NCBI GenBank assembly: GCA_963768165.1 | Contig: CAVYHJ010000002.1 | Coordinates: 195,283 to 259,282 of the forward strand | Direction of reading: 5' to 3' | Source of the DNA: an uncultured bacterium | GTDB taxonomy: Bacteria; UBP4; UBA4092 | DNA length: 64,000 nucleotides | Part shown: piece by piece, positions 1 through 64,000 of the stretch | Numbering within the stretch: position 1 is the first letter of the stretch | How the letters are laid out: each line of letters starts with the position of its first letter | Program-made: the position numbers and the translations under genes | The notes under the pieces: model-generated | What the model was told of the DNA's origin: nothing | What the model saw: the letters and a program-made list of their open reading frames with translations, nothing else | Databases searched by the model: none

Positions 1-1
1 T

Positions 2-1963
2 CTGGCGGAATTTGCTTTACTTCAATCGGATACCACCAAGGCCATTTCCTTATTTCAAAAAGCGCTTTATTGCGCCCCTCACCGGGACGATATTCAGGAT
101 CGTGTCAGACTTTTATTGGGACAAAAAGATTTTTACGAACCCTATGATGTCGTATTCGAGACCGTGGATACTACCGGATACGATTCAGGAACCTATCCCC
201 GTGCCGCGGTAATTTATCTATTGGATTTAGCGGTTTCGGTTTATCATCCCGATGGCAGTGAACGCACGATGGTACATCAAGCGGTCAAAATCTTGAATAA
301 ACAAGGCAGGGAACGATTCGAAGAAATCTCCATTCCCTCGAATGCCACAGTCATTCTCGCCAGAACCATTACCAAAGATGGGAAAATTTATAAACCTACT
401 TTAATCACGCAAACTTCTTCCGGGAAAACTCTTTCCATGTATGCCGTGGAAGAAGGTACTATCGTGGAATATACTTATGTCTATAACGAAGGCGGGGGTG
501 GTTCACCTGTCAACCGTTATACCGCGGGAGAATTTTACTATCAAGAAAAAGAGGATGTCATGGCATTATCCCGCTCTGTATTTATTGTGCCGGATGGCGT
601 ATTGTTCCAATATCATTCTCATCCTGCGGATTTTCTGCCTACGATTTCTGTGACCACCCCCTTTAATTCCCCCTCCTTACTTAAGGAAGGGGGAGGGGGT
701 GGTCAAAAAGTATACTTATGGGAAAAAAGGAAAAGTCCGGGGATTAGAGATGAACCATTTATGCCCCCCATGGAAGATATCTCTGTCAATAATTTCGAAT
801 CCACCTATCCCAACTGGGAATCGGTCATTTTACCGATTCTGGACCATGTTCGAGAAGACTTGGTTCCATCATCCTGGATTTCTGAAACCGCAAAATCTTT
901 AATTTCATCGGCTACCACTGACAAAGAGAAAGTTCAAAAGATATACGACTTTGTGTCTCAAAAGATTACTTCCGACAATTCCGGCGGCGCGACAGTCACG
1001 GACATATTACTCATTGGATCAGGTTCTATGAGAGAAAAAACCTTGTTGGCCAAAGCCCTGCTCGATGCCGTTCAAATCAAGTCAGAATTGATGCTTGTGA
1101 CAACGGAAGATATTCCCGAAATTCAATCAGGGATTCCCCAGCCGGGACAATTTACTCGACCCTTACTTTATCTGCCGGATAAACCCGGAGGGTTTGAATA
1201 TTTGGATTTTAGTTCCCAGTATCGTCCGGCAGGACACATATCAGAATCCATCCAGGGGAAAGCAGAAATCCGGTTATCCTCAAATGGATTTGGATTTTAT
1301 TCTATTCCCGACTATAGCCAGACAGAACTTGGTACTTTCCATCAACTGGTTGTAACCGTTCTTAAAGACAGCACCTGCCGAGTGACCGGAAAAATCGTTT
1401 ATTATGGCGATAACGCCGTATCTCTGCGGGATTATCTCAACGACCCCATTCGAAAAAAGCGTACTCTCGACGAAGAGATCAACCGGTTATTCCGGGGAAT
1501 CGAAATCTCCACCAGCGCCTGGAACGGGTTAAACGATTTGACTCAGCCGGTTTCATTAACCTTTGAAGGGAAGGTTTCCAACCTGCTCACCCCCAATACC
1601 GAGGGATTCACTTTTACACCTCTATTAGATAAACTCAGCCTATCCCGGTATGTCCCTGCTCCTCAACGGGAATATCCATTGCAAATTAATGATGCCATCG
1701 CTCATGGCGAGTATGAACTTGAATTGAATTTGCCGGATACTATTCAAGTAGGCGGGTTACCTTCCGAACTTCTCGAAGTCAGTCCCTATGGAAATTATGA
1801 ATTGCACTGGACTCCGGTTACGCAGCATCAATGGATTGGGAAACGTTCGGTGCTGATACCTAAATTGAAAATCAAAAAGGACCAATATCCCGATTTTCTG
1901 GACTTTTGTCAAAAGATTGATTCCTTGGAAAAGCAACAATTGCATCTTATTTGGGTTAAATAA
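2..1963 (+). CDS. Transglutaminase-like superfamily (DUF3857-type) protein, 5' partial
   Basis: Reading frame of ORF 116..1963 stays open upstream to the window edge (LAEFALLQSDTTKAISLFQKALY...); motif GSGSMREKTLLAKALLDAVQ resembles a transglutaminase core with Cys replaced by Ser. Confidence 0.45.
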   Translation: MAEFALLQSDTTKAISLFQKALYCAPHRDDIQDRVRLLLGQKDFYEPYDVVFETVDTTGYDSGTYPRAAVIYLLDLAVSVYHPDGSERTMVHQAVKILNKQGRERFEEISIPSNATVILARTITKDGKIYKPTLITQTSSGKTLSMYAVEEGTIVEYTYVYNEGGGGSPVNRYTAGEFYYQEKEDVMALSRSVFIVPDGVLFQYHSHPADFLPTISVTTPFNSPSLLKEGGGGGQKVYLWEKRKSPGIRDEPFMPPMEDISVNNFESTYPNWESVILPILDHVREDLVPSSWISETAKSLISSATTDKEKVQKIYDFVSQKITSDNSGGATVTDILLIGSGSMREKTLLAKALLDAVQIKSELMLVTTEDIPEIQSGIPQPGQFTRPLLYLPDKPGGFEYLDFSSQYRPAGHISESIQGKAEIRLSSNGFGFYSIPDYSQTELGTFHQLVVTVLKDSTCRVTGKIVYYGDNAVSLRDYLNDPIRKKRTLDEEINRLFRGIEISTSAWNGLNDLTQPVSLTFEGKVSNLLTPNTEGFTFTPLLDKLSLSRYVPAPQREYPLQINDAIAHGEYELELNLPDTIQVGGLPSELLEVSPYGNYELHWTPVTQHQWIGKRSVLIPKLKIKKDQYPDFLDFCQKIDSLEKQQLHLIWVK

Positions 1964-1989
1964 TTAAACATTAAGTTGAAAGGTGAGTT

Positions 1990-2985
1990 ATGAGAAGAAT
2001 TCAAGTCGGCGTTGTAGGCGTTAATGGGATGGGGCGAGGACATTTGGAGGCGATTTCCAAATCGAAGAAAGTAGAATTGGTCGCGGTTTGTGATGTCCAA
2101 TTTCAGCCTCTTCAGGCGGCGATGAAAAAGTATGCTGTGCCCGGATTCACGGACTATGAAAAGATGTTTCGCACGGTTCCCATGGACGGAGTTATTCTGA
2201 TTCTACCGCATTTTGCCTATCCCAAAGCCGTGGATTCTGCTATCAAACATCGCATACATATCCTAAAAGAAAAGCCCTTGGCGCGAAATTTCAAAGAAGC
2301 CCAAGAGATGGTAAATAAAGTTAACGAGTCTGGCTTGGTATTTATGTTAGCAACCCAACGAAGGTATCATTCGGCGTTCGGGCAGGTTCACAAATACTTA
2401 CCGAAAATCGGGCGGGTATTTCTCGCGCGGGCACAATATGTTTTTCATTGGAAGTCCAAGGATATGAGTTGGCGTGGAGTTAAGAAATTGGCAGGTGGTG
2501 GAACTTTGCTGGATATGGGTTATCATGTCGTGGACATGGTCGTATCCAATCTCGGATTACCGGAGGAAGTGTATGGGTATCATGAATCTGTTGGCGCTCC
2601 CGGAGTGAAACATGATACGGAAGATACTTCCGTGGTCACATTCCGATATAAAAACGGATGTATCGGATATTTATTGAATTCCTGGGTTTCCAACCCTACG
2701 GAAGAAACCGTCATTTTTCATGGAACCAAAGGAATTTTAGTTGCCGATTGGCAGGGTCTGCGTTTGTTGAAACCTGACGGCAAAGAAGTCAAGAAAATCC
2801 CGGCGGACCCGAATTGGGTCAACACACTTTTAACTCAAGTGGAGCATTTTGCTGATTGTATTCGGCTTAAGAAAAAACCTCTTACTTCCGCTGATAAAAA
2901 TTTAGCAAATATGGCACTCATCGAAGCCGCCTATAAATCATATAAAACTCACAAACCGCAAAACCCACATCTGTTATTGAAATAA
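1990..2985 (+). CDS. Gfo/Idh/MocA family NAD(P)-dependent oxidoreductase
   Basis: N-terminal Rossmann motif VGVVGVNGMGRGH, EKP motif (ILKEKPLA), 331 aa; GTGAG-type RBS upstream. Confidence 0.85.
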   Translation: MRRIQVGVVGVNGMGRGHLEAISKSKKVELVAVCDVQFQPLQAAMKKYAVPGFTDYEKMFRTVPMDGVILILPHFAYPKAVDSAIKHRIHILKEKPLARNFKEAQEMVNKVNESGLVFMLATQRRYHSAFGQVHKYLPKIGRVFLARAQYVFHWKSKDMSWRGVKKLAGGGTLLDMGYHVVDMVVSNLGLPEEVYGYHESVGAPGVKHDTEDTSVVTFRYKNGCIGYLLNSWVSNPTEETVIFHGTKGILVADWQGLRLLKPDGKEVKKIPADPNWVNTLLTQVEHFADCIRLKKKPLTSADKNLANMALIEAAYKSYKTHKPQNPHLLLK

Positions 2986-3042
2986 ATATTTGCTCCGTTC
3001 CAATCTTTTCAATCTCCGCGACATGTTATAATTTTTAACATT

Positions 3043-4068
3043 ATGTCATCTGCCCTAATTTCCGTTCATCAATTAACCAAAACTTTTAAAACTTTTCACC
3101 GTAAGGAAGGCGTTGGTGGTGCGGTTTACAATTTATTCAAGCGGGATTATCGTCAAGTCCTGGCGGTTGACCATATCTCGTTTGAAATTCAAGACGGGGA
3201 ATTCATTGGATACATCGGCCCCAATGGCGCGGGAAAATCCACCACGATCAAAATGTTAACTGGTATCCTCGCGCCAACGTCCGGCGATATTCGAGTCGCG
3301 GGATTTATCCCTTGGAAACAGCGTCGGAAATATGTCACGCAAATCGGTGTGGTGTTTGGTCAGCGGACTCAGCTCTGGTGGGATATCGCCGTCATTGAAT
3401 CCTTTAAACTATTGCAAAAGATTTACGAGATTCCGTTGGACGTTTTCAAAAAACAACTGGACACCTACACTGAGATTCTTGAACTAAAAGAATTCCTCCA
3501 CACGCCTGTCCGTAAACTCAGTTTGGGTCAAAGAATGCGCTGTGATTTAACCGCTTCCCTACTACACCAGCCAAAAATTCTTTTTCTCGATGAGCCGTCG
3601 ATTGGATTGGACGTGGTCGCCAAATCTCGCATCCGTGATTTCTTAAAATATCTTAACCAGCAATTCAAAACCACAATCCTTTTGACCACCCATGACTTGG
3701 ATGAGATTGAGAAACTCTGTCCGCGTATTGTTCTCATAGACCACGGAAAAAAAGTCTATGACGGATTGCTTGATACTCTTTTGGATTCCTGTGTCCTGAC
3801 TCAAAAAATTACCGTTGACCTGGAAGACTCCTCGAAATTGGATTTCCTGCAATCGAAAAAAGGGAACGGGATTATGGATTATGCACGGATTAATCCCTAT
3901 CAAGGAACCATCACGATTGACCGCAAAAAAATGAGCGCGGGGGAAGCGGTTGCATTAGTCTTAACCAAGACGACCGTAAAAGATTTAAAGATCGAAGAAC
4001 CCTCAATCGAAGATGTCATCCGGGATATCTATGAAGGGAAACAAATTCTTCCATCGAGTAACCTATGA
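3043..4068 (+). CDS. ABC transporter ATP-binding protein (ABC-2 type system)
   Basis: Walker A GPNGAGKST, signature LSLGQRMR, Walker B LFLDEPSIGLD; ATGA overlap with next gene. Confidence 0.9.
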   Translation: MSSALISVHQLTKTFKTFHRKEGVGGAVYNLFKRDYRQVLAVDHISFEIQDGEFIGYIGPNGAGKSTTIKMLTGILAPTSGDIRVAGFIPWKQRRKYVTQIGVVFGQRTQLWWDIAVIESFKLLQKIYEIPLDVFKKQLDTYTEILELKEFLHTPVRKLSLGQRMRCDLTASLLHQPKILFLDEPSIGLDVVAKSRIRDFLKYLNQQFKTTILLTTHDLDEIEKLCPRIVLIDHGKKVYDGLLDTLLDSCVLTQKITVDLEDSSKLDFLQSKKGNGIMDYARINPYQGTITIDRKKMSAGEAVALVLTKTTVKDLKIEEPSIEDVIRDIYEGKQILPSSNL

Positions 4069-4880
4069 GTACCTCTTTCACCAAGATTCAGAAATATACC
4101 GAATACCTGCGTATATCCTTTCTCACTATGCTGGCGTATCGCGCGCGTTACTTTATCGGAATCACGACTTACATTATCTATATCGCCGTCAATTACTTCA
4201 TCTGGAAAGCCATGTTCAATTCCTCCGCATCTACCATCGGCGGATACACCTTCCCGCAAATGATTACCTACATTAACGTGGGTTGGATTTCCCGGAGTTT
4301 CTACTTTAATCGGCTCGATACGGAAATCGCGCAAAAAGTAGTCAAAGGGGATTTGGCGCTGGATTTGCTGAAGCCCGTGGACTTTCAAATGATGCAGTAT
4401 GCCCGAACGTTTGGAGAGGCGGTTTTCCGGTTATTCCTATTCACCCTGCCGACCTTCGTGGTGGCAATCTTCTTTTTTCCCATCCAGTTACCCGCTCATT
4501 CGACAACCTATGTTCTCTTCGTAATCAGCACACTCTTTGCCTTCTTACTTTTTACTTCCATCAATTACATTGTCGGTTTATTTTCCATCCCCTTGCAGAA
4601 CATTGAAGGGTTGTCCTATGCCAAGTCTAATTTGATGTTATTCTTTACCGGCTTGGTGATTCCCTTCAATCTCTTTCCGCCGATCATTACTCAAATTCTT
4701 AATTGTCTTCCCTTCGGCGGAATCTCTTATATCCCCTTGCAAATTTATCTGGAAAAGTTGTCTTTCCTAGGAATTTTTAAAGCTTTTGCAAATCAAATTA
4801 TTTGGATTTTGGTTCTTCATGCCATGGGTCGGTTAATTTATACTCAGTTCACTCGCAAGATTATTATTCAAGGAGGCTAA
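4065..4880 (+). CDS. ABC-2 family transporter permease
   Basis: Polytopic hydrophobic 271-aa protein translationally coupled to the upstream ATPase. Confidence 0.7.
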   Translation: MSTSFTKIQKYTEYLRISFLTMLAYRARYFIGITTYIIYIAVNYFIWKAMFNSSASTIGGYTFPQMITYINVGWISRSFYFNRLDTEIAQKVVKGDLALDLLKPVDFQMMQYARTFGEAVFRLFLFTLPTFVVAIFFFPIQLPAHSTTYVLFVISTLFAFLLFTSINYIVGLFSIPLQNIEGLSYAKSNLMLFFTGLVIPFNLFPPIITQILNCLPFGGISYIPLQIYLEKLSFLGIFKAFANQIIWILVLHAMGRLIYTQFTRKIIIQGG

Positions 4881-5684
4881 ATGCTTAAAACGATTATCTT
4901 TCATCTCAAAATCGGGTTCGGCCAGCAGGTGCAATTCCTTAAAGCGAAAATGGCGTATCAGGAAGATTTCTGGATTGGGCTGGTCGCGAACACTCTCTTG
5001 CACGTGGTCAACTTAATATTTATTAACGTCATATTCGAACAGACCAAGTCTCTGGCAGGCTGGGGAAAATATGACGTGTTCTTTATCTACGGAATGTCCA
5101 TCATCCCTTACTCTCTTTTCCACGGACTCTTTTCCAATATCTATTATTTGGCGAATGATTATATTGTCGAAGGAAATCTGGACCGGATTCTCCTCCGTCC
5201 GGTCAATAGCCTTTATCAGATTTATACCCAGAAAGTAGAACTGGAAGATTTAAGCGATATTTTTCTCGGTATTGGTATCCTGATTTATTCTTCCTTGGCT
5301 CTGCATTTACATTGGGGGATTCTGGAATATTTCGGATTGATTTTCTTTGTGATTTGCGGAGTGGCGGTATTTGTCGGCGTATTCACGACTTTATCATGTC
5401 TCAGTTTCTGGTTTTCCGACCGCACCGGCTTGATTCCCCCGGTCTATAACATGATGCAATTCGGCAGGTATCCTGTGACTATTTATAATTCCGTTGTCAA
5501 ATTCATCCTATCTTGGATCATCCCCTTTGCCTTTATCGGATTCTACCCCTCGACCTGGTTTATCCGCCGAGCGGAGTTCTCGCATTTTCTTCTCATCACA
5601 CCCGTCGTTGCCTTCGGTTGTATGTTCGTCGGCTACCTTACCTGGCATTTCGGATTACGACGATATGAGAGTACGGGAAGTTAA
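4881..5684 (+). CDS. ABC-2 family transporter permease (second subunit)
   Basis: Polytopic 267-aa protein starting 1 nt after the previous stop; same operon. Confidence 0.7.
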   Translation: MLKTIIFHLKIGFGQQVQFLKAKMAYQEDFWIGLVANTLLHVVNLIFINVIFEQTKSLAGWGKYDVFFIYGMSIIPYSLFHGLFSNIYYLANDYIVEGNLDRILLRPVNSLYQIYTQKVELEDLSDIFLGIGILIYSSLALHLHWGILEYFGLIFFVICGVAVFVGVFTTLSCLSFWFSDRTGLIPPVYNMMQFGRYPVTIYNSVVKFILSWIIPFAFIGFYPSTWFIRRAEFSHFLLITPVVAFGCMFVGYLTWHFGLRRYESTGS

Positions 5685-5763
5685 AAATTATCTTGATCAA
5701 TGCCAATCAGTGTTATCCGTGTCATCAGTGTACATTCTTTAACTTGGAACACCCAGCATCTAT

Positions 5764-6828
5764 CTACAATTTTATCACCAACTTGCCAAAGACCTGTCTC
5801 GATTCCATAATCGTCTCGGCTTTACTCACGTCTTTTAACGGATGCACGGAATGAATCGCGGGTTTCAATTTCCCCAGCGCCACCAATTCGGTCACGTGCA
5901 ATAATTCATTGCGCGTCCCCAGCATGGAACCCATGATATTTAATTGCCGCGAAAAGATGTAGCGTAAATCCACTTTCACTTCCGGTCCGGTGGTTGACCC
6001 GCAAAAGACCAATCGGCCATTCTTGCATAACGATTTCAAACTCTTGTCAAAAGTCGCGGGACCCACATGTTCAAACACCACATCCACGCCCCGCCCGCCG
6101 GTCAATTCCTTCACCTTTTCGTAAAAATCATGCGTCGGGAATGAAGTGTTCTCTACGGATTTCCCGACGCCGTAATCAATCGCTTCATCCGCGCCCAGTT
6201 TTTTACACTGTGCCAATTTCTCCTCACTACTGGACAGGGCTATCACTCTGGCACCGAACAATTTGGCAATTTGTATCGCTGCTGTTCCAATACCACTGCT
6301 CGCTCCCAAAATCAATACCGTCTCCGCTGGACGTAATTTCGCCCGTCCTATCAACATGTGCCACGCCGTTAAATACGCCAATGGAAACGCTGCCGCGTCT
6401 TCGAATGAAATCGTCTTGGGTTTGGGTATCACATGCTTCGCCGGGACAGCGGCGTATTCCGCAAACGCCCCTTGCGTATGCCCGCCGAATAATTTAAATT
6501 GAACGCAGGTGCTTTCCTCTCCCATCCGGCAATATTCACATTCAAAACACGGTTGTCCGGGAGAGATAATCACCTCGTCCCCGATTTTCCACTGCGTTAC
6601 CCGCGCCCCGACTTTCTCGATAATCCCCGCCCCCTCACACCCGCCGATATGCGGCATCGGCGCGTGATACGCCGGGATTCCCTTCCGAATCCACACATCC
6701 ACATGATTAATCGAAGTCGCCTTCACCCGCACCAACACTTCATCTTCTTTCATCTCTGGTTGGGGAAATTGCTCTTCATACGTTAACTTCTCAACCCCAC
6801 CCGGCTCATAAAAAACTACAGCTTTCAT
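5764..6828 (-). CDS. Zinc-dependent alcohol dehydrogenase family (MDR) oxidoreductase
   Basis: Catalytic Zn motif GGCEGAGII, structural Zn Cys cluster CFECEYC, NAD-binding ILGASSGIGTAAIQIAK. Confidence 0.85.
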   Translation of the reverse strand: MKAVVFYEPGGVEKLTYEEQFPQPEMKEDEVLVRVKATSINHVDVWIRKGIPAYHAPMPHIGGCEGAGIIEKVGARVTQWKIGDEVIISPGQPCFECEYCRMGEESTCVQFKLFGGHTQGAFAEYAAVPAKHVIPKPKTISFEDAAAFPLAYLTAWHMLIGRAKLRPAETVLILGASSGIGTAAIQIAKLFGARVIALSSSEEKLAQCKKLGADEAIDYGVGKSVENTSFPTHDFYEKVKELTGGRGVDVVFEHVGPATFDKSLKSLCKNGRLVFCGSTTGPEVKVDLRYIFSRQLNIMGSMLGTRNELLHVTELVALGKLKPAIHSVHPLKDVSKAETIMESRQVFGKLVIKL

Positions 6829-6862
6829 CGTATGTTCTCCTTCTCATTTGATTATACATTGA

Positions 6863-7258
6863 ATGTCTTGCTCATTTAAACTGGGTTTGGTATATTCTCA
6901 GGTTATGAAAGTGGCTTCAGGAAAAAAGAAAAGGATACTCAATTTAATAGTGTATGTATTTACTAATAAAATTACAACACGTATACTCAGTATAGGATTC
7001 TTTGCTTTATATGTTGGCTTTTCTATGACAAATCAGCGTACTGCTGCATTCCGTCTGATCGGAGTATATTTTATTTGCGGTGCGCTATATAATCTTCGTC
7101 ATCCGTGTGTCCCTTATGGAATTAGAGGACAACCACCAGCAGGATATTTAAGAGGGATTTATGCGGTTATCTTTGATATTGTGATTTTTATTATTGGTTT
7201 ATATTTTATTGTTTCACCAGAGTTGGCTAAGGAAATTTACGCTTATATGCATTCTTGA
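6863..7258 (+). CDS. Hypothetical small membrane protein
   Basis: 131-aa ORF with hydrophobic segments; no recognisable motif. Confidence 0.3.
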   Translation: MSCSFKLGLVYSQVMKVASGKKKRILNLIVYVFTNKITTRILSIGFFALYVGFSMTNQRTAAFRLIGVYFICGALYNLRHPCVPYGIRGQPPAGYLRGIYAVIFDIVIFIIGLYFIVSPELAKEIYAYMHS

Positions 7259-7512
7259 TATTTAGATAGAGCAATGCATCCTTCACCGCATCCTTGTCAT
7301 TCTGAGCGCAGCGAAGAATCCCTGTGTTCTACTCCCATATTATAGATTCAATGCGTCGGGAATTTTAGTGTTCTTTACGGTATTCCTGATGCATCTTTTA
7401 AAAAGGTTAAATTGTGATTGACATGATTAATTTCGTATGATAACCTTACGTTTCGTGTGGTAGGCGAAAATTTGATTTTTCCACATATTAACTCTAAAGG
7501 GAGGTAGTCGTT

Positions 7513-8016
7513 ATGAAGAAAATAATTCTATTCAGTTCGCTATTCGTATTTTTCATGATTGGATGGACTTGGACAAAAGTTGCGTGGACTAATTCTTTGG
7601 GTCCATTCGAAGACGTATATACACTGATTCCAATGAGCGGGTACACTACACTTCAGATCCAGTATGAATATTCAACAACAAGGTTTCAATTAAAATTGCC
7701 ATCCAAACCTGATTTGATTATGGAAAAGATTGAGAAAATAAAATTGTCAGTGAGTAAAAGTCCACATCCCTACCATATCATTATTGAGTTCAGTTCTGAT
7801 TATACTACTCAATTTGCTAAGCTTACTAGAAAAAACATAGGAAAATATATGGCAGTAATTGCGGATAACAAAGTGCTGGCTTGTAGAGTAATTACAAATA
7901 CCACTTCGAATACTTACATATTTATCAATTGGAGCGGTACTAACGAAGAGAATTCCCAATTCATAAAGTGGCTTAAAGGCAAGCCTCTGGAATTTTATTT
8001 TATTGTAATACCGTAA
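7513..8016 (+). CDS. Hypothetical secreted protein
   Basis: N-terminal signal-peptide-like segment MKKIILFSSLFVFFMIGWTWT; GGGAGG RBS upstream. Confidence 0.35.
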   Translation: MKKIILFSSLFVFFMIGWTWTKVAWTNSLGPFEDVYTLIPMSGYTTLQIQYEYSTTRFQLKLPSKPDLIMEKIEKIKLSVSKSPHPYHIIIEFSSDYTTQFAKLTRKNIGKYMAVIADNKVLACRVITNTTSNTYIFINWSGTNEENSQFIKWLKGKPLEFYFIVIP

Positions 8017-8083
8017 ATTATTTTTCCCTACTTCAGAAATAAAAAGTCTTTGAACGCGCGCCTCTCAAAACCCAACCACCGGA

Positions 8084-8464
8084 TTATCGCAAGTTCCACC
8101 GGTTCATATGGTCATCCCATGGATGGTTGCCGGTGGTAATTCCCAATATGCCATTAAAGCCAATGGCAACCCACTGTTTTTTGAGTTTCCCGATAGTATC
8201 TCTCACAACTTTATCAAACCGGATGATTTTTGCCTTTATAGTATACTCGCCTGCCTTGACTTCATCACCCAAAGGCATCGATAGATGTATCGTAACGGTA
8301 ACAGTCTGTTTAGGATCATACTCATGATTGGAAACAAAACAAGCGCCCGATCCGCTGATGTTCATGGTGATAGTTTCATCGGTAAAGGTATCCCCTTTAG
8401 GATCAATCCCTTGTACTTCAATGGGGACATCTAGGAAATATCTCTTTAATCTCCTGTTATCCAT
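8084..8464 (-). CDS. PilZ domain protein (c-di-GMP binding type)
   Basis: N-terminal RxxxR (RRLKR) followed by NISGSG (D/NxSxxG) motif typical of PilZ. Confidence 0.6.
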   Translation of the reverse strand: MDNRRLKRYFLDVPIEVQGIDPKGDTFTDETITMNISGSGACFVSNHEYDPKQTVTVTIHLSMPLGDEVKAGEYTIKAKIIRFDKVVRDTIGKLKKQWVAIGFNGILGITTGNHPWDDHMNRWNLR

Positions 8465-8662
8465 TACAATTTGCCATATTAATTAGATACCCATGCGGGA
8501 ATATATCCCGCATAAATCGTACCATATTTAATAAAAAAATCCCGGTGAACAGGAAGGTAAACCGCTCTACTTGGCAGAACTATCCTCTAAATCCCGTTAA
8601 AAAATAGGCGTTGTTGGATAGACAGGGGAAATTGAATCCGGGGCAGGTAAGAAACTTAATAA

Positions 8663-10996
8663 CTACGGCTTTTTATCCTTATGCTCGATCTTCTTGAAAT
8701 CATCAAGGGTTTCAGTCTTTTTGTTGAGGTCGTTTTTTAACCGCTGTAACGCCACTCTCATGACATCTCCATGAGAAATCCGCTTACCGTCCATGCGGGA
8801 CTGTACGTCAAGCCATAGGCTGTGTACCATATTAATATCTTCCTCACTCAATTGAGGAGCATGGGCACCCAAATTAAAGACATATTCAAACCCGTCCATA
8901 TCCACGACTTTAAACTGGACTTGTCGACGGGGTTTTTGCGGGAGCCGTTCCCAAGCTTGGCCAATGAGCTTTTCCTGTTCCCGGGCGTTCATTTTGGCAG
9001 ATAGACCGGTCACGATTTCAGCGGAATCCAGCCGCACCGCCGTTTGCGCCAGCGCATCGAATATATTATTGGAAGGAACCACCAGCAGGTCTACATGTTT
9101 CCCGTGTTTTTCAGCCATATTGACCACCGCGGTAAATAGGCGTTGTTCGTAATCCCGGAATAAGTTTTCCTGGTACAGGTCTCGTTCCCCGCTATCCGGT
9201 CCGGTAAGTAAGCGTATGGTGGTAACTACCACATCCTGTGCCACAGTATCGGTTTCATCCAACATATGTTCCAAGTGAGCGAGGAGATTGTAATTATGTA
9301 CCGCCACTAAAATATTGCCCGGTCGGGTTTGTACGGATTCCAGGCTGACTTCATGTTCTTGCGAAAGATTAAATTGTTCCAGGGAAGATACGGATTTATC
9401 CACTCTTTTGTGATTAATGTATTCCGAAACCGCAAATACGGTATAAAAAATACAGGTAAAGGCAATCCCTGAAATCGTGGCGATTTCTTTGGTAAATATA
9501 TTCACGACAGCGATGAAAAGTAAAACAGACGTAATCAGGATAAGTCCAAACGGGATTTCCAAAGTACCAATATATAAATTCCCCGGGACTTTCCATTCCC
9601 GCGGTGATTTGTCCTTATAGCGCAATACCACCATCGCCAGCCCTTTGAAGGCAAAAGACCATACCACACCAAAGGCGTAGGCTTCACCGAGCATATAGAC
9701 GTCTCCATGAGAACCCACGATGGTTAATAGTTGCATAAAGACAATCAAATTGATCATCCGGTAAGTGGTGCCGTATTTTTTCTGCGGTTTTCTAAACCAG
9801 GACGTCAGCACACCGTCTTCACTCAGCCGGTTGAGTACGCCGTTCGACCCGACAATGGCGGTATTCACCGCGCCGGAAAGCATTAAAAATCCCACAAAGA
9901 CTACAAAGGCTTGGAATAATAAGCGTAACGACAGTGGGCCAATCATATACATCGAAAGACCCGATATTAAATTGTCAAAGTATTGCGGTCGTACCGAGTC
10001 CGGGATAATCATAGAAGCAAAAATGCTGACCAGGGAAGTGAATATCAGGGAATAAACAAAGATGACAAAGCCGGCGCGCATAAGGTTTTTATGTTTGGGA
10101 TATTCCAGTTCCCTGTTCACCTGCGCCAGGGATTCTTCTCCGCTCATGGCTAAAACCGCATGGCCAAATGCGATCATGATTCCCAGTACCCCCATCCACA
10201 TGCCGAGTCCCCCGCGCATTCCAAACCGGGTTTCAGGGGGCGGTGCACTTGGATCCGCGGGGACAGCGTTGGGAGTATGAGTTAATGGATAAAATGCTTT
10301 AGGGAATATTTTCGGCATCCATCCGATAGCATCTTTGCTATATTCCATATGGCTGGCGGTCGGGGGAGGGGGCATTTGAGTTATCCCTTTTTGGATAAGA
10401 GTCAGGCTGCACCAGAATATCATAATGACCACCATCACGGTAGTAATTTTCATTATTTGTAAAGCATCCGAGGACGATTCATGCATCCCCTGGATATTCC
10501 GCCACCAGAAATACAGGGTTATAAATATGGCGATTCCAGCGGAAATCAAGTTAATGACCGATTTATCGGGCTGCCAGGGATGGCCAAAATAGGTCATAGT
10601 TTGCGCCACCAGTCCTACAATATACTGTCCTGCCGACACACCTGAAATGGGTCCCGTGAGTACATAGTCAAACATCAGGGCAGACACACTGATTTTAGCG
10701 AGCGTCCCGCCCATGGCTTCTTTGACCACGCGGTACACCCCACCCCGGGTAAACATGGCACAGCTTTCAACATAGACTGCCCGCACGGCGTAACTGAATA
10801 ACATGACCCCCAAAACCAGCCAGGGAGCCGCCCGGCCTGCCGCTTCTTCCGCAATCCCACCGACATAAAATGCCGATGAGCCCAGGTCGTTTAAGACAAT
10901 AGCCGCCGCGCGCCAAAAGGAGATAAAGGACAACATCACGGTCGTCGCGATAACTACCCGGACTCGATTTTGTTGAGGTGTAGTAGTAGGTTCCAT
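8663..10996 (-). CDS. APC-superfamily transporter with about 300-aa C-terminal cytoplasmic (USP-like) domain; possible K+ or amino-acid importer
   Basis: About 12 predicted TM segments in the N-terminal 480 aa plus a soluble C-terminal domain; immediately preceded by riboswitch-like leader A. Confidence 0.7.
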   Translation of the reverse strand: MEPTTTPQQNRVRVVIATTVMLSFISFWRAAAIVLNDLGSSAFYVGGIAEEAAGRAAPWLVLGVMLFSYAVRAVYVESCAMFTRGGVYRVVKEAMGGTLAKISVSALMFDYVLTGPISGVSAGQYIVGLVAQTMTYFGHPWQPDKSVINLISAGIAIFITLYFWWRNIQGMHESSSDALQIMKITTVMVVIMIFWCSLTLIQKGITQMPPPPTASHMEYSKDAIGWMPKIFPKAFYPLTHTPNAVPADPSAPPPETRFGMRGGLGMWMGVLGIMIAFGHAVLAMSGEESLAQVNRELEYPKHKNLMRAGFVIFVYSLIFTSLVSIFASMIIPDSVRPQYFDNLISGLSMYMIGPLSLRLLFQAFVVFVGFLMLSGAVNTAIVGSNGVLNRLSEDGVLTSWFRKPQKKYGTTYRMINLIVFMQLLTIVGSHGDVYMLGEAYAFGVVWSFAFKGLAMVVLRYKDKSPREWKVPGNLYIGTLEIPFGLILITSVLLFIAVVNIFTKEIATISGIAFTCIFYTVFAVSEYINHKRVDKSVSSLEQFNLSQEHEVSLESVQTRPGNILVAVHNYNLLAHLEHMLDETDTVAQDVVVTTIRLLTGPDSGERDLYQENLFRDYEQRLFTAVVNMAEKHGKHVDLLVVPSNNIFDALAQTAVRLDSAEIVTGLSAKMNAREQEKLIGQAWERLPQKPRRQVQFKVVDMDGFEYVFNLGAHAPQLSEEDINMVHSLWLDVQSRMDGKRISHGDVMRVALQRLKNDLNKKTETLDDFKKIEHKDKKP

Positions 10997-11016
10997 TATC
11001 CTGTCAATTCACTCCA

Positions 11017-11237
11017 ATAAAAAACGCTCGAAAGGCACGTTCCCTTCGAGCGGTTATTGCCACCACTAAAAGCGCTATGTTAGAAACGTCCACTGTCTCT
11101 CCCACGCCTGCGGGGTTAGCTGTTGGGTTCGGGTTGAAAAGTAACCCTGCGCGTTTCCGCGATTCACCCCCTGACATCGGTTCCCCCGTCTCTTGCGAGC
11201 TCGGCGATCTTTCGTGGGATTCTTATTCCAAATTTAA
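11017..11237 (-). promoter_or_regulatory. Candidate c-di-AMP (ydaO/kimA-type) riboswitch leader, copy A, with intrinsic terminator
   Basis: Conserved core shared with three other copies (RNA sense ...GGGGGAACC...GGGGUGAAUC-CGCG-GAAA-CGCG-CAGGGUUACUUUUCAACCCGAACCC..CAGCUAACC..GCAGGCGUGGG); 3' hairpin CGCUCGAAGG/CUUUCGAGCG plus U-run at 11017-11055; extended -10 TGATATAAT at 11245-11253; start codon 10996 about 20 nt past the U-run. Confidence 0.6.
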
Positions 11238-11270
11238 CGGAATTATTATATCATACTTGGGGGGATTTGA

Positions 11271-11591
11271 ATGATGCATATAGACTTTACATATTTGTTC
11301 CGAATAGCCTGCATATCCACTGCGTTATGCTTCTTGTGTTATGAATATTATTATTTTAAGTGTTACTTTTATTTAAGAAAGCATTTTCTGGACTTTCGTT
11401 TACGATGGAATCGTCTGTATTTTGCATACTTAAATATGAAAAATTATCGGGATTATATGTTGGAAAAAGGAGTAACAGAGGAAACGACAACGTTAAAAAA
11501 GTATATTACAATACTTAGAATAAGTATTCTTTTAGGTGTGATTAGTTTGATTTTCGTGGTAGTATTTGGTCATTTAAGTCACCTAATTTAG
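11271..11591 (+). CDS. Small membrane protein, tandem paralog 1
   Basis: 106 aa, N-terminus MMHIDFTYLFRIA, TTETTTLK motif, two TM segments; paralog of the next gene. Confidence 0.4.
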   Translation: MMHIDFTYLFRIACISTALCFLCYEYYYFKCYFYLRKHFLDFRLRWNRLYFAYLNMKNYRDYMLEKGVTEETTTLKKYITILRISILLGVISLIFVVVFGHLSHLI

Positions 11592-11622
11592 CCAGACTCG
11601 TTTTGCTTTGGATGGTATTTGA

Positions 11623-11934
11623 ATGATGCATACTGTCTATACATATCTCTTCCGAATAGCCAGTGTATCCTTTGTGTGGTACTTATTACGTTATTTATAT
11701 GATGGTGTAGTGTTTACCTTTTATTTAAAGGAGCATTTTCATGACTTTGAAAAAAGATGGTTTAGTGGAAGTCGTGCTTACTTCAATACGAAAAGTTTTA
11801 GAGATTATATGTTTGAGTTTGACATTACCACAGAAACTACGACTTTAAAATGGCATCTTAAAAAAGTTAGAATAAGTTTTCTTTCATGTGTTGTTAGTTA
11901 TATTTTAGCGGTAGTATTTTATATTTTAAGATAG
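11623..11934 (+). CDS. Small membrane protein, tandem paralog 2
   Basis: 103 aa, MMHTVYTYLFRIA...TTETTTLK; same architecture as 11271..11591. Confidence 0.4.
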   Translation: MMHTVYTYLFRIASVSFVWYLLRYLYDGVVFTFYLKEHFHDFEKRWFSGSRAYFNTKSFRDYMFEFDITTETTTLKWHLKKVRISFLSCVVSYILAVVFYILR

Positions 11935-11986
11935 CTATATTAACCAGACCCGTTTTGCTTTGGTAATGAAGTCTTGTCGTATAATA

Positions 11987-12080
11987 GGGCTAAAGCCCTG
12001 AGAACCGTGCACTAAAGTGCCGTAGAAGAAACAATCCTTCTACCCTGCTTTAGCAGAGGGTTACTGGACTTTAGTCCAAA
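11987..12080. repeat. Interspersed double-hairpin palindromic repeat (family R1), copy 1
   Basis: Halves GGGCTAAAGCCC..GCACTAAAGTGCCGTAGAAGAA and CTTCTACCC..GCTTTAGC..GGACTTTAGTCC; same family at 14083-14186 and 25597-25686. Confidence 0.6.
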
Positions 12081-12183
12081 CCAACCCCATCCCCTCTTTT
12101 CCCCCTCCCGCCAGCGCCGGATAAACAGGTAATTTAAATAGGTGTATAATAACCCTCACTGAAATATTGAGGTATAGATAGAG

Positions 12184-12663
12184 ATGAAAAAAACAGTTTC
12201 AATAATTTTGAATATACTTTCTTTGCTATCAATGTTTTTCAGTATTTTATGGACTTTTGTAATGTCATTGTTGTTATTCCGATGTTTACTTTATCCTGTA
12301 AAGTTTTCTGTGCAAAAAGATTCCCTAACTAATGGAATTTTTTATCGTTTTGTAGCTGCATATCCTATCTCTTTTTGCTTGATTGGAATTATTGCATTTC
12401 TCGGCCAGTTAGTCGTGTCTTTTGGGGTTTTAAAAAGGTTTAAATGGGGACTGTATGGGGTAAGAATTATTCTATTTCTTTTTCTCATAGCTGATATAAT
12501 CTATGATTATAGCAATCTAACCTATATTGATATTAACATTGGATTGATTGTATTCTTGTTAATTTTCTTTTATCTCCCCATCGTCAAAAGCCTGTTTGAA
12601 AAGCAACCCCCGATTCCCAGCGAACCCACCCCCTCTTTCCCCCCTCCCGCCAGTGCCGGATAA
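12184..12663 (+). CDS. Polytopic membrane protein with Pro-rich C-terminal tail, tandem paralog 1
   Basis: 159 aa; C-terminus FLPIVKSLFEKQPPIPSEPTPSFPPPASAG nearly identical to next gene; 5' region (CCCTCCCGCCAG..TAATAACCCTCACTGAA..ATAGATAGAGATG) also duplicated. Confidence 0.45.
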   Translation: MKKTVSIILNILSLLSMFFSILWTFVMSLLLFRCLLYPVKFSVQKDSLTNGIFYRFVAAYPISFCLIGIIAFLGQLVVSFGVLKRFKWGLYGVRIILFLFLIADIIYDYSNLTYIDINIGLIVFLLIFFYLPIVKSLFEKQPPIPSEPTPSFPPPASAG

Positions 12664-12722
12664 ACAGGTTGTTTAAATAGATGTATAATAACCCTCACTG
12701 AACTATAGAGGAATAGATAGAG

Positions 12723-13268
12723 ATGAAAAAAGCTATAACCATAATAATGTACCTTCTCGCTGTCCTTTGTATCTTGTTCAGTGTGATAGGTCTTTATCAA
12801 GGAATATCCTTTTTATCTGTATTATTCTTTCTCCCAGATTCAGTTTGGTATGAAATAAAAAGCGTGGGGATTCACTCGTCCTCATCAGTCATACACACGC
12901 AGAGTGTCTTACAATGTTTTCTAGATATTATTTTTGGTATCATTCAGTTTTTTGGATTTATAGGGGTATTACAGAAAAAGAAATGGGGATTGTATTGTGT
13001 TCAGGTAGTCTTGATTACTAGTTTTATTGACTTGATTCTGACAATGATAGATTATTACTCGGTAATTCAACCGATGATGAAACAACAAGGGGGCAATGTT
13101 CATTTGTTGATAGGCGGAAATCAATGGAAATTTATAAGGGGATTTGTCTTGGAAATCATCCTCTTGGTTTTCTTTTTCCTCCCCATCGTCAAAAGCCTGT
13201 TTGAAAAGCAACCCCCGATTTCCAGCGAACCCGTCCCCTCTTTCCCCCCTCCCGCCAGCGTCGGATAA
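12723..13268 (+). CDS. Polytopic membrane protein with Pro-rich C-terminal tail, tandem paralog 2
   Basis: 181 aa; same conserved C-terminal tail and duplicated 5' region. Confidence 0.45.
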   Translation: MKKAITIIMYLLAVLCILFSVIGLYQGISFLSVLFFLPDSVWYEIKSVGIHSSSSVIHTQSVLQCFLDIIFGIIQFFGFIGVLQKKKWGLYCVQVVLITSFIDLILTMIDYYSVIQPMMKQQGGNVHLLIGGNQWKFIRGFVLEIILLVFFFLPIVKSLFEKQPPISSEPVPSFPPPASVG

Positions 13269-13303
13269 GCGAACTAATAGCGAATATGCACCGAACCAGA
13301 AGC

Positions 13304-13346
13304 GGAGCTGGTGTGGAGGTGAAAATTTCACCTCCACACCAGCTCC
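13304..13346. other. Perfect 19-bp-stem palindrome
   Basis: GGAGCTGGTGTGGAGGTGAAAATTTCACCTCCACACCAGCTCC between convergent genes. Confidence 0.6.
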
Positions 13347-13414
13347 ACTCCATATTCGGTTCAAAAAGAGTTTTGAAACATAGACCCGACCACCTTCTGC
13401 GTCCATATCCTCCC

Positions 13415-13442
13415 GTAGAGACGTAACATGTTACGTCTCTAC
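13415..13442. other. Perfect 28-nt palindrome
   Basis: GTAGAGACGTAACATGTTACGTCTCTAC; no adjacent T-run. Confidence 0.6.
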
Positions 13443-13460
13443 AGAGGAATAGGGGTGGTC

Positions 13461-13937
13461 TTAATGGGTTAGCAGATAATTGGAAACAAACAAGTTATGC
13501 CCGGAATCTTGCAATCCTTTGGCTTTTTCATCCCAAATTGCCTTTTGTGCGGGAGACAGAGACTGCCAAGCTGATTGGGCAGGGCTCATTTTCCCTCTTT
13601 GTGCCTGTTGGAGAGGGGTGCGGGGGTTCGCCCCTTCTTCGTAATCCCGGGCATACTGTGTCCCGGTTTTCCCGACGACTTGATAGGTTAATCCCTTGAA
13701 TTTCCCATGCGCCTGCAAAGAATCCAACGGGAATTGTTCGACAATGAGAACCACATCCCCGCCCAGAACCGATTGGGGAATGGAACCCAATATCCTTTTA
13801 ACTTTGGCAGGTTTCACCGTAATCCCTTCCGGTTGAAACGCAGATTGCAACGCTTTCAGTAATATTTTTTCGACCTCTTTCCCACGAAACACCTGAATCA
13901 CCTTGTTTTTAGGTTTGCGATATATATTCGTTGGCAT
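13461..13937 (-). CDS. Hypothetical protein
   Basis: 158-aa ORF with GGAGG-like RBS; no recognisable motif. Confidence 0.35.
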   Translation of the reverse strand: MPTNIYRKPKNKVIQVFRGKEVEKILLKALQSAFQPEGITVKPAKVKRILGSIPQSVLGGDVVLIVEQFPLDSLQAHGKFKGLTYQVVGKTGTQYARDYEEGANPRTPLQQAQRGKMSPAQSAWQSLSPAQKAIWDEKAKGLQDSGHNLFVSNYLLTH

Positions 13938-14030
13938 ACATGAATCCTCCTATTCTTAGTATAATACAATCCCACTTTTCCCACACATTATTTTACCTCT
14001 AAATTGATAGGTAGTAAAGAGAGGGAAGGT

Positions 14031-14050
14031 GTCGAGTCGGGAGACTCGAC
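14031..14050. repeat. Short hairpin repeat (family R2) GTCGAGTC-GGGA-GACTCGAC
   Basis: Identical hairpin also at 21546-21565 and 22151-22170. Confidence 0.55.
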
Positions 14051-14082
14051 CTATCGGATGTAGAATTCATTATGAAGTAAAT

Positions 14083-14186
14083 CTTCTACCCGGCTTTAGC
14101 CGAGGGTTTCTGGACTTTAGTCCAAACATTTCAGAAGAGAATGGGCTAAAGCCCAAAGAACCGTACACTAAAGTGTCGTAGAAGAA
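14083..14186. repeat. Interspersed double-hairpin palindromic repeat (family R1), copy 2
   Basis: CTTCTACCCGGCTTTAGCCGAGGG..GGACTTTAGTCC...GGGCTAAAGCCC..ACACTAAAGTGTCGTAGAAGAA. Confidence 0.6.
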
Positions 14187-14195
14187 TAGATTTAT

Positions 14196-14894
14196 TTATT
14201 CTTTGGCTCCGGCATCTTTCAGGAGTTTTACGATGTCGTCATATTTCTTATATGTCGCTATTGATAAGGCAGTTTTACCATCATTGGTTTTCGTATTGAT
14301 ATTGGCTCCTTTATCTAGCAAGGCTTTCATGGTATCCATACGACCACCACGAACCGCCCACATCAAAGCAGTATAACCAATAACATCTTTCGCATTGACC
14401 TCCGCGCCTTTCGCTAATAAGGCTTGTACGGTCTCGTTATGTCCTACAACTGCCGCATTCATCAAGGCGGTCATACCGTACTTGTTTTTCGCATTGACCT
14501 CCGCACCTTTCGCTAATAAAGCGTTCACGATATTCGTTTGGCCCCACCATGCCGCTGACATCAAGGCGGTGTTACCAAACTTATTTTTTACATTAACATC
14601 GGCTCCTTTCGCCAATAAAGCTTGCACGGTATCTGTATGACCATTTTCTTCTGCTAACATCAAAGCGGACACACCTGTACTATCTTTCACATTCGGGTTC
14701 ATCCCCGCATCCAAATATAATTTTATAACATCGGTTTTGCTATGTCCTGCACATTTAAAAAACTCATCTTCGCTATAGGTAATCTTCATTTGCGCCAGTT
14801 CATTACGCGCTTCTTGCGGGGTTTTGGCGAAGGAAGGGAATACCAGGAACAAAAATAGTACAAGAGAGAGACACGGTAATGGTTTCAATTTCAT
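14196..14894 (-). CDS. Secreted ankyrin-repeat protein
   Basis: Signal peptide then repeated TALM.AA..GH...V..LL.KGA.VNAK units; AAGGAG RBS. Confidence 0.8.
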   Translation of the reverse strand: MKLKPLPCLSLVLFLFLVFPSFAKTPQEARNELAQMKITYSEDEFFKCAGHSKTDVIKLYLDAGMNPNVKDSTGVSALMLAEENGHTDTVQALLAKGADVNVKNKFGNTALMSAAWWGQTNIVNALLAKGAEVNAKNKYGMTALMNAAVVGHNETVQALLAKGAEVNAKDVIGYTALMWAVRGGRMDTMKALLDKGANINTKTNDGKTALSIATYKKYDDIVKLLKDAGAKE

Positions 14895-14976
14895 TATAAT
14901 TGGTACTCCTTTTTCCTCTAGAATGTATGGCGTCGGGAAAAAGAAGAGCGTTTATTCCCGACGCAGTTTTATTCTG

Positions 14977-15783
14977 TTATTCTTTCGCCCCGGCACTCTT
15001 GAGGAGTTTTACGACGTCGGGATGGTTCTCTTTTGCCGCGTCCATCAAAGCAGTATGACCTTCATTATCTTTCGCATTGACTTGAGCACCTTTTTTTAAT
15101 AAGACTTTAACGGTCTCTGCATGACCTGTGACTGCCGCAAACATCAAGGCAGTCCTGCCATTATTGATTTTCGCATTGACTTCAGCACCTTCTTTTAATA
15201 AGACTTGCACAGTCTCCGTATGACCATTCACTGCCGCTAATATCAATGCGGTCACACCACCCTTGTTTTTTGCATTGACATCCGCCCCTTTTGCTAATAA
15301 GGTTTGAACGATCTTCGTATAACCAAACTCTGCCGCAAGCATCAAGGCGTTTTTACCTTGTTTAGTTATCGCATCAACTTTTGCCCCTTTTGCTAAAAGG
15401 GCTTGCAACGTATCTGTACGACCACTAAGTGCCGCCCATGTCAATGGGGTCCAGTCATCGTTTGATTTCGCATTAATATCAGCACCTTTCGCCAATAAGG
15501 CTTGTAGAGTCTCAATATTATTATGAAATGCCGCAGCCATCAAGGGGGTTCGACCATTATCGTCTTTCAAATTCGGATTCATCCCAGCATCTAAAAACAA
15601 TCTCACAGCGTCAGTTTTGCCGTGTTGTGCACAAAAGAGAAATTCATCTTCGCTATAGGTTATTTTCATTTGCGCCAGTTCATTGCGCGCTTCTTGCGGG
15701 GTTTTGGCGAAGGAGGGGAATACCAGAAACGAAAATAGTAAAAGAGAGAGGCTTAATAATGGATTGAATTTCATCATACTTGG
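14977..15783 (-). CDS. Secreted ankyrin-repeat protein (paralog)
   Basis: Start placed at internal MMKFNPLLSL (AAGGAG RBS) rather than the ORF-track start; same N-terminal FLVFPSFAKTPQEARNELAQMKITYSEDEF as neighbour; at least six ankyrin units. Confidence 0.8.
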   Translation of the reverse strand, partial: PSMMKFNPLLSLSLLLFSFLVFPSFAKTPQEARNELAQMKITYSEDEFLFCAQHGKTDAVRLFLDAGMNPNLKDDNGRTPLMAAAFHNNIETLQALLAKGADINAKSNDDWTPLTWAALSGRTDTLQALLAKGAKVDAITKQGKNALMLAAEFGYTKIVQTLLAKGADVNAKNKGGVTALILAAVNGHTETVQVLLKEGAEVNAKINNGRTALMFAAVTGHAETVKVLLKKGAQVNAKDNEGHTALMDAAKENHPDVVKLLKSAGAKE

Positions 15784-16064
15784 TACTCCTTTTTCCCAAA
15801 GAATGAGAGAGTTTTTTATTACCGATAGCATACTCCCTTCTAGAACCCAGAGTCAAGTTAAAGAGTGGAAGGAACGGGAGAAACGGAGAATGGGCGAGAG
15901 AGCGAAATAGAATCAGGAATGAAGGAAAAGGTCAAATATGTTACCTGCTCCAGCAAAGAGATACCCATTATTTTGCCTATAAATAGACAGGTAGAAAAGA
16001 GTTGAAAAGATAACAGATTGTGCTATAATTTTTCTTAGTCAAAAACGGTCGGGAGGACACTTCG

Positions 16065-17670
16065 ATGAAAACACGTAAACGCATTATTGTTATTTCACAT
16101 TTTCTGTTAGGACTCGCTACGATGATTCTGATTTTACCCGGGAGCGGGTTCGGGAACCAATTGGTGTATTCCACGTATCTGGGCGGGACGAGCGATCATG
16201 CGGAATCATTAGGGATTGCGATTGATACGGCTGGGAATATCTATATTACCGGATTTACCAAAGCACCGAATTTTCCCGTCACAGCATCCGGCTACGATAC
16301 AGTGTATGAAGGCGCGGGAGAGCATGTGTTTGTAAGCAAAATCAATCCGAGTTTATCGGGTGTCTCGTCTTTAGTCTATTCCACTTTTCTTGGCGGAGAG
16401 GGATATGAACTTGCCCGGGGCATTGCGGTGGATAGCGCGGGGAATATCTATGTAACCGGCTTTACCAACTCCTCTACCTTTCCAGTAACCGCGAATGCCT
16501 ACGATACAGGATTACATGGCGCGGAGTACGCGGCTTATCTCAGCGAAATCAATCCGAGTTTATCGGGTGCTTCTTCGTTGGTGTATTCCACGTATCTGGG
16601 TTCGGGTTACGCGGGAGGCTATGGCATTGCCCTTGGTAAATCCGGCAATGCCTATATTACCGGCTCTCAAAGCTATTACACGTTCCCGGTAACTGCCAAT
16701 GCCGTGGATACTGTGGGTACCGGCAATGATGTCGCTTTTATCTCTGAATTTAATACCAGTTTATCGGGTGTCTCCTCCCTGGTCTATTCGACTTTGCTGG
16801 GACCCAAGGACACTTTCGCCGCATATGCCAATGCCATCGCCGTAGATACTTCAGGGAAAATTTACGTAACCGGATTGACGGACTCGTCCACCTTACTTAC
16901 CACAACCAATGCGTTTAATACGACTTTTCATGGGTTACAGGACACGTTTGTGAGTGTGATAAATCCTAATGTGGCGGGATTGGCGGGGTTGGTGTATTCG
17001 ACCCTGCTGGGAGGAAGCCCCGCTAATTACGAGGATTCCGGCAATGGAATTACGGTAGACAAAGCGGGTATTGCCTATGTCACCGGTGTAACAGAAGACA
17101 CAATCTTCCCGGTGACCGCCATTGCCTATGACACCGTATTCAAAGGAAACGGAAATGTATTCCTGTGCAAAATCAATCCGTCCTTATCGGGGGTCTCGTC
17201 TCTGGTCTATTCGACATTATTAGGCGGCAGTGGGGGCGAGGGAGGGGAAGCCATTGCCATTGATACTGCCGAGAAAGTCTATGTGACAGGGTACACATTT
17301 CCCGGTCACGGCAGACGGGTATGATACGACATTCAACGGAACTCAGGATGTTTTTGTGACTGTATTGAATCCCAACTCATTGGGAACCTCCGCTTTGATT
17401 TATTCGACCTTTCTGGGAGGCAATAGCTATAGCGATGGACAGGGAATTGCTCAAGACAATAATAACAAAGTGTATGTCACAGGATATACCTATGCATCGA
17501 ATTTCCCCATCACCTCCAATGCTGTCAGCACTTCTTTACGAGGGACTGCAGGCAGTAACTATGATGCCTTTGCCACGGTGCTGAATATCACTCCTCCGGT
17601 AGCGGTCAATGATTGGATGCTGTATGCAGAGCCGGAAGTGGCGCAAGGGAGTGAGTCGGGAAAGAGGTAA
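16065..17670 (+). pseudogene. SBBP (beta-propeller) repeat protein disrupted by frameshift/deletion
   Basis: Repeating LVYSTYLGG...IYVTGFT...FPVTA.AYDT units; frame 0 stops at 17324 (VTGYTFPGHGRRV*) while the repeat continues in frame +1 from 17299 (FPVTADGYDTTFNG...). Confidence 0.55.
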
Positions 17671-17700
17671 AAAGCGGTTTGTTATCGAGGGAATAGTATC

Positions 17701-18039
17701 TTACTTTTTATCTGCTTCAATTAATGAATTTGTGTTTATCGACTCGAAAGCAAAAATGATTTTAAAAAGTATTATATAAAGAATAAGCATGAGAAAAATA
17801 ATCGGTAGCCTCTGATCAAAATAGGTTAGGTGATACGCACCGCATAAAGACATAGTGATAATATAAAGAGTAAACGATATTAATCCATTTATCAAACCGT
17901 ACATGAACCTTTTTTTTGCCATAAATCCTTTATGACATTTAGGGCATTTCAAGGTATAGTTGTACAAAGAGAAAAGCACATTCCCAAAAGTTATTACGTG
18001 TCCACATGCTGGACAGGGTCTGGAAAATTTCATGAACAA
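17701..18039 (-). CDS. Zinc-ribbon (CPxCG...CPKCHK) membrane protein
   Basis: N-terminal MKFSRPCPACGH..CPKCHK then two TM segments; paralog at 21703..22083. Confidence 0.45.
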   Translation of the reverse strand: MFMKFSRPCPACGHVITFGNVLFSLYNYTLKCPKCHKGFMAKKRFMYGLINGLISFTLYIITMSLCGAYHLTYFDQRLPIIFLMLILYIILFKIIFAFESINTNSLIEADKK

Positions 18040-18562
18040 TCAATCTTTCTCACTGAATTGTCTTTATTATAACATATAGGTAGGTTATTTTGATTTAAAC
18101 GAATAGTTCCGAATAGCCAGAGAACTTACACTGATAAAAGATTCCAGCAGGTTTTTTTAACTATATCGGAAATGAGTATATTTCTCTTTCCCGATAAAGA
18201 GAAATTGCCATACATTGCGGTTAATAACAGTCAGTTTTCCCTTAATTAAAAACGGTTTTTAAGAATCAGAATTTATTTTTCTGTGACAAATCATTTAACA
18301 AAATACTGAAACGAGTCATGGTTGACAAAGAAAAATACTTACTATATATTGTAGTCCTGGCTAGGATTAATTAGTAACTGTTGAAAATCCTGTTTCTATA
18401 GATGAACCAATTAAAACTTGTGTATGCTCATGCAATACTTTTTCTCCAAAAGAAAAAAGTAAACCATTTATTTCATTGGAGATAAGTATTTGCCATTTGG
18501 TAAATATTATTCTATTATCATTAGTATATACCTAGGATTTATATGGTTTGTCTATAGCTTAA

Positions 18563-20090
18563 ATGCCAACATTTCTAGCAAGGAATATTCCGGTAAGTAC
18601 AAAATATAAAAATCACTTAGAAAAGGACCATAATATATTTATTCCGTTGTTGTTCTTTGTGATTTATTGTTTCAGTTTTATATTTCACGATCCAATCACA
18701 CACATTTATTATGGGTATTGGCAATTATTACCTTTGGATGCTTTACTTCAACATCCCATTAGTAGTTTACTCCTGATTCACTCACAACCTCCCCTGCTTA
18801 ATCTACTGTTTTATATCGTACATATTCCATCCATGATATGGGAAATCAATCCTCAATTCACCGCAACGCTTTTATTTTTCTTTATCTCCCTATTCTCGAT
18901 ATATGTCTATTACAACCTGGTTTTTCTTATCACAAAAAATAAAGTATGTGGCATGGCCGTTCTTTCCCTCATTCTACTCAATCCCGGTTTCTCCTTTTTT
19001 CAGGGGTATTTCTTTTATCAGAATATGGACTTTTTAGTCAGTGGTATCCTGGTCTATCAAGCCTGTCTGTGGGCACTAAAACCGGATTTATACCGATTTG
19101 GAGGCGTGGTCATAGTGTATACTACAATGGTTTATTTACGGAGTTTATGGCATCCTCTTTTCGGATTTTTTATCGTTCTCTTTTTACCCCTAATGATTTA
19201 TCCAAAAATGAATAAAAAAATAATCCAAAAGCATTGGATCTATGGCAGTCTCCTTTTTATTTTATTAATCAGTCCTTGGATGTTAAAAAACCTTATTTTG
19301 TTTAACACCCCTTCTTTTTCTTCCTGGCTGGGTGGAAACCTTGGTGGTCAACGATTTTCGAAATTCATTCTTTCCAATAATCCAGCCGATGCTTTTGATA
19401 ACTCTTTGGTTAAACAATATTATTCCGACTGGCAATTAAAGATTTTAATGAATTATCCTGCTACTGCAGACATCGAAAAAAATTTAATTTCTGCCCCCCC
19501 CCTACATGAAGAGAAATTTAAATCACTACGCCCTTCCTGCAATCTGTAATGAGGATATGAAAGAGCGAATATCCTATTATAGAGAACACCCCTACCAATA
19601 TATACAGAGAATCTATTCAAATTTTGTCTACATGGATCTTCCCCCATATATTAATTCGTATACACAGGATTCAACAACAGGTTGGTATGGCGGTTTGCAA
19701 CGGATGGGAACTTATGGATATTGGTATGATGTCATATTTTATGGAAGTTGGTTTAGAAATTTTATAGTCATACATACCCTGGATTTTGTATACAGACCCA
19801 GCCTGTTTATCTTCATACTGATCCTGCTGTTATTACTCAGCATTCGGTTGGCAATCAATCAAAAGACAGAACCTATCCAGAGAATATTTTATTTCTTGTC
19901 ATCGTTAATGTTTCTCTGGTTTCTTGCCATGATTTTACTGATCGATGGAAAGGAAAGTAACCGAATGAGATGGGATATGGAAGGGATCTATCTATCAATC
20001 CTGGTTGAACGATGTTACGCCCTCTATCAATCTTTGAGGATACATAAACCGAATAATAAAAAACGGGTCCAAGTCAAACGCAGTAAATAA
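18563..20090 (+). pseudogene. Polytopic membrane protein split by frameshift at a 9-C homopolymer
   Basis: ORFs 18563..19549 and 19506..20090 overlap in different frames at the C9 tract 19494-19502; removing one C fuses them (...ISAPPYMKRNLNHY...). Confidence 0.5.
19494..19502. repeat. Poly-C homopolymer tract (9 nt)
   Basis: CCCCCCCCC at the junction of the two overlapping ORFs. Confidence 0.9.
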
Positions 20091-20205
20091 CAACATTTAT
20101 TTATTCAACTAACCTATACATGAATGTTAATCAAGTTAATGGTAGACATGAGGTTGTGATTCGCTGGTGAGATGTATCGGGAATGACACACACAAGAATA
20201 AAAGG

Positions 20206-20262
20206 TTACTTGGCTTTGGCGGAGTGGTTGTAGATAGCCAGGGAGATGACGCTGAGAAAGGG
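20206..20262 (-). pseudogene. 3'-terminal remnant of a kdpD-like gene
   Basis: Minus strand encodes DPFLSVISLAIYNHSAKAK*, matching the C-terminus of the KdpD-like gene at 23023 (FLSVISLAIYNYSAKTK*); no open upstream frame. Confidence 0.4.
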
Positions 20263-20307
20263 GTCGGAAAATACGCCAAGAGCGCTCCTTCTCGACGCAT
20301 AATTCAA

Positions 20308-20418
20308 GTAGTAACGAGAGATTCTTCACTTCGTAAAAAACACTACGCTCAGAATGGCAGATAGGGGGACGATGGGAAGAAGGCGTCGGGAAAGAGATAA
20401 AAGGCGGGTTGTTATCGA
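20308..20418. repeat. Composite repeat (R3+R4), copy 1
   Basis: GAGATTCTTCACTTCGTAAAAAACACTACGCTCAGAATGGCA ... GTCGGGAAAGAGATAAAAGGCGGGTTGTTATCGA; related copies at 21586-21695, 22951-23002, 17661-17695 and inverted at 7294-7333. Confidence 0.55.
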
Positions 20419-20426
20419 GTCACAGT

Positions 20427-20906
20427 TCAGGATTTCTTGATTAATTTGAAATCCAGTACAGAAAGGAAATAGATGAATGAAGCATAGACTAGAATTACAA
20501 CACACGTCAAAATATATTCCCTTTGCTCCGGTAAATTTTTTATCACTCGCACATCTTTATTCGCCGAAATCAGACTGAATAATTTCGCTATTTGCAAAAA
20601 TAATAATACCGATAGCATAGAAAGCGTCAGAGTTTTAGCCCCAGGTCTTTTGCGTAAGATTCCAATACAACCAATAATTAAACACAGGGTTAAACCAAAT
20701 TCTAGAACGACTCCAATAATTGTTACTCGCAAAAACTGCGCATTACTTACGCCCGCAAACCCAAAAATTAAATAGACCAACGCAAAGCCCATTATTAACA
20801 GAAAACATACTCCCAAAGTGAGTAGAAGTATAACCCAAGGACGATAATGCTTGTTAACAAAAGATTTCATCTTTTTCTTCCCACGACGTAATCTTATATC
20901 TAACAA
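20427..20906 (-). CDS. Hypothetical polytopic membrane protein
   Basis: 159 aa with four hydrophobic segments. Confidence 0.4.
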   Translation of the reverse strand: MLDIRLRRGKKKMKSFVNKHYRPWVILLLTLGVCFLLIMGFALVYLIFGFAGVSNAQFLRVTIIGVVLEFGLTLCLIIGCIGILRKRPGAKTLTLSMLSVLLFLQIAKLFSLISANKDVRVIKNLPEQREYILTCVVILVYASFIYFLSVLDFKLIKKS

Positions 20907-21039
20907 GTTTCGTTGTCAATCACCTCCAAATTATAGAGGCGAAGTTTACCCTGCGCCTACGGTTTAGTTGAGAAAAAACGCGAGAAGGCGTCGGGAAAGG
21001 CTTGAAAAGTGAGACGTTCCCGACTCAGGAGAAATACGT

Positions 21040-21261
21040 TTACAGAAGTTTAAGGAATTCTTCCACGGTTAAACCGGAATTGCGGATGAGCGCTCGCAGA
21101 GTCCCTACTGAAAGTTCCTTGTGCTGGGGAATCGAGAGATTGACCCGGATTCCGGGTTTGACGAGAACCAGATGACTACCGACCTGACCCATGACCTGCC
21201 ACCCGGCTTTTTGAAAAGCCTTGGCGGCTTCCCTCCCAGAAATATTGGCCAGTCTCCCCAT
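21040..21261 (-). CDS. hicA: Type II toxin-antitoxin system HicA-family toxin
   Basis: 73 aa; SGREAAKAFQKAGWQ...GSH...GTLRALIRNSGL matches the HicA pattern. Confidence 0.7.
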   Translation of the reverse strand: MGRLANISGREAAKAFQKAGWQVMGQVGSHLVLVKPGIRVNLSIPQHKELSVGTLRALIRNSGLTVEEFLKLL

Positions 21262-21265
21262 TGGA

Positions 21266-21481
21266 TCAAACAGCGACTACAACCGGAGAGTGACCTTTGG
21301 CGGGTTTGCGTTTTCGCAGGGCTTTTTGGTCTTCCGCCCATAGCCAAGCGGTGATGGCTTCTTTTACATTTTCCAAGGCTTCTTTTTCGTCTTTACCTTG
21401 GGAAACGCAACCGGGGAGTGCGGGAACCTCCGCGACAATCCACCCGTCTTCCGCTTTCTCTAATAAAACGTGAAACATCAT
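21266..21481 (-). CDS. hicB: Type II toxin-antitoxin system HicB-family antitoxin (UPF0150-like)
   Basis: 71 aa; MMFHVLLEKAEDGWIVAEVPALPGCVSQGKDEKEALENVKEAI matches the small HicB pattern; 4-nt gap to hicA. Confidence 0.7.
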   Translation of the reverse strand: MMFHVLLEKAEDGWIVAEVPALPGCVSQGKDEKEALENVKEAITAWLWAEDQKALRKRKPAKGHSPVVVAV

Positions 21482-21585
21482 AATCGTTTGTCCTTTATTT
21501 TTTCCTCAATGACTCTAATATACCATAGAAATAGTTTCAAAGGCAGTCGAGTCGGGAGACTCGATCTAAAAAAGATTTACTTCAG

Positions 21586-21695
21586 GTAGAACACAGGGAT
21601 TCTTCGCTCCGTAAAAAGCACTACGCTCAGAATGACAAATTTGGAGGCGGTGGGGATTGAGTCGGGGAAGAGATAAGAAACGGGTTGTTGCTGAT
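21586..21695. repeat. Composite repeat (R3+R4), copy 2
   Basis: GGTAGAACACAGGGATTCTTCGCTCCGTAAAAAGCACTACGCTCAGAATGACA...GTCGGGGAAGAGATAAGAAACGGGTTGTTG. Confidence 0.55.
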
Positions 21696-21702
21696 TAGGA
21701 TT

Positions 21703-22083
21703 TTATTCTTTTGGGTTATCCTTGAACAGGTTATATAACAAGGGGTAAGCTGGTTTCCATTTTGTTTCTATTAATGTAACGTTGTCAAAGATGAATAAAG
21801 TTAAGATGAATCTGTAAACTATCTCAAAAACAAGTATAATTGGAATTAATAAAATAATGACCTCAAGCGGGTTTAGAATATTCACAAATTGCAATGTAAA
21901 TAAAACAATTAATATAATGACTAGACTTATTGCTTCTACTATTATAATCCCTTTACGCCAAGCTTGCGCCCAGTAGACTTTATGACATTTTGGGCATTGC
22001 AAATGATATCTATATAGTGTGGGAAGCATTTCCCAATTAGAAACACTATGTCCACATGCCGGACAGGGTCTGGAAAATTTCAT
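21703..22083 (-). CDS. Zinc-ribbon membrane protein (paralog of 17701..18039)
   Basis: MKFSRPCPACGH...CPKCHK followed by two TM segments. Confidence 0.45.
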   Translation of the reverse strand: MKFSRPCPACGHSVSNWEMLPTLYRYHLQCPKCHKVYWAQAWRKGIIIVEAISLVIILIVLFTLQFVNILNPLEVIILLIPIILVFEIVYRFILTLFIFDNVTLIETKWKPAYPLLYNLFKDNPKE

Positions 22084-22326
22084 ATCAAATTCCTTTTCAT
22101 TTCCAAACGCAGATTATAGCATTAGTGGAGGGCGGCGGGAATAGTAAAGTGTCGAGTCGGGAGACTCGACCTATCGGATAGAGGAATGGTCAAAACCAAT
22201 TTCTTACGAATATCATAAGTCGTATTGATTTAAACAAAAAGTAAGCGTAATATAATGGGGTTCAGACCATGGAAATTATCATTCACCCACGATATGATAC
22301 CGGGGATTTATTCAGGAGGGCAGGTC

Positions 22327-22956
22327 ATGAAACGCTTGATTTGTTTGTTAACAATCACTCTTAGTATAGGTTTTGTAACGCAATTATGTTGGGGTTACTC
22401 CTCATCGGAATTGATAATTCCGCCATCCGCCAGAGTACCCGGGTCTGTATCCAGCCAAGATACTTCCGCAAATACGCCCCCAATACGAAACTATGTTAGC
22501 GAACTTCCATCTTCTTTTAAAAAGGATGCCAATGAAATTTATAATTTTTCCGTTAAAAGTCTGGAAGGTAAATATACCCACATGGGGGACTATAAAGGGA
22601 AAGTCATCGTGGTCAATTTCTGGGAATCCACCTGTTATCCAAGTTATCTGGAATTGTTCAAAATCGAAAGCTTGGCTAATTTTGACAAGAGAAAAGAAGT
22701 GGTCATTATATGTGTCGCCGAGGATGACGAGAAACTCCTACTTCATTATAAGGACAAAATCCCCCAGCTTTCATTCCCCATCTTTACTTATAACCAGTTT
22801 GATATACCGGATGCGCTGGAACATGAATATGTCCCCACCACGTTTATCATCAACCAGAACGGTAAAATTATACTGGCAGAATCCGGTATCATTGAAGGTT
22901 TCCAACTATGGGAAGAAATCCAAAAACTCCTTCCCCACAAACCAAACACCAAGTAA
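22327..22956 (+). CDS. Thioredoxin-fold (TlpA/redoxin-like) protein with single-Cys site
   Basis: Start set at MKRLICLL (AGGAGGG RBS); VVNFWESTCYPS aligns with the WxxWCxxC redoxin site but the second Cys is Ser. Confidence 0.5.
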   Translation: MKRLICLLTITLSIGFVTQLCWGYSSSELIIPPSARVPGSVSSQDTSANTPPIRNYVSELPSSFKKDANEIYNFSVKSLEGKYTHMGDYKGKVIVVNFWESTCYPSYLELFKIESLANFDKRKEVVIICVAEDDEKLLLHYKDKIPQLSFPIFTYNQFDIPDALEHEYVPTTFIINQNGKIILAESGIIEGFQLWEEIQKLLPHKPNTK

Positions 22957-23022
22957 CGAGAGATTCTTCGCTCCGTAAAGAGCACTACGCTCAGAATGAC
23001 AATTTTGGGGGTGGTGGGGATG

Positions 23023-25002
23023 CTATTTGGTTTTGGCGGAGTAGTTGTAGATAGCCAGCGAGATGACGCTGAGGAAGGATTCGAGGAGATAGTCCTGTTC
23101 TTGCGAGAGGAACTGAGAATCCTGCGGACGACCGATAGCGAGGACGCCGACAATATCGTTTTTGACGTTCAAGGGGATAAAGCGCCACGCGGAAGAGGAG
23201 AGAGTCTGGGTCTCCCGACCGGCAAGTTCCTTGTGCTCAAATACCCATAAAGCGATAGTCATTTCGTGACTATTAAATTTCACAGAGTCACCGGTTTGGG
23301 AGCGGATAGTGAGTTTACCGGTTTTGTCGGGAAGCAGGAGCGCCGAGTCACAGGCGAACATTTCGGAAATGTCCGAACTGATTCTATCGAGCAAATCAAT
23401 AAACCCGATAGCGTGATACAAATCCTGGCTGAATTCATTGAGCAACGAAATGTACCGCACCTGGGTGCGGGAAGATTCCGATTGCCGTTTGAGACGGTCG
23501 GCAAGGAGACTTGTCACAATGCCGACTAAAAACATGACAAAGAACGTGGGCAGATAACTCATATCGCTGACTGTAAAAGTGAAAATCGGCGGAACAAAAA
23601 AGAAATCGAAACAAAGCACGCTCAACAGGGATGCGACCAGACCGCCGATGAGTCCGCGATAAATCCCTGACAGAATCACGGGAATGATGAATAAAAGGGC
23701 AACATTCGTGAGACCGATGTAAGAATGAAGAGGAAAGCAAATGAGAGTGGTTGCGCCCACGATGGCAAGGCTCATAAGATAGGAACGCCAATCAAGAACG
23801 AGATTGCTTCGTCGCTGCGCTCCTCGCAATGACAAAGGTTGTGGTGACGATTCGCCACCGACTACCAAGACTTGAATAGGATTGCTTTTATCAATAATCT
23901 GGTTCAAGAGTGACCCGCGTATCATTCTACGAAACCGGGATTGGCCGGAGAAACCAACAATAATCAACGAGGCATTTTTTGAACGGGCAAACCGCACGAC
24001 TTCATCGGCAGGCTGGTTGCTGGAAAGACGGACAATTTTCCCGCCCAATTCTTTGGCGAGATTAAAATTCTTCTCCAACTGTTTAGCCCTTTGCGGGTCG
24101 AGCGTAGTTTGCACCTGTGGTTCGACATAGACCGCAAACCAATCGGCTTTTAAATCTTCCGCCAACCGATGTGCCACGCGGACGGGTTGTTCGGACAAGG
24201 GACTCGGACTGATACATACCATAATCCGGGTGCCGACGGGCCAGGGACCTTTAATGCCCTGCAATTGCATGTAAGAGAGCATGGCATCGTCCACGTGCTT
24301 GGCGGTATAGCGCAGGGCTAATTCGCGGAGCGCGAGCAAAGTGCCTTCTTTAAAATAATTCTGGGAGGCGAGTTTCGCCATATTGGCCATGTAGACTTTA
24401 CCTTCGGTTAAGCGCTGGAGAAGTTCTTCCACGGGAAGGTCTACGAGAGCAATTTTATCCGCCAGTTCCAGAATGCGGTCGGGGACGGTTTCCTTCACTT
24501 CAATTTTGGTAATTTGATAAATAATGTCATTGACACTTTCAATATGCTGGATGTTCAAGGTGGTGTAGACACTGATACCGTTATTGAGGAGTTCTTCAAT
24601 ATCTTGAAACCGTTTTACATGGCGTGACCCGGGGACATTGGTATGCGCCAATTCATCCACCAGAACATATTTGGGTTTGCGCTTAAGAATATAGTCCAGG
24701 TTAAACTCATCCAAGACCATACCCTGATATTCTATTTTCAGGAGGGGAGAACGTTCCAATCCAAAAATCAACTGTTCGGTTTCGGCACGACCATGGGTTT
24801 CGACAATGCCGATAATGATATCTTCGCCCTTTTGTTTGATCGCCTGGGCTTCCTGCAACATGCGGTAGGTCTTGCCGACACCGGCCACGTACCCTAAGAA
24901 TATTTTAAGAAATCCCCGGGTGCGATGCTGCTGTTCCTGTTCTTTATTAAACAGGTTCAGCAGTTGATCCGGATCGGGGCGATTTTGATTCTGTTCAACC
25001 AT
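23023..25002 (-). CDS. kdpD: KdpD sensor protein lacking histidine-kinase domains
   Basis: N-terminal P-loop GVGKTY, USP-like region, 4-TM block and GAF-like C-terminus; ends at 659 aa with no H-box or HATPase motifs; directly downstream of kdpC. Confidence 0.75.
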   Translation of the reverse strand: MVEQNQNRPDPDQLLNLFNKEQEQQHRTRGFLKIFLGYVAGVGKTYRMLQEAQAIKQKGEDIIIGIVETHGRAETEQLIFGLERSPLLKIEYQGMVLDEFNLDYILKRKPKYVLVDELAHTNVPGSRHVKRFQDIEELLNNGISVYTTLNIQHIESVNDIIYQITKIEVKETVPDRILELADKIALVDLPVEELLQRLTEGKVYMANMAKLASQNYFKEGTLLALRELALRYTAKHVDDAMLSYMQLQGIKGPWPVGTRIMVCISPSPLSEQPVRVAHRLAEDLKADWFAVYVEPQVQTTLDPQRAKQLEKNFNLAKELGGKIVRLSSNQPADEVVRFARSKNASLIIVGFSGQSRFRRMIRGSLLNQIIDKSNPIQVLVVGGESSPQPLSLRGAQRRSNLVLDWRSYLMSLAIVGATTLICFPLHSYIGLTNVALLFIIPVILSGIYRGLIGGLVASLLSVLCFDFFFVPPIFTFTVSDMSYLPTFFVMFLVGIVTSLLADRLKRQSESSRTQVRYISLLNEFSQDLYHAIGFIDLLDRISSDISEMFACDSALLLPDKTGKLTIRSQTGDSVKFNSHEMTIALWVFEHKELAGRETQTLSSSAWRFIPLNVKNDIVGVLAIGRPQDSQFLSQEQDYLLESFLSVISLAIYNYSAKTK

Positions 25003-25012
25003 TGATTTTCAC

Positions 25013-25579
25013 TTATTTTTTAAGGACATCCAGTGCCATATTCAATTTTAATACATTGACAACCGGATCGCCGAACAACCCCAAGAGAGGTTTTTCGGTA
25101 TATTTTTGAACCAAATCAGTTACGACATCATCCTGCAAACTGCGAGATTTTGCAACTCTTGGCACTTGAAGCAAGGCGGCATCCAGACTTATATGGGGAT
25201 CGAGACCGCTGGCCGAGGATGTGACCAAGTCCACGGGAACAGGCGCATCGGGTGGCAAATTATTTTCCGCACGAACCGCGCGTGCCGTGGAATCAATCTG
25301 GCTAATCAATTTCTGGTTGGTGGGACCGAAATTGGTCGCATTGGAATTGGTGGCATCGAAATTAGCCGCCGAGGGACGCCCGTGGAAATATTCGGGTTTG
25401 GTGAAGGATTGTTCTATTAATTCGGAACCAACAACCTTGTTGTTCACTGTCGCCAGACTGCCATTGGCCTTGTGTGGGAAAAGTATCTGTGCGATTCCGG
25501 TCATTGCCAACGGGTATATCAACCCGGTGAGAATGGTGAATACGATTAAACTCAAGATGGAAATTTTTAACTGTTTCAT
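25013..25579 (-). CDS. kdpC: K+-transporting ATPase subunit KdpC (operon 1)
   Basis: 188 aa, N-terminal TM, conserved GRPSAANFD and SGLDPHIS segments. Confidence 0.85.
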   Translation of the reverse strand: MKQLKISILSLIVFTILTGLIYPLAMTGIAQILFPHKANGSLATVNNKVVGSELIEQSFTKPEYFHGRPSAANFDATNSNATNFGPTNQKLISQIDSTARAVRAENNLPPDAPVPVDLVTSSASGLDPHISLDAALLQVPRVAKSRSLQDDVVTDLVQKYTEKPLLGLFGDPVVNVLKLNMALDVLKK

Positions 25580-25596
25580 TTGTATAATCTCCTTTT

Positions 25597-25686
25597 TTAA
25601 TAACTTCTACCCGACTTTAGTCGAGGGTTCGGGGACTTCAGTCCCAATTTAAGGGCTAAAGCCCTAAGAACCGTGGACTAAAGTCC
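25597..25686. repeat. Interspersed double-hairpin palindromic repeat (family R1), copy 3
   Basis: CTTCTACCCGACTTTAGTCGAGGG..GGACTTCAGTCC..GGGCTAAAGCCC..GGACTAAAGTCCCGTAGAAGAA between kdpC and kdpB. Confidence 0.6.
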
Positions 25687-25702
25687 CGTAGAAGAAAATA
25701 TG

Positions 25703-27739
25703 TTATGCCCAACCTAATACAACGATGAGCATGTCAATTAGTTTGATACCGATGAAGGGAAGAAGCACTCCGCCCAACCCATATACCAGTAAATTCATTT
25801 TCAAGAACGAGGAAACGGAAACGGCACGTAATTTGACGCCCCTCAATGCCAACGGGATTAAGAACAAAATAATAATCGCGTTGAAAATGACGGCGGACAA
25901 AATCGCACTCCCAGGATTATTTAACCTCATCACATTCAGAATATTCAACTGCGGATAAGCGACCGCAAACATTGCCGGAACGATGGCGAAATATTTCGAG
26001 ACATCGTTGGCAATACTAAAAGTAGTAAGCGCGCCACGCGTGATAAGGATTTGTTTTCCGACTTCCACAATATCGAGAAGTTTCGTGGGATTGGAATCCA
26101 AATCAATCATATTGGATGCTTCCCGCGCCACCTGCGTGCCTGCATTCATAGCGACCGCGACATCGGCTTGCGCGAGAGCGGGTGCGTCATTAGTCCCGTC
26201 TCCAATCATCGCGACAAGGTTACCGTCCTCTTGTGCCTTGCGAATTAATGCCAATTTGGTTTCGGGTTTGGCCTGAGCAACGAAATCATCCAGCCCGGCT
26301 TCCGCGGCAATCGAAGCAGCGGTGAGCGGGTTATCGCCGGTAATCATGGTGGATTTGATACCCATTTCACGGAGTTGCGCGAGACGAGCTTTAATGCCTT
26401 GTTTCAGAACGTCTTTGAGACGAATCACGCCAAGAACTCTTTTCCCGTCAGAAACGACCAAAGGCGTATTACCTTGTTTGGCGAACCCTTCCACGATGTC
26501 CTTGACTCCGGCAGGGATTGTGGCATTGGACTGTTTCAGAAATTCTTCAATCGCGTCCAAGGAACCCTTGCGGATTTTTTTGCCATCAATATCAATCCCG
26601 CTCATGCGTGTTTCGGGAGTGAAAGGTACGAACACGGCACCTTCGGGAGCACGGATATCGCTTCCCTTGATACCTTTTTCGGTTTTACAGAGGGTTACAA
26701 TACTTCTGCCTTCGGGAGTTTCATCGGATAGTGAGGATAACAAGGCACAGTCCACCAATTCTGCTTTTTCAACTCCAGCAGAAGGAACCAAATCGGTTGC
26801 CATACGATTGCCGAGAGTGATGGTACCCGTCTTATCGAGCAAGACGATATTGACATCGCCTGCCGCTTCTACCGCACGACCGCTCAGAGCGATGACGTTG
26901 TGTTGTAATAGTCTATCCATCCCTGCGATACCGATAGCGGGAAGTAAACCGCCAATGGTGGTCGGCATGAGGCATACCAAGAGAGAAATCAATATCGGGA
27001 CGGTGGTCGCGATACCCAAATAATTGGCATAGGTGGGCAGGACGATAACGACGATTAGGAACAACACTGTGATGCCGACAAGGAGAATTTCTAAAGCGAT
27101 TTCATTGGGTGTCTTTTGACGTTTCGCGCCTTCGACCATAGAAATCATGCTATCGAGGAATGTCTCACCGGCATTCGCCGTGATACGGATTTTGATATGT
27201 CCCGATAATAGTTTGGTTCCACCAGTCACGCCACTGCGGTCACCACCGGATTCCCGAATCACGGGAGCGGATTCACCAGTGATGGCAGATTCGTCCACAA
27301 GAGCGACGCCTTCGATAATTTCTCCATCACCGGGAATGACTTCCCCTTCAATAACCAGAATCAAATCGCCTTTGCGAAGATCCAAGGCGGATACTTTTTC
27401 TTTCGCTCCACTTTCCAATATTTTAAGAGCAAAGAGTTCGCTGCGTGCTTTCCGCAAAGATTCCGCACGTGCTTTCCCTTGAATTTCCGCCAAGGCTTCC
27501 GAGAAGGTGGCGAAAAGAACGGTCACCCAGAGCCAAAGGGTAATTTGCAAATTAAACCCGAAACTGGCATGATGGGTGATATTGATTACCGTGATGATAG
27601 TGGTAATCACAGCGCCGATTTCAACGACCAACATTACGAGATTGCGCCATAATAAAAAGGGATTTAATTTTTTAATAGCTTCCTGCAATCCCTTGAACAG
27701 AAAGTCCGCTTGAAATATACTTCGTTTCGTTTGTGCCAT
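25703..27739 (-). CDS. kdpB: K+-transporting P-type ATPase subunit KdpB (operon 1)
   Basis: P-type motifs [21 protein letters not shown]; 678 aa. Confidence 0.95.
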
Positions 27740-27806
27740 ATATTATCTCCTTAGAACCACCACCCCCTTCCCCCTCCTTAATTAAGGAGGGGGACTGAGG
27801 GAGTGA

Positions 27807-29507
27807 TTAAAATGTTTTTCCTTGCAACATGAATAAATGTTCCAACACGGGACCGAGGGTGAATGCCGGGAAATAGGTCAATGCGCCGACAATAAAGACT
27901 ACGCAAACCAGCATAGCGACAAATAACCAGCCGGTGGTTGGAAATGTAGCCAAACTGGTAGGAACAATCTTTTTCCTGACCAGTGCTCCGGCAATAGCCA
28001 GTCCTGGAATGAGGGTGGAAAATCGTCCAACCAACATGGTGGCGCCACCGGTTAAATTATAAAACACGGTATTGGCGTTAAGTCCGGCAAACGCGGAACC
28101 GTTATTCCCACCATAGGATAAAAAGGCATATAACACTTCCGACCAACCGTGGGCGGAGGGATTATTCATGCTGGACAATCCGGTGGCGGTAATCATAGCG
28201 AATGCCGCAAAGATTTTAAGAACAATGGGCGCTGCCAAAATTGCAATCACCGTCCAAATCATTTCATAAGGACCAAGTTTCTTGCCAAGATATTCAGGGG
28301 TACGTCCGATCATCAATCCAGCAATAAACATAGTGGCGAAGACATAGAAAAACATTCCGATGAGTCCGACACCCAATCCGCCGAAGATGACTTCCCCAGT
28401 GCATAAGTTAAACATATAGACTAGACCCGTGAGGGGGAGCATACTGTCGTGCATAGAGTTCACGGAGCCGTTGGAAGTGACGGTGGTCATGTGTCCCCAT
28501 GCAGCAGAATTGATAATCCCAAAACGGGCTTCTTTGCCTTCCATATTCCCCCCAACCAGATGCAACTTATCGAAAAAGGGGTTACCCTGGGTTTCGCTAT
28601 AGAATACTACGGCCAAACCTATAATAAATAGGGTTAACATGGAATAAAAGATGGCTTTGCCTTGACGGCTATCGCGTACCATAAAACCAAACATGAACAC
28701 TTGCGCGGTGGAAATGAAGAGAATTGCCATCATTTCAAAAATATTAGACAAGCCAGTGGCATTCTCAAAGGGATGCGCGGAGTTGACGTTGAAGAAACCG
28801 CCGCCATTAGTTCCCAACTGTTTAATGGCAATCTGTGAAGCTGCAGGACCAACGGCAATGGTTTGCGCACCGCCTTCCAATGTCTTTACTACCTCATACG
28901 GATGTAAGGTTTGAACGACACCTTGAGACACCAAAATGAGGGTAAGGATAATGCTCAATGGCAATAATATATATATTACAGAACGGGTCATATCCACCCA
29001 GTAATTGCCTATCTTGTCGGTATCTTTGCGAATAAATCCGCGAATCATGGCGACCATGACTGCCATCCCCATCGCGGGGGTAACGAAATTATGTACCGTG
29101 AGTCCCAGCATTTGGGTGAGATAACTCAGGGTACTTTCCCCGCCATACGCCTGCCAGTTGGTATTGGTGACAAAAGAGATGGCGGTATTTAATGCCAAAT
29201 CCCAACGGACGGCAGCGAATTTTTGCGGATTCAAAGGCAGATGCCCTTGAAGAAGCTGCAATAAAAATAAAGCGGCGAGAAATATTACATTGAACCAGAA
29301 TACCGCCCAGGCATAAGTTTTCCAGTTCATTTCTTCGGATTCATTGACGCCGCAGAGACGGTATATTCCACGCTCAAGAGGTTTTAAGAACCCGCTGAGA
29401 AATGTCCATTCTCCGTTATACACCCGGAACATATATTTCCCTGTCGGGATGGACAGGAAAAACATGATTGCCAAGGCAACAACAACTACAATCATATCTA
29501 TTAACAT
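27807..29507 (-). CDS. kdpA: K+-transporting ATPase subunit KdpA (operon 1)
   Basis: 566-aa polytopic protein with KdpA-typical GTNGGGFF selectivity-filter-like motifs. Confidence 0.9.
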   Translation of the reverse strand: MLIDMIVVVVALAIMFFLSIPTGKYMFRVYNGEWTFLSGFLKPLERGIYRLCGVNESEEMNWKTYAWAVFWFNVIFLAALFLLQLLQGHLPLNPQKFAAVRWDLALNTAISFVTNTNWQAYGGESTLSYLTQMLGLTVHNFVTPAMGMAVMVAMIRGFIRKDTDKIGNYWVDMTRSVIYILLPLSIILTLILVSQGVVQTLHPYEVVKTLEGGAQTIAVGPAASQIAIKQLGTNGGGFFNVNSAHPFENATGLSNIFEMMAILFISTAQVFMFGFMVRDSRQGKAIFYSMLTLFIIGLAVVFYSETQGNPFFDKLHLVGGNMEGKEARFGIINSAAWGHMTTVTSNGSVNSMHDSMLPLTGLVYMFNLCTGEVIFGGLGVGLIGMFFYVFATMFIAGLMIGRTPEYLGKKLGPYEMIWTVIAILAAPIVLKIFAAFAMITATGLSSMNNPSAHGWSEVLYAFLSYGGNNGSAFAGLNANTVFYNLTGGATMLVGRFSTLIPGLAIAGALVRKKIVPTSLATFPTTGWLFVAMLVCVVFIVGALTYFPAFTLGPVLEHLFMLQGKTF

Positions 29508-29737
29508 AAATTTCCTTTCTTTTGTAATTTAGGCTTTTACTTTATACAACAGCCTGAATTTTACTACTATTCAAAAATCAATTCAACTGTTTTCCTTTTA
29601 CATGGTACCCTCCATTAAAAAATTGGCTTTTGAAAATATTAGATTACACTTTTGCTCAATTTAAACAATCTTAAAATTGCAAAGAATTGTGTTACTACAA
29701 CTGATAAATAATAAAAAGAAGTTAGGTGGAGGGTTCA

Positions 29738-29896
29738 TAAATAAAAAACCCACTCACTCTTCCACGCCTACGAGGTTAGCTGACGGGCTCGGGTTGAAAA
29801 GTAACCCTACGCTTTCGCGATTAGCCCCAACTTCCGGTTCCCCCGTATCTTTCGAATTCGGCGAACTTAAGTGGTAATACTGCTATATTTTTCTAC
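29738..29896 (-). promoter_or_regulatory. Candidate c-di-AMP (ydaO/kimA-type) riboswitch leader, copy B
   Basis: Same conserved core as copies A, C, D; internal GNRA-capped hairpin CGC-GAAA-GCG; 3' tail GAGUGAGUGGGUUUUUUAU. Confidence 0.6.
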
Positions 29897-29903
29897 TAGT
29901 ATT

Positions 29904-29932
29904 ATTATCGGATATTTTCAAGAAAATGTCAA
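29904..29932 (-). promoter_or_regulatory. Sigma70-type promoter candidate for leader B
   Basis: Minus-strand TTGACA (29927-29932), 17-nt spacer, GATAAT (29904-29909). Confidence 0.4.
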
Positions 29933-30074
29933 ATTGGAAGGTAAATAACAAGAGGATAACTATCTCATTTGTAATGGAAGTATTTTACTATGGATTATTG
30001 ATATTATTTAACATGTACAATTATTAGAGAGAGTAATTCCTAACTCATTACAATGGGAATATAGCAATTAATTA

Positions 30075-30114
30075 AAAAACAATAGGAATCCTACCTTTTC
30101 AAGGCAGGATTCCT
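30075..30114 (-). terminator. Intrinsic terminator downstream of kdpC (operon 2)
   Basis: Hairpin GGAATCCTGCC/GGTAGGATTCC followed by U-run on the minus-strand transcript. Confidence 0.55.
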
Positions 30115-30140
30115 ACAAAAGCAACCACTTTAGGAATATA

Positions 30141-30716
30141 TTATTTGGCAGAAGATTGAACTTGATCCAATGCGATATTTAACTTCAAGACATTGACGCC
30201 CGGATCACCAAGGAAGCCCAAAGTTCGAGAATCGGTATTTTTCTGGATCAGATCTTGTACCGTTGCCTCATCCATTTTTCGAGCTTTAGCAACCCTTGGA
30301 ACTTGAAATAAGGCAGCCTCCAGGCTTATATGGGGATCCAAACCACTGGCGGACCCTGTGACCAAGTCTACTGGCACTAGTGCATCTGCGGGCAGGTTAT
30401 TTTCCTGTCGAATAACATTCGCAGTAGAATCAATTTGACTAATAAGTTTTTGGTTGGTGGGTCCCAAGTTAGACCCGGTGGAATTCCCACCATCAAAATT
30501 CGCCGGAGATGGCCGCCCATGAAAATACTCCGGTTTGGTAAAAGATTGTTCGATTAATTCAGAACCAACCGTTTTCCCATTCACCTGTATTAGACTGCCA
30601 TTGGCTTTATATGGGAATAAAACCTGACAGATGCCTGTCATCATCAAGGGATAAAATAACCCTGTTAAGATTGAAAAAACTACAAAGGTTGTGATCGATC
30701 TTGTTAAATCTTTCAT
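30141..30716 (-). CDS. kdpC: K+-transporting ATPase subunit KdpC (operon 2)
   Basis: 191 aa, paralog of 25013..25579. Confidence 0.85.
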   Translation of the reverse strand: MKDLTRSITTFVVFSILTGLFYPLMMTGICQVLFPYKANGSLIQVNGKTVGSELIEQSFTKPEYFHGRPSPANFDGGNSTGSNLGPTNQKLISQIDSTANVIRQENNLPADALVPVDLVTGSASGLDPHISLEAALFQVPRVAKARKMDEATVQDLIQKNTDSRTLGFLGDPGVNVLKLNIALDQVQSSAK

Positions 30717-30729
30717 TTTTAGGACCTCC

Positions 30730-32793
30730 TTAAGCCCAACCTAAAGATACAATGAGCATGTCTATGAGTTTAATACCGATAAATGGTAATATCACACCAC
30801 CCAACCCATAAATTAACAAGTTTCTCTTCAAGAAAGCAGAAACTGTAGTGAGTCGTAACTTGACCCCTTTCAATGCCAAAGGAACCAAACAAAGAATGAT
30901 AATGGCATTGAAGATAACAGCAGACAAAATCGCACTGTATGGGTTTGACAACCCCATCACGTTTAATATATTCAACTGTGGATAGGTAATTGCAAACATA
31001 GCCGGTATGATGGCGAAATACTTGGATACATCATTGGCTATGCTGAACGTGGTTAAAGCTCCACGGGTAATGAGAATTTGTTTACCCACTTCAACGATAT
31101 CCAATAGTTTGGTGGGATTGGAATCCAAATCCACCATATTGGAGGCTTCCCGTGCCACTTGAGTTCCGGCATTCATTGCTACCGCTACATCGGCTTGAGC
31201 CAGGGCAGGAGCATCATTGGTCCCATCCCCAATCATAGCGACCAAGTTCCCATCGGACTGATATTTGCGTATCAACTGTAATTTGGTTTCCGGTTTGGCT
31301 TGCGCTACAAAATCATCCAATCCAGCTTCTGCGGCAATAGACGAAGCAGTTAATGGATTGTCACCGGTAATCATAATCGACTTAATCCCCATCTCTCGTA
31401 GTTGTGCCAACCTGGCTTTGATACCTTGCTTTAATACATCTTTTAACCGGATGACCCCTATGATCTTTTTGCTATTTGCTACAACCAAAGGAGTATCGCC
31501 TTGTTTCGCAAATTCTTCGACTTTGTTTCTCACATCACTAGGGATACTGAAATGAGATGGGCGTATAAATTCTTCGATGGCATCAAGCGCTCCTTTTCGA
31601 ATCATTTTTCCATCAATATCTATTCCACTCATCCTGGATTCAGGTGTAAAAGGAACAAAAACCGCACCTTCGGGAGCCCGGATATCACTTCCTCTAATCC
31701 CTTTTTCAGTTTTACACAATGTTACTATGCTTCTTCCTTCCGGTGTTTCATCTGAAAGTGAAGATAATAAAGCGCATTCGGTCATTTCTTTTTTATCTAT
31801 CCCTGCCGCCGGGATCAATTCAGTCGCCATGCGGTTTCCTAGGGTGATCGTCCCGGTCTTATCCAACAGAACCACATTGACATCACCGGAAGCTTCTACG
31901 GCACGACCGCTAAGGGCGATCACATTGTGTTGCAATAATCTATCCATGCCAGCAATACCAATAGCCGGAAGTAATCCTCCGATCGTGGTGGGCATTAAGC
32001 AAACCAATAAGGAGATTAAGATTGGAATGGTAGTAACGATTCCCATATAACTGGCATAAGCGGGAAGGGTTACGACGACAATCACGAACAATACGGTTAT
32101 ACCAATCAGCATGATCTCCAAAGCGATTTCGCCGGGTGTTTTTTGCCGTTTCGCACTTTCCACCATTTTAATCATGCCATCCAGAAATGTTTCTCCAGGA
32201 TTGGCAGTAATTTTGATTTTGACTTTTCCAGAGATTAATTTTGTTCCTCCGGTTACCCCACTCCGGTCTCCTCCAGATTCTCGAATAACCGGAGCTGATT
32301 CTCCTGTTATGGCCGATTCATCGATTAAGGCAACACCTTCAACTATTTCACCATCTCCAGGAATTACATCTCCATCAGCGACTAAAATTATGTCGCCTTT
32401 GCGAAGAGACAGGGCAGATACAGTCTCTATGCTACCATTGTCCAACAATTTTTGGGCAGACAATTCGCTTCTGGCACGGCGTAAAGATTCAGCACGAGCT
32501 TTTCCCTGAATTTCAGCCAAGGCTTCCGAAAAGGTTGAGAAAATAACAGTAAACCACAACCAGAGGGAAATCTGTAAATTAAAGGAGAAACTGGTGTGAT
32601 GGGCAATACTGACGATGGTTACTACAGTAGTAACCATCGCGCCGATCTCCACAACCAGCATGACAATATTTCTCCATAGTGTAAAAGGATTTAATTTTAT
32701 TATGGATTCTTTCAATCCTTGTAACAAGAAATCCGCTTGAAATAGGTTTTGTTTTTTTTGTGTCATATGCAATCTCCTTATGCGTTGGGTCAT
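30730..32793 (-). CDS. kdpB: K+-transporting P-type ATPase subunit KdpB (operon 2)
   Basis: [17 protein letters not shown]; paralog of 25703..27739. Confidence 0.95.
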
Positions 32794-32811
32794 GACATCG
32801 TCATGACTCTA

Positions 32812-34560
32812 CTAAAAAGTTTTTCCTTGCAACATAAATAAATGTTCCAATACAGGTCCTAGTGTAAACGCCGGAAAATACGTTAAGGCACCCACAATGA
32901 ATATTACACAGACTAACATGACAACAAACAACCAACCAGTGGTAGGAAAAGTGGCTGTACTTGTAGGAACAATCTTTTTCTGTACTAGTGAACCGGCAAC
33001 AGCCAGTCCCGGTATTAAGGTGGCGAACCGACCTACTAGTATGGTGACTGATCCTGTGAGGTTATAAAATAAGGTGTTAGCGTTAAGACCCGCAAAAGCA
33101 GAACCATTATTACCACCAAAGGATAAATAGGCATAGAGTATTTCTGACCAGCCATGTGCTGAGGGATTATTTAAGCTGGATAATCCTGTCGGTGTAATAA
33201 TGGCAATCGCTGAAAATATTTTGAGTATGATAGGCGCTGCCAGAATTGCAACCACCGTCCAAATCATTTCATAAACTCCTAATTTTTTACCCAGATACTC
33301 AGGAGTTCGTCCTATCATCAACCCGGCTATGAACATGGTGGTAAATACATAAAACAAAACACCAACCGTTCCTATGCCGACACCGCCGAAAATTACTTCT
33401 CCGGTACCCATAAAGAACATATAAACCAAACCGGTGAGCGGGAGCATACTGTCATGCATGGAATTAATCGAACCATTGGCTGTTCCTGTTACCAATCCTC
33501 CCCACACAGCGGAGTTTATAATCCCACAGCGAGTTTCCTTGCCTTCCATATTCCCGCCCACAACGTGTAATTTAGCAAACAAAGGATTCCCTTGCGTTTC
33601 TGTATATACACAAATGATTAACCCAATCACTAAGAGAATCAACATGGAATAAAAGATGGATCGGCCCTGACGAACATCTTTGACCATATATCCAAAGGTA
33701 AAAACAGGTGCACTGACCAAAAGGATAATCGCCATCATTTCCAAAAACATAGTCAACCCGTTTGGATCTTCAAAAGGATGTGAGGAATTCGTGTTGAAGA
33801 AACCTCCGCCATTGGTACCCAACTGTTTAATAGAAATTTGTGAGGCTACAGGACCCATGGCAATGGTCTGAGACCCGCCTTCCAAAGTTTTCACAGTTAC
33901 ATAAGGATGTAAGTTTTGAATAACACCCTGGGATCCCAATATCAATCCTAAAACAATACTTAATGGAATTAACACGTAAAGAATCGACCGGGTCAAGTCC
34001 ACCCAATAGTTACCAATAAAATTGGTATCTTTGCGTATAAATCCCCGGGTCAGAGCAACCAATACTGCTAAAGCTATGGCAGGAGAGACAAAATTATGCA
34101 CAGTCATACCTAGCATTTGGGTAAGATAACTCATGGTGGTTTCTCCCCCATAAGCCTGCCAGTTGGTATTGGTGATAAAGGAGATAGCTGTATTTAATGC
34201 CAGGTCCCATTTCAACCCCGGCAATTTTTGTGGATTCAGAGGAAGATAACCCTGAACCAGTTGTAAGACAAACAAAGTTATCAAAAAGATAACATTTGAC
34301 CAAACAAATGCCCAAGCATAGGTTTTCCAATTCATCTCCTCATCTTCATTAATGAAACAAACCCGGTAGATTCCTTTTTCCAATGGCCGGAATACCGGGG
34401 AAAGAAATGTTCTTTTCCCTTCGTATACATGAGCCATGAATTTCCCTATTGGGATGGACAGGAGTAATGTAACGATTAAACCAATTGTGACTACAAGTAT
34501 ATCTATCATATTAATTATCCTTTCTTCAAAAGATGGTCTTTCATTAATCTCATTAATCAA
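32812..34560 (-). CDS. kdpA: K+-transporting ATPase subunit KdpA (operon 2)
   Basis: Paralog of 27807..29507; alternative start at 34509 (MIDILVV, GAAAGGA RBS) is plausible. Confidence 0.9.
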   Translation of the reverse strand: MINEINERPSFEERIINMIDILVVTIGLIVTLLLSIPIGKFMAHVYEGKRTFLSPVFRPLEKGIYRVCFINEDEEMNWKTYAWAFVWSNVIFLITLFVLQLVQGYLPLNPQKLPGLKWDLALNTAISFITNTNWQAYGGETTMSYLTQMLGMTVHNFVSPAIALAVLVALTRGFIRKDTNFIGNYWVDLTRSILYVLIPLSIVLGLILGSQGVIQNLHPYVTVKTLEGGSQTIAMGPVASQISIKQLGTNGGGFFNTNSSHPFEDPNGLTMFLEMMAIILLVSAPVFTFGYMVKDVRQGRSIFYSMLILLVIGLIICVYTETQGNPLFAKLHVVGGNMEGKETRCGIINSAVWGGLVTGTANGSINSMHDSMLPLTGLVYMFFMGTGEVIFGGVGIGTVGVLFYVFTTMFIAGLMIGRTPEYLGKKLGVYEMIWTVVAILAAPIILKIFSAIAIITPTGLSSLNNPSAHGWSEILYAYLSFGGNNGSAFAGLNANTLFYNLTGSVTILVGRFATLIPGLAVAGSLVQKKIVPTSTATFPTTGWLFVVMLVCVIFIVGALTYFPAFTLGPVLEHLFMLQGKTF

Positions 34561-34714
34561 CAGTGAAATTAAAATTCTTTTCTAAATGCCAACCCATTGG
34601 ACCGTCATAATTCCTCTTCATCTCCTCCTAAAATTTCTCCTGACGAATCATGGTCACCAGGAGATAGACTATTAAAATCACAGTTATAAAACCTGCAATT
34701 AAATCCCCATAGGC

Positions 34715-34807
34715 TTACTGGTCCTCCAGTTTCTCTAATGCTTTGATACAGACAAAGCAAAGGGCTATAATAATCACAGCTATGGCAATGACTTGCAAAT
34801 CACTCAT
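34715..34807 (-). CDS. kdpF: KdpF-like small hydrophobic peptide (30 aa)
   Basis: MSDLQVIAIAVIIIALCFVCIKALEKLEDQ; AGGAGGG RBS 8 nt upstream; sits between the P-II gene and kdpA; not in the ORF track because it is short. Confidence 0.5.
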   Translation of the reverse strand: MSDLQVIAIAVIIIALCFVCIKALEKLEDQ

Positions 34808-34819
34808 GCAATTTCCCTC

Positions 34820-35179
34820 CTACAAAAATGAAACTGCGCATTCATCCGTTTCTCCGGTACGAATACGAACGGCTCTTTCGATTGGAAACACATAAATTCT
34901 GTCATTGGAGACTTTGCCATTACGCGCGGCAAACATCATGGTTTCCACAATCCGGTCGGTTTGTTCTCGGGGAACAACCACTTCAACTTTCAATTTGGGC
35001 AGAAAATCCATAATATACTCCACTCCCCGATAAACTTCTTTATGCCCTTTTTCCGTCCCACAGACTTGAACTTCTGTCACGGTGATGCCTTGAACTCCAA
35101 GGGCCTGAAGCGCGTCTTTCACATCATCCAACTTATACGGTTTAATGATGCATTCAATTTTGTTTAACATATTTAACAT
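34820..35179 (-). CDS. P-II (GlnB/GlnK-like) signal-transduction protein, first gene of kdp operon 2
   Basis: KIECIIKPYKLDDVKDAL...GITVTEV...EVYRGVEY...FLPKLKVEVVVP...RIRTGE aligns with GlnB; T-loop and GDGKIF-like B-loop are diverged; AGGAGG RBS. Confidence 0.75.
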   Translation of the reverse strand: MLNMLNKIECIIKPYKLDDVKDALQALGVQGITVTEVQVCGTEKGHKEVYRGVEYIMDFLPKLKVEVVVPREQTDRIVETMMFAARNGKVSNDRIYVFPIERAVRIRTGETDECAVSFL

Positions 35180-35427
35180 GTTTCTTTAACCTCCTATGTA
35201 GCAAGTTAATCTCGATTCAAATATTTTTTAATTAGCAAAGTGCGGAGCCGGAAACTTAAGGAGGAAACCGGCTCCGCGATTAGCCCATATAACACAATTC
35301 AAAAATATGGGTTAACTTTTAAATTCTAATTACATCATCCGATACATGTATTTGGACTTAAACCAAAATTAACGTCATGTATCTATAACGATGAATCAAT
35401 TATTTAGGAAGTTAATGGGGTGGGGTT

Positions 35428-35590
35428 TCAATAAAAAACCCACTCACTCTTCCACGCCTGCGAGGTTAGCTGACGGGCTCGGGTTGAAAAGTAACCCTAC
35501 ACCTTGCGGTGATTCGCCCCAACTTTCGGTTCCCCCGCCTTTTTCAAGCTCGGCGAACTTAAGTGGTACTATTAAAATTCTATGTTATTT
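35428..35590 (-). promoter_or_regulatory. Candidate c-di-AMP (ydaO/kimA-type) riboswitch leader, copy C
   Basis: Conserved core; internal hairpin CACC-GCAA-GGUG covaries with GCGC-GCAA-GCGC (D), CGC-GAAA-GCG (B) and CGCG-GAAA-CGCG (A). Confidence 0.6.
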
Positions 35591-35760
35591 TACTTATATA
35601 AAAATAACGCATATCCCATACCAGTTATAATGAATTCTAAAGGTTTTCAACAACTCAAATATTTTCAATATTTTACAATTAAATCTGTAAAAACCATTCG
35701 GTAAACTTATGACATAAATGTCATTTAGAACTGCGAAACATTGTCATAATTATGACATTT

Positions 35761-35976
35761 TTAGAAACAGTTATGTTTTTTTATGTTCAAGTTATGGATC
35801 ACCTTTAATTGGCTATTTGAGTTATTTTTGTTTTTGGCACACTTAGTTAATACCACCCCACCTTGAGGGTGAATTGCTTTATCGGAGTTATAAAGCATAT
35901 CCTGCAAATCCATAATTTGATCCCTCATAATTCGGATCATATAATCTTCCTGTAACTCGTAATGGGCATGGATCAT
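35761..35976 (-). CDS. Small helical protein, paralog b
   Basis: 71 aa; AAGGAG RBS; shares an RDQIMDLQDML / RLQIMELQRFL segment with the next gene. Confidence 0.4.
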   Translation of the reverse strand: MIHAHYELQEDYMIRIMRDQIMDLQDMLYNSDKAIHPQGGVVLTKCAKNKNNSNSQLKVIHNLNIKKHNCF

Positions 35977-36001
35977 AGGATTCTCCTTAGTCTTTATTGC
36001 T

Positions 36002-36220
36002 TTAGTACATCAGGAACTTTTGACGGAGTTCCTGGCGCAATTTTTTTAATTGCAATTCGATATTACTTAATGTTTCGACGCCCAATTCGCCATCCTTTTG
36101 AAAACCGTGATTATGTTCCAGCGCCTTTAGAAATCTCTGCAATTCCATAATCTGGAGGCGTAATATACTCGCTCTGAAATCTTTCATTCGACTCATATTT
36201 ATGCCTATTTGAACTCTCAT
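36002..36220 (-). CDS. Small helical protein, paralog a
   Basis: 72 aa; start overlaps the stop of the upstream P-II gene (ATGA). Confidence 0.4.
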   Translation of the reverse strand: MRVQIGINMSRMKDFRASILRLQIMELQRFLKALEHNHGFQKDGELGVETLSNIELQLKKLRQELRQKFLMY

Positions 36221-36558
36221 ACAGCGCTTTCAGACAGTTCTCCAGTTCGAATCCGAACAGCCATATCAATGGGAATCACAATAATCTTAATGTTGGAGAT
36301 ATGATTATTACGCAAGGTTGAAGTAATCGTATCTACAGCCCTGGAGACCATTTCTTCAGGGAGCACTAACTCGATTTTCACCTTAAGTAAATAATCAACG
36401 TTGAACTCTACTCCACGATAAACTTCAGTAGGTTTAATTTCTCGATTAGAAACTTTAACCTCCGTGGCCGCCAATCCGTGAATACCAATATCAAGGAGGG
36501 CTTCTTTCACTTCCTCCACTAGACTGGGTTTGATAATGCACTCGATTTTTTGTAACAT
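36217..36558 (-). CDS. Divergent P-II-like protein (paralog 2)
   Basis: MLQKIECIIKP...ATEVKV...EVYRGVEF...KVKIELVLP...RIRTGE; GlnB-like fold signature with altered T-loop. Confidence 0.6.
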   Translation of the reverse strand: MLQKIECIIKPSLVEEVKEALLDIGIHGLAATEVKVSNREIKPTEVYRGVEFNVDYLLKVKIELVLPEEMVSRAVDTITSTLRNNHISNIKIIVIPIDMAVRIRTGELSESAV

Positions 36559-36686
36559 GGTTATTTACCTCCTCATAAATTTTTTATTTTGTGTTCTCAA
36601 TCGTTTTCATTTCATTGGGACGCCGGATTGGGTGATGTGAATCCGGCGCCCATTAATCCCCCAATAAATATAGTGGATAGCTTGTA

Positions 36687-37028
36687 CTAAGCCGCTTTCG
36701 GATACCATTTTTGGGGATATTGTTCACTTACAACCATTACCGGGACCACATAAAAGTTTCCCTTTGTTTTACCATCAACACAAATAATACGAGTGATGGT
36801 CTCAATCACCCTGTTTACCAGATGTTGGGAAACGATAGTTTCGATTTTGGTGTATGCCTGGAACTCCAACTTGTATTGGATACCCCTATAGGATAAGGTC
36901 GGGCTATTAACCGGATCATACACTTTGGCATCAGAAAGTGTAATCTCATCAATACCCATACCCTTTAGGGCTTCAGTGACTCCACCCAATTTATAGGATT
37001 TGATGGTGCATTCGATTTTTTGAAACAT
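36687..37028 (-). CDS. Divergent P-II-like protein (paralog 3)
   Basis: MFQKIECTIKSYKL...SYRGIQY...TKIETIVS; weaker GlnB-like pattern, C-terminal RxR motif absent. Confidence 0.5.
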   Translation of the reverse strand: MFQKIECTIKSYKLGGVTEALKGMGIDEITLSDAKVYDPVNSPTLSYRGIQYKLEFQAYTKIETIVSQHLVNRVIETITRIICVDGKTKGNFYVVPVMVVSEQYPQKWYPKAA

Positions 37029-37049
37029 GTTACGAACCTCCTTTAAGGT

Positions 37050-37304
37050 TTAATTGATGAATTTGTTTAATTTTTTGTGATATTCAATTGATTTATTATG
37101 TTTCTGAAAATAAGCTTGTACCGTAATCACATAAATGCCACAAACCAATATGGAAAGGATAAAAAACCCCAGAAAAAAACACTGGTCGGCATTGAACCCT
37201 AAAAATGACCAAGGCTGGCTTTGAGCAACAGTATCTGTACTCATCTCACTCCATACTTTTTGTACGAGAGGAGCAATAGCTTGAATTGTATAATTAAAAG
37301 TCAT
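37050..37304 (-). CDS. Small membrane protein
   Basis: 84 aa with one TM segment; between the M23 peptidase and P-II paralog 3. Confidence 0.35.
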   Translation of the reverse strand: MTFNYTIQAIAPLVQKVWSEMSTDTVAQSQPWSFLGFNADQCFFLGFFILSILVCGIYVITVQAYFQKHNKSIEYHKKLNKFIN

Positions 37305-37363
37305 CGTTGAAACTCCTTATAACGTCATTTCATTGGAGGACTCTAAAAATCCATCCAAAAGAA

Positions 37364-37912
37364 TTAAAGTAAATATTTCATAGGATTCACAGGTACTCCA
37401 TTTAGCCGAATTTCAAAATGGACATGCGGTCCTGTGGCAAGTCCGGTACTGCCCACCAAGGCAATGACCTGTCCGCGTTCCACCCCTTGACCCACTTGGA
37501 CTAGAACACTGGAACAATGCCCATATAAAGTAATAAAATCATTGTCATGTTGGATAATGACGCATTTCCCTAAAAGCCCATGCCATCCGGCACCTACCAC
37601 ACGCCCGGATTGCGATGCGCAAATAATGGTTCCATGCTCTGCGGCAATATCTATTCCACTATGAAACCGGATTCCCCCCTCGATAGGATGATGGCGATAA
37701 CCAAACCCAGACGTTATAAGCCCATCTACCGGCCAGACAAAACCAAGTTTTTCATCAGGCACGGAACCGTTAAAATATTGATTGACATTCCTATTATTCA
37801 TCTCAGGTGCCTGCGCATAACTCCAATTGGCGATAATTCCAGGTATCACCAAAAGCAACATAATACCTGTCATCCGTTTTTTATAGAGTTGTTTCCATAA
37901 CCGTTTCATCAT
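37364..37912 (-). CDS. Secreted M23 family metallopeptidase
   Basis: HxxxD-type HSGIDIA and HVHFE motifs; start set at MMKRLW (AGGAG RBS, signal peptide) rather than the ORF-track start 38023. Confidence 0.8.
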   Translation of the reverse strand: MMKRLWKQLYKKRMTGIMLLLVIPGIIANWSYAQAPEMNNRNVNQYFNGSVPDEKLGFVWPVDGLITSGFGYRHHPIEGGIRFHSGIDIAAEHGTIICASQSGRVVGAGWHGLLGKCVIIQHDNDFITLYGHCSSVLVQVGQGVERGQVIALVGSTGLATGPHVHFEIRLNGVPVNPMKYLL

Positions 37913-38097
37913 TTTTCTCCTAACTTTTTGACGAGCAGAGCCGGACTGGTGGCAATCCGACCCTGCTCTAACCCCGCTCATACAATTCAAAATACGGGAT
38001 ATCTTTAAATCCTTAAAAAACACCTATAAGGATTATTTCCAATACATACTGTACAAAAAATGATTAAATTGGTTTAGGAAGTAAAATGGGAGGGTTA

Positions 38098-38261
38098 TAA
38101 ATAAAAAACCCACTCACTCTTCCACGCCTGCGAGGTTAGCTGACGGGCTCGGGTTGAAAAGTAACCCGGCGCTTGCGCGCTTCGCCCCTACTTCTTGGTT
38201 CCCCCGCCTCTTACGAGCTCGGCGAACTTAAGTGGTGCTAAGTTCTTGATTTAATTTTCTA
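38098..38261 (-). promoter_or_regulatory. Candidate c-di-AMP (ydaO/kimA-type) riboswitch leader, copy D
   Basis: Conserved core with GCGC-GCAA-GCGC hairpin; 3' tail GAGUGAGUGGGUUUUUUAU; M23 peptidase gene downstream. Confidence 0.6.
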
Positions 38262-38268
38262 ATTCAAT

Positions 38269-38297
38269 TATATAATACCTTTTATCCCGTTTGTCAA
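38269..38297 (-). promoter_or_regulatory. Sigma70-type promoter candidate for leader D
   Basis: Minus-strand TTGACA (38292-38297), 17-nt spacer, TATATA (38269-38274). Confidence 0.4.
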
Positions 38298-38516
38298 GTT
38301 TTGGTCTTGAGAGGCAGAGTACTCATTGTAATTTAAAACTTTCTCCATTTGGATAATAATTTGTAAGTCATTGAATTTATTAATATTAAAATTTTTTTGC
38401 CTATTGTCATGTGTCAGGTGTAATAGGTATAATATCACTTACTTGAACTAAATTCATAACCCTTTTTATCAAAAGCGTTTTATAATAAATGTTTATAAAA
38501 ATGGTGCGATGCGAAT

Positions 38517-39365
38517 ATGTGGCCATTAAGATATTTTGAGTCAAATACATGGGCTATTCCTGAGGTAGATAATTCACCTACGTGGGATGGTGTAATCTTT
38601 TTCATCCTAGCCATTTTGTTTTACTTTGAATTTTACAGATTTATATTAAATAAGACAGAGGGTACTCAGAAAACATGGTTAAAACAATGGGTAATTTTCG
38701 GTGCTATTTTTATAATCTCTAAATTACTCGATGCCGGTGCATTAACAAATTTTCTTGGGTATTCCGGTGGGATGATACTGGTTTTCCTAACAATTTCACT
38801 TATCCGAAAGATATGGTATTCATCAATTCGTCTATCCCAAAAATGGAAATGGACAGGAATCGGTCTTTTTTATACCTTGATAATAATTTTTTGTATATTG
38901 GGTTGGTGGTGTTCTTACGTATATTTTTTACCCGCCTCCTACCCACCGGAAGAAAGAGATCAATTGCGTATGATTCGTCGAATCATTGAAATTGAACCTC
39001 ACGGGGGTGACTTGGATAAGCCCATCATTCCTTTAACCGAAGCCCATTTGGTGTATGCGGGAAAAGAACTAATACCCGACTCAATTCGGTCCAATCTTGA
39101 ATATCAAGGTTATCATTATACTTTAATCACAAACAAAGCATATCAACCCGCATTATTTACTATTGATGCGGTTCCGATAAACGTTAAAAAGAGACAGAAA
39201 TCTTTCCATGCCTATCCGGTAAATCCTGAAGGACTAAAAGAAGATTTCAAACACGTCGGTTATTGCATCACAATGGCAAACCATGCAGGTGGACCTGCTA
39301 CCGATAAAGACCGCCATTTTCATGAAAAAGGGTATTGGTCTCTTTTAAAATATTACCTATTCTAA
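38517..39365 (+). CDS. Hypothetical polytopic membrane protein
   Basis: 282 aa with several TM segments. Confidence 0.4.
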   Translation: MWPLRYFESNTWAIPEVDNSPTWDGVIFFILAILFYFEFYRFILNKTEGTQKTWLKQWVIFGAIFIISKLLDAGALTNFLGYSGGMILVFLTISLIRKIWYSSIRLSQKWKWTGIGLFYTLIIIFCILGWWCSYVYFLPASYPPEERDQLRMIRRIIEIEPHGGDLDKPIIPLTEAHLVYAGKELIPDSIRSNLEYQGYHYTLITNKAYQPALFTIDAVPINVKKRQKSFHAYPVNPEGLKEDFKHVGYCITMANHAGGPATDKDRHFHEKGYWSLLKYYLF

Positions 39366-39497
39366 CCGTATCATGAGTGGAATTGTTATTTTCAATTCCA
39401 CTCCTAGTACTAAAGAAGATAGGATTTCCCCGCCAATTGACTATCATTTTCATGAAATGGTGGAAAGTTGGGCAATAATGTTAGAATAATAGGAGAT

Positions 39498-40031
39498 ATG
39501 GCGATATTAAAAGTAGCAAAAATGGGTCACCCGGTATTGCGAACGAAGGCTCAACCCTTGAGTCCAAAGGAAATACGGTTACCGGAAAATCAACTTTTGA
39601 TAGAAAACATGGTAGAAACCATGCGGGAATATGATGGGGTGGGTTTGGCGGGACCGCAAGTACATGAATCGAAACGGATATTTGTGGTGGAGGTAGTAGA
39701 AAATCCTGATAATCCGAAACGGGGGGGGACTCCTTTAAAAGTATTGATTAACCCGATCATTAAACCGTTAACCAATGAGAAAGCGTTGGGTTGGGAAGGG
39801 TGCCTCTCCATACCGGATATCCGCGGGATGGTGCCAAGATATACGGAAATTGAAGTTTCGGCGGTTGATCGGCATGGGAAAGAATTGAATTTTAAAGCCA
39901 AGGATTTTTTTGCGGTGGTGATTCAACATGAAACCGATCATCTGGACGGGATATTGTTTCTTGACCGGATGCAGGATTTTTCCACCTTGACCTATTTGAA
40001 CGAATATGCCAAGTATTGGGCAAAAGAATAG
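39498..40031 (+). CDS. def: Peptide deformylase
   Basis: Motifs GVGLAGPQV, EGCLSIP, HETDHLDG; start at MAILKV with AGGAG RBS. Confidence 0.9.
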   Translation: MAILKVAKMGHPVLRTKAQPLSPKEIRLPENQLLIENMVETMREYDGVGLAGPQVHESKRIFVVEVVENPDNPKRGGTPLKVLINPIIKPLTNEKALGWEGCLSIPDIRGMVPRYTEIEVSAVDRHGKELNFKAKDFFAVVIQHETDHLDGILFLDRMQDFSTLTYLNEYAKYWAKE

Positions 40032-40093
40032 TCTAAAGCTTGAGTTTTAAAGCTCTAACATTGGATGTGAGACCTTAGACTTGGGACTTAATT

Positions 40094-40843
40094 ATGGATA
40101 CGGATACGAGAAATGCAGTCGCGGAATTGATTCTGGAAGCGTTGAAAAAACCGGAAAAAGCGAGATACATGGATTTGTTGGAGGGATATTGTTCTCATGT
40201 GGAGAAATGGAACGCTCTTATGGTTCCGTTCACTTCTTTGAATCATAACTTCCCCATTACCCGAAATATTTTAGAGTCTTTGGTCCATTCAGGATTGTTT
40301 AAAATGTTTCCCTTGGAAATGCCATTGGAAGAAGAGGATACTCCCCTACCCTCCGGAGCAACTTTATGTTTAAATCCGGAAATTGAGAATGATTTTCCCT
40401 ACCTGGCATCCCGCATCCACGCGGGGTACCGGATTGTGGATACCTTGCGTAATAATCCTGTCCCGAAAGAAAAGAATCATATTGAAAGCGGGATCATCAA
40501 AGCTTCGCTCCTGTTTAATAACAAACTATATTTTGAGACCCATGAGATATTGGAAGAAATCTGGCTGGAGGAGACGGGTTCTATCCGTCCATTTTTACAA
40601 GGGATTATTCAAATTGCGGTGGGTTTTCATCATCTCCTGAATAGTAATTATTATGGGGTGGTAAGTTTGACGAAAGACGGAGCAAATAAATTACGTCCCT
40701 ATACACCCGTTCATAGTGGATTGGATGTAAAATCATTTTTGGCGGGAGTAGACCGATGCCAGGAAAGATTAACAGAGTTAAACAGAGAAACAGTTTCCCA
40801 ATTTGATCCTTCGTTAATCCCGAAGATGAGATTGGTGAATTAA
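40094..40843 (+). CDS. DUF309-like domain protein
   Basis: LFNNKLYFETHEILEEIWLEETG...FLQGIIQIAVGFHHLL fits the DUF309 pattern as remembered. Confidence 0.5.
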   Translation: MDTDTRNAVAELILEALKKPEKARYMDLLEGYCSHVEKWNALMVPFTSLNHNFPITRNILESLVHSGLFKMFPLEMPLEEEDTPLPSGATLCLNPEIENDFPYLASRIHAGYRIVDTLRNNPVPKEKNHIESGIIKASLLFNNKLYFETHEILEEIWLEETGSIRPFLQGIIQIAVGFHHLLNSNYYGVVSLTKDGANKLRPYTPVHSGLDVKSFLAGVDRCQERLTELNRETVSQFDPSLIPKMRLVN

Positions 40844-40912
40844 GTTGAAGTAAATTTTGATTCTATGTAAAATGGAAAGACTGAGCAATATAATTTCAAG
40901 TTACAAGGAGGA

Positions 40913-41224
40913 ATGCGTATGGCCGAGTTTGTTTTTGCGGCAAAAAAAAGCGAGATTGAGCCGGGAAACGGGAAAACCGTGGAAATTAACGGGACACCGG
41001 TGGCGATTTTCAATGTAAACGGAAAGTTTTATGCAATTCATGACACGTGTGTTCATGCCGGAGGCCCGTTGGGAGAAGGGTATCTGGATGAGAATATCGT
41101 GACCTGTCCGTGGCACGGGTGGAAATATGATGTGATCACCGGCCAGTCCGAAGTTACCGCTTCTGCTAAAGTCCAGACTTTTGAAGTGAAAGTAGAAGGC
41201 GACGACATCAAAGTCGCGGTGTAA
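40913..41224 (+). CDS. Rieske [2Fe-2S] domain protein
   Basis: CVHAGGPL and CPWHGWKYD (CxH...CxxH) motifs; 103 aa. Confidence 0.8.
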   Translation: MRMAEFVFAAKKSEIEPGNGKTVEINGTPVAIFNVNGKFYAIHDTCVHAGGPLGEGYLDENIVTCPWHGWKYDVITGQSEVTASAKVQTFEVKVEGDDIKVAV

Positions 41225-41315
41225 GCATATTGGAAAATTTGAGATTTCAGAGGGGATTTGCCCGGTGAGACACCTTTAGATAAGGTGTTTCAAAAAAAGA
41301 GAATTTGAGATATCT

Positions 41316-42095
41316 ATGGCGGCTGTTGGAAAAGTTGAAAATTCAAAAAGATTTAAAACAAGCTGGATGGGGATGGCAGTCCTCTTCTTTGGATTGTTAG
41401 TTATTAATCAATTCATCCTCACTCAGCGGGTACAATTGGGATTACAAAAATCGGAGTTTTATGACGCCCCCAAAAAACTATTAGGAGGAGCATTCCGAGA
41501 AGTTCGGGTGACCATCGCAGATATTTTATGGGTCAAGGTAGATACGTATTTTCATGCGGCATTAACACCGGAAGAACATGAACAAATCCATCCCGGCCAT
41601 CCGGAACATATGCTCGGGATATCCCATTCTGCCAGTGCACGAGCCATGGCGGAAACCCAATTTCTCCCTTTGATTAAGATCATCACGGAGTTGGATCCCA
41701 ATTTTATCACCGCCTACTCAACCGGGGGATGGTGGTTATGGCAAAAACTTAACCAGGTACCGCAAGCAATAGATTTTTTCAAAGAGGGCATCCGGAATAA
41801 TCCCACCAGTTTTCAACTGCATTACGATTTGGCAACACTATATTTTTGGAAATTGGAGGATTATGAAAAGACCAAAGGAGAACTCATCGCGGCGTTAAAC
41901 ATGGAAATGGATGACCGCACGAGAGTCGAAGTAATGAATTTTTTGGGATATACTTACGAGAGATTGAACGATAATACGAATGCCATTAAAATTTGGGAAC
42001 AGATTGAAAAAACGAACGTATTCCCTTACTCAAATTCCGCAAAACGGCGGTTGGCCGAATTACAACCCATGCAAAAAAGGCTCTCAGGAAAATGA
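41316..42095 (+). CDS. Hypothetical protein, TPR-like C-terminus
   Basis: N-terminal TM then helical repeats; ATGA overlap with the downstream kinase gene. Confidence 0.4.
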   Translation: MAAVGKVENSKRFKTSWMGMAVLFFGLLVINQFILTQRVQLGLQKSEFYDAPKKLLGGAFREVRVTIADILWVKVDTYFHAALTPEEHEQIHPGHPEHMLGISHSASARAMAETQFLPLIKIITELDPNFITAYSTGGWWLWQKLNQVPQAIDFFKEGIRNNPTSFQLHYDLATLYFWKLEDYEKTKGELIAALNMEMDDRTRVEVMNFLGYTYERLNDNTNAIKIWEQIEKTNVFPYSNSAKRRLAELQPMQKRLSGK

Positions 42096-43705
42096 TTATG
42101 CGCACAAAACCAATGAATCTAGAATCGTCCACCCAAATCGGTTTGAGTGACGATTCTCATGCCAATGAATCTAATAAAAAGAACCAATCAAGACTTGAAG
42201 AAAACACTTCTTTATTTAATCGTGGAACCCTGAGAATCCGACTAATCATCGCCGGGCCATTATTCGTCAGTTTACTGGTTTTACTCACCGGCGTATTCAT
42301 TTTACAGATCGTCGAACTCAAAATAACAAATGCGGGAGTGCCTCAAGCAAATATCAATAATATTTTGTCGACACTTGAATTAACCATTTTAGGGTTTACA
42401 GTGATTGCGGCTTTTGCTGGATTTTTACTGAGTTATGTTATTGTTAAACCGGTCCGCCGAATGACGGAAACCGCAAGAAATATTGCTACTGGAAAATTGA
42501 CCCAAACCGACCAAATTCCTTCGCACGTGGAATTAGATACGTTGCAGGCGACATTTAATAACATGGTCACTTCGCTACGTGAATTTTCCTATGAACGAAA
42601 TACCTATATTTTAGAGAGTTTAACGAGTGCCTTGGTAACATTGGACAGTACGGGGAAAATTGCCACCATCAACACAGCAGCAGAATCCATCCTGGGAGTC
42701 GAACCAGATTCCGCCACGGGAAAATCCATTTTCGATATTCTGGAAGATTTACCAGAAAACCAACAAGTCCGAAGGATGTTTCAAAACAGTTTACAGCGCC
42801 ACATCACCTATTCTTCCGAGGAAATAATTTTAAGTTCTGCTAAATTTAAAAAACTACCGATCGGAATAACCATTTCACTTTTAAAAGAAGAAGACCAACT
42901 CATCGGGATTGTCGCCGCATTCAAAGACTTGAGTAAAATCAAACAGATTCACCAGCAACTCCAGCGTTCTGACCGGCTGGCGGCCATCGGGACTTTGGCT
43001 ACAGGATTAGCACATGAGATCCGCAACCCGCTGGGTTCCATGCGAGGATTGGCACAATTACTGGCGGAAGATATGAAACCGGAAGATCCCAAATTACGTT
43101 ATGCCCAGGTTATTATAAAAGAAATTGACCGTTTAAATCATGTGGTACAGGAACTCTTAACTTTTTCACAGGCATCGACCGGCGGAATGGAATATAATGA
43201 CATCAATATTGCTTTGCGTGATGCTTTATTCGTTGCAAAACAGAATCCGAAAATGAACCCGAATATTACCATAACGGAATATTATGACACGCAAATTCCC
43301 CTGGTAAAGATTGAAAAAGAAAAGCTTATTCAAGCATTTTTGAACATCATCATAAACGGCTTGGAAGCTGCAGGGGAAATGCCGGGAGATAAAAGCAATT
43401 TGAATGTTCGTACTTCGTTAGCCAACCCACGTTCCGATTACCCGGTGCCGAACCTGGGGTTTGCACTAGTCGAAATAAGCAATACCGGCAAGACCATTCC
43501 ACCGGAACATCTCGATCATATTTTTGACCCATTTTTTACAACAAAAGAATCCGGTACGGGATTGGGTCTGGCGATTGTTCACCAAATTATTGCTTCTCAC
43601 AGCGGATTAATCGAAGTCAGCAGCGAACCGAATAAAGGGACGGTTTTCCAAATTTACATTCCTATTATTAAAGAACAGGAGGCATTTGAACTTGCCACCA
43701 CCTAA
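42092..43705 (+). CDS. Sensor histidine kinase (NtrB/PilS-like)
   Basis: Two TM segments, PAS-like region, H-box LAHEIRNPLGSMRGL, HATPase G-boxes (GTGLGLAIV). Confidence 0.85.
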   Translation: MIMRTKPMNLESSTQIGLSDDSHANESNKKNQSRLEENTSLFNRGTLRIRLIIAGPLFVSLLVLLTGVFILQIVELKITNAGVPQANINNILSTLELTILGFTVIAAFAGFLLSYVIVKPVRRMTETARNIATGKLTQTDQIPSHVELDTLQATFNNMVTSLREFSYERNTYILESLTSALVTLDSTGKIATINTAAESILGVEPDSATGKSIFDILEDLPENQQVRRMFQNSLQRHITYSSEEIILSSAKFKKLPIGITISLLKEEDQLIGIVAAFKDLSKIKQIHQQLQRSDRLAAIGTLATGLAHEIRNPLGSMRGLAQLLAEDMKPEDPKLRYAQVIIKEIDRLNHVVQELLTFSQASTGGMEYNDINIALRDALFVAKQNPKMNPNITITEYYDTQIPLVKIEKEKLIQAFLNIIINGLEAAGEMPGDKSNLNVRTSLANPRSDYPVPNLGFALVEISNTGKTIPPEHLDHIFDPFFTTKESGTGLGLAIVHQIIASHSGLIEVSSEPNKGTVFQIYIPIIKEQEAFELATT

Positions 43706-45071
43706 AGTTTTAATCGTTGACGACGAAGAAACATTACGATTTACTCTATCTGAGGTAATGAACAAGGAGGGGTATACCGCGGTGACAGCCGCAGACGGCG
43801 AAGAAGCCTTGCAAAAAGCAACCGGGACACTGTTCGATCTGATTATTTTAGATATCAAGATGCCCAAAATGGACGGGATGGAAACGCTACCACGAATTAA
43901 AGAAATAGATCCAGATGCCACCGTCATTATGATAACAGCTTTTGGTTCCAAAGAATTGGCTCTTCAAGCCATCCATATCGGCGCTTACGACTATTTCACC
44001 AAACCTTTTGATATTGAAGAAATGCGGGTAGTGGTGCGAAGAGGTTTGGAAAAAAACCGGCTGCAACGGGAACTTTCGGTATTACAAAAGCAACCCTTTG
44101 AATTTGACAATATGATTGGGCAAAGCAACCAAATGCAGGATGTTTTCCGTTTAATCCATCAAGTAGCTAACTCCGATGCGACGGTATTAATTTGCGGAGA
44201 AAGCGGCACGGGGAAGGAATTGGTCGCTCAAGCGATTCATTACCACAGTTCCCGTTCCAGAAAACCGTTTGTCAAAATGAATTGTGTTGCCATTCCGGAG
44301 GGTCTGCTCGAATCGGAATTATTTGGCCATGAAAAAGGGTCGTTCACCGGTGCCGTAACGCAACGAGTAGGCAAATTCGAATTGGCGCAGGATGGTACTT
44401 TGCTTTTGGATGAAATCGGAGATATGAGTCTGACCACCCAGGCAAAACTGTTGCGGGTACTTCAAGAAAGAGAATTTGAACGAGTTGGGGGAAACAAGAT
44501 TGTCAAAGTCAATATTCGTATCATTGCAGCAACCAATCAAGACCTAGCCAAGGCGGTGCAAGAAAAAAAATTTCGGGAAGATTTATATTTTCGATTGAAT
44601 GTAGTACCGATTTATTTACCTCCGTTACGTGAACGAAAAGGCGATATTCCATTATTATTGGATCATTTTTTGCGGATTTACAATGCCAGATTTTCAAAAC
44701 AGGTCAGGAATGTTGCTCCATCTGTGATGAAATTTCTTACGGAATATTCCTGGCCGGGGAATATCAGGGAATTTGAAAATATCATTCAACGCGCGGTGGT
44801 ACTTGCTCAATCGGATACACTGACAGAGAACTATTTACCCTTGGGCACTCCCCCGGTAAAATCCAACGATACAATTGCTACAGAATCTCTTTCCGGCAAT
44901 CAACCTCTTAGTAAAAAGATTAACGCTATTACTTCGGAAGCGGAAAAAAAGATTATCCTCCAAGCTCTGGAAGAAGCTCAGGGAAATAGGACTATTGCTG
45001 CTAGAATACTGGGTCTAAGCCGCAAGGGACTTTACGATAAGTTGGCCAGATACCATATTTCGGATAACTGA
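43686..45071 (+). CDS. Sigma54-dependent response regulator (NtrC/PilR family)
   Basis: REC domain, AAA+ Walker A GESGTGKE, GAFTGA-type ESELFGHEKGSFTGA, C-terminal HTH. Confidence 0.9.
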   Translation: MNLPPPKVLIVDDEETLRFTLSEVMNKEGYTAVTAADGEEALQKATGTLFDLIILDIKMPKMDGMETLPRIKEIDPDATVIMITAFGSKELALQAIHIGAYDYFTKPFDIEEMRVVVRRGLEKNRLQRELSVLQKQPFEFDNMIGQSNQMQDVFRLIHQVANSDATVLICGESGTGKELVAQAIHYHSSRSRKPFVKMNCVAIPEGLLESELFGHEKGSFTGAVTQRVGKFELAQDGTLLLDEIGDMSLTTQAKLLRVLQEREFERVGGNKIVKVNIRIIAATNQDLAKAVQEKKFREDLYFRLNVVPIYLPPLRERKGDIPLLLDHFLRIYNARFSKQVRNVAPSVMKFLTEYSWPGNIREFENIIQRAVVLAQSDTLTENYLPLGTPPVKSNDTIATESLSGNQPLSKKINAITSEAEKKIILQALEEAQGNRTIAARILGLSRKGLYDKLARYHISDN

Positions 45072-45256
45072 TCTTTTACAACGAACAATTCTGTAAAACA
45101 GACACTTTCCAATCATCTCAGATTAACTCTAATAAACAACTGTAACCCTAACTTTACATATTGGCAAATTTATCAAGGATTATAATTCCACCCAGTGTTC
45201 AATTAGATAATTGATTATATTATTGTTATGATTACTTTTTGAAAATAATAAGGTAA

Positions 45257-45272
45257 TGGCATGGGGTTTGCG
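45257..45272 (+). promoter_or_regulatory. Sigma54 (-24/-12) promoter candidate
   Basis: TGGCATGGGGTTTGCG: GG and GC elements with canonical spacing, about 65 nt upstream of the first pilin-like gene. Confidence 0.5.
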
Positions 45273-45337
45273 TTATCATAACCTACAATGAAAAATAAAA
45301 TACACATAAACCAAATTAGAAAGGGGGGGAATAATTA

Positions 45338-45712
45338 ATGAAAACATTAAGAAATAAACGTGGTTTTACCTTGGTGGAAATTATGATCGTAGTAGCGATC
45401 ATCGGAATCTTGGCGGCTATTGCTATCCCGAACTTTATCAGAGCGCGGATACAATCTAATGCCAAGGCGTGCGTCAATAACCTGAAACAAGTATCGGGTG
45501 CCAAAGACCAATATGCCTTGGAATTCAAATTGACAGGTTCGAATTCCGTGAGTCCGTTTGCCAATCTGACGGTGTATCTGTTGAACCCGAATGCGACAAC
45601 CTGCCCGACTAATGGGTCCGCCTATACCGGCGATGTGGTTATTCAAAATACTGTGGTCTGTCCGAACTTTGCTTCAACCGATCCAGAATTTTCACTACAT
45701 CATTTCCCTTAA
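45338..45712 (+). CDS. Prepilin-type (pilin/pseudopilin-like) protein 1
   Basis: N-terminal GFTLVEIMIVVAIIGILAAIAIP cleavage/methylation motif; 124 aa. Confidence 0.8.
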   Translation: MKTLRNKRGFTLVEIMIVVAIIGILAAIAIPNFIRARIQSNAKACVNNLKQVSGAKDQYALEFKLTGSNSVSPFANLTVYLLNPNATTCPTNGSAYTGDVVIQNTVVCPNFASTDPEFSLHHFP

Positions 45713-45797
45713 AAACGTATTTACTCAAAACCGGCGTCTTGGTTTAACTTACAAGCCGTCGGTTTTTTTACTGTTTCGGGAAAAAAAGGAGAAAAAT

Positions 45798-46172
45798 ATG
45801 TTTAAAAAAAGAGGTCAATTAGGATTTACCTTGGTAGAAATCATGATTGTCGTGGCTATTATCGGAATCTTGGCGGCTATCGCTATTCCGAACTTTATCA
45901 GGGCCCGAATTCAATCTAATGCCAAGTCTTGCGTCAATAATCTTAAGCAAGTAACCGGTGCGAAAGCGCAATACGCCTTGGAATTCAAACTGACAGGTTC
46001 CAATTCCGTTAGCCCGTTTGCCAACCTGACCGTGTATCTGTTGAATCCGAATGCGACAGCCTGCCCCACCAATGGATCCGCCTATACTGGCGATGTGGTT
46101 ATTCAAAATGCTGTTGTCTGTCCGAACTTTGGTTCAACCGATCCGGAATTTTCACTACATTACTATCCGTAA
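45798..46172 (+). CDS. Prepilin-type protein 2
   Basis: Start set at MFKKRGQLGFTLVEIM (AAGGAG RBS); about 85 percent identical to gene 1. Confidence 0.8.
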   Translation: MFKKRGQLGFTLVEIMIVVAIIGILAAIAIPNFIRARIQSNAKSCVNNLKQVTGAKAQYALEFKLTGSNSVSPFANLTVYLLNPNATACPTNGSAYTGDVVIQNAVVCPNFGSTDPEFSLHYYP

Positions 46173-46281
46173 TTCAAGAAGAGGGCGATTGTGTATAATA
46201 AGAAGTTATCATACCAAGGAGTTCTTGGAAGCCGAGAACTCCTTGGGTAATCAGTTTAGTGTGAAAACCAGTGATAGTGAT

Positions 46282-46662
46282 ATGAAACCTAGAACAAAAA
46301 AGTTAAAACGTGGATTTACCCTTGTTGAAATCATGATTGTGGTTGCAATCATCGGAATTTTGGCCAGCATTGCTATTCCATGGTGGATACGCAGTGTAAT
46401 TCAAACCAATGCGAAAGCTTGCATCAACAACCTTAAACAATTGGATAGTGCCAAATTCCAATATGCATTGGAATTAAAAATGTCTGGTTCCGCATCTATT
46501 ACATCAATTTCGGATCTAACAGTCTACCTGTTACAGCCCAATGCGACAACCTGCCCTACTAATGGCAGCCCCTATTTGGGAAGTTTTGTGGTAAGCAATG
46601 ATTTTGTATGTCCTAATTTTACCTCGATTGATCCCGAATTCTCAATGCATACCTGGCCTTAA
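46282..46662 (+). CDS. Prepilin-type protein 3
   Basis: Start set at MKPRTKKLKRGFTLVEIM; more divergent paralog. Confidence 0.75.
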   Translation: MKPRTKKLKRGFTLVEIMIVVAIIGILASIAIPWWIRSVIQTNAKACINNLKQLDSAKFQYALELKMSGSASITSISDLTVYLLQPNATTCPTNGSPYLGSFVVSNDFVCPNFTSIDPEFSMHTWP

Positions 46663-46695
46663 TCCATTCCGAAGTTTCTGAAATATTATCTTTAA

Positions 46696-48714
46696 TTATT
46701 GTAATTCCAGCAGTCCCTTTTTTGCCCCCGCATATTCCGGATTGAAAAACAAGACTCGATTGTAAGATTCTTTCGCCAGATCCTTTTTCCCCTGAGTTTG
46801 GTATAACAATCCCAATCGGTAATGGGAGGAAATATTTTCGGGTTCTAACTGTACCGACTCTTTCCATTCACTTTCTGCTTTCCCAAATTCTTTATTGGTG
46901 AAATAATAAATTCCCTGATAGTAATGGTAATCCGATAAACGCTCGAACGCCCATGCCCTCCAAAAATCTTTTTGGGAAATATCTGACGGCGTATACCGGT
47001 AAACATAATTTATTTTTGGCGGTAGATATGGATAAGGATGTTCAGGGACGGCATTTTTGACAGGTACACTTGTCACATGATAAAGCAACCCTTCCTGAGT
47101 TACTGATAACGACGGGTTAATTCGAAGATTATATTTCTCATAAAAATAACAGGGACGCTGTGATAGATTCTGTTTGAAAAATTGGAACATTTGCCAATCC
47201 ACAAACGTGAATGCCTGGTTGGGATTTTTGGGGACTTGAGAATTGTTGAAGGTGGGGATTTGTAATTTTGGATCATGGATTCTGTTTAACCCTTCATAAT
47301 ACCATCCCAGCGCCAGTGACGTTCGCGAAAGTACGGTGACATCCGCACGATAATGTTCCACTTGCTGCAAATACCAAACTGGGAATACATGTAAATCATC
47401 GTCACCGATAAATAAAGCCTTCGGTTCCATAGTATCCAAAATATCTTTTCCAAAATCATACGCGAGATAATAATTACGCTCATTATGTTTTAAGAATTGG
47501 GTTACAAAGCCCGTCAAAACAAAAAAAACGCTAATGGCATATGCTAGAAAATATCTATTGGGTTTGTTATTGATAATTGTATATCCAATTCTCGTAATCC
47601 CTATCCCCCCCCATATCCCATAAATTAAGTATGCAGGAATAAAAAAAACGTCCCGGGTTTCTAAAGAGAGTAGTTGAGTCATGGGATGATTATTGACAGC
47701 ACAGAAAAATAACCACACGACTATAGCAATCCCTCCCAATAGAATGGCGGAGGATTTATGATTCTGTCCAAGCCAAGATAACCCGAATAATGCGCATAAT
47801 CCCAAAATAATTCCGTAAATCAATCCGGAGATGGTTACGGATTGCCCGGTCAACAAAACCCATGCGGTCGTGCCCAACTGTTCTTCCAGCAAGCCCCATG
47901 ACCGTCTCCATTCAAACGGCGGGTAATCGCTTCGTAATAGAATTTCTCTGAATCCTTTCCATGTATCCGCTTTTCCCCATTCGATCATTCCCAAATGCGG
48001 TGTTACCAACGGCAGTAATAAATATACCGAAAATCCTAATAAAGCCAGGGAAATACCAATAAGTAAAGGTTTAAGTGAAAATGTATTTTTGAATTGCCCC
48101 TGCAATAACAAAAAAAGAATTACTACCGGAACATAAAGAACGGAGGTATGATGAATCCCCAGGCTGAACGACCACAGGAATACCCCCGCGTACCAATATC
48201 GCCGTTCCCGGGTCCGGGCGTAAAGCAATACAAATAAAATGATAAATGCCGTAAAGAACGCGCTCAACGGATGAACTTTTGCCACCAACGCCTGCGACCA
48301 AAAGGTCCCGGAAAAAGCAAATGTCAACGCACCGGATATGGCTCCGATGTGTGCCATTGTACTTGACTGTAAATCCTTTTCCGTTAAACAGTACCATTGC
48401 AAAAGAAGAAAAATAATGACATACGTTACGCCCACAGAAGCCGCCGCAAAGAATACCGATAATAAGTTCACTCTATAGCCGATATCCGTTCCAAAAGGCA
48501 GAAAAGTAAACAATTTCGCCAACAGAATATATGTCGGATAACCGGGTGGGTGCGCGAATCGCAAACCGTAGGATGCCGTGATAAAATCCCCGCTATCTCC
48601 GAAGGTCACGGTCGGTGCGACAGTATAAAGATACACCGCCCCGCTAATCAAAAAAGTCAAAATGAAATATGTAATAACTTTTTTTTGATTTACCATAAAT
48701 TTCTTGGAATTCAA
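46696..48714 (-). CDS. DUF2723-like polytopic membrane protein with C-terminal TPR repeats
   Basis: N-terminal YLYTVAPTVTFGDSGDF motif, many TM segments, C-terminal TPR-like helices. Confidence 0.6.
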   Translation of the reverse strand: MNSKKFMVNQKKVITYFILTFLISGAVYLYTVAPTVTFGDSGDFITASYGLRFAHPPGYPTYILLAKLFTFLPFGTDIGYRVNLLSVFFAAASVGVTYVIIFLLLQWYCLTEKDLQSSTMAHIGAISGALTFAFSGTFWSQALVAKVHPLSAFFTAFIILFVLLYARTRERRYWYAGVFLWSFSLGIHHTSVLYVPVVILFLLLQGQFKNTFSLKPLLIGISLALLGFSVYLLLPLVTPHLGMIEWGKADTWKGFREILLRSDYPPFEWRRSWGLLEEQLGTTAWVLLTGQSVTISGLIYGIILGLCALFGLSWLGQNHKSSAILLGGIAIVVWLFFCAVNNHPMTQLLSLETRDVFFIPAYLIYGIWGGIGITRIGYTIINNKPNRYFLAYAISVFFVLTGFVTQFLKHNERNYYLAYDFGKDILDTMEPKALFIGDDDLHVFPVWYLQQVEHYRADVTVLSRTSLALGWYYEGLNRIHDPKLQIPTFNNSQVPKNPNQAFTFVDWQMFQFFKQNLSQRPCYFYEKYNLRINPSLSVTQEGLLYHVTSVPVKNAVPEHPYPYLPPKINYVYRYTPSDISQKDFWRAWAFERLSDYHYYQGIYYFTNKEFGKAESEWKESVQLEPENISSHYRLGLLYQTQGKKDLAKESYNRVLFFNPEYAGAKKGLLELQ

Positions 48715-48849
48715 AAACAGTATATTGTATCACTGAATCCTAAACTATATTATCCTACAAATCGCCCATCACGAGTCCTATTCATTACAAGATGAAGCTA
48801 AAATCAGAGCGGACTCCAATACAAGATGTGGCGGAAATAGTGGGAGGGC

Positions 48850-48896
48850 GGGTAAGAAAATAAATAAAAATTAGGGGTGTCCAGACATGAACACCC
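48850..48896 (-). terminator. Intrinsic terminator after GH44-like gene copy 1
   Basis: Hairpin GGGTGT/ACACCC followed by U-rich tract on the minus-strand transcript. Confidence 0.5.
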
Positions 48897-48951
48897 TATG
48901 TACTCATTATTGTAAAATACTAGTAGAATGTCTTCTAATTATTACCATGGG

Positions 48952-50637
48952 TTAATATTTCTTCCAGTCAGCTATATCTACAGTCGATGGTGTCAGTATC
49001 AAATGGGTAATGGATAAGGGAGGAAGATTGTAAGTGAAAGAATTCCCGGTTACTGAAATGACGGATGGTCCAATAATGGAGGCTCCACTGTTTGAGGCTA
49101 CCGAATAGATGGTCGCACTATTGAACGTGGTTTGACTGCTAATTGTAAAATTTCCATTAATGGTCTGGGTCATATTTTTATTGAGGACCATGATATGCAA
49201 TTGTGATTGATTACTGGACATCACAGAGGCATAGATGGAGGTATCGGTAGTATCGTTCATCAACGCCTGCACATGGGTATCGCCAAAGGTGGAATTATGT
49301 CCGTCATAATTCCGGTACATCTTATAGGCTAGTGAATTATATTCATCCCCATTCCCTAAAGACCACAAACAACCCGCAAAGACACCATATTTCCCGAATA
49401 TTCCCAATACATCTGCTTCCGCTATTCCCCCTGTGATATCCCATCCTCCACCATAGTTATATTCTGAGATCGAAAGTTGGGTTCCGGGATTATAGATATT
49501 GATACAAGATTGAATCGCTGGAATATAAGGACAAAATGGTGCCCAGTAAGTTGTTTGACCTTGTCCTATCCAACTGGGTTGAATATAATTGCTATCCCAT
49601 AATTCACGGGGAGCTTGTAACCGGGCTAATTTATCTGCATTCGTGTCATTACCGGAATTGGTACTATTTATCCGATGAGTACCTGTGACCTCTGAATAGT
49701 CATGAATATCGAGCACATCCAGTAATCTAAATCCGTAAGCTGTAGAAGCCTGATACAGTTTATCCAAATAATAGCTAAGAAACCAGCCATAACTTCCTTG
49801 AACAGTGCTCCAATCGGGTGCATTTTGCAAAGTCAGAAAACCTTCAAAACCATAGTCTACCGGGCCGAACATCAGAGCCGTTGAATCCACCGACTTGATG
49901 GCGGAAGAACAGGCAATTGTCTTTTGGACTAATTCCGTGCATTGGGTTGCCGTGGGATGAATTTCCTTATGTGTGGAGGGCCATAGACTGGGTTCATTAT
50001 CCAAGTCGTAGAAGGGAACTCCACCAGTTACCTGGCTTAATGTACTGAAAGAGCTTAGGCTGCCAGCACCCGTCCCAAACCTGTTCACCAGATAGTTGAC
50101 CTGTTCATCCATATACACGGTAGAACCATTATCATACTTTGTCTCTTTCGGGTTCGTAGTAAAGGCGGAACCTTTATGAAATGCTATGGGATTAAATCTC
50201 GATGAAGAGAATGATGCCGTACTGACAACACCTGTATCATCTGCTGAAACATAACCGGCCATCTGGATTGTTAATAGGTTCTGTGCCGTGAATTTCGATC
50301 GGGTATCTAAGACATACACCGTATTCGTAGTACACGGAGACACCGTACCAATGGAAACGGAAACCCCGCCTGGTAGCATATAATCATCGCTTTCGAATAT
50401 ATAATCATTTCCTGCATTGGACCAATTCGTGACCCAGTTATATGCCGTCAAACGGTTTCCACCCATTCGAAACAAAGTAAAATTCTCCCCCCCTACCAAA
50501 TCCTGATTGGTTCCGTAAATATAGGGGCTGATTGGTTGCTGGTCGGTTTGGGGTGAAATCGTGTAGTTGACGTTTATTTGTGCGAAGGCGGAAATGGTTA
50601 GGTTGAGTAAGACGAGAAACACGAGCTTTTTTTGCAT
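48952..50637 (-). CDS. Secreted glycoside hydrolase, GH44-like (short paralog)
   Basis: Signal peptide; FRMGGNRLTAYNW, DLDNEPSLW and SEYNYGGGWDITGG motifs resemble GH44 from memory; 561 aa. Confidence 0.55.
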   Translation of the reverse strand: MQKKLVFLVLLNLTISAFAQINVNYTISPQTDQQPISPYIYGTNQDLVGGENFTLFRMGGNRLTAYNWVTNWSNAGNDYIFESDDYMLPGGVSVSIGTVSPCTTNTVYVLDTRSKFTAQNLLTIQMAGYVSADDTGVVSTASFSSSRFNPIAFHKGSAFTTNPKETKYDNGSTVYMDEQVNYLVNRFGTGAGSLSSFSTLSQVTGGVPFYDLDNEPSLWPSTHKEIHPTATQCTELVQKTIACSSAIKSVDSTALMFGPVDYGFEGFLTLQNAPDWSTVQGSYGWFLSYYLDKLYQASTAYGFRLLDVLDIHDYSEVTGTHRINSTNSGNDTNADKLARLQAPRELWDSNYIQPSWIGQGQTTYWAPFCPYIPAIQSCINIYNPGTQLSISEYNYGGGWDITGGIAEADVLGIFGKYGVFAGCLWSLGNGDEYNSLAYKMYRNYDGHNSTFGDTHVQALMNDTTDTSIYASVMSSNQSQLHIMVLNKNMTQTINGNFTISSQTTFNSATIYSVASNSGASIIGPSVISVTGNSFTYNLPPLSITHLILTPSTVDIADWKKY

Positions 50638-50860
50638 GATTACATACTCCTAATAAATTAAATAGTTCAATATGTCTACATTAGATAATAGGATAATAAA
50701 AATATATTTGCAATATGATAAATCTTTTCCAATATAAGACGTGGCGGAAATAGTGGAAGAGTGGGCAAGAGAATTAATAAAAAAGAGGATATTCTGAAAT
50801 GAACAACCCTATGTACTTATTATAAATTTCTAGTAAAATTTCCCTTGATTATTACCCCGA

Positions 50861-53287
50861 TTAATATTTTTCCCAGTCATCTATATCTACAGTCGATGGT
50901 GTCAGTATCAAATGGGTTATGGATAAGGGAGGGAGATTGTAGGTGAAAGAATTCCCGGTTACTGGAATAACGGACGGTCCGATGATGGATGTTCCACTGC
51001 TTGAGGCTACCGAATAAACGGTGGCACTATTGAACGTAGTGAGACTGCTAATCGTAAAATTTCCCTGGATGGACGATGTCCAATTTTTATTCAGCACCAT
51101 GATATGCAATTGCGATTGATTACTGGACATTACAGAGGCATAGATGGAACTATCTACCGTATCGTTCATCAACGCCTGCACATGAGTATCGCCAAAGGTG
51201 GAATTTTTACCGTCATAGTTCCGATACATTCGAAAAGCCAAGGAAATAAAATTATCTACCGATCCCCAATAACTTGCCGCATAAACCCCGTATTTCCCAC
51301 AAATTCCAAAAAAGTCCGCTTGGGCAATTCCCCCCGTAATATCCCAACTGCCGCCAAAACTATATTCCGAAAATGATGTTTTTGTACCGGGATAGTAATT
51401 ATAAATGGAAGTTTGAATGGTCGGAATAAGCGGTAAATAGGCATCGTAATATTGTCCAATCCAGCTATTCTCAACATAATTCTTATCCCATAATGTCCGC
51501 GGCGCTTGTAGCCGGACGGTCTTATCTGAATACGTATCGGAGTCGGAATTTGTCCCCGTAATGGAATTTCCCTCAGAGCCAGCAGCGGAAGAATAATAAT
51601 GCAGATCCAACACATCCAACAATCGTTCTCCTATAGTCACAGAAGCTTTATGCACTGTATCCAAATAGTACGATAAAAACCAATCCGGTGAATACCCGTT
51701 ATCTACATTGGCCCAATCCGGAGCACCTTGCAAAGTCAGATAACCTTCAAAACCATATTCCACCGGGCCAAACACCATGGCCGTCGAATCCACCGACTTG
51801 ATGGCAGAAGAACAGGCTATCGTCTTCTGAACCAGTTCCGTACAACAGGTTGCTGTGGGATGAATTTCCTTATGTGTTCCCGACCAAATCGAGGGTTCAT
51901 TATCCAAGTCATAGAAGGGAATTCCACCGGTTACCTGACTTAATGTACTGAAAGAGCTTAGACTGCTGCCACCCGTACCAAACCTATTCACCAGATAGTT
52001 CACTTGTTCATCCATATACACCGTAGCCCCATCATCATAACTTGTCTCTGTCGGTTTCGTGGTAAAGGCGGAACCTTTATGAAACGCTATCGGGTTAAAT
52101 CTCCACGATTGAAATGACGTCGTACTGACGTCCCCCGTATCATCTGCCGAAACATACCCAGCCATCTGGATCGTTAATAGGTTCTGTGCCGTGTAATGGG
52201 AGCGGGTATCTAAGACATACACCGTGTTGGTCGTACACGGATTCGCGTTAAAACTGCCAGAAACACCGCTGGGATACATACCATCATCGCTCTCAAAATA
52301 CCAGTCACTTCCTGCATTGGACCAATTAGTGACCCAGTTATAGGCGGACAAACGGTTTCCGCCCATGCGAAATAAAGTAAAGTTCTCTCCCCCTACCAAA
52401 GGCCCGAAATTAATTCCATAAATATAGGGACTAATGGCTTGTTGTTCCAATTGAGGGGAGATAGAGTAATTGATTGTGATTTGAGACAGGGTAATGGATA
52501 AAGCTTGGGTGGCTGTGGATCCCACTGAATCAGTTACTTTCACAGTAAAGTCATAAACACCTAATGAAGTCGGAGTTCCTGAAATAGTGCCTGAACTATA
52601 GAAAGTCAACCCGGGAGGTAATGTTCCCGTCGTTGTAGTCCAAGTATAGGGAGGAGTCCCATTCGCTGCTTGAAGGATCTGATTATAAGGAAAATTAATT
52701 GTTCCATTGGGTAAACTGGAGGTCGTGATAATTAAAGAAGGTGTTGTCGTAGATAGGGAGGGGCCAAAAATAACATTGTCAATTTTAAAAGTATAATTTC
52801 CGGTATTGGTCCCGATAAGAATTTGAAGGCCAATCCGATCCATCGGAGTTCCAATCCCGGTGTCATTTCCATATAATATGCTTGACTGCCAAGAGTTGGA
52901 TAAAGTCAACCATGATCCATTAGCCCAGGTCCATCCAGAACCTTGTTGCGAATATACTTGTGCATTGGGGGAAGATGCAGAATTGGTACATGCAACATAC
53001 ATACTCAAGATAGTATCAGTTCCCAATGTAAATGGTGGATTCGAGTAATAGACATCTATATTGGCACTGGTAGATGAAGTTTTGTTTACATAGACATAAA
53101 GACAGTCCTCACCGGAATATCCACCGGGTCCCCAACCGATAGTAAAAGAACCATAGTTACCACTTTCCCAGGCAGCTACCCAACCGGTGGTATTACTCGA
53201 TTGGGAAAAGAAATCTGAATATGATGCAATTACAGGGCTGAGAATGGTTAGGGAAAGTAGAAGAGTTGAAATAAGAAGTTTTTTCAT
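50861..53287 (-). CDS. Secreted GH44-like hydrolase with N-terminal extra and Ig-like domains
   Basis: 808 aa; N-terminal about 270 aa with PPYTWTTTTGTLPPGL...GTISGTP Ig-like segment, then the same catalytic region as 48952..50637. Confidence 0.55.
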   Translation of the reverse strand: MKKLLISTLLLSLTILSPVIASYSDFFSQSSNTTGWVAAWESGNYGSFTIGWGPGGYSGEDCLYVYVNKTSSTSANIDVYYSNPPFTLGTDTILSMYVACTNSASSPNAQVYSQQGSGWTWANGSWLTLSNSWQSSILYGNDTGIGTPMDRIGLQILIGTNTGNYTFKIDNVIFGPSLSTTTPSLIITTSSLPNGTINFPYNQILQAANGTPPYTWTTTTGTLPPGLTFYSSGTISGTPTSLGVYDFTVKVTDSVGSTATQALSITLSQITINYSISPQLEQQAISPYIYGINFGPLVGGENFTLFRMGGNRLSAYNWVTNWSNAGSDWYFESDDGMYPSGVSGSFNANPCTTNTVYVLDTRSHYTAQNLLTIQMAGYVSADDTGDVSTTSFQSWRFNPIAFHKGSAFTTKPTETSYDDGATVYMDEQVNYLVNRFGTGGSSLSSFSTLSQVTGGIPFYDLDNEPSIWSGTHKEIHPTATCCTELVQKTIACSSAIKSVDSTAMVFGPVEYGFEGYLTLQGAPDWANVDNGYSPDWFLSYYLDTVHKASVTIGERLLDVLDLHYYSSAAGSEGNSITGTNSDSDTYSDKTVRLQAPRTLWDKNYVENSWIGQYYDAYLPLIPTIQTSIYNYYPGTKTSFSEYSFGGSWDITGGIAQADFFGICGKYGVYAASYWGSVDNFISLAFRMYRNYDGKNSTFGDTHVQALMNDTVDSSIYASVMSSNQSQLHIMVLNKNWTSSIQGNFTISSLTTFNSATVYSVASSSGTSIIGPSVIPVTGNSFTYNLPPLSITHLILTPSTVDIDDWEKY

Positions 53288-53394
53288 CGGAAGGACTATC
53301 CTTTCAAATAAATAATTTATGATACGTTAAATTTACCTCAATCGGTGAGGTCATGTCAATGGATCTTAACCAATAAAAACGCGATAGAAATAGT

Positions 53395-53437
53395 GGAAGA
53401 ATAAATAAAAAAAGGAGTGTTCTGACATGAACACCCC
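53395..53437 (-). terminator. Intrinsic terminator after GH44-like gene copy 3
   Basis: Hairpin GGAGTGTTC-TGACAT-GAACACCCC followed by U-run on the minus-strand transcript. Confidence 0.5.
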
Positions 53438-53478
53438 TATATACTCATTATTATAAAATTCTAGTAGAATGTCTCTAG

Positions 53479-55908
53479 TTAATCTTTCTTCCAGTCAGGT
53501 ACATTAAGATTTACAGGCATCAATATAAAATGGGTAATGGATAAGGGAGGGAGATTGTAGATGAAAGAATTCCCGGTCACTGGAATAACAGATGGCCCGA
53601 TGATGGATGTTCCACTGGTTGAGACTATCGAATAAACGGTTGCAGTATCGAAAGTGTATAGACTGCTAATCGTAAAATTTCCCTGGATGGACTGAGTCCA
53701 ATTTTTATTCAACACCATGATATGTAATTCCTGATTACTCGACATCACAGAGGCATAGATGGAGGTGTCTGTGGTATCATCCATCAATGCCTGGACATGA
53801 GTATCCCCAAAAGTGGAATTTTTCCCGTCATAATTCCGATACATTTTATAGGCCAAGGAAGTATACTTGTCTCCCTGACCCAAGGACCAATAGCACGCCG
53901 CATAAACCCCATATTTCCCATAAATTCCTAAAGCATCCGCTTGCGCTATCCCACCCGTAATATCCCAACCGCCGCCAAAGCTGTATTCCGTAAATGAGTT
54001 TTTTGTACCGGGATAGTAATTATTGATGGAAGTTTGGATGGTCGGAATAAGCGGCAGATATTGGTCATTCCATTGTGCAATCCAGCTTGGTTCAATATAA
54101 TTCTTATCCCATAATGTCCGCGGTGCTTGTAGCCGAACTTGTTTATCACTCAATGTATCACTGGTAGGCGTTGTCCCCGTAATGGAATTTCCTTCAGAAC
54201 CAGTAGGGGAAGAATAATAATGAAGATCCAACACATCCAACAATCGTTCTCCAAAAGTCACAGAGGCTTGTTTCACAGTGTCCAAATAGTACGATAAAAA
54301 CCAGTTCGGTGAATATCCGGTGCTCACACTGGCCCAATCCGGTGCACCTTGCAAAGTCAGATAACCTTCAAAACCATATTCCACCGGACCGAACACCAAA
54401 GCCGTTGAATCTACCGACTTGATGGCAGAAGAACAGGCAATCGTCTTTTGAACTAATTCCGTACAACAAGTTGCTGTGGGATGAATTTCCTTATGTGTTC
54501 CCGACCAAATCGAGGGTTCATTATCCAAGTCATAGAAGGGAATTCCACCGGTTACCTGACTTAATGTACTGAAAGAGCTTAGACTGCTGCCACCCGTACC
54601 AAACCTATTCACCAGATAGTTCACTTGTTCATCCATATACACCGTAGCCCCATCATCATAACTTGTCTCTGTCGGTTTCGTGGTAAAGGCGGAACCTTTA
54701 TGAAACGCTATGGGATTAAATCTCCACGATTGAAATGACGTCGTACTGACGTCCCCCGTATCATCTGCCGAAACATACCCAGCCATCTGGATCGTTAATA
54801 GGTTCTGTGCCGTGAACTGGGAGCGGGTATTTAAGACATACACCGTATTGGTCGTACACGGAGACACCGTACCAATGGAAACGGAAACCCCGCCTGGTAA
54901 CATACCATCATCGCTCTCGAAATACCAATCATTTCCTGCATTGGACCAATTCGTGACCCAGTTATAGGCGGATAAACGGTTTCCGCCCATTCGAAATAAA
55001 GTAAAGTTCTCACCCCCCACCAAAGTCTGATTAGTTCCATAAATATAAGGACTAATGGCTTGTTGCTCTAATTGAGGGGAAATGGTGTAATTGACTGTGA
55101 TTTGAGTCAGGGTAATGGATAAAGCCTGGGTGGCTGTGGAGGCTACTGAGTCGGTTACTCTCACAGTAAAGTTATAAATACCTAATGAAGTCGGAGTTCC
55201 TGAAATAGTGCCTGAACTATAGAAATTCAATCCGGGAGGTAAAGTTCCTGCCGTGGTTGTCCAGGTATAAGGAGGTGTTCCATTGGCTGCTTGCAATACC
55301 TGGCTATAAGAATAATTAATCGTTGCATTGGGTAAACTGGAAGTTGTAATCACTAAGGGCGGTACTGTTGTGGATAAAGATGGGCCAAAAATAACATTAT
55401 CAATTTTAAAAGTATAATTTCCGGTATTGGTTCCGATAAGAATTTGAAGGCCAATCCGATCCATCGGAGTCCCACTTCCGGTGTCATTTCTATATAATAT
55501 GCTTGACTGCCAAGAGTTGGATAAAGTCAACCATGATCCATTAGCCCATGTCCATCCAGAACCTTGTTGCGAATATACTTGTGCATTGGGGGAAGATGCA
55601 GAATTGGTACATGCTACATACATATTTAAAACGGTATCGGTTCCTAAAGTAAAGGCTGGATTCGAGTAATAGACATCTATATTGGCACTGGAGGATGAGG
55701 TTTTGTTTACATAGACATAGAGACAATCCTCTCCGGAATATCCCCCTAGACCCCAACCAACAGTGATGGTACCATAAGGACCCCCTTCCCATGCAGCACT
55801 CCAACCAACGGTATCACTCGATTGGGAAAAGATAGTTGAATAAGAAGCAAATACAGGACTGAAAATTATTATGGTAAGAAGAAGAGTTGGAATAAGAAGT
55901 TTTTTCAT
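53479..55908 (-). CDS. Secreted GH44-like hydrolase with N-terminal extra and Ig-like domains (paralog)
   Basis: Start set at MKKLLIPTLLL (same RBS context as copy 2); nucleotide-level similarity to 50861..53287. Confidence 0.55.
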   Translation of the reverse strand: MKKLLIPTLLLTIIIFSPVFASYSTIFSQSSDTVGWSAAWEGGPYGTITVGWGLGGYSGEDCLYVYVNKTSSSSANIDVYYSNPAFTLGTDTVLNMYVACTNSASSPNAQVYSQQGSGWTWANGSWLTLSNSWQSSILYRNDTGSGTPMDRIGLQILIGTNTGNYTFKIDNVIFGPSLSTTVPPLVITTSSLPNATINYSYSQVLQAANGTPPYTWTTTAGTLPPGLNFYSSGTISGTPTSLGIYNFTVRVTDSVASTATQALSITLTQITVNYTISPQLEQQAISPYIYGTNQTLVGGENFTLFRMGGNRLSAYNWVTNWSNAGNDWYFESDDGMLPGGVSVSIGTVSPCTTNTVYVLNTRSQFTAQNLLTIQMAGYVSADDTGDVSTTSFQSWRFNPIAFHKGSAFTTKPTETSYDDGATVYMDEQVNYLVNRFGTGGSSLSSFSTLSQVTGGIPFYDLDNEPSIWSGTHKEIHPTATCCTELVQKTIACSSAIKSVDSTALVFGPVEYGFEGYLTLQGAPDWASVSTGYSPNWFLSYYLDTVKQASVTFGERLLDVLDLHYYSSPTGSEGNSITGTTPTSDTLSDKQVRLQAPRTLWDKNYIEPSWIAQWNDQYLPLIPTIQTSINNYYPGTKNSFTEYSFGGGWDITGGIAQADALGIYGKYGVYAACYWSLGQGDKYTSLAYKMYRNYDGKNSTFGDTHVQALMDDTTDTSIYASVMSSNQELHIMVLNKNWTQSIQGNFTISSLYTFDTATVYSIVSTSGTSIIGPSVIPVTGNSFIYNLPPLSITHFILMPVNLNVPDWKKD

Positions 55909-55997
55909 CGGAAGGACTATCCTTTCAAATAAAAATATATATGATACATTAACTATATTTACCACAATCGGTGAGGCTATGTCAATGTATAATAATC

Positions 55998-57429
55998 AGG
56001 AGTTTCCCCATTTTTTAATCGAAATCAAATTGAAGGAACAACTGATTGGGTTCCAAGAAAGGTTTTTGGGATTGGGGAGTATATTTCCAACGGGTATTAA
56101 AGAAGACCCGAAAGATGCCATCGGCCAAGGCATATTGATGGAAAGCAGGAATTTGAAAGAAACGTTTGGCCCGGGTATAAATTTTACGAAGAAGTACCGC
56201 AAGTCGAAGAGTTCCACCAAGGAAGACACTCAGGAAATAGAAGACGGCAAAGAGTAAGACGACAGTATTTTTCAGAGAGCGATACGTGCGTACCCGTACA
56301 TCCTCGAGATGATATTCTTTTTTAAGAAACCGGATACTTTCTTCCACTTTCCAACGAGTCAGATAAATCTCCAAAATACGAAGAGGGGAAAAGGTTACAT
56401 TGGTTAAGAGGATGAGCGGCTCGGATCCAAATCCTTTCACGACCACTAAAAACAAATCTTCCCCTGATAGCGTAGGAAAATGAACTTTGGTTTTCCCCAG
56501 AGATAATAATCGTTTTTCCGTATACCCTTGTTGATCGACCTCCACCGTATACTCCTGGGGACAAGCAAGCTCTTGGGCCATCTGTCGAGCCAGTTGTTCA
56601 ACCCGATTCGGAGTAATCAATCCACGGTCTCCTTTGAGACGAACCACAAATCGCAAGTCCCTCGCCAACCAGTCTCGAATCAGGTTTTTTCGGTCTCCCC
56701 CACGGTCCATGACCCAAATCCCTTTACCCTTCAAGGAGCTATTGACTTGATCCATCGCTTTGAATATTTGATGGTTCTCGCTGATGAAATCATGCGCCTT
56801 CGCCGAATATAATTCACTGTAGAGGGGATACAAATTCTTTTGGTCTACCCGGGCACCCACCACTTCTAACACCCAATATCCCCAGGTCTTCTGTTTCTCT
56901 ACCCCATCCCAAACCCAATCTAAGAAATCCATCTTCTGGGCATAGGGTTTGGAGATATCCGTCAAATCAATCGCTAATACCGTATCCGGATCTATTCGAT
57001 CTCGCACATGCTCCAGCATCTGATCCAAGACCTGTTGGGATAACTCTGGATCTTGCAGATTTCGAGACAACCGATTCTCCGTCTTGATCAATTTGATCTC
57101 CTCATGTAAATTACGGGCCACTTCCGATAACTTGATATCCCGCGAGGCTTGAATCCCAAAGAGCATCTGATGAAGAAATCTCCGTTGTGGTTTGGGGAGT
57201 CCTTTCCCAAGGACCTCCATAAAGTGATCTAATTGAGTATTGATTTTTTCCAGTAATCTGCTATCGTTATTCATAGGAACCTCCGATTTTGGGGAATAAG
57301 ATTCCCCATTTTTTTCTCCAAGGCTATTTTATCCCCGCTCAGAGGTTCCTTACCACTTCCTATTTTACATCCCTTATTGATATCTCGCAGGTTATATTAT
57401 TCAATCCCTAAATTCTGGGGAAACTCCTC
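55998..57429 (-). mobile_element. IS4-like insertion sequence with 8-bp target-site duplication
   Basis: Terminal inverted repeats CAGGAGTTTCCCCA (55998-56011) and TGGGGAAACTCCTC (57416-57429); flanking direct repeats ATAATAAT at 55990-55997 and 57430-57437; one transposase ORF. Confidence 0.7.
56015..57274 (-). CDS. DDE transposase (IS4-family-like)
   Basis: 419 aa; candidate DDE residues in AIDLTDI, VMDRGGD and YLTRWKVEESIRFLKKE. Confidence 0.75.
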   Translation of the reverse strand: MNNDSRLLEKINTQLDHFMEVLGKGLPKPQRRFLHQMLFGIQASRDIKLSEVARNLHEEIKLIKTENRLSRNLQDPELSQQVLDQMLEHVRDRIDPDTVLAIDLTDISKPYAQKMDFLDWVWDGVEKQKTWGYWVLEVVGARVDQKNLYPLYSELYSAKAHDFISENHQIFKAMDQVNSSLKGKGIWVMDRGGDRKNLIRDWLARDLRFVVRLKGDRGLITPNRVEQLARQMAQELACPQEYTVEVDQQGYTEKRLLSLGKTKVHFPTLSGEDLFLVVVKGFGSEPLILLTNVTFSPLRILEIYLTRWKVEESIRFLKKEYHLEDVRVRTYRSLKNTVVLLFAVFYFLSVFLGGTLRLAVLLRKIYTRAKRFFQIPAFHQYALADGIFRVFFNTRWKYTPQSQKPFLEPNQLFLQFDFD

Positions 57430-57803
57430 ATAATAATTGATTCAAGATGGCTTTATTTTCAATCATGTTATTTTAAAAATTGTAAAGAATAATTTCAAAT
57501 TAACAATCATTTCTATTATTGGTTAAATAAGTGTAAAGTTAGCTACACACTGTCTCCGTATTAACTCCACTTTGTCTCCCAATGAACCGTATAGGTACTT
57601 TTCAGATGCTTTTACTAAAATAAATTTATGAAACACTTTATTTTTTTAATTTTTAGGGCTTTTAGAAGGAGAGTTGTCTACACTTTAGCGACTAACCTAC
57701 TAATCATTTAAGGCACGTAGATTGAGCTCCATAAAATTTTCTTGCATGGTCGGTATCCAGTGACACCCGTACCGAAATAGGGAGATCTTTGATTCGTGAA
57801 AAA

Positions 57804-58643
57804 TTAACCTTTCAGCCCGGAGGTGGATAAAGACTTCACAATATGCTCTTGAAAAACAAAGAAGATAATCAAGACAGGAATTATAGCCAGTGCAGCTCCA
57901 GCCATCTGGATATTTTCCGACCCGGTATATCTTCCCTGGAGGAGAGCTATTCCCAAGGGAAGAGTATATTTATCTTCATCCAATAGAAAAATTAAAGGAC
58001 CTACAAAATTATTCCAGGAACCCAAGAAAGTGAGGATGGCTAAAGTAGCAATCAAGGCTTTCGATAATGGAACAATTATTAAACTATAGGTATAGAAATC
58101 CGGACAGCCATCAATTTTGGCGGCATCTGTTAAATCATTCGGGATCGTCTCAATAAACTGTTTCGCAAGAAACACACCAAAGGTACCTGCCAGACTGGGG
58201 ACTATTAAAGGAAGGTAGGTATTTAACCAATGGAAATCCCGCATGAGTATAAATCCCGGCACCAATAAAACACTGCCCGGAATCATCATGGTCGCCAGCA
58301 TCGCCAGGAATATTTTATCTTTACCCGGGAATTGGTGTTTGGCAAAGGTATACCCCGCGAGAGAACAAAAGAAAATGGTTCCCAAGGTAACACTCCCGGA
58401 GACAACTACACTATTCCACATGAAACGTAGGTACGGCATACCGACCATCAGTTCCCGGTAGGGAATTAAAGTTGGAAAGTGTTTGAACCATAAACTAATA
58501 GGAATAGCGATGACATCCTCCCCCTTTTTAAAAGAAGTAATCACCATAAAATAGAACGGGATGACCATCACAATTCCAAACAAAGCCATCAAGAAATAAA
58601 TTAAAAAGCGAAAGAAGGATTTCTTGATTCGATAAGTATTCAT
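57804..58643 (-). CDS. Carbohydrate ABC transporter permease (MalG-like)
   Basis: Six-TM permease with EAA-loop-like AAKIDGCPDF..IIVPLSKAL. Confidence 0.85.
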   Translation of the reverse strand: MNTYRIKKSFFRFLIYFLMALFGIVMVIPFYFMVITSFKKGEDVIAIPISLWFKHFPTLIPYRELMVGMPYLRFMWNSVVVSGSVTLGTIFFCSLAGYTFAKHQFPGKDKIFLAMLATMMIPGSVLLVPGFILMRDFHWLNTYLPLIVPSLAGTFGVFLAKQFIETIPNDLTDAAKIDGCPDFYTYSLIIVPLSKALIATLAILTFLGSWNNFVGPLIFLLDEDKYTLPLGIALLQGRYTGSENIQMAGAALAIIPVLIIFFVFQEHIVKSLSTSGLKG

Positions 58644-58647
58644 TGCA

Positions 58648-61149
58648 TTAATCTACTTTCTTACCAAACAACCATTTAAAATTGATATACGTTAAAACAA
58701 AAATGATAGCAAATAAAATATACGCTATGGCGGAAGATTCACCCATTTTAAAATCCTCGAATCCTTTACGATAGAGATAACACACCATGGTCATCCCCGA
58801 ATCCGCCGGACCAAACTTGGAACCCGCTTCTCCGGCACCACCACCCAAAACATAAATCTGGTCAAAGACCTGGAGCGCGCCGATTGTGCCGGTAACGGTA
58901 AGAAACAAAATCTGCGGGCGCAGCATAGAGAGCGTTATCTGCCAGAAATTCTGAAGGGCATTCGCCCCATCAATTGCAGCCGCCTCATAGAGTTCATTGG
59001 GAATATTCTGCAATCCTGCCAAATAAATAAGAACCGTGAATGCCAATCCCTGCCAGACGCTCATGGCAATAACAGCATAGAGGAAGGTCTGGGAGTTATG
59101 AAGAAAATTAACCGGGTCTCGAATTAATCTTAAATTTAATAACAATGCATTAATCCAGCCATATTTAGCTCCCAGAAAGAGAACTGTCCAAATTAATGCC
59201 ACAGATACTACAGAAGTGACCAATGGAGAAAAATAGACAAACTTGAACATTCTATCCGGTTTAAGTTTCTTGTCCAACCCAATCGCAAATAAGACGGCCA
59301 TAAACATTTGTAATGGAATGACTATCAGACAAAATACCAGTGTTCTGCCGAAACTGGACCATAAATCATTTTCAGACAGGAACATTTTTAACTTACCCGC
59401 CCAGGACAGATTGGCATTGGCAGAATCCGTAAAGATCTGGGAATTAGCAAACAATATTCCTTTAAAGTTTTTAAGACCCACCCAGTCCGCTGTCGACAAG
59501 GGCAAGACAGGATTATATGCTGTAAACGCTATATAAATGGATACACACATAGGGATAAATAGAAAAATTAATAAACTTAAAACAGTCGGGGTAATGTACA
59601 GATAAGAATACCAGTTTTTACGAGCCTGAGAATTCAACAGAATGAATCCTAAACAACAAAGGATGAGAATACCTGACGCGATTTTGGAATAAAAAAGAAC
59701 ATCTTTTTTCTTTTCAAGAGCAGGCAACCGTTCCACGATATTCGTATAATATTTATTAAAATCTTTGAGTCGTTCTGCCAACGCCTTATTCGCAAGGGGT
59801 GTAATGCGGTCAATTTCCTCGTCGCATAAATTACTTTCATAATTCAAGAATTTCTTATATTCATCAGGATATTTCCCCTGAGCGAACGCCGCATTGATTT
59901 TAAAAAGAGTAGTTTTTTCCTTACCGGCCACACTGATGAGATAATCCCGGATATCATTACGAAGTCTTGAAAAAGAATTATCAAGGAATCTATCCGATTC
60001 AGGACTGCCCACAATATAGGGCCATGACCGGGTACAATACATAATCTGTTTTAAAGATTCCTGATCGTCTTTCGGGATGCCAGGTAAAGGCTCATCCCAA
60101 AATTCTTTTAAAGGAGACAAGAAAAGGTTCCGGCCTTCTCCCCGGTTATTCATATTATCGTTAAAAATATATTTTTGAACATCCTTCCGGTAATAGTATT
60201 GAATCCACTGCATGGCTTCTTTGGGATGTTTAGACTTCCGAAAAATGACAAAACTGGTACCGCCAAGAATCGAAGCCGATTGGCCGTTATCTGCTGCCGG
60301 CATGGGAACGATGCCCCATTTCCCTTTTAGAAAAGGAGCCCGTTTTTCAATTTCCAGGTAATACCATATCCCATCAATCATCATGGGGGCCGCGAATCCC
60401 TTTTCATCCGAGACAAATAATTCCAACCCTTTATCCAACTCAATATTACCGTTATTCCATAACCCTATTGCAAACTTAAATCCTTCTCGAAACCGGGGGT
60501 CCTGCCAGTTGACTTTGGTACCATCGGTAGACATGGTTTCCGTCCCCAATGGCCAAACAAACTGGCCAATCGCCCAGCCTGAATCTCTTGTAAAAGAAAC
60601 ACTATACTGGTATTCATTGGCTTCCAGAACCCGGATGACTTCTTTAAGTTCCGACCAGGTATTGGGTGGTTTAATCCCTAGTTTGGCAAAAATATCTTTC
60701 CGGTAGTAAATACCCAAGGAGGTCATTCCCTGCGGAATACCATAAAGATGATTTTGAAAATAAAAAATCCTCCAAGGACCTTCAAAAGACTTTTGTTTGA
60801 GATCTTCGATTTCCTTTGGGAACATAGCTTGCAGGTCAACCAATCCCCCGATTGAACCATAATCTCCCGGTCCTCCCAAATTAGTCGTCGCCAAATCCGG
60901 CGGGTCTCCAGCGGCCATCGCAGTAAGATATTTGGTATAGAATTGCCCCCAGGAGATGGGTTGAACAATTACATGGATTCCGGTTTCTCTTTCAAAGTTT
61001 CCGGCAATTACCCGGTACATCCGGCCATCATACGCATCTCCGACATTCCAAAAACGCAAGGTAACAGCCAAGGAAGAATTTGGTAACAACCCAAAAGTGA
61101 TAAGTATGATTGATGAAACAGTTAGTAATTTAATATATCGCCAAGGCAT
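58648..61149 (-). CDS. Fusion of extracellular solute-binding protein and ABC permease (MalF-like)
   Basis: N-terminal signal peptide and about 450-aa family-1 SBP-like region, then six-TM permease with EAA loop (EAAAIDGANALQ); 833 aa. Confidence 0.75.
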   Translation of the reverse strand: MPWRYIKLLTVSSIILITFGLLPNSSLAVTLRFWNVGDAYDGRMYRVIAGNFERETGIHVIVQPISWGQFYTKYLTAMAAGDPPDLATTNLGGPGDYGSIGGLVDLQAMFPKEIEDLKQKSFEGPWRIFYFQNHLYGIPQGMTSLGIYYRKDIFAKLGIKPPNTWSELKEVIRVLEANEYQYSVSFTRDSGWAIGQFVWPLGTETMSTDGTKVNWQDPRFREGFKFAIGLWNNGNIELDKGLELFVSDEKGFAAPMMIDGIWYYLEIEKRAPFLKGKWGIVPMPAADNGQSASILGGTSFVIFRKSKHPKEAMQWIQYYYRKDVQKYIFNDNMNNRGEGRNLFLSPLKEFWDEPLPGIPKDDQESLKQIMYCTRSWPYIVGSPESDRFLDNSFSRLRNDIRDYLISVAGKEKTTLFKINAAFAQGKYPDEYKKFLNYESNLCDEEIDRITPLANKALAERLKDFNKYYTNIVERLPALEKKKDVLFYSKIASGILILCCLGFILLNSQARKNWYSYLYITPTVLSLLIFLFIPMCVSIYIAFTAYNPVLPLSTADWVGLKNFKGILFANSQIFTDSANANLSWAGKLKMFLSENDLWSSFGRTLVFCLIVIPLQMFMAVLFAIGLDKKLKPDRMFKFVYFSPLVTSVVSVALIWTVLFLGAKYGWINALLLNLRLIRDPVNFLHNSQTFLYAVIAMSVWQGLAFTVLIYLAGLQNIPNELYEAAAIDGANALQNFWQITLSMLRPQILFLTVTGTIGALQVFDQIYVLGGGAGEAGSKFGPADSGMTMVCYLYRKGFEDFKMGESSAIAYILFAIIFVLTYINFKWLFGKKVD

Positions 61150-61291
61150 GTTTGTTTTCTATTTAAGAACCGAAAACGTTTTTATTATAGCAGAAAAGCA
61201 TGCCATAATTATTTTTGGAAGGCCAAAGGAGGGGGTACTAGAACATTCGATTATTCGCTCGGAATAGCATACCATCTCCACTCAATCCCGT

Positions 61292-61867
61292 TCAAGTAGT
61301 TAAAGAGACATTGACCGGTTTGCGGGCTTCCAAAGAATCAATTTCAAAGTATTCTTTTGTTTTAAAACCACCAAAGGAGGCAATCATGCTACTGGGAAAC
61401 ATCAACACCTGATTATTGAAATCCCGGACATTGGAATTGTAAAATCTGCGTGAGGCTTGAATCCGATTTTCGGTATTGATCAGTTCTTGTTGCAATTTTA
61501 GAAAATTCTGATTGGCTTTAAGCTCAGGATAATTTTCAACCACGGCAAATAAAGATTTCAATTCATTCACAAGTTGATTCTCAGCCTGTGCCTGGGACTC
61601 TGGATTTCCGGTATTAGCCATTGCAGCGGCACGGGCTTGGGCAATTCTTTCAAAAATATTTTTTTCATGTTGGGCATACCCTTTGACCGTCTCCACTAGA
61701 TTGGGGATAAGGTCATAGCGCCGCCGCAATTCTGTGTCTATATTTGACCAAGATTCGGGGATCATCTGATTTAATTTGACAAGAGAATTGTATCTTCCAA
61801 AACAATAAATAATAAAAGCTAAAAGTACCATTCCTGTTAAAGGACATAAAACCGCAAATGCACCCAA
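61292..61867 (-). CDS. lemA: LemA family protein
   Basis: N-terminal TM, then LemA-typical RYDLIPNLV...YAQHEK...ARAA...RRFYN. Confidence 0.85.
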   Translation of the reverse strand: MGAFAVLCPLTGMVLLAFIIYCFGRYNSLVKLNQMIPESWSNIDTELRRRYDLIPNLVETVKGYAQHEKNIFERIAQARAAAMANTGNPESQAQAENQLVNELKSLFAVVENYPELKANQNFLKLQQELINTENRIQASRRFYNSNVRDFNNQVLMFPSSMIASFGGFKTKEYFEIDSLEARKPVNVSLTT

Positions 61868-61900
61868 GACTGTCTCCTCTTATAAATATTTTCTTTATGT

Positions 61901-63040
61901 TTACAAAGAATTTTCCTCTTTCACATAATCGGGTATCAAATCAAAGAATTTATGCGCACATATAAGAAAATTATCCATTTGTTGTGCCGAAACACGATAA
62001 GTTTTCCATTGATCTTGTTGGGCTTTTTTAAAACGATCCCAATAATTTGTCGTATTCGTAAGGGAATGAACAAATTTGAATATAACCGTTTGCGATCTGG
62101 CTGTCATAGACAACATCGTTGTTCCCTGGCGTGGTAAATTGAGTATGAATTCAATCATTTGAGGATGAATGATGTCATAGGAGAATTTTTTATCTTCACA
62201 TTTTACATAATACTTTTTAGAGAATTCCGCTGATTCAAAGTCAAGCCCACGACGATTTGGGAATTTACCTAAAATACGCGCCAATTCAAAGAGCGATGGT
62301 TCAAACACGGTAGATGTTTCTGAGTTGGGATGTGATATCTCGACTGCGGTATCCCCGAATGCAGCGAGAGATTTGAAAAAAGATGCTCCACAAAATAGGA
62401 CATAGAGAGGATATCTAAATACCAGTGAAGTATCCACGGCAATGCATGTTTCGTAAATAGTTTTTCGTTCCTGACCTCTTCCCGTCGCGACTGTTACTTG
62501 ATAATCGAAAGTACAGATGTCCCTATCTTTCTCACGCCCCAGACAAATATTGTACATTTTTTTCTTCTCACCTCTAAAACCATAATCGGTAAACCTTTCA
62601 AGAAGGCCTATAGAATCATCTTGTAGGTATGTAAATCCATGGCGCTTGGCGAAATCCCGCCATTCCATCCGGCGTTTTTCATCTACCTTTTTCTGACTAA
62701 CAATAATGGAAATAATGATAGCGACAACACCTAAACTAAACATAGGACACAACAAACCCACCAAAGAATCTTTCATTATCAGCATAAGAGCAACGAAGAA
62801 GATACCAGTACCTCCAATTATGTACTTGGTTTTTATATCAAAATTTTTAGGCGGTTCGGCTGTGGGAGGAGTCGTTACTTCTGGCGGAACATTCTCCGGT
62901 GGATTTTCTCGAACTGGCGGGGATTCGTTCTGGACATATTCTTTTATAACTTGTGTTCCACACGAACTGCAAAATTCGTCTTCACGAGTAAGTGGTTTCC
63001 CACATTTTCTACAGAATCCCCCACCAGTATCAGTATCCAT
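61901..63040 (-). CDS. Zinc-ribbon membrane protein, LemA-associated (possibly DUF3137-like)
   Basis: N-terminal CRKCGKPL...CSSCG zinc ribbon, Pro-rich linker, two TM segments, about 250-aa soluble domain. Confidence 0.4.
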   Translation of the reverse strand: MDTDTGGGFCRKCGKPLTREDEFCSSCGTQVIKEYVQNESPPVRENPPENVPPEVTTPPTAEPPKNFDIKTKYIIGGTGIFFVALMLIMKDSLVGLLCPMFSLGVVAIIISIIVSQKKVDEKRRMEWRDFAKRHGFTYLQDDSIGLLERFTDYGFRGEKKKMYNICLGREKDRDICTFDYQVTVATGRGQERKTIYETCIAVDTSLVFRYPLYVLFCGASFFKSLAAFGDTAVEISHPNSETSTVFEPSLFELARILGKFPNRRGLDFESAEFSKKYYVKCEDKKFSYDIIHPQMIEFILNLPRQGTTMLSMTARSQTVIFKFVHSLTNTTNYWDRFKKAQQDQWKTYRVSAQQMDNFLICAHKFFDLIPDYVKEENSL

Positions 63041-63069
63041 AATTCAATCCTTCCTAATTGCAAGTATAC

Positions 63070-64000
63070 TTAGAACATATTGGTTAATACGATTTTGGTC
63101 AACCATCCACTCAATAAGATCATAATGGGGACGGTACAGGCTGATACGGCTTCTGAGATTTTGGAAATTTTCGTGCATCCGCTATACAGAATCAGGATTG
63201 TATAACAGAGGGAGAATACCGACAATATGCCCATAAGTTCTACGTTTGCCAGATCCAATATCCCAAAGAGAATCCCGGAAACGAGGATTACGACTGCCAT
63301 GGGTAATAACGCCGAACCGGCAATGAACATATCACCTTCGATTCCTCCCATTCCATGAAACGATTTACGGACTAAAAAACTGGCTAAAACAATGCTCAAG
63401 AAAGGGATTGCCGCAAACAGAATTAATTGGAAAAAATCTTTCATAGTTATTTGTTTAATTGCGTCTACGAAATTGGAACTCCCTCTAGGGTAGCTATAAG
63501 AAGAAGAATTTTGTGGTTCAAGAAATATTTTCCCCAGTCTATCTTTTACCTGATTGAGCTGTGCAACGGTCAGATCGGAAGATTTCTGAATATCGGGTGA
63601 TATGAGACCAAAGAGTTTTAGAGAATTGAATTCTTCATCATTCATACGGTAATTTTCCCTTTGTAATCCATTTTCAATTTCAGAATATACATTTTCTAAC
63701 CCTCTTATAATACCTCTGAGATCATTAAGCTGATCAAGAGTTAAATCCGAATAATTTTTAGAAAATGTATCTTCCCATTTACTTGCCGTTTCATTAATTC
63801 TATTAATTTGATCCTGATTCAGGTTGGGTACGTTTTGTGCGTTGGGAACAAGTCCCAAGCTTTTAATTTTTTTGAATTGCTGTTGGATTACTTCGGATTC
63901 ACTGAGTGTTTTAGGAATTCGCGTTCGTTGAGAAAATCCACTGGAATAGTTTAACATTCCAAGTCCCCAACCCTGTCCCGACATGGGACTATTCCACACA
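63070..64000 (-). CDS. Hypothetical membrane protein, 5' partial (continues beyond window)
   Basis: Reading frame open to the window edge; C-terminal TM segments. Confidence 0.4.
   Translation of the reverse strand, partial: VWNSPMSGQGWGLGMLNYSSGFSQRTRIPKTLSESEVIQQQFKKIKSLGLVPNAQNVPNLNQDQINRINETASKWEDTFSKNYSDLTLDQLNDLRGIIRGLENVYSEIENGLQRENYRMNDEEFNSLKLFGLISPDIQKSSDLTVAQLNQVKDRLGKIFLEPQNSSSYSYPRGSSNFVDAIKQITMKDFFQLILFAAIPFLSIVLASFLVRKSFHGMGGIEGDMFIAGSALLPMAVVILVSGILFGILDLANVELMGILSVFSLCYTILILYSGCTKISKISEAVSACTVPIMILLSGWLTKIVLTNMF

Follow-up and report, generated by a model that had tools for sequence, protein, structure and literature searches.

In a 64,000 nt stretch of DNA from an uncultured bacterium (here called the window; features marked (-) lie on its minus strand), a short GC-rich hairpin interrupts the untranslated leader of a P-II gene, raising the question of whether this hairpin controls the translation of the gene or is a structural part of its mRNA. 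An earlier, sequence-only reading of the locus described the stem and reported that its loop is complementary to the Shine-Dalgarno (SD) sequence of the P-II gene; an extra layer of translational control, or a processing site, was proposed.

The hairpin upstream of the P-II gene

The hairpin, HP4-C, is at 35242-35277 (-), with arms GCGGAGCCGG (35268-35277) and CCGGCUCCGC (35242-35251) enclosing the 16 nt loop UUUCCUCCUUAAGUUU (35252-35267); the order on the minus strand is GGGCUAAUC GCGGAGCCGG UUUCCUCCUUAAGUUU CCGGCUCCGC ACUUUGCUAAUU. It is a genuine stable stem-loop in the 5′ UTR between the leader C riboswitch and the P-II gene, as had been reported, although the span first given for it, 35252-35287, has to be moved 10 nt lower. 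The GC-rich stem is perfect over 10 bp, as described, with nine of the ten pairs being G-C in a leader with a G+C content of 34 %, and it folds with -22.2 kcal/mol (z = -5.1), a stability equalled by none of 200 shuffled sequences. Of the perfect stems in the 64 kb window that have 10 bp or more and a loop of 3-20 nt, it has the highest G+C, and block shuffles lead to an expectation of 0.07 perfect stems (at least 10 bp, at least eight G-C pairs) per window. HP4-C is thus real and far beyond random expectation.

The complementarity that was reported for the loop is likewise present: CCUCCU (35259-35264 (-)) matches the AGGAGG of the P-II SD over 6 nt and no more, extension either way giving U-U mismatches. 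There are 15 occurrences of CCTCCT per 64 kb on the minus strand, so that the chance of CCUCCU inside one 16 nt loop is roughly 0.3 %, which is uncommon but not extraordinary. The loop sequence CCUCCUUA equals the 3′ end of Escherichia coli 16S rRNA. From the SD, the stem is 46 nt away and the CCUCCU 63 nt away; the earlier figure of about 90 nt between loop and SD is right only if measured from the loop to the AUG.

Leader C and its c-di-AMP riboswitch

The P-II gene (PF00543; 34820-35179 (-)) has its SD, AGGAGG, at 35190-35195 (-) and its AUG at 35177-35179, and is the first cistron, followed by kdpF, kdpA, kdpB, and kdpC. At its start, a 9 nt tandem duplication (AUGUUAAAU AUGUUAAAC; 35162-35179 (-)) generates two in-frame AUGs; the 9 nt unit is present as a single copy in two relatives, L001 and L003. 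This P-II-kdpFABC operon (operon 1) is controlled by riboswitch C, the aptamer of which (RF00379, 101 bits) is at 35440-35565 (-), with the small hairpin HP1 (GUGGGUUU...AAACCCCAC; 35420-35443 (-)) enclosing the U-tract after it. HP4-C is 163 nt downstream of the aptamer and beyond the span of the RF00379 model. Two operator-like perfect palindromes, ATGTCATAATTATGACAT and ATGACATTTATGTCAT, are found at approximately 35700-35765 (-), just upstream of the presumed riboswitch C promoter.

Comparison with Rfam identified four c-di-AMP aptamers in the window, all on the minus strand. Besides C, aptamer A (11090-11216 (-)) heads an amino-acid-permease-family gene, aptamer B (29750-29873 (-)) heads kdpABC-kdpD (operon 2), and aptamer D (38110-38234 (-)) heads an M23 peptidase operon. 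Riboswitch A has a classical hairpin-plus-U terminator. Riboswitches B, C, and D share the invariant 3′ end GGCGUGGAAGAGUGAGUGGGUUUUUUAUU, then HP1, then a conserved ACUUCC(U), with 200-260 nt from the aptamer to the start codon. In these three, a U6 tract directly adjoins the extended closing helix of the aptamer, suggesting that the closing helix doubles as a terminator stem.

Eight related leaders were compared, of which six retain the ACUUCC core (B, C, and D of the window and copies in L089, L090, and L091, which are related loci); the other two, one in L090 and one in L091, have a CUUCC core in a different setting. This core is complementary to GGAAG at the 3′ end of the aptamer, and a GGAAG/CUUCC plus GGG/CCC helix is recovered by RNAalifold. 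The GGAAG/CUUCC helix would compete with the closing helix of the aptamer, and binding of c-di-AMP would therefore free ACUUCCU, which in leader C could then pair with the P-II SD. The picture fits an OFF switch, to which the U6 after the closing helix may add termination.

No Rfam family was found for the region between the riboswitch and the gene that contains HP4-C and the hairpin before it (HP3): searching with leaders C and D at E up to 10 returned noise only. Likewise, leader C had no BLAST match among plasmids, a metagenome scan using the 20-mer from the riboswitch 3′ end gave one chance match inside a coding region, and a search using a spurious antisense ORF over riboswitch C returned only the window's own genome and no other leaders. 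The Na+ riboswitch is a known tandem partner of c-di-AMP riboswitches and is upstream of the aptamer in the known cases (PMC9337991). It was rejected as the identity of HP3-HP4, being on the wrong side of the c-di-AMP aptamer and having no Rfam match.

A family of related hairpins

HP4-C is one of four related hairpins. HP4-D (GAGCAGGGUCGGA(UU)-GCCACC-(AG)UCCGGCUCUGCUC; 37933-37968 (-)) belongs to leader D, where it precedes the SD of the M23 peptidase gene by 12 nt; the real start of this gene is the AUG at 37912-37910. HP4-E (GGGCGCCGGAUU-CACAUCACCC-AAUCCGGCGUCCC; 36617-36651 (-)) is in the spacer between two P-II paralogues, copy E of the module as a whole spanning 36604-36691. The fourth, HP4-L089 (GGGUAGGGUCGGGUU-CCAGCCAUCG-AAUCCGACCCCCUCC), is in the orthologue of leader D in a metagenomic relative with an M23 peptidase that is 78 % identical to that of the window.

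When leaders C and D are aligned, homology extends through the aptamer, HP1, and ACUUCCUAAA, is followed by a divergent stretch, and resumes with AUUUAAA(A)G..CCC.U.UUUUGAAUUGU and the GC-rich hairpin, ending at the 3′ foot of the hairpin. HP4 is thus the last element common to these paralogous leaders. Directly 5′ of HP4-C is HP3-C (35284-35311 (-)), which has the stem CCCAUAU/AUAUGGG and the conserved loop UUUUGAAUUGUGU; the alignment with leader C places HP3-D at 37973-37998 (-), with the loop UUUUGAAUUGU as in HP3-C. Together, HP3 and HP4 make up a module of approximately 90 nt that is present in leader C, in leader D, and, shortened, between two P-II genes. A covariance model of HP3-HP4 (A2, R1) was built from C, D, and L089; it scores D at 99 bits, C at 96 bits, L089 at 106 bits, and E at 24.6 bits (E about 1e-3), and identifies no further copy, either in the remaining 61 kb of the window or in 730 kb from other loci.

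Across the four copies of HP4, 86 % of the cells hold standard pairs, a share that falls to 29-52 % once the 3′ partners are slid, and four pairs have changed on both sides; the observed covariation score is reached by four of 500 shuffles. These covariation statistics are weak, since there are only four copies from two organisms. For HP3 and HP4 together, 87.5 % are paired and six pairs have changes on both sides. The strands also differ. HP4-D folds with -28.4 kcal/mol on the sense strand and -17.6 kcal/mol on the antisense strand, and HP4-L089 with -22.8 and -20.4 kcal/mol, respectively, because several of the differences are from G-C to G-U or U-G; in HP4-C and HP4-E, the antisense strand is the slightly more stable one. 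Based on the retention of pairing despite differences in the stem, and on the G-U pairs of D and L089 that form only on the sense strand, the HP4 stem seems to be maintained as RNA on the transcribed strand, as far as four sequences from two organisms can suggest.

The loops of D and L089 differ by a 4 nt indel, therefore HP4 is non-coding. For the same reason, and for want of an SD, a coding or leader-peptide reading of the 29 aa GTG ORF at 35206-35295 was rejected, as was an N-terminal extension of the M23 peptidase.

Segments predicted to pair with the P-II SD

The four loops, UUUCCUCCUUAAGUUU (C), UUGCCACCAG (D), CCAGCCAUCG (L089), and CACAUCACCC (E), are all C-rich, and CCUCC is present only in that of C. 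The anti-SD motif is therefore not conserved among the related leaders. The SD itself is sequestered in the predicted folds of leader C, by partners other than the HP4-C loop. In the whole of leader C, the best complements of the SD region are a distal segment, UUAACUUCCU (35406-35415 (-)), which includes the ACUUCC core and is complementary to AGGAGGUUAA at 10 of 10 positions, and a proximal segment, UUAACUUGCU (35200-35209 (-)), which matches at nine of 10 and forms a local hairpin with AGGAGGUUAA of -6.5 kcal/mol. The fold from HP1 to codon 7 (-77.4 kcal/mol, z = -5.7) pairs AGGAGGUUAA with UUAACUUCCU with a probability of ~1; if the aptamer is included, or if a short RNA from the start of the hairpin is folded, the SD pairs with UUAACUUGCU instead. 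The HP4-C loop is never the partner of the SD in these folds, which allow nested pairs only.

Duplex energies with the SD are -13.6 kcal/mol for the distal segment, -9.8 kcal/mol for the CCUCCU of the HP4 loop, and -9.1 kcal/mol for the proximal segment. The loop opens at a cost of 0.7 kcal/mol; for the SD, the opening cost is 10.1 kcal/mol in the full post-aptamer leader, 6.1 kcal/mol with the distal segment blocked, and 5.6 kcal/mol in the short RNA. The net energy of a loop-SD contact is thus between about +1 kcal/mol, with the distal partner free, and -3.5 kcal/mol, with it blocked. Such a contact is possible but predicted to be weak and energetically marginal, and would be mutually exclusive with the better partners. 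In leaders D and L089, HP4 folds robustly and the adjacent SD is predicted to be mostly unpaired; masking of the SD is therefore not a property of the HP4 family.

An arrangement in which the loop pairs with AGGAGG in cis, as a pseudoknot or loop-strand contact that adds translational repression, has in its favour this favourable net energy once the distal anti-SD is blocked, the low cost of opening the loop, the scarcity of CCTCCT on the minus strand, and the C-richness of all four loops. It is nevertheless doubtful, given the motif's absence from D, E, and L089, the two longer complements that take the SD in every nested fold, the unfavourable energy while the distal partner is free, and the open SDs beside HP4 in D and L089. 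For these reasons, the extra layer of translational control that had been proposed is not supported as the main function of the hairpin. Masking of the SD would be mainly by these two UUAACUU(C/G)CU segments, distal and proximal, and the CCUCCU of the HP4-C loop would be a copy-specific and at most auxiliary third partner.

A proposed structural element of the mRNA

Because the SD-complementary loop is unique to copy C, HP4-C is tentatively considered to be a routine element of mRNA structure or stability, belonging to a REP-like low-copy family, rather than a dedicated translation switch; this is the reading that is preferred here, at somewhat less than even confidence. HP4 would then represent a small family of GC-rich RNA stem-loops, specific to this lineage and located in untranslated spacers of the c-di-AMP/K+ cluster, acting as an autonomous and very stable mRNA element, either as a barrier to exonucleases or as an insulating and compacting stem-loop. 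Such a stability or insulator role is purely inferred. In leader C, HP3-HP4 would lie inside the long loop between the distal anti-SD UUAACUUCCU and the SD. The processing site that was suggested earlier as an alternative is compatible with the data. Against a merely structural role, the C-richness of all four loops and the uncommon CCUCCU could point to a function of the loop, and the invariant loop of HP3 suggests specific recognition, for which a structural element would have no need.

REP and intercistronic stabilizer hairpins, such as that of E. coli malE-malF, can protect mRNA from exonucleases and promote rearrangements. Like these, HP4 is a GC-rich imperfect palindrome of 35-40 nt in transcribed spacers, with several diverged copies kept as hairpins. 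Unlike these, the three copies in the 64 kb are clustered, with one more in L089, there is no GTAG and no RAYT nearby, and the copies are upstream of start codons rather than after the stop codons of abundant genes. The 5′ stabilizer stem-loops of Gram-positive bacteria, as in the ermC and aprE leaders, act at the extreme 5′ end of the transcript. HP4-C resembles them in being a very stable stem-loop at a short distance 5′ of the SD within a long leader, although a 5′ end near HP4-C would require processing.

C-rich anti-SD sequences or loops are used by the SD-sequestering elements of translational riboswitches and by the Firmicute sRNAs RsaE and RNAIII. HP4-C likewise exposes a CCUCC-type sequence complementary to an SD; it differs in that the motif, present in only one of four family members, is encoded in cis at a distance of 63 nt from the SD, and that two longer complements within leader C out-compete it.

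The preceding hairpin, HP3

C, D, and L089 have one and the same HP3 loop, UUUUGAAUUGU, on a stem that covaries, with CCCAUAU/AUAUGGG in one form and CCCGUGU/ACGCGGG in the other (A-U to G-C at two pairs). In all three, reading of the alignment shows the loop to be complementary over 9-11 bp to an upstream AAUUUAAA(A)G, so that the two helices are mutually exclusive, and this loop-upstream pairing is used in the fold of leader C. An H-type pseudoknot combining HP3 with the upstream AAUUUAAAAG helix was considered and set aside as sterically doubtful, with 5-7 nt left to bridge 9-11 bp; it is more likely that the loop and the upstream segment take part in alternative helices.

These features raise the possibility that HP3-HP4 is an undescribed regulatory RNA, either a binding site for a protein, RNA, or ligand or a relay of helices, providing a second input after the c-di-AMP riboswitches. 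The invariant loop in a covarying stem, the mutually exclusive helices, and the lack of any matching Rfam family are consistent with this. The reading is unlikely, however: the module is known from two organisms only, copy E keeps HP4 without the conserved HP3 loop, the more distant c-di-AMP/M23 leaders of L090 and L091 do not contain the module, no ligand or protein candidate has emerged, and the downstream genes, P-II-kdp and an M23 peptidase, are dissimilar.

Origin of leader C and mobile palindromes

In L001 and L088, P-II-kdp directly follows a 60/61 aa ORF, without riboswitch, HP3, or HP4. The P-II protein of L001 is 85 % identical to that of the window, and L088 is syntenic, with the M23 peptidase gene ... 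two small ORFs, P-II, kdpF, and kdpABC. The 3′ end of the window's small ORF diverges exactly at the start of the ~580 nt leader C. As the P-II-kdp genes of L001 and L088 have neither riboswitch nor hairpin upstream, leader C is a lineage-specific acquisition, paralogous to the D-type leader. The closest P-II relative, L003 (95 % identity), is on a 542 bp contig that starts 27 nt before the AUG and so does not extend to the hairpin, and the best match in a KdpA-based scan of reference genomes has 57 % identity.

The 206 nt stretch of leader C that holds HP3-HP4 begins with the 15-mer AUUAACUUCCUAAAU and is immediately followed by AUUAACUUGCUACAU, a direct repeat of it at 13 of 15 positions; seven of 200 shuffles do as well. 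Copy E has HP3′-HP4 without a riboswitch. Elsewhere, the kdpA2-kdpB2 spacer of the window (27769-27794) contains UCCCCCUCCUUAA|UUAAGGAGGGGGA, with the perfect 12 bp palindrome CCCCCUCCUUAA|UUAAGGAGGGGG, and the same spacer of L001 (2622-2649) instead contains the GTAG-type palindrome GUAGAGACGUAACAUGUUAUGUCUUUAC, which recurs in the window at 13415-13442 between convergent ORFs. This difference between the spacers, and the recurrence of the L001 palindrome, indicate that palindromic REP-like elements are mobile in this lineage. In L088 (9106-9262), a BBP2 porin gene with a c-di-AMP riboswitch has in its leader, after the riboswitch, a long C/G-rich palindrome, CCCUCACCCCCUGCCCCCUCUCCCAGUGGGAGAGGGGAAAAAGGGGUGAGGG, sitting where leaders C and D of the window carry HP2-HP4.

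HP4 could be a selfish DNA palindrome of the REP or MITE type, functionless as RNA, that local duplication or transposition has spread and that spacers merely tolerate. Three copies in different contexts within 2.8 kb, the direct repeat bracketing the leader C segment, the mobility of other palindromes, and, in L088, a Y1 transposase gene (PF01797, Y1_Tnp) together with a long palindrome of another kind at the corresponding place in the leader would all agree with this. The explanation is improbable, on the other hand, for elements that are absent from the remaining 61 kb of the window, that are all in the sense orientation, and that have diverged by substitutions that keep the pairing, including G-U pairs specific to the sense strand; HP4 also has no GTAG motif, and a screen of eight window ORFs found no PF01797.

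Remaining explanations

There is a small chance that HP3-HP4 is a structured RNA module not described before that works with c-di-AMP riboswitches, as a relay of alternative helices, a second sensor, or a protein-binding site, and brings the decision of the riboswitch over ~200 nt to the ribosome-binding site; in leader C, the HP4 loop would have evolved to imitate the 3′ end of 16S rRNA and would mask the SD.

It is very improbable that HP4-C works as an intrinsic terminator or attenuator of transcripts that read through riboswitch C. The stem is stable and GC-rich enough, and its tail, ACUUUGCUAAUU, has some U, but there is no U-tract 3′ of the stem (tail ACUUUGCU), the terminator scan does not report HP4-C, and the related copies have A-rich tails, likewise without a U-tract (GUCAAAAAG, AAUGAAAUG, AUCAGGAAA). 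U-tract terminators are used by this organism, as at riboswitch A, and riboswitch C has its own U6 directly after the aptamer. The absence of a U-tract from every HP4 copy is the reason for rejecting this reading.

Least probable of all is an operator or promoter element acting in the DNA: there is an inverted repeat, a TTGAAT in the HP3 loop, and a good TTGAAT-17-TAAAAT in leader B and in L001, but C, D, and L089 have no -10 hexamer 16-18 nt after the TTGAAT, for which reason the promoter reading is rejected. The promoter scan has no minus-strand match there and none that is sigma-70-like just upstream of HP4-C, the G-U-type substitutions break the palindrome in the DNA, and operators do not typically have arms 16 nt apart.

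The K+-uptake gene cluster

Three PF00543 P-II paralogues are present in the K+-uptake cluster, at 34820-35179, 36217-36558, and 36687-37028, all (-); the M23 peptidase gene under riboswitch D is followed by an 84 aa ORF, the latter two of these P-II paralogues, and two small ORFs. Linkage of P-II and kdp is also seen in L001 and L088, and in a literature search no paper was found that links canonical P-II to Kdp. The operon of riboswitch B encodes KdpABC and then a KdpD without kinase domains; this KdpD homologue (23023-25002 (-)) has KdpD-N, Usp, DUF4118, and GAF, and no HisKA or HATPase. No KdpE was found among the window ORFs tested, resembling the situation in Bacillus thuringiensis. Between riboswitch B and kdpA2, at 29540-29590 (-), is the good sigma-70-like promoter TTGAAT-17-TAAAAT, which is conserved in L001 (825-870), where kdpA has no riboswitch before it; this may be an internal promoter that bypasses riboswitch B. 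Two adjacent genes for ankyrin-repeat proteins, unusual in bacteria, are at 14196-15831 (-).

In B. thuringiensis, the kdpFABC leader has a c-di-AMP (ydaO-type) riboswitch, an OFF switch with a U-tract, followed after the riboswitch terminator by 143 nt of unexplained spacer; KdpE is absent, and KdpD is without its kinase part (PMC6488665). The window has in common with this system a c-di-AMP aptamer upstream of a kdp operon, a U-tract, a KdpD without kinase part, and a long extra 5′ UTR, about 250 nt in leader C compared with the 143 nt. It differs in that the U-tract of leader C directly follows the closing helix of the aptamer itself and in that the first cistron is a P-II gene; the repeated two-hairpin module of leader C is not described for B. 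thuringiensis.

Significance

Four c-di-AMP riboswitches are present in this single window, with two kdp operons, a P-II gene, an M23 peptidase, and a permease under their control. If HP4 only stabilizes or insulates the mRNA, it is a routine feature, and a warning that an anti-SD-like loop is not in itself evidence of translational control. If HP3-HP4 is regulatory, the module would show by what means the decision of a c-di-AMP riboswitch reaches a distant start codon across a very long leader, for which the unexplained 143 nt of the B. thuringiensis kdp leader are an example case, and how such leaders get copied onto new genes.

Follow-up and report, generated by a model that had tools for sequence, protein, structure and literature searches.

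Between about 23 kb and 38 kb of the window, by which we mean the whole 64-kb stretch of DNA analysed here, every gene lies on the minus strand. Across the window, Rfam identified four c-di-AMP riboswitch aptamers, each of them full length and on the minus strand (11090-11216, 29750-29873, 35440-35565 and 38110-38234), and the last three are referred to below as 29k, 35k and 38k. In minus-strand order, the region begins with the 38k riboswitch, an M23 peptidase gene, an 84-aa ORF and two divergent P-II-like genes, followed by a 64/72-aa ORF, a 71-aa ORF, two inverted repeats (box 2 and then box 1) and an A/T-rich spacer. Next come the 35k riboswitch, a P-II gene, a kdpF-like gene, kdpA, kdpB, kdpC and a terminator. 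The region ends with a sigma-70 promoter, the 29k riboswitch, a second kdpA-kdpB-kdpC set and a gene for a 659-aa KdpD-like sensor, the match of which stops at position 642 of the 895-position KdpD model, with the C-terminal part missing. On the minus strand, no terminator was called between the upstream operon and the 35k riboswitch. The coordinates of the features are collected in Table 1.

Table 1. Features at and around the two inverted repeats, with positions counted in the window.
Feature	Position	Strand	Description
Box 1	35709-35724	n/a	ATGACATAAATGTCAT; inverted repeat ATGACAT-AA-ATGTCAT (7-2-7)
Box 2	35742-35757	n/a	TGTCATAATTATGACA; perfect 16-mer palindrome
Third short inverted repeat	35657-35673	n/a	AAATATT-TTC-AATATTT; in the A/T-rich spacer between boxes and promoter
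Probable sigma-54 promoter	35604-35623	minus	TGGTATGGGATATGCGTTAT; GG-N10-GC, oriented to the riboswitch
c-di-AMP riboswitch aptamer	35440-35565	minus	RF00379; full length, 101 bits
Upstream 71-aa ORF	35761-35976	minus	final gene of the operon with the 38k riboswitch, M23 peptidase and P-II-like genes
P-II (GlnB-type) gene	34820-35179	minus	first gene of the unit; Pfam 3.6e-24
kdpF-like 30-aa hydrophobic peptide	34715-34807	minus	MSDLQVIAIAVIIIALCFVCIKALEKLEDQ
kdpA	34509-32812	minus	first gene of the kdpABC block 30141-34509
kdpB	32766-30730	minus	kdpABC block 30141-34509
kdpC	30716-30141	minus	kdpABC block 30141-34509; followed by a strong terminator at 30116-30082

The two boxes are contained in the plus-strand sequence TTATGACATAAATGTCATTTAGAACTGCGAAACATTGTCATAATTATGACATTT (35707-35760), in a region of 35% G+C. 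The preliminary description had placed them in intergenic DNA upstream, in the minus sense, of the P-II/kdp leader, and this is correct: they lie between the stop of the 71-aa ORF and the aptamer, 144-193 nt upstream of the latter (35565-35440), and the edge of box 2 is 2-3 nt from the TAA stop codon (35763-35761). Box 1 had been described as a perfect palindrome. Its AA spacer is not symmetric, and it is instead an inverted repeat with 7-bp arms that can equally be read as 6-4-6 (ATGACA-TAAA-TGTCAT). The second palindrome, GTCATAATTATGAC (35743-35756), was confirmed and found to extend to the 16-mer listed in Table 1, and the ATGACAT previously taken for a third half-site turned out to be the right arm of box 2 rather than an extra site. 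The same DNA can also be described by four heptamers, ATGACAT at 35709, ATGTCAT at 35718, TTGTCAT at 35741 (35741-35747) and ATGACAT at 35752 (35752-35758), the last two belonging to box 2. Their centres are spaced 9, 23 and 11 bp apart. Each ATG-W-CAT heptamer is a small palindrome on its own and is often widened to WWATG-W-CATWW.

The boxes are 33 bp apart from centre to centre, or about three helical turns, and differ in their internal geometry. Their arms are swapped, with ATGACA-N4-TGTCAT in box 1 and TGTCAT-N4-ATGACA in box 2. The cores are TGWCA-N4-TGWCA with a spacing of 9 bp in box 1 and TGWCA-N6-TGWCA with a spacing of 11 bp in box 2. When aligned in register, the two boxes are identical at only 1 of 16 positions, and no one consensus is shared by both. 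Since the half-sites are swapped and the core spacings differ (9 bp versus 11 bp), one rigid dimer would not be expected to bind both boxes equally.

We examined how often such an arrangement occurs by chance. The bare heptamer is not enriched in the 64-kb window (17 found versus 11.4 ± 3.5 expected), and neither 16-mer has a second copy in the window at zero or one mismatch. About 5% of the 64-kb simulations contained, within 50 bp, four non-overlapping copies of one 6-mer with at least two G/C. The arrangement actually seen, a pair of separate inverted repeats that have short spacers, share one G/C-containing arm and lie within 40 bp, arose in 1 of 445 order-2 Markov simulations, or about 0.002 per window. 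It is unlikely that the two boxes are clustered by chance within the window; in a genome of several Mb, about 0.1-0.2 such clusters of inverted repeats are still expected. Approximately 33 distinct short inverted repeats with arms of at least 7 bp are present in the window, and three of them fall in 35657-35757. Looser clustering statistics were uninformative or marginal, being dominated by low-complexity repeats.

The recurrence of the motif was examined in several sets. The preliminary description had suggested a search upstream of other kdp or riboswitch operons; within the window, neither the other three c-di-AMP leaders nor the second kdp operon has the motif. It is likewise absent from the other candidate sigma-54 promoters of the window (pilA, 8510-8524 and 15953-15967) and from the 90 further loci compared. 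A search of JGI metagenome contigs for the combined two-box pattern returned only one unrelated, satellite-like repeat (L088), the same pattern had no match in viral contigs, and blastn of the spacer against plasmids gave no match.

A candidate promoter between the boxes and the 35k riboswitch was recognized by its resemblance to a pilA promoter in the same window. A PilS/PilR-like kinase and a sigma-54 activator, the latter with a GSFTGA motif (43686-45071), are encoded immediately upstream of the pilin genes, and TGGCATGGGGTTTGCG, which precedes the pilin gene, is the window's best match to the sigma-54 consensus (2 mismatches). This pilA promoter is kept in a relative (L090) amid otherwise diverged intergenic DNA. 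When the pilA 20-mer TGGCATGGGGTTTGCGTTAT (45257-45276) was used to probe the 64 kb at up to 3 mismatches, the only other site was 35604-35623 on the minus strand, with 17 of 20 positions identical; 0.01 such second matches are expected by chance and none of 100 shuffled sequences reached two matches. Within this site, cTGGtatgggatatGCg (35623-35608, minus) places GG at 35622-35621 (-25/-24) and GC at 35610-35609 (-13/-12). Intergenic TGG-N9-TGC matches number only five in the window, the candidate among them. It agrees with the general consensus TGGCACG-N4-TTGCW at 8 of 12 positions, a level that chance often produces and that is below the list of matches with up to 3 mismatches, which is itself at chance (61 sites versus 63 expected). 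A scan for sigma-70-type promoters found none on the minus strand of the box-bearing intergenic region. Based on the 17/20 match to the pilA promoter, the exact N10 spacing and the lack of a sigma-70 promoter in the scan, we consider the site a probable sigma-54 promoter. With the C of GC (35609) as -12, transcription would start at about 35597, 32 nt before the aptamer, which is similar to the distance of about 24 nt inferred for the 29k copy. There is no rpoN within the 64-kb window, and the sigma-54 activator gene at 43686-45071 is indirect support for sigma-54 in this organism.

If transcription starts at 35597, box 1 occupies -112 to -127 (centre near -120) and box 2 occupies -145 to -160 (centre near -153). 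Both are at least 85 bp upstream of the -24 element and overlap no sigma-70 promoter. Since they are at about -112 to -160 from a sigma-54-type promoter and outside its core, the boxes are more readily understood as activator sites than as a repressor operator. Sigma-54 promoters depend on an activator bound approximately 100-150 bp upstream, at enhancer sites that are recognized by paired HTH domains and act through looping that is often IHF-assisted (PMC7057263, PMC7175178). Palindromes of 15-20 bp, often in twos or threes and 18-43 bp apart, make up most of the experimentally validated sites of sigma-54 response regulators in Desulfovibrio vulgaris (PMC3333781). We propose, with a probability of roughly 0.45, that the palindromes are upstream activator (enhancer) sites for a sigma-54 enhancer-binding protein. 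This proposal is favored by the two 16-bp dyads at -120 and -153, which match the usual number (two or more), size (about 15-20 bp) and distance (about 80-200 bp from the -24/-12 promoter) of sigma-54 upstream activator sequences, by the non-random clustering of the boxes and by the weakness of explanations based on RNA. It is also favored by a precedent for sigma-54 control of kdpFABC in D. vulgaris and by the fact that P-II genes are classic sigma-54/NtrC targets, with P-II operons of D. vulgaris (DVU3220) among them (PMC3333781). The boxes would thus most likely be an ordinary kind of control element, that is, enhancer-like activator sites. The earlier suggestion of sites for a dimeric regulator is therefore plausible and remains the best reading, except that a repressor operator is not indicated, as the boxes overlap no promoter core. 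The sites had also been called tandem; there are indeed two dyads 33 bp apart, but they are not equivalent in half-site orientation or core spacing.

No activator gene was found next to the operon. The window's only sigma-54 activator is PilR-like and appears to serve pilA, which has a different conserved palindrome nearby. In the model that we propose, activator dimers would bind box 1 and box 2, the centres of which are 33 bp apart, and assemble into an active oligomer. [quoted passage not shown] Since activator-dependent initiation would be followed by riboswitch-gated elongation, the P-II-kdp unit would behave as an AND gate, with initiation in response to the activator signal and elongation at low c-di-AMP. 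The use of the promoter, the binding of a protein to the boxes and activation by such binding are all inferred here from sequence. Because no terminator follows the upstream operon, read-through may make a separate 35k promoter unnecessary. The spacer contains TTTCAATATTTTA (35663-35675), a weak IHF-like match with one mismatch to WATCAANNNNTTR, inside the region of the third inverted repeat, which itself is at about -60 to -76 from the start at 35597. Since the IHF consensus occurs at chance frequency in the window (6 found versus 6.4 expected), this match is no evidence for IHF binding.

The boxes were compared with the sites of known regulators. The GlnR/TnrA box is a 17-bp sequence with the consensus TGTNA-N7-TNACA; box 2 is TGTCA-N6-TGACA (16 bp) and box 1 is TGACA-N4-TGTCA, so the N7 spacing is found in neither. 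The NtcA consensus is GTA-N8-TAC, and box 2 has GTC-N8-GAC in its place. KdpE binds direct repeats next to the -35 element, a geometry not matched here. A CRP/FNR-type 5-6-5 arrangement matches box 2 alone, a PilR site was rejected because the pilA region bears a different palindrome, and the ArtA operator has only the core ATGACAT in common with the boxes. The NifA upstream activator sequence is TGT-N10-ACA, and nifH-type promoters read CTGGTATG...TGCA. Box 2 fits the former exactly, and the candidate promoter begins with CTGGTATG like that of K. pneumoniae nifH, but box 1 does not fit and the window contains no nif genes or nifA. NifA was rejected since TGT-N10-ACA fixes only six bases and any 16-bp palindrome starting with TGT would fit it.

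The closest likenesses are in arrangement. At E. coli glnAp2, NtrC dyads are located at -140 and -108 upstream of a sigma-54 promoter. As at glnAp2, two dyads of approximately 16-17 bp are 32-33 bp apart and 100-160 bp upstream of GG-N10-GC, the spacer is A/T-rich and bendable, and a nitrogen-type P-II gene lies downstream. The arms are unrelated (TGCACC-N5-GGTGCA there versus ATGACA/TGTCAT here), the two boxes here are of unequal internal geometry, there is no ntrBC nearby, and the present site is known from sequence alone. In D. vulgaris, kdpFABC is under the control of the sigma-54 response regulator DVU3334, which replaces KdpE and has a site, CGTTACATTTTGTAACG, at -149 of kdpF (PMC3333781, PMC4641369). 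As in D. vulgaris, the potassium pump operon here would be under sigma-54/enhancer control with an ACA...TGT-core palindrome at a similar distance, and in both the KdpD sensor is no canonical full-length kinase. The D. vulgaris operon differs in having a single site with a 3-nt rather than a 4-nt core spacer and GTTACA rather than ATGACA arms, in carrying the regulator gene, none being adjacent here, and in lacking a riboswitch. In Bacillus thuringiensis, which lacks kdpDE, the kdpFABC operon is controlled by a c-di-AMP riboswitch (PMC6488665). This system resembles the present locus in having an RF00379 aptamer before the kdp operon and no KdpDE pair at the locus. The riboswitch is described as the distinctive control there, whereas the operon here begins with a P-II gene and is proposed to have an additional, probably sigma-54, layer of initiation with upstream dyads. 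Overall, the boxes would work like the NtrC enhancer of glnAp2 and the DVU3334 site of kdp, but their sequence matches neither.

Alternatively, the boxes may bind a different DNA-binding protein, such as a sigma-70-type activator, a distal repressor or a small RHH dimer at each heptamer, and it may affect either the promoter downstream or the read-through that comes from the upstream operon. The data are described equally well by two 16-mers or by four heptamers spaced 9, 23 and 11 bp apart, and four independent small sites would account more easily for the difference in geometry between the boxes. ArtA, an RHH protein of the Staphylococcus plasmid pSK41, provides an example in which single dimers bind tandem ACATGACATGT with the same ATGACAT core (PMC2777438). 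The sites in both cases are short, palindromic and in tandem, but the flanks are TT...AA here and AC...GT there, the host and the context are unrelated, and no RHH gene was found here. More generally, no kdpE or other small regulator gene was found near the boxes. The adjacent small ORFs were considered as a source of a local regulator and rejected: AlphaFold predicted a single long helix with a disordered tail for the 71-aa ORF (pLDDT 63) and a helical hairpin for the 64-aa ORF (pLDDT 74), with neither an RHH strand nor an HTH fold at this low-to-moderate confidence. The 64-aa ORF belongs to a family of four members. In addition, no promoter core lies within 100 bp of the sites, and neither classical repression nor class I/II activation would be well served from such a distance. 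We regard binding by a protein of this sort as unlikely in comparison with a sigma-54 activator.

The origin of the box-bearing DNA was examined by comparison with related loci. Among 5.8 billion clusters, the P-II protein has only two relatives with more than 62% identity, and a scan of genome contigs with the P-II protein gave, among the matches listed, only generic GlnB/GlnK genes with 59% identity or less. In L082, where P-II is 85% identical, and in L086, the P-II ribosome-binding site directly follows the 71-aa ORF homologue, and the boxes, the promoter and the riboswitch are all absent between the small ORF and P-II. The spacer between P-II and kdpA in L082 has its homologue in the DNA that immediately precedes the second kdpA of the window. 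This homology and the absence of the segment indicate that, relative to these two loci, the window holds two extra blocks, each with a c-di-AMP leader. The 146 bp at 35615-35760 that hold the boxes have one other copy, in L084, which is 100% identical, and showed no similarity to any other sequence available. Since L082 and L086 are without the segment and L084 is identical, there is no phylogenetic footprint for the boxes. In L089, where P-II is 95% identical, only 27 nt are available upstream, and L090, where the sigma-54 regulator is 93% identical, has DnaK/HSP20 genes in place of the window's kdp region.

This history raises the question of whether the palindromes are functionless, a by-product of a lineage-specific 146-bp spacer that arose when the leader was duplicated. 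A local template switch, a hairpin-mediated duplication or the scar of an insertion junction may have generated them. The boxes are in DNA missing from L082 and L086, at the very edge of the extra segment where it adjoins the stop codon, and outside the unit (35242-35614) paralogous to the 38k and 29k leaders. No second copy was seen in any searched set, about 0.1-0.2 such clusters per genome are expected by chance, and the region is 35% G+C. The probability of the clustering is nonetheless about 0.002 per window, and the placing and spacing of the boxes are exactly enhancer-like with respect to a sigma-54 promoter that is supported independently. Furthermore, no palindromes of this kind flank the other inserted block, which consists of kdpFABC and the 29k leader, and this argues against a general signature of the junctions. 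A lack of function is thus possible but improbable in our judgment.

It is very unlikely that the boxes act as RNA hairpins in a read-through mRNA, whether to stabilise a 3' end, to direct processing or to terminate transcription weakly. With no terminator before the riboswitch, transcription probably covers the boxes; each could fold into a stem of 6 bp capped by a 4-nt loop, and a TTTTT follows box 2 on the plus strand. The folding energy of the sense strand, however, is indistinguishable from that of shuffled sequences (z of -1.41 for 76 nt and -0.75 for 205 nt), only 2 G-C pairs contribute to the stems, the sense strand has no U-tract, there is no Rfam match even at E ≤ 1, and there is no plus-strand gene to terminate. 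Least probable of all is that box 2 is a promoter element, with an extended -10 (TGn + CATAAT) readable in TGTCATAAT on either strand and with ATGACA similar to the -35 hexamer TTGACA: the likeness is visible directly in the sequence, but promoter-like hexamers are common in A/T-rich intergenic DNA, the sigma-70 scan had no match here on either strand, a start at about 35742 would give a leader of 177 nt versus about 24-32 nt in the paralogous leaders, and the plus-strand direction would be antisense into coding DNA with no gene to serve.

If the boxes are enhancer sites for a sigma-54 activator, the potassium-pump/P-II unit would be controlled twice, by activator-dependent initiation with sigma-54 and by c-di-AMP-dependent elongation. 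Control of kdpFABC itself by a c-di-AMP riboswitch is already known (PMC6488665); in a limited search of the c-di-AMP/kdp literature, we did not find an upstream sigma-54/enhancer layer joined to such a riboswitch. The boxes would also provide a concrete DNA motif with which to find the activator and its regulon in an uncultured, sparsely sequenced lineage. If the model is wrong, they would be a lineage-specific curiosity of little consequence. A more ambitious and doubtful version of the model is that a new sigma-54 activator couples a nitrogen/P-II or potassium signal to the riboswitch in a composite enhancer-promoter-riboswitch module, in which a sigma-70-driven leader would have been duplicated in mid-operon and have switched its promoter class, the promoter and riboswitch forming a portable cassette able to rewire an operon.

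The apparent change of promoter class is a by-product of the analysis that may be more interesting than the boxes themselves. By BLAST, 35242-35614 is paralogous to the 38k and 29k leaders with 73-78% identity, defining a leader unit of about 360 bp. The promoter of the 29k leader is TTGACA-17-GATAAT, which matches 11 of 12 consensus positions, and the 38k leader, as judged by eye, has TTGACA and TATATAAT, which reads TATA(T/A)A(T). At the aligned place in the 35k leader, the -35 element is gone and -24/-12 elements are present instead of the sigma-70 elements of its paralogues. The sequences suggest that the riboswitch leader was duplicated into the operon and that its promoter apparently switched from sigma-70 to sigma-54. 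If so, the 35k leader would represent a clear case of a duplicated riboswitch leader that gained a different promoter class as well as an enhancer.

Within its 64 kb the window holds four c-di-AMP riboswitch aptamers, all of full length. They stand at the head of two kdp operons, an operon with an M23 peptidase and P-II-like genes, and a 777-aa gene. Three of the four, which belong to the leaders designated 29k, 35k and 38k by their window positions, are close paralogues whose similarity runs about 200 nt past the aptamer itself. A hairpin rich in G+C (GCGGAGCCGG...CCGGCTCCGC) is present between the 35k aptamer and P-II, and the sequence in its loop, TTTCCTCCTTAAGTTT, shows complementarity to the Shine-Dalgarno region of P-II (AGGAGG). 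This hairpin may constitute a translational or terminator-type expression platform.

The two kdp operons are complete and lie in tandem in the order kdpABC, preceded by a possible kdpF, and then kdpABC. Located 3′ of both is a gene for a KdpD-like sensor of 659 aa whose match stops at position 642 of the 895 in the KdpD model, leaving the C-terminal part missing; no kdpE was found at this tandem locus. In L082, a locus from a relative, P-II directly adjoins the gene orthologous to the window's second kdpA, indicating that the first kdpFABC and the 29k leader form an extra block in the window. The relative locus L090 encodes a sigma-54 regulator 93% identical to that of the window. In L090 (1-4500), HSP20 and DnaK lie ahead of the peptide deformylase gene, a place that in the window (38517-40843) is taken by the riboswitch/kdp region. 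These different neighbours place the whole kdp/P-II block of about 15 kb at a synteny break.

The two P-II-like genes are divergent, encode 113 aa each and share their operon with the M23 peptidase, the operon being under c-di-AMP riboswitch control. Two tiny helical ORFs of 64/72 aa and 71 aa follow 3′ of this pair and have in common the helix motif (I/M)xxQIM(E/D)LQ. The family of the 64-aa ORF has only 4 members among 5.8 billion protein clusters.

Coordinates of sequence features in the window and their counterparts in relatives
Feature	Window position	Strand	Context or counterpart
c-di-AMP aptamers	11090-11216, 29750-29873, 35440-35565, 38110-38234	minus	
Hairpin	35245-35280	minus	
Tandem kdp operons and KdpD-like sensor	23023-35179	minus	
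P-II-like genes and tiny helical ORFs	within 35761-37028	minus	
pilA sigma-54 promoter and palindrome	45199-45276	plus	L090 11500-11580
GG-N10-GC candidate TGGTACGATTTATGCG	8510-8524	minus	upstream of 126-aa ORF
GG-N10-GC candidate TGGGTATCTCTTTGCT	15953-15967	minus	upstream of ankyrin-repeat gene
Palindrome GTAGAGACGTAACATGTTACGTCTCTAC	13415-13442		L087 19-46; variants in L086 (about 271-306) and at start of L082
Inverted repeat TCGAGTCGGGAGACTCGA	14032-14049, 21547-21564, 22152-22169		
CCCCC/GGGGG cluster	657-699		
GH44/EpsB-like genes	50861-53287, 53479-55965	minus	

The pilin gene pilA has a sigma-54 promoter, TGGCATGGGGTTTGCG, with a 16-bp palindrome, TCAATTAGATAATTGA, some 76 bp upstream of the start inferred for pilA. 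Since both the palindrome and the promoter are conserved in L090, the palindrome is probably a PilR-type activator site. There are two further intergenic candidates for the GG-N10-GC core of such promoters, and the ATGWCAT boxes seen upstream of the 35k leader are absent upstream of both.

Other repeats were observed as well. A perfect 28-bp palindrome, GTAGAGACGTAACATGTTACGTCTCTAC, lies inside a convergent intergenic region, and in relatives it occurs directly upstream of the ribosome-binding site of the 64-aa ORF; it may represent a repeated palindromic element of the lineage. The inverted repeat TCGAGTCGGGAGACTCGA is present in three identical copies, with no tRNA or Rfam family reported at any of them. 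Clustered CCCCC/GGGGG words (CCCCCTTTAATTCCCCCTCC...GGGGGAGGGGG) make a long imperfect inverted repeat. Lastly, two tandem paralogues, each about 810-830 aa long, carry GH44/EpsB-like domains, and their motif matches recur at an offset of 2621 bp, which suggests a recent tandem duplication of these genes.

Follow-up and report, generated by a model that had tools for sequence, protein, structure and literature searches.

We propose, with high confidence, that the DNA analysed here (a window of 64,000 nucleotides from an uncultured bacterium) carries a lineage-specific array of three functional GH44 genes, which would have arisen by old duplications, been reworked by gene conversion and recently received an insertion sequence (IS) that would change the regulation of one copy only modestly. 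As the initial annotation had described, three secreted paralogs lie head to tail on the minus strand, each with an intact ORF and a signal peptide. They are the short form c1 (561 aa; 48952-50637) and the two long forms c2 (808 aa; 50861-53287) and c3 (809 aa from its ATG; 53479-55908), the latter being the first gene in the order of transcription. The ORF lister started c3 further out, at a GTG (55965); the ATG at 55908 has the same upstream GAAAGGA ribosome-binding region as c2. In c1 the signal peptide leads directly to the GH44 TIM barrel and the C-terminal β-sandwich, whereas the domain order in c2 and c3 is signal peptide, CBM-like β-sandwich, He_PIG Ig domain and GH44. At the protein level, c1 is 75-77% identical to c2 and c3, which are about 86% identical to each other.

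The assignment of the three proteins to GH44 rests on the following lines of evidence. First, Pfam PF12891 matched all of them at 176-180 bits (about 1e-52), as compared to a cut-off of 25.1, with E-values of 1.6e-51 for c1, 7.6e-53 for c2 and 1.2e-52 for c3 (c2 and c3 also matched He_PIG, at 1e-12 and 6.5e-13, respectively). Second, phmmer aligned residues 22-551 of c1 with the solved GH44 structures 2yih, 2ykk, 2e0p, 2eex and 3ik2 (E 3e-129 to 4e-125; about 1e-128 over residues 27-551 for PDB 2ykk/2yih). The full-length matches include PpXG44, CtCel44A and CaCel44A (E 1e-125 to 1e-129), and homology was found over the whole GH44 fold, i.e., the (β/α)8 barrel plus the C-terminal β-sandwich. 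Third, knowing that the acid/base and the nucleophile of PpXG44 are Glu-187 and Glu-358 (PMC3190823), we found that they align with Glu215 (in the NEP motif, DLDNEPS) and Glu392 (SEYNYGG) of c1, respectively. Both residues are invariant in c1-c3, and so are those aligned with the substrate-contacting Asn-48 and Asp-65 of PpXG44. Thus, the GH44-like character proposed earlier was borne out by HMM annotation, by full-length matches to solved structures and by catalytic-domain motifs that fit GH44 in each copy. In addition, the dN/dS ratio lies between 0.19 and 0.23 in all pairs of copies, i.e., they are under purifying selection, which indicates functional constraint on c1-c3.

Each GH44 gene is predicted to form its own transcription unit, with a putative sigma-70-type promoter and an intrinsic terminator. 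The putative promoter of c3 (TTGACA-N18-TAAATA; 55956-55985, minus strand) is homologous to that of c2 (TTGACA-N18-TAAATT; 53330-53359, minus strand), which scored a 10/12 match in the promoter scan, and the putative c1 promoter (TTGCAA-N17-TATTAT; 50685-50713, minus strand), also found by the scan, is not homologous to them. All these promoter calls are consensus matches, which total 25 in the region as compared to 24.7 in shuffled sequence. The -10 hexamer of c3 (TAAATA) fails the criterion of the scanner, so c3 might already rely on other signals. Downstream of the genes, about 130 bp of 3' flank, comprising a hairpin followed by a T-run, are kept after all three stop codons, in agreement with the conserved terminator regions noticed earlier. 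On the minus strand, the terminator 3' of c3 (53413-53438) has a 10-bp stem before its T-run (-14.9 kcal/mol, z -4.8) and that of c1 (48875-48896) a 9-bp stem (-13.7 kcal/mol). The hairpin 3' of c2 (50786-50809; -6.6 kcal/mol, z -1.8), which the scan did not call, aligns with the other two and is a decayed homologue.

Judged from the dS values, which are 0.38 for c2/c3 and 0.85 for c1 versus c2 or c3, the tandem duplications are old. By contrast with this overall divergence, c2 (51849-52193, minus strand) and c3 (partner tract, 54470-54814) share a 345-nt segment in which they agree without a mismatch over 242 and over 99 nt, the background identity being 86% (permutation p<0.0005). Their dS is 0.04 inside this tract and 0.50 outside it, and c1 differs there from both copies (dS ~0.5). 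Such a near-identical tract shows a recent gene conversion between c2 and c3, and a mosaic similarity takes in c1 too. We propose that old tandem duplications gave rise to the array, which was later partly homogenised by conversion between its copies. The description of the locus as actively rearranging therefore suits the IS and the conversion tract, but not the duplications, which are old. It is possible, though in our view rather unlikely, that c1-c3 are instead independent lineage-specific duplications of one ancestral gene, the N-terminal module having been lost secondarily in c1, and not an older array under concerted evolution. The phylogeny speaks for it: the three copies and the short form P0004 make up one clade (bootstrap 1.0), and of the three paralogs of the relative just one, P0003, is sister to it. 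Yet, the sister genome likewise has two long forms and one short form, and its long forms are tandem neighbours on a short-read contig that was assembled independently; conversion tracts are demonstrable; and the mosaic similarity of c1 is a further argument for an old array evolving in concert.

The additional N-terminal segment that had been noticed in the second and third copies, with its Ig-like part, was confirmed: about 250 residues follow the homologous signal peptide in c2 and c3, and c1 lacks them. This segment appears to combine a rare CBM-like β-sandwich (about residues 22-175 of c2, 52763-53224; c3 counterpart, ~55381-55845; minus strand) with a He_PIG Ig-like domain (residues 186-267 of c2, 52487-52732; c3 counterpart, ~55105-55362; minus strand), the latter scoring above the gathering score of Pfam PF05345. 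The CBM-like domain is predicted to fold as a β-jelly-roll matching known CBMs, in a structure model of moderate confidence (pLDDT 70) built on a four-sequence alignment. It does not belong to the described family Mann_GBD_bact (PF21253), the mannanase galactose-binding-like module typified by the C-terminal domain of the Bacillus sp. JAMB-602 mannanase (PDB 1WKY), since its score of 18.6 bits is below the gathering cut-off of 27 bits. The β-sandwich CBM superfamily (CBM4/22/27/28/44) is also among the closest known systems. The domain is extremely rare, 11 relatives having been found among 1.84 billion representatives, and in these few relatives the module precedes GH16 and other glycosidase domains. 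We propose that the N-terminal module of c2 and c3, i.e., the CBM-like β-sandwich with its Ig-like spacer, would operate in substrate targeting, whereas c1 would be a bare catalytic unit.

The IS (1433 bp; 55997-57429, minus strand) has 14-bp terminal inverted repeats, GAGGAGTTTCCCCA and CAGGAGTTTCCCCA, at 55997-56010 and 57416-57429, which match at 13 of 14 positions. A perfect, AT-rich 8-bp target duplication (ATAATAAT on the plus strand), read directly in the sequence, flanks it on the promoter-proximal (55989-55996) and the distal side (57430-57437). These features agree with the initial annotation, as does the position of the element, 88 bp from the c3 ATG (about 90 bp had been given), in the same orientation. 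It encodes a 419-aa transposase (56015-57274, minus strand) with a DDE_Tnp_1 domain (Pfam PF01609, E 9e-13). The right boundary of the IS and its being a multicopy element are supported by a short-read contig (L005), assembled independently, that matches 55997-57419 at 100% identity and stops right at 55997. The layout, with C(A/T)GGAGTTTnCCCA ends, is shared by relatives L009 and L011, and L011 is likewise flanked by an 8-bp duplication, GACCTTTT. An IS-free allele of the insertion site was looked for and not found.

The IS4 family is characterised by a single DDE ORF without frameshift, a Y-(2)-R-(3)-E-(6)-K signature in region C1, terminal inverted repeats starting with 5'-CA or 5'-CT, and a target duplication of about 7-13 bp, as opposed to 4-6 bp in the emerging families IS701, ISH3 and IS1634 (De Palmenaer et al. 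2008; Table 1 in PMC2266710). Similarly, the transposase is a single unframeshifted ORF with a DDE triad (D103, D190 and E311) and a complete signature (Y304-R307-E311-K318; YLTRWKVEESIRFLK), all invariant in 13 relatives, and the 8-bp duplications, here and in L011, fall within the IS4 range. The length of 1.43 kb, the AT-rich target and the 5'-CA at one end are also IS4-like. By contrast, the left end starts with GA (GAGGAG, the right end being CAGGAG; relatives start with CAG or CTG). In features, the nearest IS4 subgroups are IS4Sa, IS50 and ISPepr1 (PMC2266710). The IS4-like label proposed earlier can thus be kept on these features, yet no curated NCBIfam model claims the transposase, whose scores are far under all cut-offs: 56.8 versus 150 bits for IS701, which is marginally ahead, 50.9 versus 152 for IS4 and 48.4 versus 100 for IS1634. 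The nearest annotated plasmid transposases are ~27% identical to it, and Candidatus Omnitrophota MAGs are the only source of its named relatives.

Regarding the effect of this IS, it would have transposed recently into its AT-rich 8-bp target just upstream of the c3 -35 box, thereby moving the former upstream sequence 1.44 kb further from c3. The -35 box starts 3 bp past the target duplication, and the -35/-10 elements, the ribosome-binding region and the ORF are intact. With the IS 3 bp outside the -35 box, the putative core promoter is therefore preserved. No hairpin was found from the stop codon of the transposase gene to the end of the IS (-5.4 kcal/mol, z 0.06), and this gene, having the same orientation and no terminator at its end, could read through into c3. 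It is plausible that the IS alters the expression of c3, as previously proposed, and the net effect is most likely a modest change in regulation, not an inactivation. We regard as improbable the more drastic possibility that the IS cripples c3 by separating it from activator sites further upstream or from transcription reading through from the ABC-transporter operon, leaving only c2 and c1 normally expressed. The insertion occurred just upstream of the -35 box, where sigma-70 promoters usually have their UP elements and their class I activator sites. In addition, the stretch from the permease stop codon (57804) to the insertion point showed no terminator, making ancestral read-through possible; an imperfect tandem repeat of 22 bp at 57539-57582, which may be a regulator site, now lies 1.5 kb from the promoter; and the -10 element of c3 is weaker than that of c2. 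Against such a loss of c3 function stand the untouched -35, -10 and ribosome-binding elements, the intact ORF, which is under purifying selection equal to that of the other copies (though a recent insertion may not yet show its effect there), and the terminator-less transposase gene, which could replace the lost read-through.

As for the enzymes themselves, c1-c3 are predicted to be secreted retaining endo-β-1,4-glucanases/xyloglucanases, which probably cut soluble β-glucan or xyloglucan outside the cell; their specific substrate may be cellulose, xyloglucan or another β-glucan. Both PpXG44 of Paenibacillus polymyxa (PDB 2YKK/2YIH/3ZQ9), of which they keep the catalytic Glu pair, Asn-48 and Asp-65, and Clostridium thermocellum Cel44A/CelJ (2E0P, 2EEX) are about 50% identical to them across the TIM barrel and the β-sandwich. 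Similarly to CelJ, c2 and c3 join GH44 to Ig/PKD-like and β-sandwich CBM-like domains; however, their accessory module is N-terminal, with the CBM-like domain before the Ig domain, and has no sequence-level match to CBM44, whereas that of CelJ is C-terminal, with PKD before CBM44. Unlike CelJ and PpXG44, each a single gene, we have here three tandem paralogs, with neither a dockerin nor a second catalytic domain. It is very unlikely that c1-c3 process the exopolysaccharide of their own cell, as does the GH44 protein EpsB, instead of foraging for plant or algal glucan. Although the sole NCBIfam match is to the GH44 exopolysaccharide protein EpsB (NF041873), its scores of 171-185 bits are far below the equivalog cut-off of 1250, and although a TMEM260-like glycosyltransferase/TPR gene comes after the array, the neighbourhood has no polysaccharide export or polymerase genes. 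Moreover, c1-c3 are ~50% identical over their full length to PpXG44, a xyloglucanase, and foraging is the better match for the CBM-like module and the adjoining sugar importer.

This importer is of the CUT1-type ABC class (57804-61149, minus strand; Pfam SBP_bac_1 and BPD_transp_1) and lies upstream of the IS. It consists of a fused solute-binding-protein/permease gene (58648-61149, minus strand) and a second permease gene (57804-58643, minus strand), with weak NCBIfam matches to MalF/MalG/UgpA/UgpE, and it may take up the oligosaccharides released by the GH44 enzymes. Like in Gram-positive-type polysaccharide-utilisation loci (PULs), the secreted endo-glycanases are directly downstream of the solute-binding-protein/permease set, on the same strand. 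Unlike in such PULs, the cluster lacks a regulator, an ATPase and an exo-glycosidase (the Pfam scan of neighbouring ORFs detected no regulator, β-glucosidase or α-xylosidase near the array), and each GH44 gene has its own putative promoter and terminator. The locus also differs from Bacteroidota-type PULs in having no SusC/SusD pair, the same scan having revealed neither a TonB-dependent receptor nor a SusD domain. Furthermore, in a relative (L007) this transporter pair occurs without a GH44 neighbour. The term polysaccharide-utilisation locus, as used in the initial annotation, is thus supported by the adjoining importer and weakened by the missing regulator and accessory glycosidases, and with the GH44-importer linkage absent from L007 it is only loosely justified.

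Finally, there is a negligible chance that faulty assembly created the array or the IS junction: same-sample short-read assemblies do break up the region (L008 ends at 57539 and the IS assembles alone), but the copies, at 76-87% DNA identity (i.e., 13-24% nucleotide difference) and with unlike architectures, cannot be a collapsed or expanded repeat; the perfect target duplication and the family-typical IS ends point to a true insertion; and GH44 proteins are on record from a 1.26-Mb contig, one of them (P0001) identical to c2.

The value of these findings, which are of an ordinary kind and go against nothing in current understanding, lies mainly in the correct annotation of the locus. In a small way, they also extend the catalogues of enzymes and mobile elements, by the rare CBM-like module and the uncurated IS group. 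A more ambitious joint reading, which we offer tentatively and hold for less probable than not, is that the ~155-residue N-terminal β-sandwich would found an undescribed CBM family, limited to a small lineage of uncultivated bacteria in which it would have been shuffled between GH44, GH16 and clan GH-A-like enzymes; that ongoing gene conversion would keep the array similar; that the short and long forms would divide labour between free and substrate-targeted enzymes; and that the IS would be a member of a subgroup of the IS4 family that is uncurated and is typical of Omnitrophota-like bacteria. The array offers a natural example of paralogs maintained with and without a targeting module and of concerted evolution through gene conversion in tandem copies, and the IS one of an element landing right upstream of an intact putative promoter. 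Together, three secreted GH44 endoglucanases/xyloglucanases in an uncultivated small-genome bacterium point to a lifestyle of β-glucan/xyloglucan foraging.

Four long open reading frames (ORFs) occupy the minus strand between 48952 and 57437. They are, in transcription order, a transposase gene (57274-56015; 419 amino acids) and three GH44 genes, namely c3 (55908-53479; 809 amino acids counted from the ATG, the mechanical ORF call beginning further upstream at a GTG at 55965), c2 (53287-50861; 808 amino acids) and c1 (50637-48952; 561 amino acids). The initial annotation, which had described a triplication of GH44-like genes with an IS4-like insertion, was confirmed as a whole and its interpretation is essentially right; its limits are also correct, the stop codon of c1 marking one end and the outermost base of the distal target duplication of the insertion sequence (IS) the other. 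The GH44 proteins are on record on a 1.26-Mb contig of an uncultivated bacterium. Rfam, at a permissive threshold, gave no match in 48600-57900, and no rRNA or tRNA was found within the window.

The GH44 assignment stands. First, c1, c2 and c3 each match Pfam PF12891 with 176-180 bits (cut-off 25.1). Second, residues 22-551 of c1 can be aligned to every solved GH44 structure at ~50% identity, with E-values of 3e-129 against PpXG44, the structurally solved xyloglucanase of Paenibacillus polymyxa (2YKK/2YIH), and of about 1e-125 against the Clostridium enzymes. Third, the acid/base of PpXG44 is Glu-187, within the NEP motif of clan GH-A, and its nucleophile is Glu-358, PDB entry 2YIH being the E358S mutant (PMC3190823). 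The alignments place these residues at Glu215 (DLDNEPS) and Glu392 (SEYNYGG) of c1, and at the nucleophile column the mutant PDB chain reads S while the wild-type chain and c1 read E. Fourth, both catalytic glutamates are identical across the three copies, in which the residues corresponding to Asn-48 and Asp-65 of PpXG44, which contact the substrate, are also invariant, so that the catalytic motifs are those of GH44. Read by eye, homologous putative Sec-type signal peptides open all three proteins (c2, MKKLLISTLLLSLTILSPVIA/SYS; c1, MQKKLVFLVLLNLTISAFA/QIN). A short tail, (D/G)W(K/E/Q)(K/R)Y(Y/H), is conserved at the C-termini of the three copies (~48955-48975 in c1, 50864-50884 in c2 and 53482-53502 in c3) and of the relatives P0003, P0121 and P0004; it lies beyond the end of the solved beta-sandwich and could be a sorting or anchoring signal.

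As previously noted, c2 and c3 carry an N-terminal extension with an Ig-like segment; ~250 residues separate the signal peptide from the catalytic domain, and residues 186-267 match the Ig-like domain He_PIG over the Pfam threshold. The first ~155 residues of the module scored 18.6 bits against the mannanase galactose-binding-domain-like family PF21253, below the cut-off of 27, and CBM4, CBM22, CBM27 and CBM28 modules follow as further matches. When 1.84 billion representative proteins were searched exhaustively with HMMER, only 11 relatives of the module were returned at E<=1e-3: in one it stands ahead of He_PIG and GH16, in another ahead of a clan GH-A-like barrel, and a third, a GH5 protein, is matched in its PF21253 repeats. 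Because of these matches and of this domain company, we take the extension to be a divergent carbohydrate-binding module of the beta-sandwich type, joined to an Ig spacer; its fold and modularity are evident, and it presumably binds carbohydrate.

The repeated sequence extends beyond the ORFs. The ~130 bp 3' of the stop codon are conserved among c1, c2 and c3, in agreement with the terminator regions announced for them, and hold a GC-rich hairpin followed by a T-run, with energies of -14.9 kcal/mol for c3 (z -4.8), -13.7 for c1 and -6.6 for c2, where the hairpin is decayed. A sequence of ~80 bp, beginning almost exactly at a TTGACA box, is common to the upstream regions of c2 and c3. Because the upstream and 3' flanks are shared, the repeat unit starts at the -35 box and includes ~130 bp beyond the stop codon. 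The putative minus-strand promoters are TTGACA-N18-TAAATT for c2 (10/12 in the scan) and TTGACA-N18-TAAATA for c3, whose final base does not satisfy the scanner criterion; the GAAAGGA ribosome-binding region downstream is identical in the two. The candidate c1 promoter on the same strand, TTGCAA-N17-TATTAT, is unrelated to them. Promoter consensus matches were no more numerous than in shuffled sequence, and the better argument for the predicted promoters is the comparative conservation between c2 and c3. Judging from these signals, each GH44 gene looks monocistronic. A near-palindrome, ATTCTA-C-TAGAAT, is conserved in the 3' untranslated region of all three genes (minus strand, ~48915-48935, 50830-50850 and 53455-53475), each time between the stop codon and the terminator, and is best kept behind c3.

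At the nucleotide level c2 and c3 are 87% identical, and c1 is 76-77% identical to either. The Nei-Gojobori dS values are 0.38 for c2/c3 and 0.85 for c1 versus c2 or c3, with dN/dS of 0.19-0.23 throughout; the duplications are therefore old, and purifying selection acts on every copy. Overlaid on them is a clear gene conversion between c2 and c3. Exact runs of 242 and 99 nt occur between 51849-52193 of c2 and 54470-54814 of c3 (permutation p<0.0005), dS in this shared tract is 0.04 versus 0.50 across the rest of the catalytic region, and c1 is unlike both other copies within the tract (dS about 0.5). Similarity is also mosaic, c1 being nearer to c3 in columns 331-360 and nearer to c2 in columns 781-810.

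A sister genome (990-kb contig) possesses two long forms (P0003 and P0121) together with a single short form (P0030). Its long forms are also in tandem, since P0003 ends (..GWEKYY, then the stop) ~170 bp before the start codon of P0121 on an independent short-read contig. In a neighbour-joining tree, c1, c2 and c3 form one clade with P0004, a short form from another sample (bootstrap 1.0), and this clade is sister to P0003 alone. We favour, as the moderately probable history, an ancestral array homogenised within each genome over duplications repeated independently in each genome, which we regard as rather unlikely. Searched with c2, a set of species-representative genomes that did not contain the source genome yielded only distant GH44 loci (35-43% identity) in Fibrobacterota, Bacteroidota and Verrucomicrobiota, all of them single-copy, with no second GH44 within 10 kb. 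The window genome and the ~60%-identical sister genome with its own GH44 array co-occur in one sample (ERR11523654; contigs L012, L006 and L008).

The IS spans 55997-57429 on the minus strand (1433 bp). Its inverted repeats, GAGGAGTTTCCCCA and CAGGAGTTTCCCCA (13/14), and the perfect 8-bp target duplication, ATTATTAT on the gene strand, are both read in the sequence, as had been reported. A Logan short-read contig (run ERR11523656) matches 55997-57419 at 100% identity and terminates exactly at 55997, which is the signature of a multicopy repeat assembled alone. There is no second IS copy within the window, and the other 419-amino-acid ORF (16065-17324) was rejected as such, being an unrelated SBBP beta-propeller protein. 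A 100% identical transposase is on record on a further large contig, so that more than one large contig carries it. The IS may have been exchanged between the window and sister populations. Relatives with 57-64% identical transposases have the same layout, with the left end ~155 bp ahead of the start codon and ends reading C(A/T)GGAGTTTnCCCA; the duplication in one of them (L011) is 8 bp, GACCTTTT.

The transposase matches PF01609, and D103, D190 and E311 are invariant, together with a complete Y304-(2)-R307-(3)-E311-(6)-K318 motif. In the IS4 family proper the YREK motif is complete and the duplications measure about 8-13 bp, as opposed to IS701, ISH3 and IS1634, in which the motif is incomplete and the duplications measure 4-6 bp (De Palmenaer et al. 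2008, PMC2266710). On these criteria the label IS4-like is right, because the YREK motif is complete and the duplication is 8 bp long. None of the curated NCBIfam models claims the transposase, the scores (IS701, 56.8 bits; IS4, 50.9; IS1634, 48.4) being all far below cut-off. The nearest annotated plasmid transposases show about 27% identity or less and are uninformative; more than 2000 relatives occur in metagenomes, mostly on ~1.4-kb contigs, and the few named ones belong to Candidatus Omnitrophota MAGs, the sole pointer to that group for the window. Inside the IS, a hairpin (TGGGGAAT-CTT-ATTCCCCA, 57290-57308) follows an A-run just upstream of the transposase ribosome-binding site, and the AAAAAATGGGGAA motif found at the right IS end recurs in it. 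Its stem is kept by compensatory changes in related elements (L009, TGGGTAAAC..GTTTACCCA; L011, TGGGAAAA..TTTTCCCA), and it may be a control element that acts on translation or binds the transposase.

The IS had been placed about 90 bp before the c3 start codon and in the same orientation; the measured distance to the ATG is 88 bp, and both are on the minus strand. With 55989 as the last base of the target copy nearest the promoter and the TTGACA box of c3 at 55985-55980, the insertion is 3 bp upstream of the -35 element and leaves the core promoter, the ribosome-binding site and the ORF untouched. The insertion pushes all upstream sequence 1441 bp away from c3, including the end of the ABC-transporter operon, and no terminator was detected between the permease gene and the IS (57803-57438). 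Sequence of the IS end now stands where a UP element or activator site would lie, and the transposase gene could be read through into c3, no terminator-like structure being found between its stop codon and the IS end. Altered regulation of c3 appears more likely than its silencing. A candidate hybrid promoter made by the IS (56018-55989, minus strand), consisting of a TTAAAA that lies at the IS end and overlaps the stop codon of the transposase gene, N18, and TATTAT within the target duplication, was rejected, its 9/12 score being no better than chance in an AT-rich region. In an IS-free allele, ...GAATCAATTATTAT would be joined straight to ACATTGACA...; a 26-nt probe for this empty site was unmatched in JGI metagenomes. 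No credible small ORF occurs in the 366-bp spacer that separates the permease gene from the IS. This spacer contains an imperfect 22-bp tandem direct repeat (57539-57582; GGAGACAnnGTGnAGnTAA twice on the gene strand), which is among the sequence displaced from c3, and the short-read contig L008 breaks off precisely at 57539, 110 bp short of the IS, with no obvious cause. This repeat might serve as the site of a regulator or mark a position at which strains differ.

Upstream of the array, two minus-strand genes of the CUT1 sugar-importer type encode a fused solute-binding-protein/permease (58648-61149; SBP_bac_1 and ABC permease domains in one 833-amino-acid ORF) and a second permease (57804-58643), and are preceded by genes of LemA and zinc-ribbon proteins. 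Downstream are found a TMEM260-like glycosyltransferase/TPR protein, pilin-like genes and a sigma-54 two-component pair. Because the cluster has no other CAZymes, regulator or ATPase, and because in a relative with a 65% identical transporter (L007) unrelated genes follow the transporter pair, the polysaccharide-utilisation locus proposed in the initial annotation is a reasonable guess, not a demonstrated unit. The solute-binding-protein/permease fusion also occurs in MAGs (65-68% identity) and, at ~40% identity, in Armatimonadota (Fimbriimonas, Chthonomonadaceae).

Elsewhere in the window, four c-di-AMP (ydaO-type) riboswitches lie within 27 kb on the minus strand (11090-11216, 29750-29873, 35440-35565 and 38110-38234; 92-101 bits), an unusually dense set. 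Downstream of them is the classical set of targets for such riboswitches: a gene for an amino-acid permease (8663-10996), two kdp operons and a gene for an M23 peptidase (37364-38023). The two complete kdpA-kdpB-kdpC operons (25013-29507 and 30141-34560, minus strand), each behind its own riboswitch and the pair followed by a KdpD-type sensor gene (kdpD-like, 23023-25002), are another tandem duplication in the genome carrying the GH44 array. Two adjacent minus-strand genes (14196-14894 and 14977-15831) encode ankyrin-repeat proteins, as does a gene of L007; such genes are unusual in free-living bacteria and often point to host-cell interaction. A low-GC island (18001-20100; 0.34 versus about 0.42) contains two ORFs (18563-19549 and 19506-20090) with no Pfam match.

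Together, all parts of the locus are new representatives of familiar types, be they the GH44 enzymes, the IS4-type element, the tandem paralogs that have undergone gene conversion or the beta-sandwich CBM-like module. Work might be repaid only on the N-terminal module, which is very rare, and on the IS group, which is uncurated.

Follow-up and report, generated by a model that had tools for sequence, protein, structure and literature searches.

A candidate CUT1-type ABC importer with a solute-binding domain built into its permease subunit

Importers of the CUT1 family canonically take up sugars with the help of a solute-binding protein (SBP) that is either free in the periplasm or a lipoprotein. 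In the DNA of an uncultured bacterium, a single gene joins an SBP to a MalF-type membrane subunit through a stalk and an additional transmembrane helix, referred to here as TM0. The locus raises the question of whether this protein is genuine and, if so, whether it serves as an importer with a tethered receptor and what it might import. We addressed the question with the 64-kb stretch of DNA in which the gene lies (the window), together with homologues from other genomes and metagenomes.

Organization of the fused protein

The gene is one unbroken frame of 833 codons on the minus strand, from the ATG at 61149 to the TAA at 58648-58650. By simple arithmetic, an open frame of this length has a chance probability of about (61/64)^833, roughly 1e-17. 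From the N- to the C-terminus, the protein is made up of a Sec-type signal peptide, the SBP domain, a helical stalk, TM0 and a six-TM permease core.

58648..61149, minus strand: fused SBP-permease gene, 833 aa (single ORF; SBP_bac_1 and BPD_transp_1; AF2 model)
61069..61149, minus strand: Sec-type signal peptide, residues 1-27, MPWRYIKLLTVSSIILITFGLLPNSSLA followed by VT (hydropathy and family N-termini)
59914..61068, minus strand: bilobed family-1 (CUT1-type) substrate-binding domain, approximately residues 28-412 (Pfam, PDB profile, Foldseek)
59701..59913, minus strand: helical stalk or linker, approximately residues 413-483 (AF2 secondary structure and junction alignment)
59635..59700, minus strand: TM0, an extra transmembrane helix, approximately residues 484-505 (hydropathy; AF2 helix 484-505)
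58651..59613, minus strand: six-TM UgpA/SugA/MalF-type permease core, residues 513-833 (BPD_transp_1; UgpA-like match; PDB matches)
58927..58986, minus strand: EAA motif of the coupling helix in the fused subunit, residues 722-741, EAAAIDGANALQNFWQITLS (regex match)

The first-pass annotation of this DNA had described an 833-aa protein with a signal peptide, an SBP and a six-TM MalF-like permease in one chain, and had proposed a domain search for SBP_bac_1 and BPD_transp_1 as one check. Both domains exceed the curated Pfam gathering scores. SBP_bac_1 covers residues 47-326, with 130.7 bits (cutoff 26) and E 1.5e-37, and BPD_transp_1 covers residues 617-821, with 42.7 bits (cutoff 26.4) and E 6.6e-11. 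The NCBIfam models agree, with MalE-like (31-320), UgpA-like (510-828) and MalF-like (600-825) matches. The AF2 model (pLDDT 86.2, pTM 0.82) contains a complete SBP fold, the stalk, TM0 and the six-TM core. The signal peptide is likewise apparent in the N-terminal n-h-c pattern, with a hydrophobic segment at residues 5-23. It is predicted to be cleaved after SLA (SLA-V site) and has no lipobox. The same pattern, with AxA-like sites, is seen in most of the family N-termini that have a complete start. The description of the membrane part needs amendment. The six-TM core is there and is UgpA/SugA-like, but TM0 had been missed, and the eight-TM topology and the P2 domain of MalF are both absent.

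The best PDB profile match of the binding domain is Lin1841 (5ysb, E 2.2e-40). Foldseek aligned the domain over nearly the whole length of SBP structures of 385-397 residues, at TMt 0.75-0.83, with values of 0.82 for Xanthomonas citri MalE (3uor) and 0.79-0.81 for 5ysb. The nearest SBP structures bind sophoro-, cello-, malto- and manno-oligosaccharides, and binders of beta-glycosides are also among the best structural relatives. Many Trp, Tyr and Asp residues of the domain are invariant or near-invariant in the family alignment, a pattern that would be expected of a working sugar site. On the combined evidence of sequence and model, the domain has a complete family-1 (MalE-like) carbohydrate SBP fold and is predicted to bind ligand.

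Seven TM helices, TM0 and the six of the core, follow the binding domain in both the hydropathy profile and the AF2 model. The stalk is modeled as three helices (415-424, 428-467 and 471-480) and is closed by an LPxxE motif that is conserved in the family alignment. A hydropathy peak at the position of TM0 is present in 33/33 family members, and the helix itself in 89/92 fused representatives. The loop that follows it is rich in K and R (K+R count of 112 after TM0 and 78 before it in the family alignment). Hydropathy and this charge bias together suggest that TM0 leads the chain inward across the membrane to the permease core, whose N-terminus is cytoplasmic. The fusion is topologically possible because TM0 is present. 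A helix of this kind is a dedicated element, needless in unfused systems.

The core matches the permease structures of SugA (7cad, E 4.7e-33), MalF (2r6g_F) and AlgM1 (4tqu_M). The coupling-helix motif (EAA-x3-G-x9-I-x-LP) was located by a regex match. E722, A723, A724, D727, G728 and A729 are invariant across the family, and the final P of the motif is S in this protein, with LP kept in the family consensus.

The predicted importer, its partners and its substrate

The surroundings of the gene supply one candidate partner subunit and a set of carbohydrate-active enzymes.

57804..58643, minus strand: MalG/UgpE-like second permease subunit, 279 aa (Pfam and NCBIfam)
55984..57442, minus strand: IS element with a DDE_Tnp_1 transposase at 56015..57274 (Pfam; terminal inverted repeats; context only)
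48952..55965, minus strand: three same-strand GH44 paralogues at 53479..55965, 50861..53287 and 48952..50637 (Glyco_hydro_44, E ~1e-52 each)

The MalG-like permease that had been noted next to the fused gene begins 4 nt past its stop codon and has an EAA-like motif (DAAKIDG...) at residue 173. The arrangement is kept in related loci. A MalG-like gene lies directly downstream of seven of the eight fused genes examined, including those of L001, L003, L005, L083 and L084 (two in the last). The fused homologue in L015 stands without such a neighbor. Since the second TMD is encoded by a distinct and conserved gene that has no SBP domain, gene content points to a heterodimer with one binding domain.

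No MalK-type ATPase gene was found in the 64-kb window, as the first-pass annotation had stated for the locus. The only ABC ATPase in the window (3043..4068) is of the DrrA/GldA type, overlaps the first of two ABC-2 membrane genes and lies ~55 kb away from the fused gene. This Pfam-found gene had been overlooked by a regex scan for Walker A and LSGGQ, which returned no ABC ATPase and was set aside. The absence of a local ATPase is normal, because CUT1 systems often use one ATPase in common that is encoded elsewhere (PMC11212667). A complete operon is available for comparison in L005 (Planctomycetaceae), where the fused gene is followed by a MalG-like gene and then by a MalK-type ATPase with TOBE_2 and OB_MalK domains.

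The domains, the conserved junction, the topology provided by TM0, the MalG-like partner and the L005 operon fit together, and they support, from sequence and model, the initial proposal of a tethered-SBP oligosaccharide importer. We consider it probable that the fused gene and the MalG-like gene encode a CUT1 Type I ABC sugar importer with one tethered binding domain per heterodimer and with its ATPase encoded elsewhere. The fused protein would be the large membrane subunit of an importer of the CUT1 family (TC 3.A.1.1-type) with a built-in SBP. Its signal peptide would direct the export of the binding domain and would probably be cleaved, while the C-terminal stalk and TM0 would keep the domain tethered, with TM0 crossing from the outside inward to the N-terminus of the six-TM core. 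Pairing with the MalG-like subunit would give exactly one tethered binding domain per translocator. The two EAA coupling helices would engage a dimer of an ATPase encoded elsewhere, presumably of the MalK/MsmK type. The tethered domain would then catch an oligosaccharide, dock on the translocator and trigger ATP-driven import, as in MalEFGK2. Compared to MalEFGK2, the tether would keep the binding domain at a very high local concentration and fix the stoichiometry at 1:1.

The identity of the substrate is a separate matter. The earlier statement that the transporter lies next to GH44-like genes holds in that three such genes are found downstream on the same strand, but an IS element lies in between. 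Its terminal inverted repeats are imperfect, 34 nt long and located at 55984-56017 and 57409-57442. The IS of ~1.46 kb and a spacer of ~436 bp separate the permease pair from the GH44 genes, and both argue against co-transcription of the transporter with them. (An ORF at 16065..17324, considered as a second copy of the IS, was rejected, as it encodes a beta-propeller (SBBP) protein.) The 64-kb window yielded neither rRNA nor tRNA genes, and a promoter and terminator scan around the locus gave results at chance level. Of the KdpB homologues compared for taxonomic placement, the first was labeled '[bacterium]' (84%), followed by Eremiobacterota (73%) and then by a mixture of phyla, and the cluster names gave no placement either. 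The GH44 paralogues, the two longer of which have signal-like N-termini, are possible suppliers of the oligosaccharide, associated with the transporter by proximity. The evidence points weakly to a beta-glycan oligosaccharide as the probable substrate, such as the cello- or xyloglucan-oligosaccharides that the neighboring GH44 enzymes would release. The same tethered importer could also have a substrate unrelated to GH44 products, either manno-oligosaccharides or fragments of the organism's own exopolysaccharide, and we regard this as a serious, if lesser, possibility. A GH2-like gene, a 2-epimerase, GH5 and GH26+CBM35, together a mannan-type set, are found in the Fimbriimonas loci. The closest relative for which context is available, a homologue of 65% identity, sits beside exopolysaccharide biosynthesis genes with no GH neighbors. 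The GH44 genes themselves have a weak match to the NCBIfam EpsB model (190 bits against a cutoff of 1250), and the IS and spacer count on the same side. What weighs for a beta-glycan is that the nearest carbohydrate-active genes are the three secreted-looking GH44 paralogues and that the best structural relatives of the binding domain include proteins that bind sophoro- and cello-oligosaccharides and beta-glycosides.

A further alternative concerns function. The built-in SBP might not be the main donor of substrate, acting instead as a sensor, a regulator, a plug or one of several receptors, while free SBPs from genes elsewhere would bring the substrates, or the system might be non-functional. 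The SBP fold occurs in sensor proteins too, and the L015 homologue lacks the MalG-like neighbor. Some ABC translocators also accept several SBPs, as is described for DppA1-A5, all of which use one DppBCDF translocator (PMC4206461). We judge this alternative improbable. The SBP fold is complete and confidently modeled and retains its invariant aromatic and acidic residues, the fused architecture is under long-term conservation, and none of the fused loci examined has a separate SBP gene next to the fused gene. The fused binding domains of OpuA and GlnPQ, moreover, serve as substrate donors (PMC8025302).

Integrity and distribution of the fusion

The first-pass annotation had named an undetected frameshift or stop, which would leave two separate genes, as the finding that would overturn the fusion. 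None was found. Over 5,562 nt, a separate assembly (run ERR11523654) has exactly the same sequence, though it may stem from the same reads; its Logan contig breaks at 57539, near the end of the IS. We collected 33 full-length homologues of 25-68% identity, each a single ORF of the same architecture that aligns through the junction, and the junction alignment is gap-free among the 32 closer ones. Among the 33 is a protein of Fimbriimonas ginsengisoli, a cultured organism with a complete genome. When 1.84 billion representatives were searched and the best 149 analyzed, 92 had both modules, with the SBP first in 92/92.

These numbers qualify the earlier remark that such fusions are unusual. It stands in comparison with the many unfused CUT1 systems and with the searchable literature, but the fusion is widespread in metagenomes, as the 92 of the best 149 representatives attest. 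Among the species-genome matches listed, most were generic CUT1 permeases. Where a listed genome locus matched both halves of the query, an ORF check found mostly separate adjacent genes. Three apparent single ORFs from high-GC actinomycetes (L043, L064 and L077) were rejected as probable off-frame artefacts. Among the genome loci listed, true fusions were recognized in L003, L005 and L015 only, the last two confirmed by Pfam and L003 by two sub-HMMs. The possibility that the fusion is an artefact of this assembly, with two genes for an SBP and a permease merged by a frameshift (from sequencing or assembly) or by the loss of a stop, draws on the metagenome-type origin of the window, on the usual CUT1 gene order (SBP, MalF-type, MalG-type) and on the prevalence of separate adjacent genes among the listed loci, but it is effectively refuted by the re-assembly (its reads possibly the same), by the aligned single-ORF junction in homologues down to 25% identity, by the gene in the complete genome of a cultured strain and by the dedicated TM0 in nearly all fused representatives.

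A neighbor-joining tree of the permease halves was built to test whether the fusion arose once or several times. Fused and unfused sequences were interleaved, with 25 state changes, and many of the 'unfused' entries are fragmentary or carry N-terminal extensions that have diverged. A homology search with the binding domain only, for unfused ancestors, returned four matches. One SBP-only relative, P0073, is on a fragmentary contig that ends 295 nt away from it.

Relation to known importers and implications

The closest comparison is with MalEFGK2, LpqY-SugABC and UgpBAEC, with which the protein shares the MalE-like SBP_bac_1 fold and a six-TM BPD_transp_1 core with its EAA motif. The pairing of MalF-type and MalG-type membrane genes is also that of canonical CUT1 importers, as is the MalK-type ATPase with TOBE/OB domains in the related operon. 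What differs from the canonical systems, besides the fused SBP, is that the locus itself has no ATPase gene.

Receptor domains within the transporter polypeptide are known elsewhere. In OpuA, OpuF and EgtU the binding domain is C-terminal to the TMD, and the TMD is homodimeric, which gives two binding domains per complex. The protein resembles these members of the OTCN family in having a receptor domain and a TMD in one polypeptide (PMC3971661, PMC9732360). It differs in that its receptor is a family-1 sugar SBP (SBP_bac_1/SBP_bac_8), whereas the binding domain of EgtU belongs to cluster F (PMC9732360), and in that this receptor is N-terminal and comes with TM0. The separate MalG-like gene, moreover, implies a heterodimer with one binding domain. 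By gene content, then, this is not a fused-TMD homodimer that would carry two or four binding domains.

GlnPQ, of the polar amino-acid family, has small cluster-F domains and a homodimeric TMD of N-out topology, for which an extra TM is needless. Our protein differs in its one large sugar SBP, its heterodimeric TMD and the addition of TM0 to reach an N-in core. The likeness to GlnPQ is in the N-terminal, TMD-fused binding domains exported by a signal sequence; GlnP has two such domains in tandem, with four sites per complex (PMC8025302). The NanM-transporter fusions (SiaF and NanZ-NanM) offer a further parallel, in that a leader-bearing periplasmic accessory domain is fused ahead of the transporter (PMC8461474). 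For the N-in core of NanZ, an added N-terminal element is indicated (PMC8461474), which would equal the topological solution provided by TM0. SiaF and NanZ-NanM, however, combine a secondary (SSS/MFS) transporter with an enzyme, whereas the present fusion combines an ABC importer with its receptor.

The known fusions of a binding domain to a TMD (OpuA, OpuF, EgtU and GlnPQ) belong to other ABC families, and no description of a CUT1 SBP-permease fusion was found in the literature within reach of our search. We tentatively propose, at a little under even confidence, that the protein represents an undescribed class of CUT1 importers in which one family-1 binding domain per heterodimer is tethered via a stalk and a dedicated TM0. 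The fused class appears to be common in Armatimonadota, Planctomycetota, Sumerlaeota and related uncultured lineages. Such an architecture may be an adaptation to their cell envelopes, for example where an enlarged or leaky periplasm would dilute or lose a binding protein left untethered. Annotation pipelines name the fused proteins by one half only, as 'permease' or as 'solute-binding protein'. If the class is real, genome surveys of Armatimonadota and Planctomycetota could therefore have miscounted their sugar receptors and their 'complete' ABC systems.

Fused binding domains have been examined in depth in osmolyte and amino-acid importers such as OpuA and GlnPQ, where the tether determines how many receptors each complex has. 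On the same condition, the largest carbohydrate-uptake family would also have evolved tethering, by a different topological route (the addition of a TM helix) and with a different stoichiometry (one receptor per heterodimer). The fused proteins would then offer a natural 1:1 single-chain model for the docking of sugar SBPs and the activation of Type I translocators, and compact parts for the engineering of oligosaccharide uptake.

Architecture and reality of the fused gene

The gene at 58648..61149 (-) is a single unbroken open reading frame of 833 codons, running from ATG to TAA, and it does encode a substrate-binding protein (SBP) joined to a permease, as the first-pass annotation had read it. 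In Pfam, SBP_bac_1 covers residues 47-326 (E 1.5e-37), SBP_bac_8 the same residues, and BPD_transp_1 residues 617-821 (E 6.6e-11), all above curated cutoffs. The NCBIfam likenesses, to MalE (31-320), UgpA (510-828) and MalF (600-825), are sub-threshold yet clear. The protein is organized from its N-terminus as follows.

Residues 1-27: Sec-type signal with a positive n-region and a hydrophobic core, ending SLA/V
Residues about 28-412: complete bilobed SBP fold (Foldseek and sequence profile)
Residues about 413-483: helical stalk containing a 40-residue helix, 428-467 (AF2 model)
Residues about 484-505: additional transmembrane helix, TM0 (hydropathy, AF2 model and family alignment)
Between TM0 and the permease core: K/R-rich loop
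Residues 513-833: canonical six-TM core

The signal has no lipobox, and the family members with complete N-termini are mostly alike in this. Foldseek matched the SBP domain to Xanthomonas MalE (3uor, TMt 0.82), to the sophoro-oligosaccharide binder Lin1841 (5ysb, TMt 0.79-0.81) and to the cellodextrin binder CbpB (TMt 0.77); Lin1841 was also matched by sequence profile, at E 2.2e-40. The six-TM MalF-like permease of the first reading is present as the core, but TM0 had been overlooked, and TM0 is the key feature. Permease cores of the UgpA/SugA type begin in the cytoplasm, so an exported N-terminal domain can be joined to one only via one added membrane crossing. This helix was found in 33 of 33 family members, and 89 of the 92 fused representatives have it too. 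The AF2 model is confident (mean pLDDT 86.2, pTM 0.82). No solved chain found by Foldseek covers more than about 41% of it, and a PDB sequence search returned none spanning both modules; hence, no structure of such a fusion appears to exist.

A frameshift or stop hiding two separate genes, or an artefact of assembly, is excluded by four lines of evidence. A separately assembled contig from run ERR11523654 encodes the identical protein and agrees with window 57539..63100 at every one of 5,562 nt; as it may share the same reads, it rules out assembler error and not read error. Among 5.8 billion clustered proteins, 33 full-length homologues (778-848 aa, 25-68% identity) with these three Pfam domains were found. 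Their hosts include Fimbriimonas ginsengisoli (a cultured strain with a complete 5.23-Mb genome), Chthonomonadaceae, other Armatimonadota, one Chlorobia MAG and one Phycisphaerae MAG. The junction can be aligned across the homologues and is gap-free in the 32 closer ones. Lastly, when the family profile was searched against 1.84 billion representatives, 92 of the 149 sequences retrieved from the best 150 had both modules on one chain, the SBP being N-terminal in all 92. Genuine single-ORF fusions were likewise seen in genome loci of one Sumerlaeota (L003), one Planctomycetaceae (L005) and one Planctomycetota (L015) MAG; most remaining loci matching both halves have ordinary, separate SBP and permease genes.

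Importer subunits and the ATPase

The genes that bear on transport in the window are these.

57804..58643 (-): MalG/UgpE-like permease, 279 aa (Pfam and NCBIfam), starting 4 nt past the stop codon of the fused gene
3043..4068 (+): the only ABC ATPase of the window, overlapping the first of two ABC2_membrane_6 genes

The adjoining MalG-like gene had been noticed correctly, and a gene of this kind directly follows the fused gene in five related loci as well (L001, L003, L005, L083 and, for both of its fused genes, L084). The sole exception is L015 (Planctomycetota MAG AMX-MBFR-47), where genes for an Rrf2 regulator and a NosZ-like protein come after the fused gene at 793-3225; this subunit might be an orphan, or might have its partner at another locus. 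The fused subunit has an EAA coupling motif at residues 722-741, within which E722, A723, A724, D727, G728 and A729 are invariant across the family, and its MalG-like partner has DAAKIDG... at residue 173.

The claim that no importer ATPase lies nearby held. The ATPase at 3043..4068 scores 212 bits to DrrA versus 105 bits to MalK and is part of an unrelated ABC-2 system, some 55 kb off; it had escaped a Walker A and LSGGQ pattern search because its signature motif deviates. With the two ABC2_membrane_6 genes, this DrrA/GldA-type ATPase makes up an ABC-2 exporter-like system at 3043-5684 (+). For systems of the CUT1 class (MalEFGK2-like sugar importers) the lack of a local ATPase gene is nothing out of the ordinary, an ATPase from another locus often being shared (PMC11212667). 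The operon of L005, the Planctomycetaceae locus, is complete: the fused gene (846 aa) is followed by a MalG-like gene and a 379-aa ATPase whose domains, ABC_tran, TOBE_2 and OB_MalK, are the MalK/UgpC signature.

The best-supported reading is a MalEFGK2-like Type I importer with a covalently tethered receptor. The conserved fusion, TM0, the EAA motif, the MalG-like partner and the L005 operon all support the tethered importer first suggested. The signal peptide would be cleaved, the tethered domain would dock on the permease pair, and a separate ATPase would partner the two subunits. As the second transmembrane domain is a separate MalG-like protein with no SBP domain, there should be exactly one binding domain per complex. 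The tether would keep the local concentration of the receptor high and set its stoichiometry at 1:1.

Neighboring genes and substrate

Downstream of the permease pair, the same strand carries three GH44 paralogues.

55984-57442: IS element, about 1.46 kb, with a DDE_Tnp_1 transposase (56015..57274), inserted between the permease genes and the GH44 genes
48952-55965 (-): three GH44 paralogues in tandem
46696..48714: TMEM260-like O-mannosyltransferase/TPR protein, after the GH44 genes

GH44 in CAZy comprises endoglucanases and xyloglucanases. A He_PIG Ig-like domain is present in both longer paralogues, as is a weak mannanase-GBD-like module at the N-terminus, and the GTG start listed for the gene at 53479..55965 is probably too early, because an MKKLL signal begins internally at residue 20. 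The IS has imperfect 34-nt terminal inverted repeats (76%), and the separately assembled contig (from Logan) stops at 57539, near the boundary of the IS, as expected for a repeat. With the IS removed the spacer is still about 436 bp, and co-transcription of the GH44 genes with the permease pair is therefore doubtful.

The related loci disagree on substrate. Those of Fimbriimonas, with orthologues 40-41% identical, hold GH26+CBM35, GH5, a GH2-like gene, a 2-epimerase, GH9 and GH31; at L083, whose homologue is 65% identical, no glycoside hydrolase is nearby and exopolysaccharide synthesis genes adjoin. A beta-glycan oligosaccharide is our best guess. L084 (Fimbriimonas sp. MAG, JBMQOS010000013.1) holds two fused and MalG-like pairs, at 2605-5923 (794+300 aa) and 10001-13302 (825+275 aa), in one 11-kb stretch amid GH26, GH5, GH9, GH31 and 2-epimerase genes. 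Two such pairs side by side suggest that the fused format is routine for CUT1 systems in that lineage.

Elsewhere in the window the c-di-AMP regulon is unusually dense and the Kdp systems are duplicated. Four ydaO/yuaA riboswitches (RF00379, 92-101 bits) fall inside 27 kb.

11090-11216 (-): c-di-AMP riboswitch
29750-29873 (-): c-di-AMP riboswitch
35440-35565 (-): c-di-AMP riboswitch
38110-38234 (-): c-di-AMP riboswitch
8663..10996: amino-acid permease, 777 aa, downstream of a riboswitch
27807..29507: kdpA of the first kdpABC operon, with kdpB, kdpC and kdpD, downstream of a riboswitch
32812..34560: kdpA of a second, separate kdpABC operon, with kdpB and kdpC, downstream of a riboswitch
37364..38023: M23 peptidase, downstream of a riboswitch
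14196-15831 (-): two adjoining ankyrin-repeat proteins, 232 and 284 aa
45591-46662 (+): two ORFs, each having a prepilin-type N-terminal methylation motif

Relation to known tethered importers

OpuA has two binding domains per complex, against the one expected here. GlnPQ has four sites per complex (PMC8025302), again against one. Fusions of binding and transmembrane domains have already been named in OpuA, OpuF, EgtU and GlnPQ (PMC3971661, PMC8025302, PMC9732360), the binding domain of EgtU being of cluster F (PMC9732360). The nearest topological analogue is perhaps the NanM-NanZ fusion, for which the accessible part of its description suggests an extra N-terminal element (PMC8461474). Full-text searches of the accessible papers, and the F. 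ginsengisoli genome paper (PMC4072686), yielded no account of a family-1 or CUT1 fusion, though one may have been published elsewhere. The fusion is not categorically new: public databases have contained this architecture at least from the Fimbriimonas genome of 2014 onward. Pipelines label such proteins 'extracellular solute-binding protein', 'multiple sugar transport system permease' or 'AraP', each describing one half only.

The original observation is thus confirmed and its interpretation supported: the fused protein belongs to a widespread, apparently undescribed variant of two well-known kinds of system, CUT1 importers and ABC importers with tethered binding domains. The F. ginsengisoli genome paper tallied 68 ABC permease proteins versus only 28 substrate-binding proteins (PMC4072686), and, speculatively, binding domains hidden in 'permease' genes might account for part of this imbalance.
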